Made by a program: the position numbers and the translations under genes
Assembly (NCBI GenBank): GCA_964016885.1
Contig: OZ024743.1
Coordinates: forward strand, 113,460,001 to 113,524,000
Length of the DNA stretch: 64,000 bases
From: Eledone cirrhosa
Taxonomy: Eukaryota
Reading direction: 5' to 3'
Shown here: positions 1 through 64,000 of the stretch, one piece after another
How positions within the stretch are numbered: the stretch's first letter is position 1
Layout of the letters: every line of letters starts with the position of its first letter
Notes under the pieces: model-generated
Database searches by the model: none
What the model was told of the DNA's origin: nothing
What the model saw: the letters and a program-made list of their open reading frames with translations, nothing else

Positions 1-3000
1 GGCTGCGCACGGTAGTGGGGTGGCTGGTGTGGCCATGTGCGAGAACCCCCCAACCGTCATCAAGCAATCGCACAAAAACAACTGCGTAAACAGTAATAAC
101 ACTAACCATGTTATGGCTGTGCACGGTAGTGGGGTGACTAGTGTGGCCATGTGTGAGAACCCCATGACCGTCATCAAGCAATCGCACAACAGGAATAAGA
201 CGGGACGTCGCATCTCAGAGTTGCCACACTTAATGTTGGCACTCTAACAGGTAGATCTGGGGAGATAGCGGAGATGCTGGAGAGAAGGCATGTGGATGTG
301 TGTTGTGTGCAAGAGGTGAGATGGAGAGGTGCCTCCGCAAGACTAATCGCAGGCAAACACCGTAGTTATAAGCTTTTCTGGGTGGGTAATGATGATGGTT
401 AGGTGGGGTGGGCATATTACTGGCTGAAAGGTGGATCAATAAGACAATAGAGGTAGTTAGAGTCAGTAATAGAATAATTAAGCTTAGGTTAGTTGTAGGC
501 AAGAGACTACTGACAATCCTCTCTGCCTATGCTCCCCAGGCAGGCCTAGGTAAAGAGAGAAAGACGGCTTTTATGAGCAACTTTTACAGACAGTCTCAAT
601 GACAGAGGACAGAGACATCGTTACGCTAGCAGGGGACTTCAATGGACATGTTGGACAGCTCCAGGATGGATACACTGGAGTACATGTTGGGCACGGTTAC
701 GGCTCAAGAAATGAAGAAGGAGTGAGGCTTCTTGAATTTTGTGATGCAAATGCACTAACCATTTGCAACACTAACTTCCAGAAGCCTAACAACCACTTAA
801 TAACCTACAAATCAGGCGAGCACATCAGCCAGATTGAATTCCTGCTAGTTAGACAGTGAGACAGATGGATGGTGTCAAATACTAAGGCTTACCCTGGGGA
901 AGAATGTACCCCACAGCATAGGTTAGTCGTTAGTGACATCTCAGTAAGCAAGAGATGGAATGAGACATACAGGAAGGTGTGGAAAAGAAAAGTCTGGAAG
1001 CTAAAAGACCTTTCATTAAAATATAAATTTAGCAAAGCCCTTCAAGATGCGTACAACGAAAAAGAAAACGATTTAGAGTTGTATGGCATAGATGAGAACT
1101 GGAATTTCTTGCGTGACAACTTACTGCAGGCTACTGAAGAAACTTGTGGTTGGGGCAGAGCTTCCACCAGACAGAGAGTGACCTGGTGGTGGAACAGCAC
1201 GGTAGATAGGGCCATTAAAGACAAAAGACTGGCATGGAAAGCTTGGAAAAATGGTGGGAGTAGAGACGGATACACAGCTGCTAAGAGAGAAGCTAAACGT
1301 CAGGTGTACTTAGCACGCAGGGAGGCCGAGAGTAGGAGGTTTGCCAATGTTCTGTGACGGGAAGATCAGAGACGTGCAGTATTCCACATTGCAAGGCAGT
1401 GTGTCAATGCAAATCAGGTTATTGTTGGAGATAAATGTGTCCGGAATGATGCCGGTGTACTTAGTGTCACGAATGATCAAAAGAAGGAGGCCTGGAAATG
1501 TCATTATGAGAGACTGATGAATGTAGAGAACGAATGGGACAGAGAGGAATTATTCCCAGTAGACCTGACAGAGGGACCAGCTATTGAGATTGACGAAGTT
1601 ATATATAGTGTTATATCAAGTTATATATAGTGGTGTCATACCCAAAGACTGGTACAACAGTATTCTCATAAATTGTTACAAAGGTAAAGGGGATGCTCTA
1701 GAGAGGAGCAATTATGCTGATGGATCAGGTTATGAAAGTGGCAGAGAGAATATTAGCACAACTGATTAGAGAAAGGGTCAATTTAGATGAGATGCAGTTT
1801 GGTTTTGTGCCTCGGAAAAGTACAACAGATGCCCTCTTCATAGTGAGGCAACTACAAGAGAGGTTCTTAGATAAGAATAAGCTACTATACTTAGCTTTTG
1901 TTAACCTAGAGAAGGCCTTTGATAGGGTACCCCGATCTGTCATCTGGTGGTCCCTAAGGAAACTAGGGATAGAGGAATGGCTTGTGAGGACAGTGCAAGC
2001 TATGTACAGGGGTGCTGTCAGTAAAGTGAGAATAGGAATGGAGTTTAGGGAGGAATTCCAAATACATATAGGTGTGCATCAAAGTTCTGTCCTCAGCCCA
2101 CTCTTGTTCATTATAGTCCTCCAAGCCATAACGGAGGAGATTAAGACTGGATGCCTATGGGAACTTCTCTATGCTGATGATCTGGTTCTTATAGCAAAAT
2201 CAGTAAAGGAGCTAGAGAATAAATTCTGGCTATGGATACAGCAGTTGGAATCAAGAGGTCTGAGAGCGAACCTAGCTGAAACTAAGGCATTGATGAGTAG
2301 AAAAGAGGACAATACTCTGATTCCATCAGGGAAATGGCCATGTTCGATATGTAGGAAAGGAACTGGCATAAATTCTATAAAATGTACACAATGCAGATCT
2401 TGGGTACACAAGAGATGTAGTGGGATAGCAAGCAAACTAACAGGTAGGGAAAACTATGTATGCAGTAGATGTACAGGGAAAGTTGGCCGTAGTAATCGAT
2501 GTGATAGACTCATTTTTCCAATGCAGGTGGGTTCTATAGAAGTGGTTGATAGCTTCCAGTACCTAGGTGATCAGATTAGCATGGGAGGGGGTGTTCCGAG
2601 GCCATAGTATCTAGAATAAGGACGGGTTGGAAGAAGTTTAGGGAGCTGCTCCCTCTGTTGACAAAGAAGGGTTTCTCCCTGCGTACGAAAGGCCGGTTAT
2701 ATGATGCCTGTGTACGATGCATGATGCTGCATGGTAGTGAGACATGAGCAGCAACTTCAGAAGTTATGTGACGGCTGGAGAGAAATGAAGCAAGTATGCT
2801 CTGTTTGATGTGCAATGTCAATGTACGTGAACGACCAAGCATAGACGAGTTGAGAAAGAAACTGGGTATAAGAGGGATAAGTTGTGGTGTGCAGGAGAGA
2901 AGGCTGAGATGGTATGGACATGTGATGTGCATGGAGGATGACCGATGGGTGAAAAAATGCCAGGAAGACCTAGTGGAGGGAAGACGCAGTAGAGGTAGAC

Positions 3001-3147
3001 CACGAAAAACATGGGCGGAGGTGGTGAGAGCAGACCTCAGATAGCTGAAATTCAACGAGGAGATGACGAAGGACCGTGTCGGGTGGAGAGATGCTGTGCT
3101 GAATAGAACCCGTCCCACCCTTGCAAGCAGGGAAAAGCGGACGTAAA

Positions 3148-3190
<43 letters not shown>
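1..3190 (+). mobile_element. Near full-length, disrupted RTE-clade LINE (APE endonuclease, RT with PHD-like insert, (GAT)n tail)
   Basis: APE motifs (NVGTL, CCVQEVRWRG, SAYAPQ, GDFNGHVG, PQHRLVV) at about 230-950. RT motifs (QFGF, LEKAFDRVPR, LSPLLF, LLYADD, FQYLG) in ORF 1714-2607. C-terminal RRLRWYGHV and GRPRKTW. Several stops and frameshifts. Ends in (ATG)n at 3148-3190. Confidence 0.95.
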
Positions 3191-3191
<1 letters not shown>

Positions 3192-3448
3192 AGTTGTCTT
3201 AAATATGACATTATGCACAAAAATATGTAACACACCAGTCTGTTTTTTGTTTACATTAAAAAAAAACTATTGCATCATACAGGTAGTAGGGTTTACCACA
3301 AGACAAACTGTTGACGTTATTCACTCAGGCACTCAAACAAATAAACATACACTATATGAATATTGTAATTAAAATTTTAAACAGCCCATATTATTTGCAC
3401 AATAAGATGCTGTTGTATTTGAAATCATATTACTTTATACTATATATA

Positions 3449-4077
3449 CAGTAATCCCCCATTTATTGCAGGGGATACGTTCCAGAACCAACTGTGATAA
3501 ATGAAAATCTGCGATATTGAGAGACCATAAAGACAACCATTGTTTTCATAGTTTAAGCCTTAAAATACCTCTCCTACACACTTTAATTACATATAAACTC
3601 ATTAAAACACTTTTGTATTTAAACACCAAAAATAGTCAGAAAGGATCATATATAAACTACCAGCAACGATTGTACCATTAGTTACCAATGATGACTATTA
3701 CCAGCTACGTTAGCCACTTGGTAGTATACTACACATCTCCCGTCAATCTATGAAGGGTTTGTATTAGATTAGAGAAAAACCCAATCAGTAAAACAGTAAT
3801 GGAATGAAAAGTAAATCATTTTGTTATAGTTAAAGCCTTAAGATGCCCCTTTCTTATGCTACACATTTCAATCACATTGAAACTTATTTAACAAGTTTAA
3901 ATTTTAAACACTTTTTATTCAGACGCATGTACCACGATAAGAAAATAAATATGTTCTAATGAAAAACCCGCGATGTAGCGAATATTACCCTGATAGGAAA
4001 ATAGATATGTTCCAAAGAAAAATCTACGATGTAGCAGGACCGCGAAAAGTGAGCCGTGATATAGCGGGGGATTACTG
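3449..4077. mobile_element. Tigger/pogo-like (Tc1-mariner superfamily) non-autonomous DNA transposon
   Basis: TIRs CAGTAATCCCCC...GGGGGATTACTG flanked by TA, with typical subterminal GATACGTTCC and CCGCGA motifs. No ORF. Confidence 0.85.
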
Positions 4078-4379
4078 TATATATATATATATAGCGGGGG
4101 ACTATGGTATATATATACAGCTTATATGACTGTGTGGTTAATGTGTCTCAACCATTTGGTTCACAGTTTGGTCCCACTGTATGGCATCTGGGGCAAGTAT
4201 CTTCTACCATAGCTCTAGGCTGACCAAGACATTGTAAGTAGGGTTTGGTAAATGGAAATTGTAGGGGGTGGATTAAGAAAAATTATATAAATTATATCAT
4301 GCCTCTGATACTGTGGGGACAAAGATAACTGTTGAAATGTCTTTGGTAGTTTTAATTTTAATTTTATTTTATTTTGGGA

Positions 4380-4745
4380 CCTGGCTGTTCCTCATCGCAA
4401 TGGTTGCCGTTGAGACCTCAGACATACTTGGACCCTGTACTGTCGAGCTCCTCCACAAGATTGAAACGTCGGCGGCCCGTCTGAGGAAGAAGCCCTGCAA
4501 GATGGGGTAGCTGTTGCAGCAGGTGTCGCTGGCCATTGTCCGTGGGAATGCTTTCGCGGTCTTGGCCGCAGGGCACAGCCCCAATACCACCACTGCTTAG
4601 GCCCAGAGACCAATCTCTCTCACCCTCCCATTCTTCTGTGACACTAGAGCCCTTGCCATTCTCTTCCTTTTCATTTTTTTTTTTTTATATTTTCTTATTT
4701 TATATTCCATTCTTTCTTCTCGATCTAAAATGTTCATTGTGAATA
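4380..4745 (+). mobile_element. 3' fragment of a CRE-like (restriction-like endonuclease) non-LTR element
   Basis: Translation VAVETSDILGP...LLQQVSLAIVRGNAFAVL matches the CRE-type C-terminal RLE pattern (AVET.G..G / QRIS.AIQRGNA). A related copy lies at 27320-27700. Confidence 0.7.
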
Positions 4746-5159
4746 AACTATCCTTTATATTGTTATATAAATTGGATCATGCCTCTGATACTGCTTAGAT
4801 CTCCGTTGAAAAGTCTCTGGTGTGAAGGGTTTTCTGTTGATAGAATTAAGTATTAAATGCATTACAGATTATATGTATGGATCGTGCAACAGAAAAATAA
4901 TACCAGCAGAAAGATTTATATTTTTTGTTACACAATCCAGCATTTTAAAATAGTACTCTCAATTAAATTGCACAACACCATTTTGCTGGTTTGAGAGCTG
5001 ATGAGGGTGAAGATGTGTGTGTGAAGATGTGTGAGGGTGAAGATGTGTGTGTGTGTGCAAAGTTGACTTGTACATCACCTTTTTTTATTTCCTCTTCCAG
5101 TCACTTCGATGCACCAACACACTTCTTGTCCTCCTCCTCCTCCTCTTTCAATCTTTTCT

Positions 5160-5292
5160 ATATTTCATCTGACTGTCACTCACCTGTGGATTGTCTCTCT
5201 GTTGACTACTGACCACTGGCATTTTTGCTCATCGCTGTCTTTGACAGCATTTAGCTGTTTTAACGGCTGTTCTAGCAATGCGTTTTCTCATA
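5160..5292 (+). repeat. Unclassified dispersed repeat (other copies at about 29040-29185 + and 38822-38960 -)
   Basis: The motif TGTGGATTGTCTCTCTGTTGAC...CATCGCTGTCTTTGACAGCATTTAGCTGTTTTAA...TTCTAGCGATG..TTTTCTCAT occurs three times. Confidence 0.75.
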
Positions 5293-5391
5293 CACACACA
5301 CACAAACACACACCTATATATATAGGTGTTGAAGTTTCCGTTGAAAAAGTCAGAGGACTGAAGAGTGCTCTATGTAAGTTACAGAGCTAAA

Positions 5392-5598
5392 TATTTAATG
5401 TATAATAAATAATACAATATAATTACCTCATTACCAGAGGTTTCCCGAATAAGACAGATACAAGAAACGTCCGCATTCGTTCGTCAGACAAGTCAATTAC
5501 CTTGTCTGACGAACGAATGCGGACGTTTCTTGTATCTGTCTTATTCGGGAAACCTCTGGTAATGAGGTAATTATATTGTATTGTTTATTATACATTAA

Positions 5599-5601
<3 letters not shown>
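5392..5601. mobile_element. Palindrome (101-bp arms, 8-nt spacer), probable Penelope-like inverted pLTR remnant
   Basis: 5392-5492 is the reverse complement of 5501-5601 (one mismatch seen). It contains a hammerhead motif and is followed by (TA)n. Confidence 0.8.
5495..5572 (+). ncRNA. Type I hammerhead ribozyme motif
   Basis: Stem I AATTACCTTGT/ATGAGGTAATT. Core CTGACGA at 5506-5512. Stem II CGAAT...ATTCG. GAAA at 5549-5552. Stem III ACC-TCT-GGT. Predicted cleavage after GUA at 5561. A partial antisense mirror lies at about 5421-5492. Confidence 0.75.
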
Positions 5602-5633
<32 letters not shown>

Positions 5634-6221
5634 CATACACACCCTTGCTAGCAGGAAAAGCAGACGTTAAAATGACGATGATATAATATAATATAATATA
5701 ATATAATTGTCAGTGTTAGTAATAAAACAATGTTTATCACTTGGATAAAAAATGAAATAATGAAACTGTTTATAATTTGAAGGTACCACTTTCGTCTTTC
5801 ACAAGATTTTCCTCTGTGTTTTTGCATCTCTTTAACTAGAGCTGTTGTAGTTTAGGTTCGGAGTCATTATAAAATATTTTTCTGTATTTTTTAACATTTA
5901 TAACATTTTTTACAGTCACTGGCTCCACCGCCACAACAACTACTACTACTACTACTACCACCATCACTACTACTACTACTACTACCACCACCATCAATAC
6001 TACTACTACTCATTTTTGACATGTACTCTATTGATACAGGATACAACAATGTACTATTCAGCATCCACTTTCTGACAGTAAGGTATGAATAAATGAGAAT
6101 TTGACTATCATTTCCAGCAATTCAAGCTCTTACGTGTATATGTAGTTTTAAGATAAGTGTTTTAATGTAGAATAAGAAATGAAGGATTGCATTATTTAGA
6201 TATCTTCTAAATGATAAAACT

Positions 6222-6712
<491 letters not shown>

Positions 6713-7014
6713 GTTCCGTTTGTTGATGGGAGTCTTTAGTTTTTATCTATACTCACCAGCCAGTAACCTAATTATAAATCACAGCTATTTTCTATAGTAG
6801 AGGCCAATGATGTTTACTAAAGGACACACAACAGATTATTAAAACTGGATAAATCTTACCCTGGTGGACAGAAAGAGATTGAACCACTTTGGCTTTCACC
6901 TTGCTGCCTGTTGCCAACTCCCACTCCCCCATAGATTCCTTGAATCTTTTACAGATTGGATTATACAGATTTACTCTCCACCGCTACTGACAGCATGCCA
7001 CTCTATTCACCCCC

Positions 7015-7352
7015 CCCCCCCCCACCCCTAACTGATACCAACACCAATGCCACCTTGTCGCTCTACACCTCATACAATCTCCACCACCAGCAGCAGCACT
7101 ACCATAATCACCACTGTCACCAGCACCACTACAACCATCAACACCACCATCCACACCACCTCATTCTACCCCAAACCATCACTACCACCACCACCAGCAC
7201 CGCCATCCACAACAATCATCAACACCACCACATCATTCTACTCCCAACACCAACATCACTGCCATCAGCACCACCGCAGCATTCTACCTCCAACACCACC
7301 ACATCATTCTGCACCCACCACCACCACCACCATCACTACCACCACTGCCACC
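7015..7352. repeat. Degenerate (CAC)n low-complexity tract
   Basis: Direct inspection. Confidence 0.85.
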
Positions 7353-7968
7353 TCCTTGGGTTTCTTTGGCAGTCTTTATTCTGTTGCAAGAATTTGAATG
7401 AAATAACTTCCTCCCTCCTTCCCACTTTCACCACCATTCCCAACCCCTTAACTAAATAATAAAAATAAATACCTGTAAGGTGGTTAGTGATAACAAGGGC
7501 ATCCAATTGTAGGAGCCATGCCAAAAAAGGGTCAGGAGGACTCTTAAGATGTGTCAAATATCAACACAGCAAATGCGCCCAATGCACTCTGTAAAGTAGT
7601 TGGCAATAAAAAGGGCATCCAACCACGAAGCCTGCCAAACAAAGGACTCTTCAGCTGCCTTGAAAGCATGAGAACTTCCCTAGTGTTGGTGCACAATGAA
7701 ATATACTTAGTAGAGTGTAAGAATGTGAGATGCAGGCCCTCAGCCTATATAAAAGTTCAGTAGCTCCACTAGAGTACTGACTCTGCAACTAGCCATCCAA
7801 TCCTTGCTAGCAGGGAAAACAGACATTAACTGTTATTGGTGATGGTTTCTATTTTCATTTCTTATCACTCAACCTAAAATAACAAGGAAATTGAGAAGAC
7901 ATGGTCATCACTTTCTATCATATACTCTCCTCCATAAATCTAAAGCTTCATTCTTATGTAAAAATCAT

Positions 7969-8197
7969 TTAATTCTTTAGCATTTACATTACTCTATATT
8001 TACTATTATATTTTCATGGCAAAGGCTTTACCTCACATAATTATCTCACAAAATATCAAATCTATAAGATTTTGATATTATTTATTTTGAGAACAATACC
8101 TTAACATCAGTATGAGTGGCCAGTTACAGCTGGTTTGAACAGAAAGAGGTGAGAGAATTCTGGCTGGATATGGCTGGTTTAAATGCTAAAGGGTTAA
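7969..8197 (-). mobile_element. piggyBac-type MITE (about 210-230 bp family)
   Basis: TTAA at both ends, TIR (C)CTTTAGCATTTA...TAAATGCTAAAGGG. Homologous to 38242-38452 and 45638-45868. Confidence 0.8.
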
Positions 8198-8469
8198 ACA
8201 TGTTAGCACCTCAATGTGATTGCTTGAGTTTCTAGATATAGCAGTGAAAACACTCTCAAATTATACACTACTTCCTTAGAATTAGAAGAATATATTGGAT
8301 AATGTTATTAACCAGCACAAGATTTGGACACAAAATGTAAAGGTAGATAAATATCTATCACTACATTATCGAATTCAGTGATTCTGAGCTAGGAGCGTAT
8401 TTTCTGGATATGTTGTTGTTAGCACTAGGTCAACCATGAAGAAGCTGATCTATTTTGTGTGTGTATCTG

Positions 8470-9512
8470 TAAGAAAAGGTGTGGTGTGATGGGTGACTAG
8501 GTGTTTCTGCTAGGAAAGGTGTGGTGTGATGGGTGATTGTGGGTGTGTCTCTGAGGAAAGGTGTGGTGTGGTGTGGTGGATGAATGGGGGTGTGTCTGTT
8601 AGGAAAGTTGTGGTGGGTGATGGCAGGTGTGCCTGTTAGGAAAGGTGAGGTGTGGTGGGTGATTGCAGGTGTGTCTGTTAGGAAAGGTGTGGTGTGGTGT
8701 GGTGGGTGACTGCAGGTGTGTCTGTTAGGAAAGGTGAGGTGTGGTGGATGACTGCAGGTGTGTCTGTGAGGAAAGGTGTGGTGTGAGGGGTGATTGCAGG
8801 TGTGTCTGTTAGGAAAGGTGTGAGTGGTGGGTGATGGTAGGTGTGCCTGATAGGAAAGGTGTGGTGTGGTGGGTGATGGCAGGTGTGTCTGTTAGGAAAG
8901 GTGTGGTGTGGTGGGTGACTGCAGGTATGTCTGTTAGGAAAGGTGTGGTGTGAGGGGTGATTGCAGGTGTGTCTGTTAGGAAAAGTGTGGTGTGGTGGGT
9001 GATTGCAGGTGTGTCTGTTAGGAAAAGGTGTGGTGTGGTGGGTGATGGCAGGTGTGTCTGTTAGGAAAGGTGTGGTGTGGTGAGTGCTTTCAGGTGTGTC
9101 TGTTAGGAAAGGTGTGGTGTGGTGGATGATGGCAGGTGTGTCTGTTAGGAAAGGTGTGGTGTGGTGGGTGATGGCAGGTGTGTCTGTTAAGAAAGGTGTG
9201 GTGTGGTGGGTGATGGCAGGTGTGTCTGTTAGGAAAGGTGTGGTGTGAGGGGTGATTGCAGGTGTGTCTGTTAGGAAAGGTGTGGTGTGGTGGGTGATGG
9301 CAGGTGTGTCTGTTAGGAAAGGTGTGGTGTGATGGGTGACTGCAGGTGTGTCTGTTAGGAAAGGTGTGTCTGTTAGAAAAGGTGTGGTGTGGTGGGTGAT
9401 TGCAGGTGTGTCTGTTAGGAAAGGTGTGGTGTGGTGGGTGATTGCAGGTGTGTCTGTTAGGAAAGGTGTGGTGTGAGGGGTGATTGCAGGTGTGTCTGTT
9501 AGGAAAAGTGTG
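8470..9512. repeat. 42-bp GT-rich minisatellite (about 25 units)
   Basis: Unit GGTGTGTCTGTTAGGAAAGGTGTGGTGTGGTGGGTGATTGCA, which explains the 14-aa periodic ORF 8678-9526. Confidence 0.95.
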
Positions 9513-9649
9513 GAAGAATGCTTCACTGTATCATTGTCATGGAAGGTGTAACATGATGGGTAAGTGTGCTACTACCAGGAAAGATGTCATATTTTGTGTG
9601 GCCGAATTGAAACCATGGAGGATGTGACACAATGGGGGAGTGAACCTGT

Positions 9650-10362
9650 CAGGGATGATGTAGAATTATGGGTAAGTGTACCACTGTCAGAGGAGTTGTG
9701 GTATGATGGGTGAATGTGCCACTGTCAGAGAAGGTGTAGCGTGATGGGTGAATGTGCCACTGTGTGGTAGGATGTGGTATGATGGGTGAGTGTGCCACTG
9801 TCTGGTAGGATGTAACATAATGTGTGTATGTGCCACTGTCAGAGAAGGTGTAATGTGATGGGTGAATGTGCCACTGTCTGGTAGGATGGGATATAATGTG
9901 TGAGTGTGCCACTGTCAGAGAAGGTGTAGTGTGATGGGTGAATGTGCCACTGTCTGGTAGGATGTGGTATGATGGGTGAGTGTGCCACAGTCAGGTTGGA
10001 TGTGACATAATGTGTGAGTGTGCCACTGTCAGAGGTGTAGTGTGATGGGTGAATGTGCCACTGTCTGGTAGGATGTGGTATGATAAGTGATTGTGCCACT
10101 GTCAGAGGTGTAGTGTGATGGGTGAATGTGCCACTGTGTGGTAGGATGTGGTATGATAAGTGATTGTGCCACTGTCTGGTAGGATGTGGTATGATAAGTG
10201 ATTGTGCCACTGTCTGGTAGGATGTGGTATGATAAGTGAATGTGCCACTGTCTGGTAGGATGTGACATAATGTGTGAGTGTGCCACTGTCAGAGGTGTAG
10301 TGTAATGGGTGAATGTGCCACTGTCTGGTAGGATGTGGTATGATATGGTGAGTGTGTCATCA
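9650..10362. repeat. About 38-40-bp minisatellite with alternating unit variants
   Basis: Units anchored on GTGCCACTGTC, followed by either TGGTAGGATGTG... or AGAG(AA)GGTGTAG... Confidence 0.9.
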
Positions 10363-10464
10363 TAAGGTAAAATAAAATTAAAGTAAATAGAGATAATTAG
10401 AATAGAACTTGTGATGTGAAGTCTGTTGATGAGATGAGACAAGATAAAAATCAGTTACAGATAT

Positions 10465-10770
10465 GAGTGAGGCACTCCATCGGTTACAACGAGTGTTCCA
10501 GTTGACTCGATCAATGGAACAGCCTACTTGTGAAATTAACATGCATTTGGCTGAACATTTCACAGACACACATATCCTTAACGTAGTTGTCAGGGAGATT
10601 CAGCATGACATAGAATGTGACAAGGCTGTCTCCTTTGAATTACAGGTACAACTCACTTTTGCCAGCTGAGTGGACTGGAGTAACGTGAAATAAAGTGTTT
10701 TGTTCAAGGACACATCGTGTCACCAGGAATCGAACTCACAACCCTAACCACAAAGCCACGCACCTTCACA
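10465..10770 (-). mobile_element. tRNA-headed SINE (tail type C; related copy at about 41745-41930)
   Basis: Minus strand shows the GTGAGTTCGATTCC B-box, the TGTCCTTGAACAAAACACTTTATTTCAC core, and a tail shared with 41745-41930. Confidence 0.7.
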
Positions 10771-11204
10771 GTTACAAATGTACTGTGGTAAAAACCTGGT
10801 CAGCCCATGCTAGTATAGACACACTATGAAATTACAGGTGTTGGTGGTGATAATGGTGGTACATACAAACACCAGTTTACACACATACATACATATGTTA
10901 AGTTGTAGCTGTAAGTATATATGTGTGTGCATATGATGAATATGTAGTCACACTCATATATTCATCCATTCATACACACACACACACACATATATATATA
11001 ATACATACATGCATTCACACACATACATGGTTGTATGCTACTATGATCAAAAGAATAGCAGATATAAACATCATAAATGAACAAGGAAATATGTGTGTGT
11101 ATGTATATACATATATATATATATATATCCACACACACACACACATATTATCATCATCATCGTTTTTATGTCCATATTTCCATGCATGCATGGGCTGGAT
11201 ATAT

Positions 11205-11268
<64 letters not shown>

Positions 11269-11496
11269 GTGTGTGTATTAGATTAATGCAACAAACCAAA
11301 ATTGATTCTCAAAGGATAACTTTGACATGTGATGTTAACCATTATCTAAGTCTTCATTTTCTTGCAGAAAATCTAATTTCTGTGTCCACATTACAATTCT
11401 GTGCCATTTCTGTTTGAGAGTCAGGCAGTCTGCATTTTCCTCTTGTCAAACTTTTTGGCATGGTACACATGTGATAAACATTTTCCCTAGTTTACA

Positions 11497-11550
<54 letters not shown>

Positions 11551-11779
11551 ACTTGTATTTCCACCAGAGTTCCATGCAACCATATCTGATAAAGTATTAT
11601 CTGATTAAGAGTTTTGCTTCGTAAACCACAGGGTTCCATATTTGATCCCACTGCTCAGTATCTGGGAGGGAAATGTCTTTTCCCATAGCCACAAGCAAAG
11701 CAAAGACAAAATCAGTATGGAAATTCAGTAAATCAAAACTGTTTGGAAAAAATGCTCCTTTGGATTATGGCTGCCTTAA

Positions 11780-12340
11780 AGCTTGGGGACATTGGGCTGT
11801 TTCCCCAGGGCCCACTGTGTCCATGTATAATGTAGTGGTTGTATATGTAGGGGATCTAATGCATTGCTGTGTTTGGGATCTCACTGGGTATTTAGGCCCA
11901 ATACTGATCTAGGTATCCAGTGTTGCATATGTAGTGTCCCTAAAGTATTACTTTATTTGGGGATGGGAGAATCAGTGGATATAGGAGCCTAATGCTACTT
12001 TATGTATGTGTTAGTTGTATATGTAGGGGTCTTAGTGCATTGTTTTGTCCTGGAGTCCACTGGGTTTAGAGGCCTAATGCTAATGTATGTATATCGTTGC
12101 TATATATGTACTGTCCCCAATGTATTGCTTTTATTGGGGAGAGGGAGAGCTACTAGATATAGGGTCTCAATGACAATCTATGTCATAGTTATGTTTGTAG
12201 GGGCCCTAGTCGATTGTTATGCTCTAGGGTCCATTGTATCTAAGGGCCCAATGTTAATCGATGTATGTGTATATGTTGCATATGTAGGGATCCTAGTGTG
12301 TTTCTGTACTTGAGGGCCCATAATGCTTTTAAGAGTGCCC
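11780..12340. repeat. Highly degenerate tandem repeat
   Basis: Recurrent GTATATGTAGGGG..CTA(A/G)TG...GGCCCAAT motifs about every 80-90 bp. Confidence 0.6.
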
Positions 12341-12779
12341 TGTATCAAATGTTTGTAATAAACCATGGTTTCACTTCTGTCTCCATTAAATCTCAGTGCC
12401 CATCCTCTTTTTAATCTTATACTGCTTTCAATCATTGGACTGTGACCATGCTGGAGCACAAAGATTTCAATTAGTTATATTAAACCTTGCCACTATTTAA
12501 TATCAGACTCATGTTATCGATCTCTGTTTATGAAATGGTTTTGTTAACCTATGTTAATAGAAAAATGTGTTCCTCTTTTATTTCTAAGGTTATATGCTGT
12601 GATATTAGTGATATTTGGTTGCTATTTCTAGCAGGTTGAGCAATTGTATAGAGGCTTCTAGCTGCTTTGTATATATACATATACACAGAACTTGCCAGTG
12701 ATTGGACACTAAACTAAACTTCCTATTGATTTGGCAAGCTGTATTTCTCTATATGAACCTATGGGGAAGTTTTTGGATT

Positions 12780-13860
12780 CACCTCAATGAAGAACAAAGA
12801 CTGGTTTTATGAAAACAACAAGAAGATTCAAAAGATATTGACAGGGACAGTCTACATCAGATACCATCTTGATGGCAGCCTGTTTAATTTTTGTTGAATA
12901 CAGGCCCACATGGAGACCCTGGAGCAACTGATCTTAGACCTCCTCCTTGCCAATGATGCTGCTCTTGTTGCCCACACAGAAAGAACCTTGTGGTGCATCA
13001 CTTACTGCTTCACAGCTGCCCACCTATTTGGGATGGAAGTAAGCTGCACCATTGGTGAGATGGAACTGGAAACAGTCCATCAATTCATCTACCTGAGGTG
13101 CACCATCACATCAGATGCCAAGAGCAACAGGGAAATCAGCAACAGAATGGCAAATGTGAGCAGTGCATTTGGGAGAAGACTACAAACGCGTGTGGAACAA
13201 GAGTACCAAGATCAGAGTGTACAGAGCCATAGTCCTTACCACCCTACTTTATGGCTCAGAGTTGTGTGTCACTTATCGCCACCACCTTCGACTCCTCAAG
13301 CGCTTCCACCAGCACTGCCTCTGCACCATCCTCAACATCCACTGGAAAGACATATCACCAATGTTGAAGTCCTGTAATGTGCAGAGGTCACCTTTAATGT
13401 GTCATGCTGCTGAAGTCCAAAATACACTGGGCAAGGTATGTGTGGAGGATGAAGGATCATCACCTGCTTAGGATCACGCTGTAATGCAAACTCTCCACTG
13501 GCCAACGTGACAGGGGGCCACCAAGGAAGCGATACAAGGAATGTTTGAATAAATTCCTTGTTGCCTGTCACATCGACCATTGCTTGTGGTCCACCCTAGC
13601 CGAGAGCCATGATGTCTGGCATCTCAACATCAACCATACTGTCTCCTCCTTCGGAAACACCCGCAGAGCCACCCTCAAGGACAAAAGGCACAGGAGAAAG
13701 AACCACAACACCAAGTCATCAAAATCTGACCAGACCTTCAGCTGCAGTTGCTGCAGCCATGTCTTCCTGTACTGCATAGGCCTGAACATCCACAAGTGTG
13801 CCTGTAGTCAATGTGGACCACCCCTTCATAATCTTTATTCACAAAGCCAAGCCATAATGA
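12780..13860 (+). mobile_element. Decayed BovB-like RTE LINE (second RTE family) with C-terminal zinc finger
   Basis: DGSLFN, LLANDAALVAH, QFIYL, KIRVYRAIVLTTLLYGSE, and C-terminal CSCCSHVF...LNIHKCAC. Frameshifted. Confidence 0.85.
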
Positions 13861-13871
13861 TTCTGTAAGTG

Positions 13872-14212
13872 AATGTATGTGGCTTAGTGCTTAGAGAGTT
13901 GGATTCATAATTGTGAGGCTAGGCTGGAGAGTTGATTCCTGGACCAGGCAATGTGTTGTGTCCTTCAGCAAGACACTTTATTTCATGTTGCTCCAGTTCA
14001 CTCAGTTGTTGAAATGAGTTGTGATGTCACTGGTGTCAAACTGTATTGGTCTTTGCATTTCCCTTGGACAACAATAGTGGAGTGAAGAGGGGAGGATGGT
14101 ATGCATGTGTAAATGTTGGTATTCCACAAAAATACATGCCCAGGCTTGTGCCTCGGAGGGGACCTTTCTAAATATAAAACACATGGTTATTTGTGATTGA
14201 AGGGAGTCTCTA
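13872..14212 (+). mobile_element. tRNA-headed SINE (tail type E; related copy at about 29290-29600 -)
   Basis: GTGGCTTAGTG A-box, GAGTTGATTCC B-box, TGTGTCCTT.AGCAAGACACTT core, and a tail containing GCTTGTGCCTCGGAGGG. Confidence 0.75.
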
Positions 14213-15784
14213 ATTTTTATATGTATATATTATCATAATTTAACGTCCACTTTCCCTGCTAGAAATCGTTGGACAGGTCTTCATAGACCAAGTCAGTACT
14301 GAAGTGGGGCTACTGACCTCCCAAACAGGCCGAGGGTCTTGTATTCTGCTTATAGGAGTTATTGTGTCTTTTGACAGAAACTGAGGGGTCTTTTTAACCT
14401 CTTGTTTGACAAGCTTTCTATGGCTGGATGCCCTTCCTATCACCAACCATTTTACAGCATGTACTGCGGGCATTTATTGTGTAGATCGCCGACACTAGAG
14501 AAGTTGTCATACTGTGACAGGACTAAAAGGTCCTCCCAACCCTTTGTTTGGCAAGCTTTGTATGGCTGGATACCTTTCCTATCACCAAACACATTACAGC
14601 ATGTACTGGGTGTGTTTATCATGTAGATCACCAACATTAGAGAGGTTGTGGTGTCTTTGTCACAACTATGGTTTCCACTCAACACTCTTAGGTACGGTTT
14701 CTACAGTGGGGTACCCTTCCTGTCGCCAACCACCCATACAGAGTGCACGAAATGCATTTTCATGGTAACATAACTAGAGAGATTGTTGGTCATAGAGCCA
14801 ACTGTAGAGCCCTCTCAGCTCTGGGGAGGGGGCAATAAGGGAGAGAGATAGGTATGAAATTATAGGTGTTTGTGGGGATTTGGCTGATTTGTGCATGAGG
14901 ATGTAGGGGTATGAGGGATGTGGTCAATATGGTGGAGGTGGGGGTCGTGGTGGAGATATAGGTAAGGGGTAAGGGATGAGTAAATGGTAGGGGTGTCTGG
15001 TTAGTGCATGCGGAGAGGCGATGTAGTGGTATTGGAGGATGTACTTGATAGAGAGGGGAGTATGATAGAGGGATTGGAAAAGGGGATAGTGAAGGGGTAA
15101 GCAAGGGTAGTGGTGAGGGGAGTGAACAATGGTTAGAAAGCGTGTGTATATATATATATATGTATATATATATATACATATATATATATACACAACAGGC
15201 TTCCACACACAGTTTCTGTCAGTAAAAATCTGCTTACGGTGGAGAGATCGGAAAGGGGGGTAGTGAAGGGGTAAGCAGGTGTAGTGGTGAGGGGGGTGAA
15301 CAATGGGTAGAAAGAGTATATATATATATATATATGACAGGCTTCCACTCAGTTTCTGTCAGTAAAAATCTGCTCTGAAGACTTTGGCTGATCCAAAGCT
15401 ATGGTAGAAGACACTTACTTACCAATGGTGCTGCATAATGGATTCCAACTCGGGACCGTATGATTGCAAAATGAACTTCTTAAATTTCTGAGCATGTTTG
15501 TACCCATGAGGCAGATAATTTTTATCTCCCTCCTCAAAAACATAATTCTAGTTTTCCAATTACACTGCAGTGTTTCATATTGTTTTGAAATGCTTCAATT
15601 ATGGATTAATGAATAAACAATGTCGAAATTATCAGTTTCTAAATGCTTTAGTTCGAAAATAATATTTGGCAACGTTTCAAATTAAGCCACCAGCCAAATC
15701 ATCCATACTTACCTCCACTCAACCAAACAATTCAGCGAGCCGACTATTCTATTGGTGTGTATGTATATACATATATATACACAT

Positions 15785-16180
15785 ATCATCATCATCATCA
15801 TCACCGTTTAATGTCCATTTTTTCATGCTAGTATGGGTTAGGCAGGTTGTTCCATTTGAAGCAAGTTGGGTCAGGTGACCGTGTCTTGCTCACACAGAAC
15901 TGTTTCTGGCTTCGTTTCTATGGCTGGATGCCCTTTCTAATGCCAACCAAATTTACAGTGTGTGCTGGGTACTTTTTGACATAACACCTACACGACCACT
16001 TTACAGTGTGGACTGGGTGCTTTTTGTCCTGACACCTACAAGACCACTTTACAGTGTGGGCTGGAGGCTTTACTAGATGTATGCTACAGCCTGTCCTCAG
16101 GGACGATGTATGTGAGGGTGGGGTGGTGCATACTATATATATGCTTCAGCTTCAGCTGAGCCTATGGGAAGGCAGGTCTT
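15785..16180 (-). mobile_element. RTE LINE 3' UTR fragment
   Basis: (CAT)n tail, GGCTGGATGCCCT motif and 49-bp units. Confidence 0.75.
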
Positions 16181-16325
16181 ATATATAAATATCATCTGGT
16201 AACAGAGGGCAAGATTTGAACTCCAAAGATACAGGACCAGAACAGAAACCACAATGTATCCAGTCTAACACTCATACATACAAACCCATCAATCCACTTC
16301 CCTAAACTGGTATTTTTATACATAT

Positions 16326-16384
<59 letters not shown>

Positions 16385-16423
16385 CATATGCATACATATA
16401 CGCGTGTATTTACGGACATTATA

Positions 16424-16458
<35 letters not shown>

Positions 16459-16498
16459 ACACACATTTACTCACACATACATACATACAAACATAAAT

Positions 16499-16530
<32 letters not shown>

Positions 16531-16990
16531 CCCTCCCTGTCCAGCCTCTCTTCTCAAATCTATTGGGGACATTTTGCTGGTTTTATTACTGAAGTATCCC
16601 CACAGCCACCACCATCACAACCACCACCGCCACCAGTAAGAGAAGTAACTCCACCATAAACACTAGTAGCAGAACTAACACTACCATCCTACTGAGAGTG
16701 GTTGTAAGTTGACTGAAATGCCAAGAGAATGGTGAGATAGCTAAACCTACTCTATAGGAATTATTGCCAAAACTATTTATCTTGTTTTACTATTAATTTG
16801 TATTCCCTAGATACCATATTGAGGATAAATCTATAATGACCAAGCTATCTATCCACACTCACACGTCACACTGTCACATACTTGCACTCACATACTCTTA
16901 AATGTATGTACAATGTTCATCGATATACATCGTCACACACACACACACACACACACACACTTGTACATTCACAAATGTATGTATATATTT

Positions 16991-17180
16991 ATAATTGTTT
17001 CTACTTTAGGCACAAGGCCAGCAATTAACCAGTGCATTACTGGTACTTTATTTTATCAACCCCGTAAGGATGAAAGGCAAAGTCAACCTCGGCGGGATTT
17101 GAACTCAGATCGTAAAGGGACGTAACTATGCTGGAAAGCATGGCGTCCAACCCCCTACCGATACTGCCAATCCACCGCCC
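16991..17180 (-). mobile_element. tRNA-headed SINE family B (other copies at about 17725-17870, 18400-18580, 26192-26412, 38455-38590, 46445-46637, 49425-49600)
   Basis: Head GGGCGGTGGATTGGCAGTATCGGTAG...GAGTTCAAATCCC, body GACTTTGCCTTTCATCCTTACGGGGTTGATAAAATAAAGTACCAGT, tail TAGAAACAATTA. Confidence 0.85.
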
Positions 17181-19825
17181 TATCTATGTATATATCTATA
17201 ATGATCAAGCAACTCATCCACATACTCTCACACAGTCACAAACTCACACATACTCACGTACTAACAAACAGATAGACACACATTCACACACACATATTCA
17301 CAAATCATCATTATCATCATTTAACATTCATTTGTCCACACTTTCCTGGGTTGGATAAGTCTTATTCAGCACAGTTTTGTCACTTGTTATTCTTTGTCAT
17401 CTTCTTCATAAGGCCCAGCCTCCAGAGAACAGCTTTTGCTACCCCTTCCTTGGCCTTCTATGGTCTTTATCAGTCTTCCTTGGTCTTCCTTGGATAATCA
17501 CAAAGTCAGCGAAAGTTCAACGAAAGTTCAGCGAAATAAACAGTATGTCTACTGATGGTATTGTAGGGCACCAACATGACATACAGTATGTTTTGGGCAC
17601 ATGAAACCTGGCAGAGCCCATCCCCTCTTCATGTCTGAACTCAGCTGATATCTTCCAGAGAATAAGAGAGGAGAGAGAGTGAGTGATAGAGAGGAAGTGA
17701 GAAATAGATACAGAAGAAGAATCAACCCCAGTAATAAACTGGTACTTTTTTAAATGACTTCAAAAGGATGAAAGGCAAAGCTGACCTCAGCAGGATTTGA
17801 ACTCAGAGAGCTGGAATGAATGTGTCAAGCATTCCATCTAATGTTCTAATAAATCTGCCAATTTACCACAATAGACATACACTATTCCATGCTATAAATA
17901 AAATTACTAAAATTTTCAGAACAAAATATTGACATATTTTCTAAATAAGTGTATGAAATAAAATTATATATAATATAATTATTTAGCTTAGATTTGTTCA
18001 CCTCAAACAACTGCAGTTTTTGCTATCATAGAAGCTTCCTACAATCAATTCATGCTACTCAGTCTGAATATAAAATATGCCGTCACAAAGTCTGTCATCC
18101 CACGGGCATTATATATTATTTCAGGGTATATAAAAATTTCTATAAATTTCAAAACTAAATCTGGACATGTTTTCTAAACATATATATGTAATAGAATTAT
18201 GTCACACTATTATTTAGCTTAGCTTTCATCTCCTAGAAGCTTCAATGCTTTCTATCATGGTGACTATTTCTTATCAAATCATGCCTCTCATCTCAACATT
18301 TGCACTAATCTACAATGGCCAGGCAATCCATCTACATATACAAATATCTGTATTATGTATGCATGCACATACATATATGTATATATTCGAGCATACAAAA
18401 TGATTGTTTCTACTTTTTGGCACAAGGCCAGCAATAACCCAGTGTATTACTGGTACTTTATTTTATCGACCCCGTAAGGATGAAAGGCAAAGTTAACCTC
18501 GGCGGAATTTGAACTCAGAATGGCAAGGGCCGTAACTCTATGCGTCAAAGCATGGCGTCCGACCCTCTACCGTCCGACCCTCGAGCATACAAAATGATGA
18601 CAATGATGAAGACATCAACAAGTGCCACTGACGATGACAATTGTGTGTATTTTGTAAAATAGGATTTCAAATTTATTATCCGAGATTCTTATAAGCAGGC
18701 TTGGAACCAATTGTAAATAACCTTTCCCTTTCTCCCCACACAAGTTAATCTAAATTTAGCATCTTTCCTTTCTATCTATTAGATTAAGTATACCTGCTTT
18801 TATCTGCCTCTCATGAACTTTACTTTTCCCATCAAGCTTGGCTAACTTTAATTTAGTAAATGTGATATGGAGTTCTTATTTGTGCTAATGATGTTGAATG
18901 AAACAGAAACAAGTTTTTGTTTGTCAATATTATGGTAATGTATGTTAAACAAATATCACAATTGAATCATGAGAGAAACTTGAATATTCAGTGTCAAAAA
19001 TTAATATAGCTATCTTTAATGAACTAAGGGACTAGTCTTTCCATTAAGCTCTCCCATTCCTCACTTGTAAAAGAAATGAAAACAGCCAATAGAAACGAGG
19101 CTTATAGCTATAGATGTGTGGTTGTGTGTGTGTATATATGCACACATTTATTCCTGAATGACCCTCATCCTTGCTGAGCTATAGCAGCATAGAAAGTCGA
19201 ACACAGACAATAATACCATAAGATGTTCCTTAATTTAAGAACATCCTTCCTTCCATGGGCTAGTAATAACAACATAAACCTATCCTCATCCCCCCACTCC
19301 ATATCACCATCCTTCCAACCTGGCCAATGACACAAGCATTCTAGTGTTGAAATATAGTTGTACTGGTACCACAATAAAGTGCAATTTGCCCACAATAGAA
19401 AAAAAACAAAAGCCATCCAGCTCACCATGTGAGGTAGAAGTAGTGGTGCCACAAGAAAATGAACCCAGTAGAGGCCATGAAGAGTTTGGCTTTAGGAATG
19501 GCATCCAGCTATGGAAATTAGATGTGTGTGTGGCAGTATAGTATTTGAAGGTTACGACAATGCAAAATGGATGGTAGATTATGGAATAGATCAAAGGCAT
19601 CAAAGATGTTGGTGTGTCAGCTGTTATCTTATTTACCTGTCCTAATATTTCGGCAGAGGACTATAGTAAGAAACTGTCTTGAAATGTTTTCGTTGTTATT
19701 GGCTCGGCATTTTTCCGATATATTTGTTGCCTTCAATTCATCCAAAAATCTAGCGTCCATCTTACATTGTCTTTAAATAACATACCGCTTTATACAAGCT
19801 ACAACATCCTCTTATATATATATAT

Positions 19826-19900
19826 ATATATAAAGAAAAAGAGATGAAATCGAAAATGCAACTGGAGTTGCATTTTCGATTTCATCTCTTTTTCTTTATA
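19826..19900. repeat. Short perfect palindrome next to (TA)n
   Basis: TATAAAGAAAAAGAGATGAAATCGAAAATGCAACT-GG-AGTTGCATTTTCGATTTCATCTCTTTTTCTTTATA. Confidence 0.9.
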
Positions 19901-19970
19901 CTTTCACTCGTGTAGGACACCTCGGTTATTTTTCAATTTGTAAAAAAAACCTCACTTTCTAATATATAAT

Positions 19971-20025
<55 letters not shown>

Positions 20026-20152
20026 ATGTATACACACACACACACACTGAATTATATATACATATCCATATGAAAAAGATGCGGTCACAATCCATCTGAC
20101 CTATGCAAGCATGGAAAATAGATGTTAAATTATGATGATGTTGATATATGGA

Positions 20153-20183
<31 letters not shown>

Positions 20184-20794
20184 CTAGCAGAATAGCCCAT
20201 TGTTGCTAGGCAATTTTCATCTTAGAACTCCTTTCTTTCAATTTTTTTTATTCAATGATAGACCATGTCTCTCCTGTGCCTTATCTCCCATTACTTATTC
20301 CATCAGGCCTGTCACCATGAATCATCAATTACTCCCAAGGTGTTTTCTATGGAAATTTACTCGGTGGAGCTATATGTTGAAGTGTTAACAGTGGCTTGTT
20401 GTGTACTTTATCATGAGTATCTTCACATAAGCATCAGGTGGCCTCTGTGAGAACAACTCTCAGCCTCAGTAAAAACAATACCATTTATTGACAGCATGGA
20501 TGGACAGGATATTAAGGTTACATTGAAGGATTGCATGAGATGATCAATAAAATCCAGACTACTTAAATTGTCACAGTAAAACTGATTGATAGTATTAATA
20601 TTTTCTTCTTTTTTGTTTTTCTTTCATTTTTTTTCAGAATTAAGAAACTCCATGGGCCCTAAAAAACCTTTTCCTTGAAACACAGATTTCAAAAATCAAA
20701 TCCATTTTCCCTTAGAGTGCACCCTTTCTGTGCCTTTCATGTGATATACACACATTCATACTGACAAACATACATACACACATACACTCTCAAA

Positions 20795-21348
20795 TCATCA
20801 TCATCATCATCATCGTTTAACGTCAATCTTCCACGCTAGCATGGGTCTGGATGGGAATTGTCCCACTTGAGGCAAGATTGGTTGCCTTGCTCGGGACTGT
20901 CTGGCAGGTTTTCTACGGCTGGATGCCCTTCCTAACACCAACCACGTTTACAGGGTGGACTGGGAGGTTTTTACCATGTTACCTACACGGCCACATTACA
21001 GCGTGGACTGTGTTTTTTTTTGTCGTGACACCTACACGACCTCATTTATTTAGGACTGGATGTTATGGTACCAACATAGCTTTACATCGAAAGGGGTGGT
21101 GTATTTTGGTTAAGAGGTGCCTACTGACTGTAGGTTTCACTTTGTACTTAGGCAAGGCGGGTCTTCTGTATTACTGCATAGCGTCAAAGATCTCGGTCCA
21201 GTGACATTGTCTTGGAGAGGTGTAAGTGTGTGAGGTCGGAATTTATCAAGTCATCCCAGGTTTTTCTGGGTCTGCCTACTCCGTAGATACCGTCTATTTT
21301 GATCGCCCTGCACTTTTTTATACAGCTGTCGTCTTTCATGCGCATAGA
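20795..21348 (-). mobile_element. 5'-truncated RTE LINE
   Basis: MRMKDDSCIKKCRAI...GRPRKTWDD, followed by the 3' UTR and (GAT)n tail. Confidence 0.9.
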
Positions 21349-21354
21349 TATATA

Positions 21355-21394
<40 letters not shown>

Positions 21395-21399
<5 letters not shown>

Positions 21400-21708
21400 C
21401 CTTGTAATCAAAAGGTTGTGAGTTCAATTCTCAGACCGGGTGATGTGTTGTTTCCTTGAGCAAGACACTTTATTTCACATTGCTCCAGTTTACTCAGCTG
21501 TAGAAATGAGATGATAGGGACTGGGGTCCCTATCATTCCACTGCAAAGTCGTCGTGGAGGTGCCATGGCAAAAAAGCACCCAGCACTCACTGCAAATGAG
21601 GTTGGTGTTAGGAAGGGCATCCAGCTGTAGAAATCAAGCCAAAATCAGTTCCCGTCCCACCCTTGCAAGCAGGGAAAAGTGGACGTAACCACTAAGCCAT
21701 GTGCCTCC
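21395..21708 (+). mobile_element. SINE family A copy with its 5' head inverted and placed at the 3' end
   Basis: The body matches 47543-47879 and 59537-59884. 21686-21708 is the reverse complement of the head GGAGGCACATGGCTTAGTGGTTA. Confidence 0.85.
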
Positions 21709-22018
21709 ATAATATAAAATATAATTAAAAAAAGCGAAGGGGTGTCCAATAGGCAAGTAAATACAGTATATTGTTATTAATAATTTAGTGTTAAAAAAAT
21801 ATATATTGCCACAAAAAAAAACATAAAAAGAATTGTGGAAGATATTTACGATTCCGCGAATATGTAGTGGTTTCCACAAACAATTATTAGTTAGGTTCTA
21901 AGGAAAATTCTGCGAACACAACTGGGACTGTGAATGCCAGAGGTACACTGTATATATATATATGTTTATATATATATATAGATAAATCTACCAAACCAAA
22001 TTGTAAAATTATATTATT

Positions 22019-22677
<659 letters not shown>

Positions 22678-22679
<2 letters not shown>

Positions 22680-22896
22680 AAGGCGTGTGGCTGAGTGGTT
22701 AGAGAATTGGATTCGCAATCGTAAGGTTGTGAGTTCGATTCCTGGACCAGGCGATGCGTTATGTCCTTGAGCAAGACACTTTATTTCACGTTGCTGCTTC
22801 TACCTGGAGTTGCGACCGATAGATAGTATTAGCAATTGGAAAGACCAACGGAAACATTGTTCCCTCGGTCCGATTTGACGAAAGTTGATCGTTCCA
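22678..22896 (+). mobile_element. tRNA-headed SINE (tail type D; related copy at 43628-43845)
   Basis: GGCGTGTGGCTGAGTGGTTAGAG...GAGTTCGATTCC head, shared core, and tail CTACCTGGAGTTGC...CCGATTTGACGAAAGT.GATCG. Confidence 0.85.
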
Positions 22897-22907
22897 TCAT
22901 ATATATA

Positions 22908-24046
22908 TCATCATCATCATCATCATCATCAACGTTTAACGTCCGTGTTCCACGCTTGCATGGGTTTGGACGGCGGTAGTCCCACTTGAGGCAAGAGTGA
23001 TTGTCTTGCTCGCATAGGACTATCTGGCAGGTTTTCTACAGTTGGATGCTCTTCCTAACACCAACCACATTTACAGTGTGGGTCTGGGAGGTTTTTACCG
23101 TGTTGCCTACACGGCCACATTACAGCGTGGACTGTGTGTTTTTTTGTCGTGACACCTACACGATCTCATTTGTTTCGGCCTGGATGGCTCGGCACCAACA
23201 TAACTTTACATAGAACGAGGTGGTGTGGGGGTGGTGGTGGTGGGACGGGGGTGTATTTTGTTAGAGATGCCTACTGGCTGTAGTAGGTTTTGCTATGTAT
23301 TTAGGTAAGGTGGGTCTTCTCTGTTACTGAGTACCGCCAAAGGTCTCGGTCCAGTGACATTGTCTTGGTGAGGTGTAAGTGTGTGAGGTCGGAGTTTATC
23401 AGCTCGTCCCAGGTTTTTCTAGGTCTGCCTATTCCGTGGCTACCGTCTATCTTTATTTCCCTGCACTTTGTTATACAGCTATCGACTTTCATGCGCATCA
23501 CGTGTCCATACCAACGTAGCCTTCTCTCGAGTAAACAACATCTGATCCCTCTTATTTCTAATTTTTTCCTTAGTTCGTTTATGCTTTGCCGTTCACGTAT
23601 ATTACTGTTACACATCCAGCGGAGCATGCAAGCTTCGTTCCTCTCTAGTCTGCGTATATCCTCTGCACACAATGCCCAGGTCTCACTGCCATGCAACATT
23701 GCTGTTCGTATGCAGGCATCGTACAACCTGCCTTTCATTTTTAGGGAGAACCCTTTAGCAGCTAATAGTGGTATAAGCTCTCTGAATTTTTTCCAACCAG
23801 TTCTGACTCTAGCTACTGTACTTTCAGAGCACCCTCCCCCACTGCTGATTTTATCGCCCAGGTAACGGAAGCTGTCCACTATTTCTATAGAACCCTCTGC
23901 GCAATTGAAAGAGCTAGTATTTTGTGGGCACTTGCTGCTACTTATTGCACCAGAGCACCGGCCACATGTAAAATCTATGTTCTTAGTTAGCTTACCTGTG
24001 ATCCCACTACATCTTTTATGCACCCATACTTTGCATTTAGGACATA
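22908..24046 (-). mobile_element. 5'-truncated young RTE LINE (same subfamily as 61960-64000)
   Basis: Open 240-aa C-terminal ORF at 23301-24023 (VHKRC...FRYLG...GRPRKTW), 3' UTR and (GAT)n tail. Truncated inside the PHD-like finger. Confidence 0.95.
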
Positions 24047-24369
24047 AATATATATATATATATATATATATGACACATCACATGTGCAAGCTACCTCAAA
24101 GACAAAGTCAGACAGAGCAGTAACTGTGAATAAGAGACAAATTAGATGAGTCTCTTGTGTGTTCCTTGTGTGAGATAACTTCTCTAAAACACATCTAAAG
24201 ACATTACAAAATAGCAAAGCTGGTCAGCTTTCTTGGGTGTTTTCTGGGTAAGATAACCTATAGCTTGGTGACTCATCTAACTTACACCAGCAGCAGGGAG
24301 AGATAGCTACTGTAAAATGATAATGTTGACAGTATTGATAATGATGAGAATAATGGTGTTGGTGGAGTT

Positions 24370-24915
24370 ATGATGATGTTGTGGTGGTGGTGGTAGTGAT
24401 GGTGGTGGTGGTGGTGGTGGTGGTGGTGGTGGTGGTGGTGGTGGTGGTGGTGGTGCATATTTAACACATATACATCAAAATACACAGATGCATTTACAAA
24501 CATGCTTATACATACATATATGCATACATTCATACATACCTGCATGCATGCATATATACATACAAACATGCATACATACATACAAACATGCATGCATGTA
24601 TACATACATATATGCATACATTCATACATACCTGCATGCATGCATATATACATACAAACATGCATACATACATACAAACATGCATGCATACATACATACA
24701 AACATACATACATACATACATGCATGCATATATACATGCATGCATGCATACATACATACAAACATGCATGCATATATACATCCGTATATACAAACATACA
24801 TACAAACATGCATACATACGTACATATATGCATACATACATACATACATTGCATACATACATTGCATGCATACATACATATATATATATATACACACATA
24901 TATACATACATACAA
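24370..24915. repeat. (GGT)n followed by (CATA/CATG)n microsatellites
   Basis: Direct inspection. Confidence 0.9.
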
Positions 24916-24989
24916 AGATAATTTGCTTCATAGCTGATGCTAAATAGTTTTTCATCCTGTCTCTTATTCAGTATGGAAAATCAATTGTA

Positions 24990-25680
24990 TAATGATGATG
25001 GTGATGGTGTTCATGATAATGATGGTGGTGGTGGTGGTGGTGGTGGTGGTGGTGATGAGGATAATGATGGTGGTAATGGTGATTATGATGATGATAGTAA
25101 TGGTGATAATGATGGTGGTGGTGGTGGTGGTGGTGATGAAGATAATGATGGTGGTAATGGTGATGATGATGATGATAGTAATGGTGATAATGATGGTGGT
25201 GGTGGTGGTGGTGGTCATGAGGATGATGATGATGATGATAGTAGTGGTTTGATGGTGGTGGTGGTGGTGGTGATGAGGATAATGATGGTGGTAATGATGA
25301 TGATGATGATGATAGTAATGGTGATAATGATGGTGGTGGTGGTGGTGGTGGTGGTGGTGGTGGTGATGGTCATGAGGATGATGATGATAGTAGTGGTTTG
25401 ATGGTGGTGGTGGTGGTGGTGATGAGGATAATGATGGTGGTAATGGTGATGATGATGATGATAGTAATGGTGATAATGATGATAATGATGATGGTGGTGG
25501 TGGTGGTGGTGCTGATGAAGATAATGATGGTGGTAATGGTGATGATGATGATGATAGTAATGGTGATAATGATGGTGGTGGTGGTGGTGGTGGTGATGAG
25601 GAGGATAATGATGGTGGTAATGGTGATGATGATGATGATAGTAATGGTGGTAATGGTGGTGATGAAGGTGGTCATGATAA
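24990..25680. repeat. Compound (GAT/GGT/AAT)n trinucleotide repeat with about 60-bp higher-order units
   Basis: Recurring GATGAGGATAATGATGGTGGTAATGGTGATGATGATGATGATAGTAATGGTGATAAT units. Confidence 0.9.
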
Positions 25681-26029
25681 TATTTATACATATTTTGCAC
25701 AGACACACATATACATCGATAGATACATACACGCATATAGTTACACACCCCGATACACATGCATAAATATGCACCATCATCAATATCATCTCTGTCAATA
25801 CACACATATATACATACACACATAAATACACAAATAAATAGATATATAAACTACATATGCATACACACATAAATACACAAATAAATGCATATATAAACAA
25901 CTACATATACATACATACATACACAAACACAACTAAATTATTTATTTATTAACTAGCACTAACTAGTTGTTTGATTGCAGTCATGCTTTTCCTTGGATCG
26001 GATATGTATTTTTATGTACACCATCCCAC

Positions 26030-26190
26030 CTCTCATTGCAGTCATTCATCATCTCTGAGTTTCAGCAATTTAAGATCAGCTCTCACAACCTCTGACCAGG
26101 TCTTCCTTGGTCTTCCGCTACTGCAATCTACTTCCACCAGGATTTCTTGGTGCTTGCTCTTCCAAAGATCATCATGCCTACACAGGTGTA
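26030..26190 (-). mobile_element. RTE LINE C-terminal fragment
   Basis: Minus-strand reading gives ...GRPRKTWSEVVRADLKLLKL. Confidence 0.7.
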
Positions 26191-27319
26191 TGATAATTGT
26201 TTCTATTATAGGCAAAGACCAGCAATTTGAAGGGAGGGAAAAGTCAATTAAATTAAGCCCAGTGCATTACTGGTGCTTTATTTTATCAACCCTGTTAGGA
26301 TGAAAGGCAAAGCTAACCTCAGTGGGATTTGAACTCAAAACGTAAAGGACCCTAACTCTCTGCCGTGAAGCATGGTGTCCGACGCTCTACCGATACTGCC
26401 AATCCGTCGCCCTAACACACAGGTGTATAATAATAATAATAATGATGGTGATGATAAAACATATTTTATATACCCAGATCCATACATACATACATACATG
26501 ATAATGGCTGCAACTCGATTTCAAGTAATGCCATTGCTTGATACTTAAGCATGAGCATCACGGACATGGTTTTTTAGTCCTGCTAAAGACATGCCTATGG
26601 CCAGCAATGCCATGCATCGCAAAAAATATCACATATCAAGTGATGCTTGTGCTTGAAACATTTTTAAGCGGGGAAAGGCTTTGCATGGAACCAATCCCAC
26701 TCTCTGAACATCGAATGCATTTACCCAAAAAGAAGAATTGGTCTACGTCATTGAATGCAAACAAAGTCGCAGGTTTTATATTAGAGTGGCCTTCTCCTAT
26801 AGAGATGACTTAATACATCCATACATACATACACACACATACATGCATACATACATACACACACTCAGACATATATGCTTGCATACATATGGCTGCATCT
26901 CGAGATCTGGAATTGCCATTGCTTGATCCTTTATCACACATGGATGGCATGACATGATTTTTTAACCCAGCCAATAACTTACATTCCTTTCTACATATAT
27001 TGCAGTGAAAAAAATATTTATATTTTTCTGGTATGACCATGCTCAGGCAACACATAAAAGATGTTTAGCAGGTGCCTGAAGCTTTTTTAAGTGCATTGGA
27101 CCAATCTCGATCTCTAAACAATCGTGAAAGGTATCAAAAAATAAAACTGGTTAACATCATTGGCTGCCATTAAGTCACAGATTTTACATCAAAGTTTTCC
27201 TTCTCCTAGAATGCTGTCCTAACAAAGACCAGGGGTCCCTCACTTACTGTAGTTCACTTCATGCTTAGACACCAAAGCAATACAGAATAAATAATTCATT
27301 AATAATTAAAATTTTTTAA

Positions 27320-27700
27320 AAATCATAAACAAATCTATTTCAATTAACTTAACAACACTACAGATATTTAAAAATGGAAAATGAAGGGAAGGGTAAGGGC
27401 TCTGGGGTCACAGAAGAATGGGAGTGGGAAGGATGGGTGATAAGCTTAGGGCACAGCAGTGTTGGGGCTGCACCCCGCAGACAAGACCACAAAAGCATTT
27501 CCATGGACAATGGCCAGCGACACCTGCTGCAACAGCCACCCCACCTTGTGGGGGGGGGGGGTCCTTCCTCAGATGAGTAATGGGCTGCTGACACTCCAAT
27601 CTTGAGGAAGAGCTTGGCAGTACAGGATCCAAATACACCTAGGGTCTTGATGGTAACCGGTACTAAGAGGAAGCGACCAGACAATCTCCGGTATTTGTTT
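27320..27700 (-). mobile_element. 3' fragment of a CRE-like non-LTR element
   Basis: FLLVPVTIKTLGVFGS...LLQQVSLAIVHGNAFVVL. The 3' UTR is homologous to that of 4380-4745. Confidence 0.7.
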
Positions 27701-28015
27701 GGTTATCTCCATGTTCCTGTGCTACATATGTAAAATACACACAAACACTAATAATAAAATAATTTTATTTTTAACTAATGCTAACTAGTTATGTCATGCA
27801 ATTCTGTTTAGTGTTTAATTGCTAATAGCAAGTTATTGCCAATATTCCTGTTAGAGTTATTGGTGTCAGCTTCATTCCTTGTCTTCAAAACCTGGATTAT
27901 ACTTTAATAACACCTCCTGGGAATAAACCATAATCTTCAGGAAATCTACTATATCAAGTGTTAAACTAATATATATCTTCATTGTACTGCTTTGCTGTTT
28001 TCCATTTACCTTTCA

Positions 28016-28972
28016 CACAGAGTAATTGTAAATAGACTAAATCACAGGTTCTCAACCCATTTAGGCCAAACGCCCCCTTTTGTCCCTCGAAATCACGAAA
28101 CACCCCCCTACCCCCGCCACCCTATTTTTTCATTTTTCAATATACTACTGATTTTTATATCAGTAGATTACTAAAAGATTGATTAACAATATTCCAAAGA
28201 TGTGTGCATTATCTGATTATGTGTTGTATGTGGTCCTAGATGTGTGTATTACCTGATTATGTGTTGTATGTGGTCCTAGATGTGTGTTCTACTCGCTTCT
28301 GTTTTTTTCTTTTCTTTTTTTTATTTGTAATATTATTTATACAATAGGGAATAAAATAGATCTACATAGTGTTAACTAGTTACGGTTGAGTCAATAATTT
28401 CAGACATGAAATACATTGTTATCGGTGAAGGAAAGATAAGATTCTAACTGGCTGCACTCAAAGTGTCTTTGACCCAGTTGACTGTGGGTTTGTCCATTTT
28501 TAGGATCTCAATTACTGGACATGCCTGCACACCTGCTCACAGCATAACTATAGACAGCATAACTATAGTCTGACTGCAGCTGTGAGCAGGTGTGCAGGCA
28601 TGTCCGATAATTGAGACGTTAACCGGTAATTAAGATCCTAAAAATGGAAAAATCCAGCCCCCCCCCCCCCCCCCCCTACTCCAAACGCCTCCCTGGAGTT
28701 CCGAAATGCATATGCCCCCCGTTGAGAACCTTTGGACTAAATGACAATAATTAAACTTAGACTTGTACTAAATAGAACAACCATGACAATTCTATCTGCT
28801 TACGCACTTCAATCTGGACTGCTAGACGTACTAAAAGACAGATTTTATGAGTCCCTAATGGACATTACCTCTCAAATAAATGACAGCAACCTCATATTCA
28901 TTTCAGGTGACTTTAATGGGCAACATTGCGAGGGCTTCAACGGGATCCTCATGGGTTATGAGTTCAGCACTA
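28016..28972 (+). mobile_element. RTE APE-endonuclease fragment interrupted by the hAT MITE
   Basis: RVIVNRLN | IIKLRLVL...ILSAYALQSGL...FISGDFNGQH. Confidence 0.75.
28043..28734. mobile_element. hAT-superfamily MITE with perfect 8-bp TSD
   Basis: TIR CACAGGTTCTCAAC...GTTGAGAACCTTTG. TSD GACTAAAT at 28035-28042 and 28735-28742. Confidence 0.9.
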
Positions 28973-29626
28973 CAAGACACCTTTCTTTCCTTCTTCCAGT
29001 TACTTCTGTGCGCTGGCACATTTCTACATCTTTTCTATATTTCATCTGCCTGTCAACCATCTTGTGAATAGTCTCTTTGTTGATCACTAACCGCTGGTCT
29101 CTGTCCTCTGAGGCGTTTTTGCCCATCACTGTCTGACAGCATTTACCTGTTTTAACGTTCTAGCGATGAGTTTTCTCATTTTTATATGTTTGGGAAAAGG
29201 CAATACACTCTTGCTTTGTTTAATCAGAGACAACATTGTTTTAAATATATATATTTATATATCTTTATATTTATTATATACATTAATTTAAGGCCCCCAT
29301 CTGTCACAAATGACCATGGTTTTGCACTTAGAAAGTTTCCCTCCGAGGCACAAACCAGGGCAAGATTTGATTCTGGATGACCAGTAGTCATCATACACAC
29401 TAGTCTCCCCTCTCCACACCACCAATGGGAAAAGGCAATGGCCGATACAGCTTGGCACCAGTCACGTCGCAACTCATTTCTAATGTATGAAATAAAGTGA
29501 CATACTCAAGGATACAAGGTATCACCCAGTCCAAGAATCGAACTCACAACCTCTCAATTACAAGCCCAACGCTCTAATCACAAATCCATGCATCTGCACA
29601 TATATACTTATATAAGTCTATATATA

Positions 29627-29687
<61 letters not shown>

Positions 29688-29690
<3 letters not shown>

Positions 29691-30325
29691 ACTTACGTAG
29701 ATTAGAAAGAAATGAAGCCTGCATGCTCCGATGGATGTATAATAGTAATATACGCGGACGGCAAACCATAAATGAATTGAGAGAGAGACTGAGCATAAGA
29801 GGAATCAAATGCTGTGTGCAGGAGAGGCGGTTGCGTTGGTATGGACATGTGATGCGTATGAAGGATGACAGCTGCATAAAAAGGTGCAGAGCACTAGAAG
29901 TCAATGGAAACCGGGATGAGGTGATAAAAGCCGACCTTACTCAATTACACCTCTCAAAGGCGATGACACACGACTGTGACCTCTGGTGTCACGCAGTAAT
30001 ACAGAGTACCCAACCTCCCATGGGTACAAGCTGAAGCATATAGACAATATGCCCCCACACCTTCCCACTGCAAAGTGGTCGTGGAGGTGCCACGGCAAAA
30101 AAGCACCCAGCCCACACTGTAAAGTGGACATGTAGGCGCCACGGAAAAAAAAACACCCAGCACTCACTGTAAATGAGGTTGGCGTTAGGAAGGGCATCCA
30201 GCTGTAGAAATAAAGCCAAAATCAGTTCCTGTATGAGCAAGGCATGGTCAGCCGACCAGACACTGCCCACAATAGGACAACTAGCATGGAAGAACGGACG
30301 TAAAACGGTGATGATGATGATGATA
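29688..30325 (+). mobile_element. 5'-truncated RTE LINE
   Basis: RLERNEACMLRWM...RRLRWYGHVMRM, followed by the 3' UTR and (GAT)n tail. Confidence 0.9.
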
Positions 30326-30369
30326 TATATATATTATAGACATAAACTCACATACACACACATATATGT

Positions 30370-30655
30370 ATCATCATCATCACTGTTTAAGGTCCATTTT
30401 TCCACGCTAGCATGGGTTAGACGGGTTGTCTCAATTGAGGCAAGTCGGGTGACCATGTCTTGCTCACACACCTTGGTTTCTATGGCTGGATAGCCTTCCT
30501 AACGCCAACCACATTTACAGTCTGTGCTGCGTGCTTTTTGTTGTGACACCTACACTATCACTTTACAGTGTGGGCTGGGTGCTTTTTGTCGTGGCACCTA
30601 CACGACCACTTTACAGTGTGGACTGGGTGCTTTTTGTTGTGTCGCCATCACAACC
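30370..30655 (-). mobile_element. RTE LINE 3' UTR fragment
   Basis: (CAT)n tail, GCTAGCATGGGT motif and 49-bp units. Confidence 0.8.
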
Positions 30656-31049
30656 ACACATGTATAATAGAAAGAGGGAGAGGGAGGGCAGGATGAAGTA
30701 GATTTAAATATATTCATTATATTTGAAAATTGTTTTCAAACTTATTACAGCATATAATGTTGCCTTTGGGCTCTTTTCCTGAAGCCTTCGTTGAAATATC
30801 TCCAGACAAAACTCATTAACTTAACTCCAGTTTCACAAACTCCTCCACCCCCTCCCATCTATTTAAATAGATTTTTAACTAGTTACTTTCCTTTTTTTTT
30901 TGGCGTTTATTTACCTTAATTATTCATCACTGAATACTGCTGAAGTTTCTGTTGTTGTTGTTTGTTGTTAACAATTTCTTTACAAATAGTTCAATTTCAT
31001 TTAATACAACGATCGACTATAAGTTACCAACCTGAAGCAGTATCAATGG

Positions 31050-31322
31050 AATATATATATACATATACTTGTATATATATATATATACTCGTATATATAT
31101 GTATATACACATATACTCGTGTGTGTATGTATATGTATATACACATATACTCATATGTATATATATATATATATATATATGTATATACACATATACTCAT
31201 ATATATATCTATATGTATATGTATATACGTATATACACATATACTCATATATATATAAATGTATATATATATATGTATATACACATATACTCATATATAT
31301 ATATATATATGTATATATACTC

Positions 31323-31353
<31 letters not shown>

Positions 31354-31380
31354 CTCATATATATAATGCATTATATATAG
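31050..31380. repeat. (TA)n-derived microsatellite with ATACTC interruptions
   Basis: Direct inspection. Confidence 0.9.
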
Positions 31381-32284
31381 AATTGTTCTTGTTGGTTTTG
31401 GTTGTTGCTGTGTATATTTCAATGGTAGTGGTGATAGTAGTAGCTGTGGTTTTGGTGGTAGTTTTGATAAATGTTTTGGCCTTAGAGGTATTTGTGGTGG
31501 TTTTGGTCTTGAGTATGATGGTGCTGATTTGATGGTGGTGGATGTGGTGGTTTTGGTAAGAGTTCTGGTTGGTTTAAATGGTTTTGGTTTTGATGTGTGT
31601 GTATAAGTATGTATATGCATGCATATATTTGTGTATACATGTGTGTGTGGTATATACAAAAAAATGCAAAAGATTAATGCTATGATGATTCAATCCTATG
31701 TATTAATTATCTATGGAGTAAAACTATCAAGGGAAGTGATCTTTTAAAGGTAACACCTTATTTCTTTCTTTACTTCCCTGGCTCATAGCTTTCTTATCTA
31801 TTTATACTTATTTTTATCCTATCTACATATCTAATTATCTCTCTCTCTCACCTTCTTTCCTCTCTCCTCTCTCATATTAATTGGTATACATTTGTGAAAC
31901 ACATATTAGAAGAGGCACTAGCTTAATGTGGTTCATCATGTATATGAAAGTATATATGTTATGTTTATGTATAACAAACATAGAAGAGTCTCACTATGAA
32001 TTTTTCTATCGTAAGAATGCTTGATACCTATTTCTGGATTTTTATCTGTCATCAGTGACATTTACTCACTGGCTACTGAGACAAGATAGACTAAAAGCTA
32101 TGTTTTTTGCATATGAAACATCAGCTATCTGGCATTCCCAAGAGTTACAAGTCTGTACAAAGAAAAAATGAAAAGGTTAATCAGCCTGAGGTTGTTATAG
32201 AAGACACTGACCGAAGGTATGACACAGTGGGAGTAAACTCATAACTATGTGAAATGAAAATCTTAACCACACAGCCATGGAATT

Positions 32285-33250
32285 TGTAATGATTTAGTAG
32301 AAAATATCTAAAAATGGATTTGTTAATTCAAATGTGTATCATATCTTTGCTGGTAGAAAGATTGTTCTGAACATTTGCAGTAATATCCTTTAATATCTAG
32401 TAATGATTTTGCAGAAAATATTTAAAAAACTTTATTAATTCAAATGTTTATAGTACCCTTACTAATGGACAGATCATTATGAAAATTTGCCACATATATT
32501 CTTTATATCCTGCAAGGATTGAGTAGCAATATCAACAAATTTGGTTTGTTAGTTCAAATGTTTATAGTCTCTTTACAAGTGGGTAGATCATTCTGAAAAT
32601 ATACATAAAAGACTTCAATTAAAGACTTCAATTTTTAATGTGAAGTAGTCATAGTGCTATTTTATAATTTTCAAGAATGCTATTCTGATGTGGTTTCATG
32701 CAGTACAGGAAATTAAAAATTAAAGAAAAGTGGTAAGTTTCTTATTGAAGGACATTTGAAAACAGCAATATTATTGCACCACATTAAAAATTCACTTGCT
32801 TACTCTAACACTGCAGATTTTCACAACAATCTGTCCACTAGTTAAGATACTGAAAACATTTATTACAAAATAGTACTATGACTACATAACATTAAAAACC
32901 GTTGTCTTTAATATTGTAATTTTTTACGAAGATCCATCCATTAGAAGAACTACTATAAACATTTATTATAAAATAGCACTATGATTGTATCACATTAAAA
33001 ACTCATATTCTTTACCCTAATACTGCAAATGTTTACAATGAACTGTCCACAAGTAGATATACTCTAAACATTTGTATTAACCAACCCATTTTTAGATAAT
33101 ATTTTGCTAAATTATTACAAGATATTAAGGGATAACACTGTCTATTTTCACAATGATGTATCTACTAATAGAGATACTTCACACATTTGAATTAACAAAC
33201 CCATTTTTAGATATTTTCTACAAATCTATTGCAGAATGTTAAGAGTTAAA
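32285..33250. repeat. Degenerate AT-rich units of about 115 bp in direct and inverted orientation
   Basis: GAAAATATCTAAAAATGGATTTGTTAATTCAAATG occurs about 3 times on + (32290-32600). Reverse-complement copies lie at about 33060-33240 and 35755-35815. Confidence 0.65.
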
Positions 33251-33425
33251 GAGAAGTAGTAAACTGCTTATTAGAGGACATTTGATTTTTATTGTAATTA
33301 TTTCTAATTCTAAACTAATATCTTGTACCACATAAAACTGCATTAGCAAGACATTCTTGAAAAATATAAAACAGCACTATGATGGCATCTCATTCAAAAT
33401 AAAAGCTTTAAGCCTTTAGTATTTA

Positions 33426-35507
33426 GGACCGACACCTCTGGCTTACGCAGTAATGCAGAAGACCCAAGTTCCCATGGGTACAAGCCGAAGCTGAAGCATA
33501 TAGACAATATGCCCCCATGCCCCTCCCACTATAAAGTGGTCGTGTAGGTGTCGCGACAAAAAAGCACCCAGTCCACACTGTAGAGTGGTCGTGTAGGCAC
33601 CACGGTAAAAAAGCACCCAGTCCACACTGTAAAGTGGTCGTGTAGGCACCATGGTAAAAAAGCACCCAGTCCACACTGTAAAGTGGTCGTGTAGGCACCA
33701 TGGTAAAAAAGCACCCAGTCCACACTGTAAAGTGGTCGTGTAGGCACCATGGTAAAAAAGCACCCAGCCCACACTGTAAAGTGGTCGTGTAGGCACCACG
33801 GTAAAAAAGCACCCAGTCCACACTGTAAAGTGGTCGTGTAGGCACCATGGTAAAAAAGCACCCAGCCCACACTGTAAAGTGGTCGTGTAGGCACCACGGT
33901 AAAAAAGCACCCAGCCCACACTGTAAAGTGGTCGTGTAGGCGCCATGGTAAAAAAGCACCCAGTACTTACTGTAAAGTGGTCGTGTAGGCACCACGGTAA
34001 AAAAGCACCCAGCCCACACTGTAAAGTGGTCGTGTAGGTACCACGGTAAAAAAGCACCCAGCCCACACTGTAAAGTGGTGTGTAGGCACCACGGTAAAAA
34101 AGCACCCAGCCCACACTGTAAAGTGGTCGTGTAGGCACCACGGTAAAAAAGCACCCAGTACTTACTGTAAAGTGGTCGTGTAGGCACCACGGTAAAAAAG
34201 CACCCAGCCCACACTGTAAAGTGGTGTGTAGGCACCACGGTAAAAAAGCACCCAGTCCACACTGTAAAGTGGTCGTGTAGGCACCATGGTAAAAAAGCAC
34301 CCAGCCCACACTGTAAAGTGGTCGTGTAGGCACCACGGTAAAAAAGCACCCAGTCCACACTGTAAAGTGGTCGTGTAGGCACCATGGTAAAAAAGCACCC
34401 AGCCCACACTGTAAAGTGGTCGTGTAGGCACCACGGTAAAAAAGCACCCAGCCCACACTGTAAAGTGGTCGTGTAGGCGCCATGGTAAAAAAGCACCCAG
34501 TACTTACTGTAAAGTGGTCGTGTAGGCACCACGGTAAAAAAGCACCCAGCCCACACTGTAAAGTGGTCGTGTAGGCACCACGGTAAAAAAGCACCCAGCC
34601 CACACTGTAAAGTGGTGTGTAGGCACCACGGTAAAAAAGCACCCAGCCCACACTGTAAAGTGGTGTGTAGGCACCACGGTAAAAAAGCACCCAGCCCACA
34701 CTGTAAAGTGGTCGTGTAGGCACCACGGTAAAAAAGCACCCAGCCCACACTGTAAAGTGGTGTGTAGGCACCACGGTAAAAAAGCACCCAGTCCACACTG
34801 TAAAGTGGTCATGTAGGCACCATGGTAAAAAAGCACCCAGCCCACACTGTAAAGTGGTCGTGTAGGCGCCATGGTAAAAAAGCACCCAGTACTTACTGTA
34901 AAGTGGTCGTGTAGGCACCACGGTAAAAAAGCACCCAGTACTTACTGTAAAGTGGTCGTGTAGGCGCCACGGTAAAAAAGCACCCAGTACTTACTGTAAA
35001 GTGGTCGTGTAGGCACCACAGTAAAAAAGCACCCAGCCCACACTGTAAAGTGGTCGTGTAGGCGCCACGGTAAAAAAGCACCCAGTACTTACTGTAAAGT
35101 GGTCGTGTAGGCACCACAGTAAAAAAGCACCCAGTACTTACTGTAAAGTGGTCGTGTAGGCACCACGGTAAAAAAGCACCCAGTACTTACTGTAAAGTGG
35201 TCGTGTAGGCACCACGGTAAAAAAGCACCCAGTACTTACTGTAAAGTGGTCGTGTAGGCGCCACGGTAAAAAAGCACCCAGTACTTACTGTAAAGTGGTC
35301 GTGTAGGCACCACGGTAAAAAAGCACCCAGTACTTATTGTAAATGAGGTTGGTGTTAGGAAGGGCATCCAGCTGTAGAAACTGAGCCAAAATTGGTTCTG
35401 TATGAGCAAGACCCAATCACCTGACCTGGCATTGCCCACAACAGGACAACCCGTCTAACCCATGCTGGTGTGGAGACATTGACGTAAAATGGTGATGATG
35501 ATGATGA
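33426..35507 (+). mobile_element. RTE LINE 3' end with expanded internal minisatellite
   Basis: Last codons of the ORF (DRHLW...MQKT), then the UTR array, then GGTTGGTGTTAGGAAGGGCATCCAGC and the (GAT)n tail. Confidence 0.85.
33530..35342. repeat. 49-bp minisatellite (about 37 units, some of 48 bp)
   Basis: Unit AAAAAAGCACCCAG(C/T)CCACACTGTAAAGTGGTCGTGTAGGCACCACGGT, with a 49-bp period (33607 to 33656). Confidence 0.97.
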
Positions 35508-36002
35508 TTACTCTATATTTACTATTGTATTTTCATGATAAAGGCTTTACCTCACATAATATTGAATCTACAAGCTTTTGATATTATTTATTTTGAGAAC
35601 AATATCTTAACATAAGTATGAGCAGCTGGTTATGGCCGGTTTGAACAGAAAAGGTAAGAGAATTCTGGCCAGATATGGCCAGTTTAAATGCTATAGGGTT
35701 AAGTGTGGTGCAAATTTTCACAAAGATCTCTCCTCTAATAAAGATAGTATAAATATTTGAATTAACAAACCAGTTTTTTAAAGATATCTGCTAAACCATT
35801 ACAGGATGTTAAGAGTTATAGAAGTAGGCTGACTATTAATTCATGCTACCACTATTTATTTGATCTATTTTCAATGACTTTCTGATGGTTTCTTATAACT
35901 GCCTGTATTGACTATTGGCTCACAGCTGCTGGCTTTCTTTCTTTCTTTGGTTTTGGTTTTGGTTTTTATTTTTCCTCTTCATATGAGTCTTTATAATTAT
36001 TA

Positions 36003-36404
36003 TTCCTCCTCCTCCTCCTCCTTCTTCTTCTTCTTCTTCTTCTTCTTCTTTTTCTTTGCCTTCTTCTTCTTCTTCTTTGCCTTCTTCTTCTTTGCCTTCT
36101 TCTTCTTTGCCTTCTTCTTCTTCTTCTTCTTCTTCTTTCCCTTCTTCTTTGCCTTCTTCTTCTTCTTTCCCTTCTTCTTTCCCTTCTTCTTCTTCTTTCT
36201 TTCTTTCTTTTTTTTCTTTCTTTCTTTCTCCTCCCCATCCTCCTCCTTTTTCTTCTTTTCCTTTCTTTTTCCTTCCCATCTTCCTCTTCATCCTTCCTAT
36301 CCACCTCCTCCTCATTTCCCCACCCCCTCCTCACCCCCTTCCTCCTTATTCCCCCCATTCCCTCCTCCTTCTTCTTCTTCTCCTTCTCCATCATCATCAT
36401 CATG
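36003..36404. repeat. (TTC)n/(CCT)n polypyrimidine tract
   Basis: Direct inspection. Confidence 0.92.
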
Positions 36405-36687
36405 TTGATGTTATTCTGAATAACTCATCCAATGTTTTCTCCAAAGTCAATTTCTTTAAACAACTTGTATGCTTCGTTAGTTCTGCCTGTCTATGGTTTA
36501 CAGCATTCCCAACATTCCTAATGATAACTTTTGAAATAATTACCAAAGATATTCCATAATAATAATAATAAGGATAATAATAATAAATATATCAACAAAA
36601 AGAAAAACAGTAATAACAACATCCCAAGCACATATGTATATATTGCTATCATCTCCATCATCACCAGTATTGTCATGATCATCATCA

Positions 36688-36718
36688 TAGTGGCAGTAGT
36701 AGTGGCAGTAGTAGTGGC

Positions 36719-36785
<67 letters not shown>

Positions 36786-36786
36786 T

Positions 36787-36845
<59 letters not shown>

Positions 36846-37124
36846 TTGGTGGTGGTAGTAGTAGTGGTAGTAGTATTGGTAGTAGTAGTAGTATTGGTAG
36901 CAGTAGTAGTAGTAGTATTGGTAGTAGTAGTAGTAGTATTGGTGGTGTTGGTAGTAATATTGGTGGTGGTGGTGGTGGTAGTGGTGGTAGTAGTATTGGT
37001 GGTGGTAATAGTAGTATTGGTGGTGATAGTAATAGTAGTATTGGTGGTGGTGGTAGTAGTAGTAGTAGTATTGGTGGTGGTAGTAGTAGTTGTTGTATTG
37101 GTGGTAATGGCAGTAGTAGTAGTA
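36688..37124. repeat. (TAG)n/(TGG)n microsatellite
   Basis: Direct inspection. Confidence 0.92.
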
Positions 37125-38241
37125 TTTTCCTCATCTACATAAAAATTTAAGAATTTATTGATTTTGATATATTTCTCTGGATGTTGGTGAAGTTTTCTTC
37201 CCTTTGATAAGTTTTAATGATGTCGAATTGGTTGGGTCTTCCTGTTTTTAAGTTCCCCTGGGAGCCAATGCTAACATTTTACCTTACCCTGCTACACACC
37301 CCATAAATTAAGCAACAAATATATATATATATATGGGGGCCCCCTTTTCCTCTTATATACATTTAAGGGGAAAAGAGGGCTCCAGACAGAATTTTATTTT
37401 TTTTTATTTTTGCTTTTTGTTTTTGCATGGGGTAGAGATAGAAAAATAACAGACATTACCCCCTCTCCTCTGCAATCCAGCTTCCTCACAAGACCCTTTC
37501 TAATTTAGGTCAATAAAATGTCCCCAAAAGAGGTCACATCTTTTTACCCTCCCCCACTTTCTTGAATATTTTTCTAAATACCCCAATTACCCTTGAACAT
37601 ACTCTTCTTCATTTCTTCATTTCTTTCTTTACAATCTTAACATTTTGTAGAGATATGTTTTCTATTATGACAGTGAGATTTTAAACATTATGATGTTTTT
37701 TGTTTTTTTTTCCCCTTAGAAATTCATAATTGTGGAAATGACATTGTGTTCTTGTAAAAAAGTCTATGACACTTTCCTCATAAACCTGATTATACAAAAG
37801 GGTACAAAAAAAGACAAAAAATAATTAAGAAACTGAAGAAATGAAGAGGGGGTGGGACAGACACTACATATCAGTCTGAGCAGTTTTACCCACCCACCCC
37901 AGACAAAATGCTCAAGTGGGCTGCTATCTTTCTGATTTTACAGAGGAAATCAGTAGTTTGGGGGTGGGGCAACCAAGGATACCAGAAGTCTCAATGGAGA
38001 CCTGTACAAAGAGAAAATGCTTGGTTAAGCCTTGTATTTAACTATCTTCCTCTCCTCTGCATTGTGGGCAGCAAAGCCCAGGTTTGTGGCCAAAGCAACA
38101 AGGATTTTGTATTTCTCTTAACTTTGTCTTTAATTTCTTTTATTTTTAAAGAAACCACAGCATTTTTTCTTCTTCTTTAACTCCTTAAATATCAAACTGC
38201 CTGAAACTGCTTCTGGTTCTATGATGCAAAACTGCTTATAT

Positions 38242-38452
38242 TTAACCCTTTAACATTTAAACTGGCCATATCTGTTCAGAATTCTCTCATCTCTTTCTGT
38301 TCAAACCAGCTGTAACCGGCCGCTCATATTGATGTTAAGATATTGTTCTCAAAATAAATAATATCAAAATCTTATAGATTCAATATTATGTGAGGTAAAG
38401 CCTTTACCACAAAACTATAATAGTAAATATAATGTAAATGCTAAAGGGTTAA
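38242..38452 (+). mobile_element. piggyBac-type MITE, intact
   Basis: TTAA-CCCTTTAACATTTA...TAAATGCTAAAGGG-TTAA. Confidence 0.88.
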
Positions 38453-39349
38453 AAGGCAGAAATTTGGCAGAGTTATCAAACTGTCAGATAGAATGCTGTG
38501 CTCTGAGTTCAAATCCCACCAAGGTCAACTTTGCCTTTGATTCTTTCAAGGTCAATAAAATAGTACCAGTCCAGTACTGGAATCAATTTGTCCTCTGTGT
38601 CTCTTTTTAAGTTTCTCTCTTTCACCTTCTCTGGAAGAAATCGTTTGTATTCAGACAAGGAGAGAGGATGGGCTTTGCTAAGTTTTAAGAATGCCCAAGT
38701 CATGCTGTATGTGATTACAGCACCCCATGATTCCATCAGGAATTACAGGTACATACAAATATTTAAAACAATGTTGTCTCTGGTCGAGACAAGGCAAGAG
38801 TGTATTTGATTGAATACATATAAAAATGAGAACACTCATCGCTAGAACAGCCATTAAAACAGCTAGATGCTGTCAAAGACAGCGATGGGCAAAAATGCCT
38901 CTGAGGACAGAGACCAGCAGCCAATGGTCAACAGAGAGACAATCCACAAGGTGAATAACAACCTTCCATCATGATTTTATGTCAGAAAAATTAAGAAATA
39001 TAGCTTATATTTATTTTGTGAATACAATTAAAGAAGTAAATGTACAGTAACAGAAAATAAATGATTTAAAAAAAAGAAAAGCAAGAGGCATATACATTCA
39101 TTCCATTACACACTACAGTAGGAGACACTGGTGCTGCCCTCTAAATATTTTGAGACAACTCCAGAACACTTATGACATTTCCATGGGTAATGGTGAAGCT
39201 GTGGTACTGCAAGAGCCAAACACCCAAACAATAATGATAAATCCCTCTTTGTCAGCAGTCCATATCCCACCAAATTTCTTGAATGACTTGAGCTGAAAAA
39301 TGTAATTCACCAACAAATATTGATATTTCAGTAATTAATTCCATTCAGT

Positions 39350-40466
39350 TATGGAGGCAGTAACCATTATCCTCACCCCATATCCCATCCACACCACATA
39401 CACTTTTGTTACAGGATTTAGGATATGTGATGGAGTGAAAAAAATCACTATATATGAGCATTACATATGAGGCATCTAATTTTAGATCAAGGCTAAAGAG
39501 TAAGTCCTTTGGGTCTCTTCCCATTGACCATGAAGAATCCAACTGGGACATTAACTTAGGCTAGGGCTAATGACCTAATTTGTATAACTAAACCTGTGGA
39601 AGAGCTAGAAAAGAAGTTTTTGTCGAAACAGAACTTAGACTCAAAATGATTCATAGTAAACTGAGCAAAGACTAAAGTTTTAGTAAGCAGGAAAAAGACA
39701 AGACTCTGAATCTATCAGGGTGGTGGCCTTGCTCAATATGTCGAAAAGGAGTAGGTAGAAACTCTATACAATGTACAATATATAAAAATGGGTACACAAA
39801 AAGTGCAGTGGGATAGCAGGCAGGCTAACAGAAAAGATTAACTTTGTAAGTATCAGATGTACAGGGATGAACACCATTAAAATAAACTTTTTCTATTCCT
39901 GGCAAAGTACTATAGAAGTGGTTGATAGTTTCTGTTAACTAGGTGACTTAATTAGCAGTGGAGAATGTTGTTCTGAAAGCATAGTAGCTAGAATATGGTA
40001 ACGGTTTGGAGAGCTACTACCTCTGTTGACAATAAAGGGTTTCCCACTATGAGAAAAAGGTAGATTGTATAATGCTTATGCAAGAATTGCATCGCTGTTT
40101 GGTGAATGTACAGGATATGTAAAGCCTGAACAGAAATAAATAGAGCATGCTCGATTGGATGTGTAATGTTAATGTGCATGAATGACAAAGCATGGATGAA
40201 CTGAAAAAAGGTGGCACTGGTATGGATATATAATGCATATGGATGATGACCGTTAGGTGAAGAAGTGCCGTGGTATTCCAGTGGAAGGAAGCTGCAGGAG
40301 AAGGAAACTAAGGAATATTTGGGTTGAAATGGTGAGGGCTGATTTCAAAACACTAAGTCTCACAGAAAGGATGGCGAAGAAACACAAGTGAAGAGAGGGT
40401 ATGCTGAAGGCAGCCTATCCAACACATACGTACATGGAAAAATGAACATAAAATGTTGGTGATGAT
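39350..40466 (+). mobile_element. Heavily decayed RTE (PHD-type) LINE fragment
   Basis: Residual WPCSICRKGVGRNS, WVHKKCSG and IEVVDSF motifs, plus a 3' tail. Confidence 0.75.
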
Positions 40467-40477
40467 GATATGGTGAG

Positions 40478-40882
40478 AATACAATCACGAACACAAGTGG
40501 CCAAAATGGGGTTCCTACGAAGGGTCTCTGGAGTAACGTCACTTGATAAAATGTGTAGTTCGGAGATCATAGAGTCACTCCAGGTAGAGCTACTACTTAT
40601 CCGAATTGAGAGATCACAGCTCCAATACTATGTACATATGGTTAGAATGTCTCAGGAAAGAATAGCTGGACAGATTTTACGGACAAAACCAACCGGTAGG
40701 AGACCCAGGGATAGACCCTGAGCAAGATGGTTGGATAACGTCTATGAGCTTGGCTGGTCTCACTTGGGTATCCAACCGAACCAGTTGGAGACAGTTGCTT
40801 CTGACAGGACCCACTGGAGGGAGTGTTTGAGGACTCTTCCCCCACAACCCTCTCAGGAATAAGTGGGTGAAGAAGGAAAGAA
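40478..40882 (+). mobile_element. 3' fragment of a third RTE-family LINE with 11-bp TSD
   Basis: AKMGFLRRVSGV...RIERSQL...GRRPRDRP, a GAAG-rich tail, and the flanking direct repeat GATATGGTGAG (about 40467 and 40883). Confidence 0.8.
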
Positions 40883-41949
40883 GATATGGTGAGTGAAGTG
40901 ACCTATAAGCAGTTGATATGACAATTATTATAACTAGTTTTGAGGTTGCTGTATTTTACCCTCGCCATAGTTTTCTCTTTCAAATTGACTTTCTATCCCC
41001 AAAGACTACATAAGTATTATAGTAATTTCCTAACTTTAGTATTGATTAAATTCATTCATTCACTCAATGAGGAGGAAGGAAATTATATGTTAACATTATT
41101 TGTTGGTCATTTAAATATTTATGTATGTAGTTATTTATTAATAGTAGATACCTTGTGGTTCTAAATGATCACTAACTAAACTTCCCATCTTTTCTTCTCT
41201 CTATCTTTCTTCTTCTCTCTATCTCTATTTGTCCCTCTATTTCTCTTCCTCTCTCTCTTCCCCCTCAGCAATCCCATCAAGCCACTGCTCCTCCCCCCCC
41301 CATTTCCTGGCATATTTCCAGTTTAAATAATCATTTCCTCCTCTTGTTGTTGTGGCTGCTGTTGTAGTTATTGTTGATGATGTGATTGTAGTTGTTGTTG
41401 ATGATGATGATGTAGTTATTGTAGTTGTTGTTGTGGTTGTTGTTCTTGTAGTTGTTGTTGTAGTCGTTGATATTGTGGTTGTTGTTGTAGTCGTTGATAT
41501 TGTGGTTGTTGATGATGTATTAACGACAAGAACAATGGAGTTATCTCATCACTAGAAAGTAGTTAGATATATGGATGATGTAGCATAGCTGAATGGTTGA
41601 GGAGTTCATTTTTTCAATATTTAGATCCCAGGTTGATCTCATTGTTTGACATCTTGGGCAATTGTCATTTACCATAGTCACGGGTAGACCCATGCCTTGT
41701 AACTGAATCTGGATAGGGAGAAACTGTTTGGAAGCTAATCAGATAGACTGTACCTTTAATTTGAAGGGCCAGTCATGTCACACAATTTTTCACACTGAGT
41801 CTTCCTGAGAATTACATTCAGAGCACACGTGGCTATGAAATTCTCAGCCACTTACATGTTAATTTCACAAACAAACATTTCCATTGATCGGACAACTGGA
41901 ATACTCATCATCGAAACTGACTGAAGTCCATTCCATATAGATTAATGGA

Positions 41950-43124
41950 ATTCCCATATATACTCATATATAAGCTGAGAAATATGTGACTAAAAAGTCG
42001 ACGATAAAATGAGAGGTTGGCTTATATTTGAAGTCAATATTTTGGTGATTTTCACCAACTTCAAAATTCTACATAAATAAGGGCTAAAATATTTCCACTT
42101 TGGAGATGAATATTACACGAGTTTTACTTTCGATGTGAAAGTCATATTTCCTTTGGTTTTTGATTTGTTTTCAATGAATATGGCCTTCAAAATGGTTGGA
42201 AATTAGTAATGGAATTGTGAAACAAAATGTATAGTCTATGTGACCTGGGCATTACGGTCAGCAGCGATTTGCGTTGGACGAGGCACGTCTCTAAAATTGT
42301 CAAGAGGGCCGAGGGTGTCTTGGCATCACTCAGCAAGACCTTTGTCAGCCACTCTCCAGATATCTATTTAAGGCTGTATACAGCTATGGTGCGACCACAC
42401 TTAGAATTTGCATCACCAGTCTGGAACCCCTATCTTGCTCAGGACATTGACCGCCTGGAAACTGTTCAGAGACGTGCAACCAAGCGAATACCCTCCATCA
42501 GGCATCTACCATACTCTGAGCGCCTTGCTTCCCTGGGCATGGATTCATTGAAGCTCCGACGCCTGGCAACTGACTTGGTAAACACCCACAAAATTGTTAA
42601 CCATGTTGCCAACAACAACCCTGAGTACCTTTTCGATTTCCATGTGTCTAACACATGTGGACATGCGCACAAAGTAAGAAACATTTTTTCGGAAACATTT
42701 TTTCATGCTCAGAGTTGCTGAAGCATGGAACAAACTACCTGCATCAGTTGTTAGCTGTCGAGACACTGCATCCTTTAAGGCCTCCATGCTTCCCGAGATC
42801 CGCCAACAGAACAGCTAACACATACACACATGTACTTCCCTGACATTTGTGTATTGTTCTATGTACTATATTGACGAGTTGTAGTGCACCTGAGCACTTT
42901 ACACAATAATTTCATTATTATCATTATTATTATATAAATGACATTTAAAACTTCATAAATATATTCTTCACTCATGAGAATTTCAAAACTGCACCATCTA
43001 AACATAATGTGTTGATTAACATAATGCGTTGATTACCTGTTTTAGCTTATAAAGAGGGTTTGAATTTTTGCCTATTTCTTAGACATAAAATAAGGGGCAG
43101 GCCTATATTCAAATACATACAGTA
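41950..43124. mobile_element. Decayed pogo/Tc2-like DNA transposon hosting a CR1 insertion
   Basis: Ends CC.TATATACTCATATATAAGCTGAG and GGCCTATATTCAAATACATACAGTA resemble TACCGTATATACTCGAGTATAAGCC-type TIRs. Confidence 0.5.
42230..42932 (+). mobile_element. CR1-clade LINE 3' fragment
   Basis: DLGITVSSDL...YTAMVRPHLEFASPVWNP...LETVQRRATK...WNKLP, with an (ATT)n tail. Confidence 0.9.
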
Positions 43125-44907
43125 CATAACACCAAGAAATACAAGCATTATCTAACTATATTTCATACACATAAACAGCAAGCAACAGCAATTTAAATAT
43201 GGTACACTACTGACTCAGCTATTTCCACTCACAAACGAAATTCTGAGTAAATCTTCCCCAAAATGTTTTCAGAGATAGAAATGATTCTCTATTAAATATT
43301 TGAAAATTACAAAATTACATCTACCATAGCCATTTCCTAGTTTACTAGACTAGACAATTTCCCAAACTGGATTATTTAAACTTCCTGTAGTTGATCTTCT
43401 GCAAGTGTTCCATAAGGATTCTATGAGAGAATTTCTATAACAATTTACTTGCTTGTCCATAAACCATAAGCTTAATTGATTCATGCTATAAATAATATAC
43501 AATGCATTCAGTCACTGGACAATATACTAAATGTGGCTGAGAAATAAATGTCACTGTTATTTACATTTAGAAAAATATCATCAAGTGAAAAGTCACCTGT
43601 TTTGTCTGTATATGTATAAGTATTCATGAAGGCGCATAGCCGAGTGGTTAGAGAATTAGATTCGCAATCATAAGGTTGTGAGTTCAATTCCCAGACCGGG
43701 TGATGCGTTATGTCCTTGGATAAGACGCTTTATTTCACGTTGCTCCTTCTACCTGGAGTTGCAACTGATAGAGAGTATTAGCAATTGGAAGGACCAATGG
43801 AAACATTGTTTTCTCAGTCCAATTTGACGAAAGTCGATCGACTGTCAATATATAAGTATGGAAATTTGGAAAAGCATCCCTCACATAGAAACTGGTGGAG
43901 CCATTTGGTTAATAGTTGTTGTTTACAACCCTGTAGTTCCAGGTTAGATCCAACTGTACCTTTCTTGGGCTAGTGTTTTGTACTTAAGGGTAGAATGACC
44001 GATGTTTCTAAATGAAATTTCTATCGTGTATGTGTGTTAATATTAAGTGGTATGTAAACCCAATGTGAGTGTGTGTCTGTGAAACATATACATACATACC
44101 AGGTCCAAACACAAAGGATCCAAACTCACACTGTCACCGCCTCTGTCTCTCCCGCTCTTCCCATCTCTCACTATTAGGAGCAATTAACAGCCCATGCATT
44201 GACCGCCCTGTGGCCCAGGCAAATGGTGGTGAGTACAGAGGTGGTCCTAGGGCCAAGACACCAGAAGTCTCCACTGCTATAGGCTCAACTGCAAACCTGT
44301 TGGAGAGTTTACCCTCCTCTGCCTGAAGTGCAGCAGAGCCTGGGTTGTATTTATGTTGTGTCTATTTATGTTTTGTAACCTAGCAGTTTGATAAATAGAG
44401 ATCGGTAAAATAAAGGCCTGATATTAAGTACAAGAGCTGTTGTAAGCAACTGAAACCCATGAAAATTAAGTCATGACATGGCCACTATCCAATGACTGAA
44501 ACCAGTAAAAAAAATTTTTTAACTGTTGCTATTTTGGAATCATATTGACATTGAGACGAAGAATAAAATATTATCTTTTCATTGGTAATATTGATTTATT
44601 TTGATATGGAAAAAAGCCCAATATATTATGGCTACAAATTTTATTGATGTTAAAGGGATGAAATGGAAAAATCAAACCCTGTCTAGATTTTAACCCAGAA
44701 CACAGAGAGAGAAAAAATAGATATTTTATATTTGAAAATATGGCTCCCAAACACAGAAAATAACTGCAATAACAGTTGATCACTATAGATAATAGAGAAA
44801 ATTGAGTAAATTGCACTTAGAGATGGAAAGAAATGGACAGAGATACATCTGTGTCTTTTCTATCTCTAAAAGTATTTCACACAATTTTCTCAGTTATTAA
44901 CCAAAAT

Positions 44908-45528
44908 TAGCAGCAGAGGTGGGTTTTCCGAAAGTACTGTAGCCAGAATAAGAACGGGATGGAAGAAGTTCAGAGAGCTACTACCATTGTCGGCTACAAA
45001 ATGTCTTGCCCTCAAGATGAAAGGCAGACTGTATGATGCGTGCATACAAACAGCAATGTTGTATGGTAGTGAGACCTGGGCGTTGTTGATTGGAAAGAAA
45101 TGAAGCTTGCATGCTCCGTTGGGTGTGTAATAGTAATATATGTGAACAGCAAAGCATAAATGAACTGAGAGAAATTAGGTATAAGAGGAATCAGATGCAG
45201 TGTGCAGGAGAGGAGATTGCATTGGTATGGACATGTGATGCATATGAAGGATGGCAGCTGTATAAAAAGGTGCAGAGCGCTCAAAGTCAATGGACACCTT
45301 GGAGTGGGGGAGACCCAGAAAGACTTGGAGTGAGGTGATAAAAGCTGATCTCGCCCAATTGCACCTCTCAAAGGCGAAGACACAGGACCGCAATCAGTAC
45401 AGTCAAAATCAGTTCTGTATGAGCATGACATGGTTACCTAACCATGGCATTGCTCGCAACAGTATAACTTGTCTAACCCATGCTAGCGTGGAAAAATGGA
45501 CGTTAAACGATGATGAAATGGTGATGAT
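44908..45528 (+). mobile_element. Decayed RTE LINE 3' fragment
   Basis: ARIRTGWKKFRELLP, ERNEACML and GRPRKTWSE, plus the tail. Confidence 0.85.
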
Positions 45529-45637
45529 TAACAGTTGTTACAACTTTTTCCTGTGTTTGGAAATCTCACATTTTTTTAATTTCAAACACTTCCAGTGCTT
45601 TTATATTCATAAGGTTATTTCATAATTTTCCAGGCTA

Positions 45638-45868
45638 TTAACCCATTAGCATTTAAACTGGCCACATCCGGTCAGAATTCCTTCAACTCTTTCTGTTCAA
45701 ACCAGCTGTAATCAGCTGCCGCTCATACCAATGTTTAAGTAGTGTCTCAAAATAAATAACATCAAAATCTCATAGATTCGACATTATGTAAGATAATTAT
45801 GTGAAGTAAAGCATTTACCCTGAAAATATTATAGTATATATAGAATAATGTAAGTGGTAAAGGGTTAA
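45638..45868 (+). mobile_element. piggyBac-type MITE
   Basis: TTAA-CCCATTAGCATTTA...GGTAAAGGG-TTAA, homologous to 38242-38452. Confidence 0.8.
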
Positions 45869-47542
45869 TGTTATTGTCAATTTTAAACTTTATTCCTAAT
45901 CTCACTTACCATTTTGTGCTTCACAGTATATCAGGCCATCCTTCAACTGTTTTTGTAAATTATTAGAAGAGGATTCTAGCCTGTTGTTAAACTCTTCACT
46001 ATCTATGAAGAAAGAGATGCTGCGAGTGGTCCACCATGAGAGAGGGGGGGGGGGGAGAACAGAATGACCCCATTATTTAATTAACATGATATTTTTGATG
46101 GAAGACAAAATTGCATGGAAGACAAAATTGATCTCTATGAGGATTTCCATGTAAAGAAGGAACCAAGCCTTAAATCACTACTTCAAAAACCCACTTCATA
46201 CCAGCATGGGAAATTGCGATCATTGTTTTATGTCTGGTTTACCTTGTTAGTATGAGTTGGTTGAATCTTTTTAGATTCAACTTTCTACAGCTGGATGCCC
46301 TTCCTGACACCAACCCATACTGTATTTTATATGTATTGTGTATACCTGCTATCTTTTTCAACTGCTATGCTGCAGGACATATTGCTGATATGTGATATAA
46401 ACTTTGCTTCAAACATTATTGATTTGATATCAATAATATTTGAAGGGGCGGTGGATTGGCAGTATCGGTAGAGGGTCGGACGCCATGCTTTGCAGCATAG
46501 TTATGGCCCTTTAAGGTCTGAGTTCAAATCCTCCCGAGGTTAACTTTCCTTTCATCCTTACGGGGGGTTGATAAAATAAAGCACCAGTAATACACTGGGA
46601 TAATTGCTGGCCTTGTGTCAAAAGTAGAAACAATTATTGATTTGATAAGAAGAGAGAGAGAGGGAGAGAGACAGACACACAGACTGACAGAAAGAGAGAC
46701 AGAGAGACAGACAGATGATGGGCTTCCTTGGAATTTCTACTTAATTCATTTACATGTCATTGGTTGACCCAGACACTTTCCCAAGCTGCCACGGAGTAGG
46801 ACCAAACCCCGAACCATGTGGTTGCAAGTACAAATATAAAAATGATGAAGATGATGAATGAGTGAAAAAAAGAAGAAAATAGTAATTCAATATCCAAAAT
46901 TAGTTTCAAATTCTTACAATCAATATATTAAATGTGAGCACCTATAATAGTTCCATTCAAATATTTCATTCTATAGAATCAAATATTTTATCAATAAAAA
47001 TATCCATCAGAAAACTTATGAAAAACAAAGATAGATAAACAAACACAAAGAGAAATTGTTTGCATCTATTGGAGAAGGCTCTGATAGTCTGTAAGAAACC
47101 TCACTGACCTTTGGTCAGTATAACTTACACCCAGGAGAAGCAGTTTGATTGATGGCTTAATGCTGGTGCTACTTAAAACATTTACCAATAACCACTGTGA
47201 TAGAAAGCCTTAAAGCTGTGGTTCCTGGGGATTTGATTAATTCTTGTGATACCTTAGTTAAGAGTAGTACACATGAGATTAATATATATAATTGTGATAA
47301 AAGATTAGCATCAAACATCAGAGGTTGCTAATATTTGATATTTGAGAGGAGATAGCATCCATTTTACACTCTTATGTAGCATGTACACTTGAGACTTAAG
47401 TATGAGCCAAAGTTTGAGCAATTACAAAAACACATAATATAATATCAACTTACAACATTACTCTTGTTGGTTGGTAAGAAATATGTAGTATCATCATCCT
47501 TATCAGCAAACAAATATATGTATGTGTGTGTATATATATATA

Positions 47543-47875
47543 GGCACGTGGCTTAGTGGTTAGAGCATTGGCCTCTCAATCGAAAGGTTGTGAGTTCAAT
47601 TCTCAGACCGGGTGATGTGTTGTTTCCTTGAGCAAGACACTTTATTTCACATTGCTCCAGTTTACTCCAGAAATGAGATGATAGGGACTGGGGTCCCTAT
47701 CATTCCACTGCAAAGTGGTCGTGGAGGTGCCACGGCGAAAAAGCACCCAGCACTCACTGTAAATGAGGTTGGTGTTAGGAAGGGCATCCAGCTGTAGAAA
47801 TCAAGCCAGAATCAGTTCCCGTCCCACCCTTGCAAGCAGGGAAAAAGCGGACGTAAAATGAAATGATGATGATGA

Positions 47876-47879
<4 letters not shown>
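47543..47879 (+). mobile_element. SINE family A (tRNA head, core, RTE-derived tail)
   Basis: A and B boxes (TGGCTTAGTGG; GAGTTCAATTC). The 3' end CCCGTCCCACCCTTGCAAGCAGGGAAAA(A)GCGGACGTAAAATG matches the LINE end at 3109-3150. Confidence 0.9.
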
Positions 47880-47921
<42 letters not shown>

Positions 47922-48126
47922 TCATCATTTTAAGCAATTATGAATATATGTATATATATAATGTGTTTGTACATGTAAATATATGTATGTGTTTGTGCAT
48001 GTATATATATATGTATGTGTGTGAGTATATATATATATGTGTGAAAAGTAAATGGAAGAACACTAGGAAATATTACAGTACAATGAAGATATATATTAGT
48101 TTAATGCTTCATATAGCAGGAAAAAA

Positions 48127-48165
48127 GTCTTAATGTTTCAGACATTTGTCCATCATCTGAAGATA
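48127..48165 (-). ncRNA. Degenerate minimal hammerhead-like motif
   Basis: Minus strand reads TCTT-CAGATGA-T-GGAC AAAT GTCT-GAAACATTA-AGAC. There is one core mismatch and stem I is weak. Confidence 0.35.
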
Positions 48166-48621
48166 GAATGAGAAATAAAAGAAGAAATAGACAGGTAGAT
48201 GAGAGTAAGAAATGGAGGAAAAGCCTGTATGTGTTTAGTTAAGGATTTTTGAGAAGTGTAGGTGAGAATGTATCTTAGATATAAGAGAAGTTAGAAGTGA
48301 TCAGAGAAGCCATCTACATAATATGCTGCTGTGATAGTTGGACACCAATGTCATTTGAAAGTTCAACAAATCAAAACAGGGAGCCGAAATTTGACTGAAG
48401 CTCAGTGTTCTAGTATATGTAAAAAGGAATGTAAGACAAAAATGTCATGTCCATGCAACCAGTGTGTGAGAAAAGGATCATCATCATCATCATCATTGTT
48501 TAACGTCTATCTTCCACGCTAGCATGGGTTTAGAAATAGCAACTGAAATTGAGGTGCACCCATCTTATGAATATGTACTTTTATACACACACAGACACGC
48601 ATAAATGTGTGTACGTGTATG

Positions 48622-48659
<38 letters not shown>

Positions 48660-48779
48660 AAAATGTACGTACATGTATGTATAAATATATATCATAATCA
48701 TCATCATTTTATGTCTGTTTAATATAATTAGCTTTCTCTCATTTTTAAATTGGTGTTTGGAACGTACCTTAACAAAGGT

Positions 48780-49060
48780 TCATCATGATCATCATCATTT
48801 TGCATATTTTGTTCCATGGTTGCATGGGTTGGAGAGACCCTTCTCAGTACCGCATCTTCCCACTTGTCATATTTCTTTGACATCCTCTCCACAAGATTTA
48901 GCAATCTGAGATCAGCTATCACCATTCCCATCCAAGTCTTCTTTAGTCTTTCTCTACTACGAGTTCCTTCCACTAGGATTATTTGGAACTTCTTCACCCA
49001 GCGATCATCATCCATGTGCATCATATGTCCATACCAGTTCAGTCTCCTCTCCTGCACACT
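48780..49060 (-). mobile_element. RTE LINE 3' fragment
   Basis: VQERRLNWYGHMMHMDDDRWVKK...KTW, plus the tail. Confidence 0.85.
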
Positions 49061-49739
49061 GGCAGTGATTTTATGAAGTCTACAACCACCAGGGCACTGT
49101 CCTATAACCTCAGAGACATAACTTTCATTTATGCAGAATCACTGCACCAAAATTAGACAGTTTTTAGAAAGGAATCTTTGTAAGAAAGATAGCTGGGATT
49201 TTCAGCCTAGCCATTCTGCAACATTTCGCCCATAATAAGCATGCCAATAAAATTACAGCTACTACTAGACTTTTGCCATCACACACACACACACTCTCTG
49301 TTTTGGACTTAGCGTTGCATTTTTCAAAGGGATTTTATTCCTACAATATAAAAAAGACCATGCCATGTACACAGAGACAGATTTAACAATTGTATCACAT
49401 TGAACATTACATTATTGACACAATTAGCAGTATCGGTAGAGGGTCGGACATGCTTTCCAGCATAGTTACGTCCCTTTACGATCTGAGTTCAAATCCGGCT
49501 GAGGTTAACTTTGCCTTTCATCCTTATGGGGTCGATAAAATAAAGTACCAGTAATGTACTGGGTAATTGCTGGCCTTGTGCCTAAAATAGAAACAATTAT
49601 TGACACAAGCAACACTCTCCCTGTGAATTCCAGTTTTGGCCTCTTGATCCAACTATTTGGTTCCAATACATTGAGACTCAATTTGATACACACCACAGTT
49701 CATCAGACAGGACAAAAATTTCCCATGCAGTAGAGGTGT

Positions 49740-51680
49740 TTTCTTCTAAGATTCTGTTGGAGATCCAGAATTTGCTAGCAGTATCACCAGGCATACTTTC
49801 CTATGTGACATTGAAGTCAGAGCTCATGAAGTAAACATTCATCTCTCAACAGCAATGATTAAATCAGTTGCTCTCCTCAGAGGAATTGGGTTACAAGAAG
49901 CAGTCACAGTTCTTAAGACAATTAAAGCAACTGTTGGAGGAAAATACTGTGGATCTGGCCATCCTGGAGCAACTGTTTCTTCAGAGGCTGCCACCAGCCA
50001 CTCCACAGCATTTTGGTGGCTACTAAAGCATCCACTCCTATTGAGGAATTAGTGGATTCAGCTGACAGAATCATGGAGATAGCAGCGCCACTGTCATTTG
50101 TGGCCCAGGAAACACACACCCATCCACGAGTAAGCTCTTTTTCTTCATCCTTTTCTCCCTCTTCTTCCTCATCTTCTGTTTTGGAGTTGGCAGTTCTGGA
50201 GACTTGGCTAGAGAAACAAGATGCACAGTTGAGCATACTTATGACTTAAATGCAGTTGCAACTATGCAGCAAAGCCAGCACATCTCAGCATGCTTTCTAC
50301 CAGTGTCTGCTAGATCAGTCATGCTTGGAAGACTGATACCATATGCTTGTATCCCCGTAAATTCGGCAGAAAGGCCCTCTTTTCTTGAACCCAGTACAAC
50401 AGATACAACACTATTCTGCACAGATACCCCAACACCATGCATCCAGTGTTTAACAGTTGACTTGTGACCCACAGTTTCATGCATCATATCATAACTGAGG
50501 GCCCTCCTGTTTATTCTAAACCCTGCCAACTCACCCCTGATCGCATTAAGATCACTAAAGCAGTGTTCGATTACATGTTGGAGCTAGGCATTGTTCATCC
50601 ATCCTGTAACAGTTAGTCTTCCCCCCTTCACATTGTTCCCAAGAAATCTGCAGGTAACTGACGACGGTTTGAGGAATATCAGTTTCTTAACATACACGAA
50701 ACCCGACAAGTATCCTGTGCCTCACATACAGGACTTCTCTGCTACCCTACATGGAGCCAAGGTCTTTTCAAAAATCAACCTCAAGCGAGTGTACATCCAC
50801 ATTTCTATTGAAGCTGATGACATTTCGAAAATGACTATTATGACTCTTTTCGACCACTTCAAAATTCTTAGAATGCCATTCGGTTTACACAATGCTGCAT
50901 CAATCGTCTAGCGCAGAGGCGTGCAACAGGTGGCCTGTGGGCTACAATCTGATCTGCCAGACCAGTCAGAGTGGCTTGCGATGACTGTAGGCTTATTTAG
51001 ATTTTTTTTCATAACCGTAATACAATTTTCTGTTAGTTGATCTAAAGGACTTCAGATAGGGTTATGTGTGTTATAATTTCCCAGTTCCATGTTATGGTAA
51101 GAAGTTGTGGTGAATCTTTGGAATAGTGCTTAATAAATATTAATGGCCCTTAGAGTTGTTCCAATGTTCAAAATTTGCCCGACAATGGAATATGTTGCAC
51201 ACCCCTGTTCTAGCGTTTCATCGACACAGTACTACGTAGTTTACCCTTCCTCTACGCATGTATTAATGATATGCTGGTAGCCAGCAAATCTCACAAGGAA
51301 CATGAAAGACATCTACGACTACTTTCCAAGCGTTTTTCTCAGTTTGGTGTCATCATCAACCCACAAATGCCTTTTCGGCATTTCTTCTCTCGATTTTTGG
51401 GGACACCACATCGACCAACAAGGAATCCACCCTCTGCACAACAAAGTTAAGTTGATTTTAGATTTCCCCACCCCTAACTCCTTGTATGTGAGTTCTCAGC
51501 CTCATAAATGTTTACTGCCGGTTCATTCCTCAGTGTGCAGAGCTTCTCCAGCCATGAACAGACATCCTATGGCAGTGCAAACGGAAGAACCAACTCTTCA
51601 CTTTTAATAATTCACAAGCAGCTATCTTTCTTAAAACCAAAAGCGTCTTAGTAGGGGCTACAATGCTGCATTACACACTG
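49740..51680 (+). mobile_element. Decayed Ty3/Gypsy LTR-retrotransposon internal region (gag-like and RT)
   Basis: LVDSADRIMEIA (gag-like), PDKYPVPHIQDF, KVFSKINL, RMPFGLHNAA, INDMLVAS, KCLFG..SLDFWGH. No LTRs seen. Confidence 0.85.
50914..51207. mobile_element. hAT MITE inserted in the Gypsy RT
   Basis: TIR CAGAGGCGTGCAAC...GTTGCACACCCCTG. TSD GTCTAGCG/TTCTAGCG at 50906-50913 and 51208-51215. Confidence 0.88.
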
Positions 51681-52104
51681 AGACATATTTCCCCTCTGTT
51701 CTCCCTTCTTACCTTTTCTATGCCTCAGTGTCCTTCTTTGTCTGAATACAGTCCTTATTATTCTCTACTGTTTTAAAATTGTTCCCCTTTCTATATTTTT
51801 TCTACTTTGACTAAGCCCTTGCACACTCTATATCTGTGTAATTTGACAAAAGCATAACTTGTCTCTACCTGTTTTGTTATGTCCTAATGTGCACTGGAAT
51901 CAGTGGTATCAACCTTAATACACGAAAATTGTAGTGATATCCAGAGGTTGACTGAGGAGATGGGACTGTCTGTCTTTCCATTGTCTTTCTCCTGTGTGCC
52001 CCCTATGATATGTAGGTATATCTGTGTGTATATATGTATATGTATGTGTGTATATATATATATATATATGTATGTGTGTATATATATATACACACATACA
52101 CACA

Positions 52105-53537
52105 CAAGCCATGTATAGAGGAACAGTCAGCAAAGTTAGAATTAACAATGAGTATAGTGAAGAATTTAGCGTAAAAGTAAGTGTTCGCCAAGGCTTTCTC
52201 CTTAGCCCCCTCCTGTTTATTATTGTCCTACATGCTATAACAGAAGAGTTTAAGACTGACTGTTCATGGGAACTTCTATATGCAGATGATATAACTCTCA
52301 TAGCTGAAATTATGGCTGAACTAGAGAAGAAATTCCAAACATGGGAGCATGACCTAGAATCAAAAGGTTTTAAAGTTAGCTTGTCTAAGACTAAAGTTTT
52401 AGTATGTAGAAAGGAGAATAGGGCACAGGTGCCCTCTAGGAAATGGCCTTGTTCAGTGTGTAAGAAGGGAGTAGATGGAAATTCTATTCTATGCTCCAAA
52501 TGCAAACTATGGGTACATAAAAGATGTAGTGGGATCACAGATAAGCAATCTAAGAATGTAGATTTTATATATGGCTGATGCTCAGGTACAGTAGGTAGCA
52601 AGGACCCACTGGATACTATCTCCTTCAACTGCCCAGATGGTTCTATGAAAATAGTAGACACTTTCCCTTACCTGGGTAATAAAATCAGCAGTGGAGAGTG
52701 TGTTCTGAAAGTACAGTATAGAACAGTTAGAACAGAATGGAAAAAGTTCAGAGAGCTAATACTGCTGCTGGCCACAAGAGGTTTTTCTCTAAAAATGAAA
52801 GGCAGATTGTATGATGCTTGTATACGAGTGGCAATATTACATGGTAGTGAGACCTGGGCATTGTGTGCAGAAGACTTGCGCAGATTAGAAATAAATAAAG
52901 CTTGCATACTCAGATGGATGTGTAATAGAAATGTATGCGAATGGCAAATATAAACGAATTGAGAGAGAGACTAAGCATAAGAGGTATTAAATCTTGTGTG
53001 CAGGAGAGGAGATTACTTTGGTATGGAGATGTGATGCATATGAAGGATAACAGCTATATAAAAAAGTGCAGAGCGATCGAAATTGAAGGAAGCTACGTAG
53101 TGGGTAGACCTAGAAAAACCTGGGGTGATATGATAAAAACTAACCTGGCTCACTTACACCTCTCTAAGACAATGTCTCTGGATCGAAATCTTTGGCACTA
53201 TGCAGTTATACAGAAGACCCGCCTTCCCTTCCATACAAACTTAAACCTAGTCAGTAGGCACCTCTTAACCCAATATACACCCCCATCCCACACACCCTAC
53301 TCCATCCTCCCAATTTCGTCCACTGTAAAGTATCATGTAGGTGACATGACAAAAAGCACCCAGTCCACACTATAAATGTGGTTGGTGTTAGGAAGGGCAT
53401 CCAGCCGTAGAAAACCTGCCAAAAACAGTTCTATATGAACGATACATGGTCTCCCGACCAATCTCGCCTCAAGTGGGACAAAACCATCCAACCCATGCTA
53501 GCATGGAAGATGGACGTTAAAAGATGATGATGATGAT
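52105..53537 (+). mobile_element. 5'-truncated RTE LINE (RT with PHD-like finger)
   Basis: QAMYRGTVSKVR, LLYADD, WPCSVCKKG...WVHKRC, GRPRKTW, 3' UTR and (GAT)n tail. Confidence 0.93.
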
Positions 53538-53691
53538 ATATATGTATTTATATGTGAAAAAGCTTGCTGAAAACACAAGCCGAAACCGCCGCTTGGCAAC
53601 CGCGTTTGGGATTTTACATCTCTCTCTCTCTATATATATATATATATTAATTCAAAATATAAACAAAAATAGAACTTCTTGTGATCAAGTA

Positions 53692-53758
53692 TATTTTATT
53701 ATACATATTTCAGAGGTACTGAGCTAACTTCAACAGTACGTCCTCATCAGATAAAATA
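53692..53758 (-). ncRNA. Type I hammerhead ribozyme motif (antisense-arm copy)
   Basis: Reverse complement reads TATTTTAT-CTGATGA-GGACGTACTG...CAGTACCTCT-GAAA-TATGTA-TA-ATAAAATA. Confidence 0.8.
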
Positions 53759-54893
53759 AGATGATGCATGACATACCCTGACATAGTAGATGGTTAAGAT
53801 CCAGTCATGGTAGTGAGTAAGATATGATAAAACTCAATATTTATATACCTTAACATTGAGACATGAAAAAACTTACATATAATACATATAATACAGAGGG
53901 TGCGTGTGAGAAAGCTTAAAAATACTTAACAGCAATTTACATAACTGTTAGAGATTCAAATAATTTAAATTATTGAAGAAAAAGAAAGAAAAAAGAAAGA
54001 CAGAGAGAAAACAGATGAGGTGATAATATAGCTAGTAGAAGTATAGAGAGCAAAAGAGAATTGATCAAGGAAAGAGAGACAAAGAGGGATAATTTTTATA
54101 GTGTAAAACATAGGGAGGGATGAATTATATATATCTATACAGAACTATACATTTGGGTATAGCTTTGCAAAAGAGTAAACTCAAATCTTTGAATTATTGA
54201 ATTATCTAGAAGTATTCATCCATCTAAATCTTAAATATAACTGGGTGTAATTATATGAAGGTTAATTTCCAGTCCTTAGTTAATTAGTTATATATACTAT
54301 CCAAACATAACCGGTTGACCGTTAACTTTCAAATCATTTAAGTTAGTTTAGTTATATATAACTAATTAACTAAGGACTGGAAATTAACCTTCATATAATT
54401 ACACCCAGTTATATTTAAGATTTAGATGGATGAATACTTCTAGATAATTCAATAATTCAAAGATTTGAGTTTACTCTTTTGCAAAGCTATACCCAAATGT
54501 ATAGTTCTGTATAGATATATATAATTCATCCCTCCCCATGTTTTACACTATAAAAATTATCCCTCTTTGTCTCTCTTTCCTTGATCAATTTTCTTTTGCT
54601 CTCTATACTTCTACTAGCTATATTATCACCTCATCTGTTTTCTCTCTGTCTTTCTTTTTCTTCAATAATTTAAATTATTTGAATCTCTAACAGTTATGTA
54701 AATTGCTGTTATGTATTTTTAAGCTTTCTCACACGCACACTCTGTATTATATGTATTATATGTAAGTTTTTTCATGTCTCAATGTTAAGGTATATAAATA
54801 TTGAGTTTTATCATATCTTACTCACTACCATGACTGGATCTTAACCATCTACTATGTCAGGATCTTAACCATCTACTATGTCATGCATCATCT

Positions 54894-54960
54894 TATTTTA
54901 TCTGATGAGGATGTACTGTTGAAGTTAGCTCAGTACCTCTGAAATATGTATAATAAAATA
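54894..54960 (+). ncRNA. Type I hammerhead ribozyme motif
   Basis: Stem I TATTTTAT/ATAAAATA. CTGATGA at 54902-54908. Stem II GTACTG/CAGTAC. GAAA at 54941-54944. Quasi-palindromic stem III ATATGTAT. Predicted cleavage after 54952. Confidence 0.8.
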
Positions 54961-55106
54961 TACTTGATCACAAGAAGTACTATTTTTGTTAATATTTTGA
55001 ATTAATATTAATAACTCCAGAAAACCAATTTGTAGAGTGCTTCCAATCTATTGTAAAACTCATTCTTTGATTTATTCATTGAACCTTGTTTAACCTTTAA
55101 ATATAT

Positions 55107-55185
<79 letters not shown>

Positions 55186-55228
55186 ATGATATTAAATAAA
55201 TGGAAACTATATTTATAAAACCATATTT

Positions 55229-55289
55229 ATTCTATTATATATATTTCAAGGGTACCAACAATTTTGGTACGCTATCATCAGATAAAATA
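55229..55289 (-). ncRNA. Type I hammerhead ribozyme motif (the + copy at about 58105-58162 is mutated)
   Basis: Reverse complement reads ATTTTAT-CTGATGA-TAGC-GTACCAA AATTG TTGGTAC-CCTT-GAAA-TATATA-TA-ATAGAAT. Confidence 0.72.
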
Positions 55290-56650
55290 CAAAATGTTTT
55301 ATAAATATTTGACATGAGACCAAGGATAATATACCTTAGCGGTTCAAGTTATCCCTGGGAAGAGAGTACAAAAGTCAGATATTTAAATTATTAATAGGAG
55401 TATGCAAATGATGTTTATATTAGAGGGCTGAAAAAACGTTATTTTAGACGCTATGGAAAATTTAAATAATTATGATAAGGGGGAAAGAGAAAGGAATAAC
55501 GTTAATTTGGGGAAAAAAAATTTGTTACCTCTATTATGAGTTATAATATTGTATATAAATTATATGAAGAATTATGGTTGTAAGTATTTTTATCTTATTA
55601 CATTAGGATAGGTTATATGTATATAAATATCTCTATATATATTAATAAGTTGCGTATGTATTGATTGTTTACATAAACAAATATGAGTTACGAAGGATGT
55701 TGAAATTTTATTTTCAAGTTGTGAGATTAGAATAATTTGTGGATTCAAACATTTTTCAACATTGAGAATGTTTTCAGAATATTGCTAATTTAACAAAGCT
55801 ATATTAATTATCAAACAAAAATTGTTAAAGAAGAAGGAAAAGGAAGACCACTTAAACGTTAATTTAGGGGAAATATATTAGACATTTGCCTATATTTATA
55901 TGGAGAATTATTTATCTTATTATAATAATATATAAATATCTATATATATTTTAATAATAGCATATGTATTTTTATTAAAAGGATAGTTTATTTATAATAT
56001 GAGTTACGAAGGATGTTGATTCATAAATAAATAAATAAATAAGTGGTTGTTCATAATATAAGTTACTAGGGATGTTGATTTTATGTAAATAAATAAGTAG
56101 TTACAATTGATAAGGTTTAAATTAAATTAATGGAGTTATGTATAAAAAGTGTTATATGATTGAAAAGAGGAAAGATAACTCCGATTTTTTTTTAATTATT
56201 AAATGCTAGTGTGGGATTAATTATTTAGTCTAAAGAAATATGAATATTTAAACATCATCTTGAATAGCATACATTTTACTAAAAACAGTTAATGGTTATT
56301 AATCTACATTTAAAAATTAGCTTTAGAGGGTGTCATTAGAAAAATAAAGAATTAAGAAAAAAGAATTAAAGAATTTTAAAAAATTAAAATTAGAATTATA
56401 TAGAAGTACATGAATATATATAAATATCTATACACATACATATGTACATATATATTATAAGAACTTTTAAAGATATTATGATTTAGAGATATTAATGTAT
56501 TAAAAATATAAAATGTTAGTGCAGATAGGATCATTTTGGAGATTAATAGGAATATTATAAGTATATTATAAGTTACATATAGTTCTGAATGTAGAATTTT
56601 GGCGATGTCTGCAATAACTAAATAATTCTGTTCTGAGGTTAATAGAGTAT

Positions 56651-56846
56651 TCATTATCTTGGAAAACGATTTCAAAAGCACCTACCTGCTTACCGAAATA
56701 CGGCCTTATCAAGATTCTGTAAATTATGTATTGAAGACATTTTTCATATAATTAATTGTAAAAACTCTATTAACCCCAGGACAGAAATATTTAGTTCTTG
56801 CAGACATCGCCAAAATTCTACATTCAGAACTATATGTAACTTATAA
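56651..56846 (+). pseudogene. Penelope-like GIY-YIG endonuclease C-terminal fragment (Neptune-like)
   Basis: SLSWKTISKAPT... then a frameshift, then SRFCKLCIEDIFHIINCKNSINPRTEIFSSCRHRQNSTF...stop. This matches the W.I...A.P / C.LC..E...I / N.R.E..S.CRH signature. Confidence 0.75.
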
Positions 56847-59414
56847 TGTTCCTATTAATCTCCAAAATGATCCTATCTGCTCTAACATTTTATATTTTTA
56901 ATACTTTTAATATATTAATATCTCTAAATCATAATATCTTAAAAATGTCTTATAATATATATATGTATGTGTGTATGTGTATAGATATTTATATATATTT
57001 ATGTACTTCTATATAATTCTAATTTTAATTTCAATTTTTTTTAATTCTTTAATTCTTTAAGTCTTTTTTCTTAATTCTTTATTTTTCTAATGACACCCTC
57101 TAAAGCTAATTTTTAAATGTAGATTAATAACCATTAACTGTTTTTAGTAAAATGTATCCTATTCAAGATGATGTTTAAATATTCATATTTCTTTAGACTA
57201 AATAATTAATCCCACACTAGCATTTAATAATAAAAAAAAAAAATCGGAGTTATCTTTCCTCTTTTCAATCATAAAACACTTTTTATACATAACTCCATTA
57301 ATTTAATTTAAACCTTATCAATTGTAACTACCTATTTATTTACATAAAATCAACATCCCTAGTAACTTATATTATGAACAACCACTTATTTATTTATTTA
57401 TTTATGAATCAACATCCTTCGTAACTCATATTATAAACAAACTATCCTTTTAATAAAAATACATATGCTATTATTAAAATATATATAGATATTTATATAT
57501 TATTATAATAAGATAAATAATTCTCCATATAAATATAGGCAAATGTCTAATATATTTCCCCTAAATTAACGTTTAAGTGCTCTTCCTTTTCCTTCTTCTT
57601 TAACAATTTTTGTTTGATAATTAATATAGCTTTGTTAAATTAGCAATATTCTGAAAACATTCTCAATGTTGAAACATTTTTGAATCCACAAATTATTCTA
57701 ATCTCACAACTTGAAAATAAAATTTCAACATCCTTCGTAACTCATATTTGTTTATGTAAACAATCAATACATACGCAACTTATTAATATATATAGAGATA
57801 CTTATATACATATAACCTATCCTAATGTAATAAGATAAAAATACTTACAACCATAATTCTTCATATAATTTATATACAATATTATAACTCATAATATAGG
57901 TAACAAATTTTTTTTCCCCAAATTAACGTTATTCCTTTCTCTTTCCCCCTTATCATAATTATTTAAATTTTCCATAGCGTCTAAAATAACGTTTTTTCAG
58001 CCCTCTAATATAAACATCATTTGCATACTCCTATTAATAATTTAAATATCTGACTTTTCTTCTCTCTTCCCTTCACTTTCCAGGGATAACTTGAACCGTT
58101 AAGGTATTTTATCTGATAGCGTATCAACATTTTTGGTACCCTTCAAATGTATATAATAGAATAAATATTGTTTTATAAATATAGTTTCCATTTATTTAAT
58201 ATCATTGAATACTTACTCCAGAAAATCTGTCGAGTGCTCTGAATCAGTTATAAACATCTATATTTGTTGGATTTCCAACAAATTAAATATCTCCTCTACA
58301 CACACACATATATATATATATATACACACACTTATATAAATACATATACATATATGTATTTATATATGTATTTATTTATTTATACACACAAACACACACA
58401 CATACATATATACTGTATATATGCAGTTGCTCTTTGAGTATTTATTTCTGCAGGGCATTAACAATGTACAATACACAATGCTACAATGCACACTGCATAA
58501 TTTAAAATTTTAAATTGCTATCCCAGTTGTGTCAATTCTGTTGCTAAATCAAATAGATTTGAACTATTGAAAATGAGATGTTGAATTTGCAAGTTGGTTA
58601 AGCATTACATTCCTGAAGCAAAGGAACCAAGTTTAATTGCATTCTTCCTACCTTGGAATTAATCTTATTTTTCCTTCTAATTTATAGAATCAATTCCATA
58701 AAAGCTATAGAGATGTTGGACTTCCAAGTTAGTTTCTAATTAAAGTTGGTGTCCCCTCGACATCATCTATATAATGAAGTTACAGTTGCACACTTTGAAG
58801 TATATTCTCAAAGTGTGTGATTGTGTGAGTATATTTGCCTATATCACACATGAAAAGAAATATACATGTATAGACATATATATGTGTGTATAAAATATAT
58901 ATATACATAATCATCATCATTGTTTTTTTAGTCAATTTTTTTTCCATGTTGGTATGGGCTTGAAGGGACTTTAGTAGGCAGTATTCTATAGTTAGATGCA
59001 GTTCCTGGCACCAACCCTTTTAGTCGATGCTTAATGTGTTGGGATGTAGTGCACCAATTCTAAACCACATGTATGCATTAGATATATATTTAAACCTAGC
59101 AATAGGGATTACAAAGGACCGCAAGGGCTGGCACTATGCTGGTGAAAACCAATGGAACAGCATACAATGTGACCTTACTTATACATGTGTCTCCCCCTTC
59201 CACCAACACTCCATGGCAGCTATCTTCACCATCACTACAGACCCCCACTTCATCTATGATCTCTTCTGTATTCATTCTTTAGCTGGTGCCTCCTCTAAAG
59301 CCCTTAGATACTCTTACTATCCACCCTAGTAACTACTATATATATTTATACGTACATTTATATATATGTACGTATAAATATATAAATGTATGTATGTGTA
59401 TATATATATATATA

Positions 59415-59949
59415 ATATAAAATCAAAAGATGGTTAAAAGAGTTCCATGTATTTTATTATGCGCATTTCAAAAACAAATATCATGGGATGATATTTGTGT
59501 TCTTATCTGATGAGAACGTAAATATCGTCCCATGATGGAGGCACATGGCTTAGTGGTTAGAGCATTGGCCTTGCAATCGAAAGGTTGTGGGTTCAATTCT
59601 GAGACCGGGTGATGTGTTGTTTCCTTGAGCAAGACACTTTATTTCACATTGCTCCAGTTTACTCAGCTGTAGAAATGAGATGATAGGGACTGGGGTCCCT
59701 ATCATTCCACTGCAAAGTGGCCTTGGAGGTGCCACGGCAAAAAAGCACCCAGCACTCACTGTAAATGAGGTTGGTGTTAGGAAGGGCATCCAGCTGTAGA
59801 AATCAAGCCACAATCAGTTCCCGTCCCACCCTTGCAAGCAGGGAAAAAGTGGACGTAAAATGAAATAATGATGATGATGATGATATTTGTTTTTGAAATG
59901 CGCATAATAAAATACATGGAACTCTTTTAACCATCTTTTGATTTTATAT
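59415..59949. mobile_element. Hammerhead-centred palindrome interrupted by a SINE
   Basis: The left arm 59415-59507 is mirrored by 59509-59536 plus 59885-59949. The reconstituted ribozyme reads TTAT-CTGATGA-GAACGTAAATATC..GATATTTGTTTTT-GAAA-TGCGCA-TA-ATAA. Confidence 0.8.
59537..59884 (+). mobile_element. SINE family A, full length
   Basis: Same head, core and RTE tail as 47543-47879. Confidence 0.92.
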
Positions 59950-60106
59950 CATTTATAATCTAGTCCTATAAACTGTTGAGTGCTACTTATCCGATATTTG
60001 CATTGCTTTATTGTGCTACAATAAAACTCACCTCCTACATATATATATATATATATATATATATAGATATATATAGATATAGATATATACATATATATAC
60101 ACATAT

Positions 60107-60752
60107 AATTCAAAATTCAATTAGACTAAGGATTAGTATTATTCTCATTTATTTATATATCTCTACGGGTGTTTCAATGCGGCTGGAGCATCTCATCATT
60201 TGTGGAGAAAAAAACGTATTATCAGTAAAAAGAATTTCTCCACACTTCATGAGATACTCTATCCACATTGAAACACCCGTAGAGATATATAAATAAATAA
60301 ATAAATAATAATAATAATTGTTTCTACTTTTGGCACAAGGCCAGCAATTATCCCAGTGCATTACTGGTACTTTATTTTATCAACCCCGTAAGGATGAAAG
60401 GCAAAGTTAACCTAAGCGGGATTTGAACTCAGACTGTAAAGGACTGTAACTCTATGCTTCAAAGCATGGTGTCTGACTCTCTACCAATACTGCCAATCTA
60501 CCGTCTTTAATAATAATAATTGTTTCTATTTTTGGCACAAGGCCAGCAATTATCCCAGTGTATTACTAGTGCTTTATTTTATCGACCCCCTAAGGATGAA
60601 AGGCAAAGTTAACCTCGGCGGGATTTTAACTCAGACCATAAAGGGACGTAACTCTTTGCTGCAAAGAATGGCATCCGACTCTCTACCGATATTGCCAATC
60701 CACCACCCTTTTAATAATAATAATAAGCCTTGGTCTTATTGAATTTTGAATT
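60107..60752. mobile_element. Older palindrome with degenerate hammerhead, right arm interrupted by two SINE-B copies
   Basis: 60107-60210 is mirrored by 60235-60300 plus 60715-60752. The minus-strand motif reads ATGATGA-GATGC..GCATT-GAAAC-ACCC-GTA. Confidence 0.7.
60313..60710 (-). mobile_element. Two tandem SINE family B copies
   Basis: Copies at 60313-60508 and 60516-60710, each bounded by (AAT)n. Confidence 0.9.
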
Positions 60753-60897
60753 GTAAATGGTCTGCTACTGTAACTATCCTTTATTCATCCAGTTTATGTT
60801 CACTCCTGAAGAACGAAGTGTAAAAAAAAGTACAGTGAGCTTAACTAATCTTACCAATGAAAATAGTAAATTATTACACTAAAACCTCATATATTGC

Positions 60898-61384
60898 ATA
60901 TATATATATACATATTTATATATATAAGATGTGTGTGTGTGTATAAATATATGTGTGTGTGCGTATGTATATATATGTTTGTATGTATGTATATATATAT
61001 ATGTGTGTGTATATATATATATATATACATATGAATGAATGCAGAAATATATGTATGTATATATCTATGTGTGTGTGTATATATATATATACATATGAAT
61101 GTATATATATATATATATATATATATGAATGTATATATATATATATATATATGAATGTATATATATATATATATATATATGAATGTATATATATATATAT
61201 ATATATATGAATGTATATATATATATATATATATATATGAATGTATATATATATATATATATATATGAATGTATATATATATATATATATGAATGTATAT
61301 ATATATATATATATATATACATATCAATGTATGTATATATATATATATATATACATATGAATGTATATATATATATATATATGA

Positions 61385-61420
<36 letters not shown>

Positions 61421-61819
61421 GAATGTATATATATATATATATACACATACATATGAATGTATGTATATATATATATATATATACATATGAATGTATGTAT
61501 ATATATATATACATATGAATGTATGTATATATATATATATACATATGAATGTATGTATATATATATATATATATATACATATATATGAATGTATATAGAT
61601 ATATATACATATGAATGTATGTATATATATATATATATACATATATATGAATGTATATCATCATCATCATCATCATCATCATCGTTTAACGTCCGTGTTC
61701 CACGCTTGTATGGGTTTGGACGGGAGTTTTCCCACTTGAGGCAAGAGTGATTGTCTTGCTCGCATAGGACTGTCTGGCGTGTTTTCTACAGCTGGATGCC
61801 CTTCCTAACCACATTTATG

Positions 61820-61851
<32 letters not shown>

Positions 61852-61896
61852 CATACATATGAATGTATGTATATATATATATATATATACATATGA

Positions 61897-61928
<32 letters not shown>

Positions 61929-61958
61929 GAATGTATGTATATATATATATACATATGA
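60898..61958. repeat. (TA)n microsatellite with periodic ATGAATG, containing a LINE 3'-end copy (61658-61815)
   Basis: Direct inspection. Confidence 0.9.
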
Positions 61959-61959
61959 A

Positions 61960-64000
61960 TCATCATCATCATCATCATCATCAGGTTTAGAGTCCGTGTT
62001 CCACGCTTGCATGGGTTTGGACGGGGGTTTTCCCACTTGAGGCAAGGGTGGTTGTCTTGCTCGCATAGGACTGTCTGGCGGGTTTTCTACAGTTGGATGC
62101 CCTTCCTAACACCAACCACATTTACAGTGTAGGGCTGGGAGGTTTTTACCGTGTTGCCTACACGGCCACATTACAGCGTGGACTGTCTGGCGGGTTTTCT
62201 ACAGCTGGATGCCCTTCCTAACACCAACCACATTTACAGTGTGGGGCTGGGAGGTTTTTACCGTGTTGCCTACACGGCCACATTTACAGCGTGGACTGTG
62301 TGTTTTTTTGTCGTGACACCTACACGATCTCATTTGTTTCGGCCTGGATGTTGTGGGACCAACATAACTTTACATTGAAAGGGGCGGTGTGGATGGGGTG
62401 GAGGTGGTGGGACGGGGGGGGTTGATAGAGATGCCTACTGACTGTAGTAGGTTTTTACTTTGTATTTAGGTAAGGCGGGTCTTCTCTATTACTGAGTAGC
62501 GCCAAAGGTCTCGGTCCAGTGACATTGTCTTGGAGAGGTGTGAGGTCGGAATTTATCAGCTCGTCCCATGTTTTTCTGGGTCTGCCTACTCCGTGGCTAC
62601 CGTCTATCTTTATTGCCCTGCACTTTGTTATACAGCTGTCGTCTTTCATGCGCATCACGTGACCGTACCAATGTAGCCTTCTCTCGAGTAAACAACATCT
62701 GATCCCTCTTATTTCTAATTTTTTCCTTAGTTCGTTTATGCTTTGCCGTTCACGTATATTACTATTGCACATCCAGCGGAGCATGCAAGCTTCGTTCCTC
62801 TCTAGTCTGCATATATCCTCTGCACACAATGCCCAGGTCTCACTGCCATGCAGCATTGCTGTTTGTATGCAGGCATCGTATAACCTGCCTTTCATTTTTA
62901 GGGAGAACCCTCTAGCGGCTAATAGTGGTATAAGCTCTCTGAACTTTTTCCATCCAGTTCTACTGTACTTTCAGAGCACCCTCCCCCACTGCTGATTTTG
63001 TCACCCAGGTAACGGAAGCTGTCCACTATTTCTATAGAACCCTCTGCGCAGTTGAAGGAGCTAGTATTTTGTGGGCACTTGCTGCTACTTATTGCACCAG
63101 AGCACCGGCCACATGTAAAATCTATGTTCTTAGTTAGCTTACCTGTGATCCCACTACATCTTTTATGCACCCATACTTTGCATTTGGGACATAAAATGGA
63201 GTTTCTACCTACGCCTTTCCTACACACTGAGCATGGCCATTTCCCAGATGGGACTGCCGCCTTATTTTCTTTCCTACAAACTAGAACTTTAGTCTTAGCC
63301 AGGTTAATTTTAAGGCCTTTTGATTCTAGGCCGTGCTTCCATGTTTGGAATTTCTTCTCTAGTTCGGTCATTGATTCAGCTATGAGCGTTAGATCATCTG
63401 CGTATAGGAGTTCCCATGGGCAGCCGGTCTTGAACTCCTCTGTTATTGCCTGAAGGGCAATAATAAATAGTAGGGGGCTAAGAACAGAGCCCTGATGGAC
63501 ACCAACTTTTACGCTAAACTCTTCACTATATTCGTTGTTAATTCTAACCTTACTGACTGTTTCTTTATACATGGCTTGTATAGCTCTCACAAGCCATTCG
63601 TCAACACCTAGTTTTCTAAGAGACCACCAGATAATGGAACGGGGGACTCTGTCGAAGGCTTTCTCCAAGTCGACGAAAGCTAAGTATAGGGGTTTACTTT
63701 TAGCTAGGTACTTCTCCTGTAGTTGTCGTACAATGAAAAGAGCGTCTGTGGTACTTTTGCCTGACACAAATCCGAACTGCATTTCATCTAGATCAATTCT
63801 CTCTCTGATTAGTTGCGCTATTACTTTTTCCGTGACCTTCATGACCTGGTCGATTAATTTAATGCCTCTATAGTTACTCCTATCTAGGGCATCTCCTTTT
63901 CCCTTATAGCAGTTAACGATGATGCTGCTACGCCAGTCCTTCGGAACAACCCCATTCTGTACGACTTGGTTAACTATCCGGGTGACCATGGTGTGTCCCA
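61960..64000 (-). mobile_element. Young RTE LINE continuing past the window end (RT with PHD-like finger)
   Basis: Open 356-aa ORF at 62919-63989 with NYRGIKL, QFGF, DLEKAFD, GVHQGSVLSP, YADD, the C4HC3 finger and FRYLG. One small frameshifting deletion near 62960. 3' UTR and (GAT)n tail. Confidence 0.96.

Follow-up and report, generated by a model that had tools for sequence, protein, structure and literature searches.

Palindromes with hammerhead motifs in TA repeats of Eledone cirrhosa are probably truncated, head-to-head insertions of Hydra-type Penelope-like elements

Hydra-clade Penelope-like elements (PLEs) were described from 27 families, few of them outside cnidarians, and published work already covers a family in Octopus as well as the targeting of (TA)n, the hammerheads and the inverted copies (PMC8557442). 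The elements analyzed here come from a window of 64,000 nucleotides of Eledone cirrhosa DNA (GCA_964016885.1, contig OZ024743.1, positions 113,460,001 to 113,524,000), the whole stretch to which our coordinates refer. They resemble described members of that clade (Hydra-1_Obim of Octopus bimaculoides, Penelope-13_HM) in having a C-terminal GIY-YIG endonuclease (EN), the DKT and CxCX5C motifs, no CCHH, and CxxC and CxH motifs, and likewise in the (TA)n target, the tail at one end and a hammerhead close to the 3' end in which the core is followed by U or G and GAAA is preceded by U. Penelope-13_HM also has a 5'-truncated inverted copy with a hammerhead on both strands (PMC8557442, supplements S1 and S2). 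Our elements differ in size, family F1 extending ~4.5 kb from the ATG and the 3' UTRs 1.3-2.2 kb, whereas Hydra elements are generally <3 kb; in the tail, which is ~90 nt here as opposed to 30-40 bp; in the RWK motif, which reads RWR or RWI; and in abundance, with tens of thousands of copies compared to the few extra families of that study (PMC8557442). Judged by eye, the hammerhead sequence listed for Hydra-1_oBim is also unlike those found here.

Minimal PLE hammerheads (Cervera and de la Pena 2014, PMC4209133) correspond to ours in being type I, with a long stem II and a short palindromic stem III, and in lying dispersed, singly or as opposite-strand pairs 100-700 bp apart, with predicted dimer activity. 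In contrast to them, the G10.1-C11.1 pair is mostly replaced here, G and C occupying the first and last positions of stem II in 3 of 39 control motifs. Their number, 2,000-9,000 per genome (PMC4209133), is far below that found here; a coral carries >6,000, and up to 120,000 retrozymes occur in the axolotl, whose genome is much larger (PMC7229834). Non-LTR retrozymes (PMC7229834; bioRxiv 10.64898/2026.07.22.740005) are similarly non-coding, hammerhead-bearing and PLE-derived, but form head-to-tail arrays, whereas the four elements of the window are head-to-head pairs; as these contain no tandem units, we rejected a retrozyme identity. Of note, another family in the genome, with stem III ACTAGT, does build head-to-tail arrays. 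The Poseidon element PAc of Anolis (Frangieh et al. 2024, PMC11167929) is reported to have a tail bounded by two reverse transcription (RT) start sites, an AT-rich target cut on both strands and a predicted dimer. It belongs to another clade, its hammerhead overlaps the ORF start, no difference in start site between strands was seen, so that the study does not itself predict one start of each kind, and the text consulted does not describe palindromes with one tailed and one flush end. How PLE inverted copies and tails originate is under discussion in the field (PMC8557442; PMC11167929). Our literature search found no paper joining Hydra, Penelope-like elements and twin priming, and octopus or cephalopod joined with PLE hammerheads in PMC8557442 alone; the main text of an Octopus vulgaris repeat paper (PMC13282606) contains none of the words "hammerhead", "ribozyme" and "Hydra".

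Self-BLAST of the window delineated four inverted duplications (53644-55008, 55184-58207, 59407-59957 and 60105-60757), bearing out a preliminary description of this DNA, which had placed four palindromes here. Their features are the following.

53644..54352, minus strand: element 1 (family F1), longer copy, a 5'-truncated 3' UTR copy matching the 3' UTR of the full-length copy L033 at 92%; its 3' end borders (TA)n flush
53692..53758, minus strand: intact minimal type I hammerhead, predicted cut after 53700 (strict descriptor)
54297-54352: unpaired centre of element 1, 56 bp
54353..55008, plus strand: element 1, shorter copy (arm alignment)
54825-54883: 24-bp tandem duplication, confined to the plus arm of element 1
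54894..54960, plus strand: intact minimal type I hammerhead, predicted cut after 54952 (strict descriptor)
55009..55100, plus strand: F1 tail, 92 nt; the same sequence separates the upstream pLTR from the start of the ORF in L033
55101..55183, no strand: (TA)n target tract common to elements 1 and 2
55184..56640, minus strand: element 2 (family F2), inverted copy, flush with (TA)n (self-BLAST, arm alignment)
55228..55289, minus strand: hammerhead with intact core and U.U at the base of stem II (relaxed descriptor)
56642..58207, plus strand: element 2, main copy, ORF end and 1.36-kb 3' UTR, matching the full-length F2 copy L151 at 84%
56646..56846, plus strand: 3' end of the GIY-YIG endonuclease coding sequence, including CxxC and CxH (E 2e-7 to L033)
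~58105-58163, plus strand: broken hammerhead of the element 2 right arm
58208..58297, plus strand: F2 tail, ~90 nt
59412..59502, minus strand: element 3 (family F3), inverted copy with the 3' part of the hammerhead only, flush with (TA)n
59503..59949, plus strand: element 3, plus copy, core at 59507-59513, predicted cut after 59906
59539..59886, plus strand: SINE-like repeat of 348 bp within loop II of the element 3 hammerhead, matching window positions 47542-47883 at 95%
59950..60038, plus strand: F3 tail, 89 nt, followed by a TA tract common to elements 3 and 4
60105..60230, minus strand: element 4 (old family F4), inverted copy, hammerhead-like relic without C3 and stem I
60235..60757, plus strand: element 4, plus copy (arm alignment)
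60306-60724: two 202-bp SINE-like repeats interrupting the plus copy of element 4
60758..60874, plus strand: F4 tail, matching the tail of copy L286 at 80%

That each palindrome starts at a (TA)n tract holds for the left ends, which are flush with it, while all four right ends enter a tail; the tails of families 1-3, at ~86-97 nt, are longer than the short ones first reported. Between arms, substitutions amount to 1.2%, 2.4%, 0% (over 70 bp) and 12.3% in elements 1 to 4, with 2, 9, 2 and 4 gaps, respectively. The SINE label rests on dispersal and on what we take to be a tRNA-like head; ARAGORN found no tRNA gene in 53000-61000.

Searching the genome with each arm revealed that every arm belongs to a dispersed family of the same genome and that each palindrome consists of 3'-end sequence of a retrotransposon family found throughout the genome. 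As anticipated when this search was proposed, it also recovered longer copies, in which an RT ORF with a C-terminal GIY-YIG-type endonuclease is linked to the ends (L033, L151/L152, L225, L141/L286), and the suggestion of inverted, 5'-truncated PLE ends of several families in (TA)n was borne out. F2 and F3 ends follow the EN at constant distance (L149-L152, L154 and L156 for F2; L225-L229 for F3). In L141 and L286, F4 ends flank degraded ORFs of a single family, 76.5% alike, and this link is seen in degraded copies alone; two loci where ORFs of other families adjoin F3 or F4 ends by chance (L221, L222) were excluded. The most complete copy, L033, comprises a tailed inverted copy, a tailed pLTR, the ORF (2231-4574), a 2.2-kb UTR and a pLTR flush with TA. 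It is near-intact, its 5' part being interrupted by a single frameshift and a single in-frame stop, and displays the PLE features of a partially tandem pLTR, a 5'-truncated inverted copy and a tail.

The motifs of these ORFs, read from alignments, make the elements likely members of the Hydra clade, an assignment based on motifs and architecture. DKG is changed to DKT in F1, F2 and F3, the position being illegible in F4; the linker CxCX5C is present in the same three families, and its first Cys is missing in two degraded F4 copies; and the EN, devoid of CCHH, has a single Cys between its GIY and YIG halves in F1-F3. In the EN, CxxC and CxH surround the conserved residues E and N, both in the window (56646-56846) and in L151, the first Cys being Tyr in L033. 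At the N-terminal RWK position, RW is followed by R (F1) or I (F3), and F4 reads RRLKW; no F2 sequence was recovered there. F1-F3 combine (TA)n insertion with a hammerhead in the 3' repeat, of which F4 retains the TA part only. Neptune, our first guess, was rejected since the CX2-5CxxC linker and CCHH were not found, and Naiad because the EN is C-terminal here (in Naiad it lies N-terminal to the RT, and there is no canonical hammerhead). Pfam matched one of five peptides, with neither the window peptide nor any piece of the L033 ORF among its hits, and its GIY-YIG model hit the related EN of L089 at E 0.0013, under the acceptance threshold; a homologue search returned 115 relatives at 28-42% identity, two of them with informative names. 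Contrary to the first reading of the palindromes as unrelated, the families are related: ORFs of F1, F2 and F3 are 48-63% identical, and the 3' ends and tails of elements 1 and 2 align better than all 300 shuffles. Similarity of the ends is borderline for elements 1-3 and 2-3 (2/300 and 10/300 shuffles score equally high), and element 4 showed no DNA likeness to elements 1-3 in alignments compared with shuffles. Judged from sequence, the four palindromes are in all likelihood separate truncated head-to-head insertions of four Hydra-type families into TA repeats.

We then turn to the hammerheads, which had been ascribed, together with an antisense mirror, to each palindrome. Intact motifs occur in just three of the eight arms: the strict descriptor matched both arms of element 1 only, and the relaxed descriptor added solely the left arm of element 2. 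In these three arms, as in families F1-F3, the type I core (CUGANGA, GAAA, UH) is framed by three stems. In the right arm of element 2, 3 nt of the core are missing and GAAA has become CAAA; the plus-strand motif of element 3 is split in loop II by the SINE and has a stem I of just 4 bp, its minus-strand mirror being without an intact core; and element 4 lacks C3 and a stem I adjoining the core, the descriptor accepting none of 28 further copies of this family as having the canonical core. Positions 54952 and 59906, after which cleavage is predicted, agree with the earlier description, as do the stem III strings. The dimer-type assignment is likewise supported, with the exception that ACACCCGT pairs at just 4 of 8 positions as a dimer; of the element 1 motif and an uninterrupted F3 motif, stronger dimer cutting would be expected for ATGCGCAT, at -10.5 vs -2.2 kcal/mol. 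Of the 39 control motifs, 34 have a self-complementary stem III with no more than one position left unpaired, a feature for which the descriptor does not select. Because the relaxed descriptor found 39 matches in 0.59 Mb of real DNA versus one in 2.95 Mb of shuffled DNA, the motifs are not due to chance, and 64 of the 87 best F1-F3 copies satisfy it. Covariation of the stems, named beforehand as a test on which the reading could fail, was evident among 12 related motifs, where both partners vary in 13 of 17 pairs (as high in 0 of 500 shuffles), the rows having been picked by the pairing descriptor, which biases this result towards structure. The Rfam models proposed as a check, run at E up to 10, matched no hammerhead within 53650-55400, and none appears among the 150 of 210 matches listed for the whole window; the families listed were microRNA models on repeats and hairpins only.

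The hammerhead is simply a piece of the 3' pLTR, carried along by every copy. It would cut as a dimer, with the palindromic stem III joining two motifs, when full-length elements yield transcripts with tandem pLTRs, a mode of action known for PLEs. In the stubs, hammerheads are predicted to be silent, given that five of eight arms are broken, no second same-strand copy is present in cis, and read-through would bury the motif within a long hairpin. The proposal that the ribozyme competes with its antisense copy fits poorly: in either direction the antisense arm is transcribed first, and in the predicted fold of element 1 (~-1040 kcal/mol) the whole core is paired on both strands.

How the palindromes arose is reflected in their ends. 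Among F1-F3 ends, 55 of 87 are flush with the microsatellite and 29 tailed, and 59 of 69 palindromes combine one tailed with one flush end, an asymmetry that points to two-strand priming. The rule persists in 35 of 43 palindromes (P 2e-5 at p 0.5) when 26 pairs are removed, namely 23 found via a tail-containing query and the three in the window. The ten exceptions include four tail-tail pairs (one a partial view of L033), two flush-flush pairs and four others; F4 ends are mostly unclassifiable, with flush-tail ends in 1 of 12. Neighbouring pairs among the first 100 F3-type matches point outward in 29 cases and inward in 3. A palindrome would, we consider probable, consist of two 5'-truncated 3'-end copies joined head to head in a TA repeat. 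Both strands of the repeat are likely cleaved by the endonuclease, and each exposed end would prime reverse transcription; synthesis of one cDNA would begin at the pLTR end and that of the second ~90 nt beyond this point on the RNA, so as to include the tail, and both would terminate early and be joined at their 5' ends. The same elements could alternatively yield palindromes from a single primer, if one cDNA snaps back at a short homology and is copied. Such a route, which we hold to be rather unlikely, would suit the 98-99% likeness of the arms of elements 1 and 2, the 9-nt near-palindrome by which the arms of element 3 overlap at their junction, and the near-uniform F3-type pairs (174-200 bp between motifs in 14 of 29), which fit a preferred fold-back point or re-amplification of a short palindrome. 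However, it predicts two equal ends, in conflict with the 59 of 69 pairs, and the tail is found on either the longer or the shorter arm; unpaired centres range from 56 bp to whole ORFs.

Two further readings deny that the palindromes are retrotransposon products. Long, near-perfect palindromes beside microsatellites are prone to assembly artefacts, yet a fold-back artefact, against which the preliminary description had also argued, is very improbable here: arms differ by substitutions, indels, arm-specific SINEs and a duplication, the differences between ends obey the family rule, and the identical architecture recurs at dozens of further loci with differing truncation points. Short F3 palindromes, 200-350 bp in TA, do look like MITEs, and some may be annotated so, but MITEs or foldback DNA transposons with a captured ribozyme are scarcely credible given that the arms are 3' UTRs and ORF ends of RT elements, with variable inner truncation and unequal outer ends; the link of the ends to RT ORFs refutes that identity. 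The third alternative, which goes back to the suggested microsatellite hotspot, concerns the locus, as a special site attracting or retaining elements and possibly a source of regulatory double-stranded RNA. Four insertions lie within 7.3 kb, two pairs each sharing one TA tract, and insertions of other families near known copies number 12 in 367 kb versus ~7 expected from control counts. Outcomes of a Poisson estimate depend on the length considered: at the genome-wide ~25 such insertions per Mb, ~0.6 clusters per genome (0.03-7 over the rate range) are expected on ~1.5 kb of target DNA, but ~66 on the 7.3-kb span. In 59 arbitrary 10-kb windows, we counted 66 motifs per Mb (39 in 0.59 Mb), and with five intact hammerheads in 64 kb our window equals this genome average, so that a special hotspot is weakly supported, the locus representing at most the upper tail of insertion density. 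Other places are similarly dense, such as L279, the one of the 59 control windows with five motifs in 10 kb, and L226, with four insertions within 6.3 kb. Since the four elements differ in age (1-12% arm divergence) and two are disrupted by SINEs, the cluster fits neutral decay, and we regard a special site as improbable. The cluster is ordinary for this genome, and the locus itself plain retrotransposon debris.

Returning to the retrotransposon origin, the value of the locus is as a pointer to a genome-wide pattern. Three exact patterns found at least 122,453 hammerhead cores, which extrapolates to ~200,000 motifs; this core count and the one-tail-one-flush ends in 59 of 69 palindromes go beyond what we found in print. 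We tentatively propose, as a reading with nearly even prospects, that an explosion of Hydra PLEs left ~200,000 dimer-type hammerheads (66 per Mb), the densest of the printed counts we found, and thousands of palindromes that record asymmetric two-strand priming by a dimeric RT-endonuclease, with one cDNA started from the pLTR end and the other from the tail end. Introns that carry such palindromes would, if transcribed, also supply double-stranded RNA on a large scale. The end rule offers a countable genomic signature for the origin of PLE inverted copies and tails and makes a clear prediction in vitro, and the Hydra clade would constitute a major repeat class in this genome, with near-intact copies.

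Self-BLAST and inspection of the ends bore out the four inverted duplications set in (TA)n, here termed elements 1-4 from left to right and assigned to retrotransposon families F1-F4:

53644-55008, inverted duplication, self-BLAST (element 1)
55184-58207, inverted duplication, self-BLAST (element 2)
59407-59957, inverted duplication, self-BLAST (element 3)
60132-60315 by self-BLAST, reaching 60757 after bridging two 202-bp right-arm repeats (element 4)

In all four (4/4), the left end directly abuts TA (a flush end) and the right end continues into a tail, the sequence beyond the 3' end of the terminal repeat (pLTR) of a Penelope-like element (PLE). Arm alignments gave substitution divergences of 1.2%, 2.4%, 0% (70 bp) and 12.3% for elements 1-4, plus several gaps. 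At its centre, element 2 retains the terminal part of the F2 ORF (56646-56846; E 2e-7 to L033, a full-length F1 insertion, and near-identical to locus L151). Degraded LINE-type RT fragments, inverted and 83% alike over 497 bp, flank the cluster at 52009-53375 and 62455-63873, and upstream (49750-51776) lie fragments that we take from their motifs to be LTR-retrotransposon-RT-like. The window also holds minisatellites at 33527-35331 (49-bp unit, which matches part of a SINE-like repeat at 59708-59765), 8461-9368 (42 bp) and 9646-10356 (38 bp), and a further F2-type palindrome lies 8.5 kb past its right end (L049:8481-8738).

The preliminary description had every palindrome carrying a hammerhead and its antisense mirror. 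This holds for both arms of element 1, the only matches to a strict descriptor, and for the left arm of element 2, added once any pair was allowed at the stem II base (relaxed descriptor), but the other five of the eight arms are broken. In the right arm of element 2, three core nucleotides are deleted and GAAA has become CAAA; a 348-bp repeat sharing 95% identity with window 47542-47883 interrupts the plus hammerhead of element 3, and the mirror arm of this element is devoid of a core; both arms of element 4 lack C3 and stem I. Rfam hammerhead models, proposed as a check, gave no hammerhead in 53650-55400 at E up to 10 and none among the 150 matches listed of 210 for the whole window. In F4 (window 60105-60315; L112-L140), stem II, GAAAC and the GUA site are kept; in all copies examined, U or G variants replace C3-U4 and the adjacent stem I is absent. 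Judged from its copies, the F4 family appears to have spread, or to have decayed, in the absence of a canonical ribozyme.

All arms belong to repeats scattered through the 3.0-Gb genome of the species, with 1983, 2372, 665 and 216 first-look candidate copies of F1-F4, and the relaxed descriptor was passed by 24/29, 21/29, 19/29 and 0/28 of the best other copies, respectively. Searching the genome with the arms recovered full-length insertions, as anticipated, for F1 (L033) and F2 (L151). L033 comprises an inverted truncated copy with tail, a pLTR with tail, an ORF (2231-4574; one frameshift and one in-frame stop in its 5' part) and a 2.2-kb 3' UTR, and closes with a pLTR that directly abuts TA. 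F2 and F3 ends lie at a constant distance downstream of an endonuclease at several loci, and at L141 and L286 the F4 ends bracket degraded ORFs of a single family. Because F1-F3 proteins are 48-63% identical and F1 and F2 are homologous in their DNA ends and tails, the elements, initially called unrelated, are related.

Among the retrieved loci, 59 of 69 outward-facing F1-F3 end pairs combine one tailed with one flush end (F1 7/9, F2 14/18, F3 38/42); leaving out 23 pairs found by a tail-containing query and the three window pairs, the count is 35/43 (P 2e-5 at p 0.5). The 12 F4 rows were mostly unclassifiable, with one flush-tail pair. Tails measure 86-97 nt in most copies, and neighbouring F3-type motifs face outward in 29 cases vs 3 inward among the first 100 matches. 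According to PMC11167929, the anole PLE protein, a predicted dimer, cuts both strands, and two RT start sites bound the tail. The simplest reading, towards which we lean slightly, is that a TA tract, once cut, would prime reverse transcription from both of its strands, one cDNA beginning at each of two start sites, and that the truncated 5' ends of both cDNAs would then be joined. Its main rival is snap-back copying of a single cDNA, favoured by the near-equal size of many F3 pairs, which would equally fit re-amplification of a short palindrome.

Stem covariation, sought among genomic copies, was found: in an alignment of 12 related motifs, pairing holds in 95% of cells and 13/17 pairs vary on both sides, a level reached in 0/500 shuffles (slid controls, 30-55% paired), the rows having been selected by a pairing descriptor, which biases towards such an outcome. 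Of 39 motifs from control loci (59 arbitrary 10-kb genome windows), 34 have a self-complementary stem III, a property outside the descriptor requirements that fits the dimer model in PMC4209133, where a monomer showed no cutting and dimers cut weakly. For the anole element, PMC11167929 describes the hammerhead as dependent on the protein and as dispensable for insertion in vitro. Since palindrome 3' ends face outward, read-through from either side would transcribe the antisense arm first; with the core paired in the predicted fold of element 1 (~ -1040 kcal/mol), the proposed competition between ribozyme and antisense copy is unlikely. The hammerhead motifs in these palindromes are probably passengers.

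F1-F4-like insertions number 10 in 40 arbitrary 10-kb windows (25 per Mb). This rate leads one to expect ~66 cases of four insertions within 7.3 kb, yet only ~0.6 when counted on 1.5 kb of target DNA, which argues that shared TA tracts draw repeated hits. A special hotspot, as suggested, is unlikely: the five intact motifs in the whole window equal the genome average, and enrichment near known copies is mild at most (12 other-family insertions in 367 kb vs ~7 expected). At L226, four insertions fall within 6.3 kb, and one control window contains five motifs.

A fifth hammerhead palindrome, of a different family (stem III ACCTCTGGT), lies at 5336-5607, its left end tail-like and its right end flush with (TA)n:

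5424-5495, minus strand, intact motif
5498-5569, plus strand, intact motif

A related motif in L266 lies immediately upstream of an ORF of the type of Hydra, a PLE clade. The 59 control windows together yielded some ten different types of hammerhead, almost every one with a palindromic stem III, and 13 of these windows include Hydra-type ORF pieces. In their 590 kb, 39 motifs matched the descriptor, or 66 per Mb (47-90), against 1 match in 2.95 Mb of shuffled DNA, extrapolating to ~198,000 genome-wide (141,000-271,000). Exact patterns run over the whole genome counted 75,702 element 1/2-type (control 90) and 21,984 element 3-type cores (control 0), both with stems I and II unchecked, and 24,767 cores of another family with stem III ACTAGT (control 0), 122,453 in sum. 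Many ACTAGT copies (L325-L332) form head-to-tail arrays of ~420-490 bp, some joined head to head; this retrozyme-like family is a good candidate for circular RNAs. Near-identical loci (L067/L074, L101/L102, L114/L115; G000:C1:205318500-205326400, 205658200-205666100; C26:20832694, 20857650) point to segmental duplications or to haplotypes left uncollapsed; either would slightly inflate genome counts. In the literature consulted, minimal motifs number ~2,000-9,000 per genome (PMC4209133); other counts are >6,000 in a coral, ~5,000 in a mussel and, for axolotl retrozymes, up to 120,000 (PMC7229834), 14,255 active axolotl retrozymes (bioRxiv 10.64898/2026.07.22.740005) and 'thousands' (PMC7761336). 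A literature search, with most subscription journals, Repbase and Dfam outside its coverage, found neither a cephalopod hammerhead census nor a one-tail-one-flush count.

As defined in PMC8557442, Hydra PLEs target (TA)n, carry hammerheads and combine a C-terminal GIY-YIG without CCHH with a CxCX5C linker, DKT, RWK, CxxC and CxH; by our motif reading, F1-F3 match except that RWK is RWR or RWI. The Hydra hammerheads listed there share with those found here a U or G that follows the core and a U that precedes GAAA, and Penelope-13_HM has an inverted 5'-truncated copy with a hammerhead on both strands, like the window palindromes. With these and Hydra-1_Obim from Octopus bimaculoides in its supplement, the architecture of these palindromes is already published. 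Elements 1-4 are real and, on sequence grounds, appear to be decayed Hydra-type PLE stubs, new members within a known clade.
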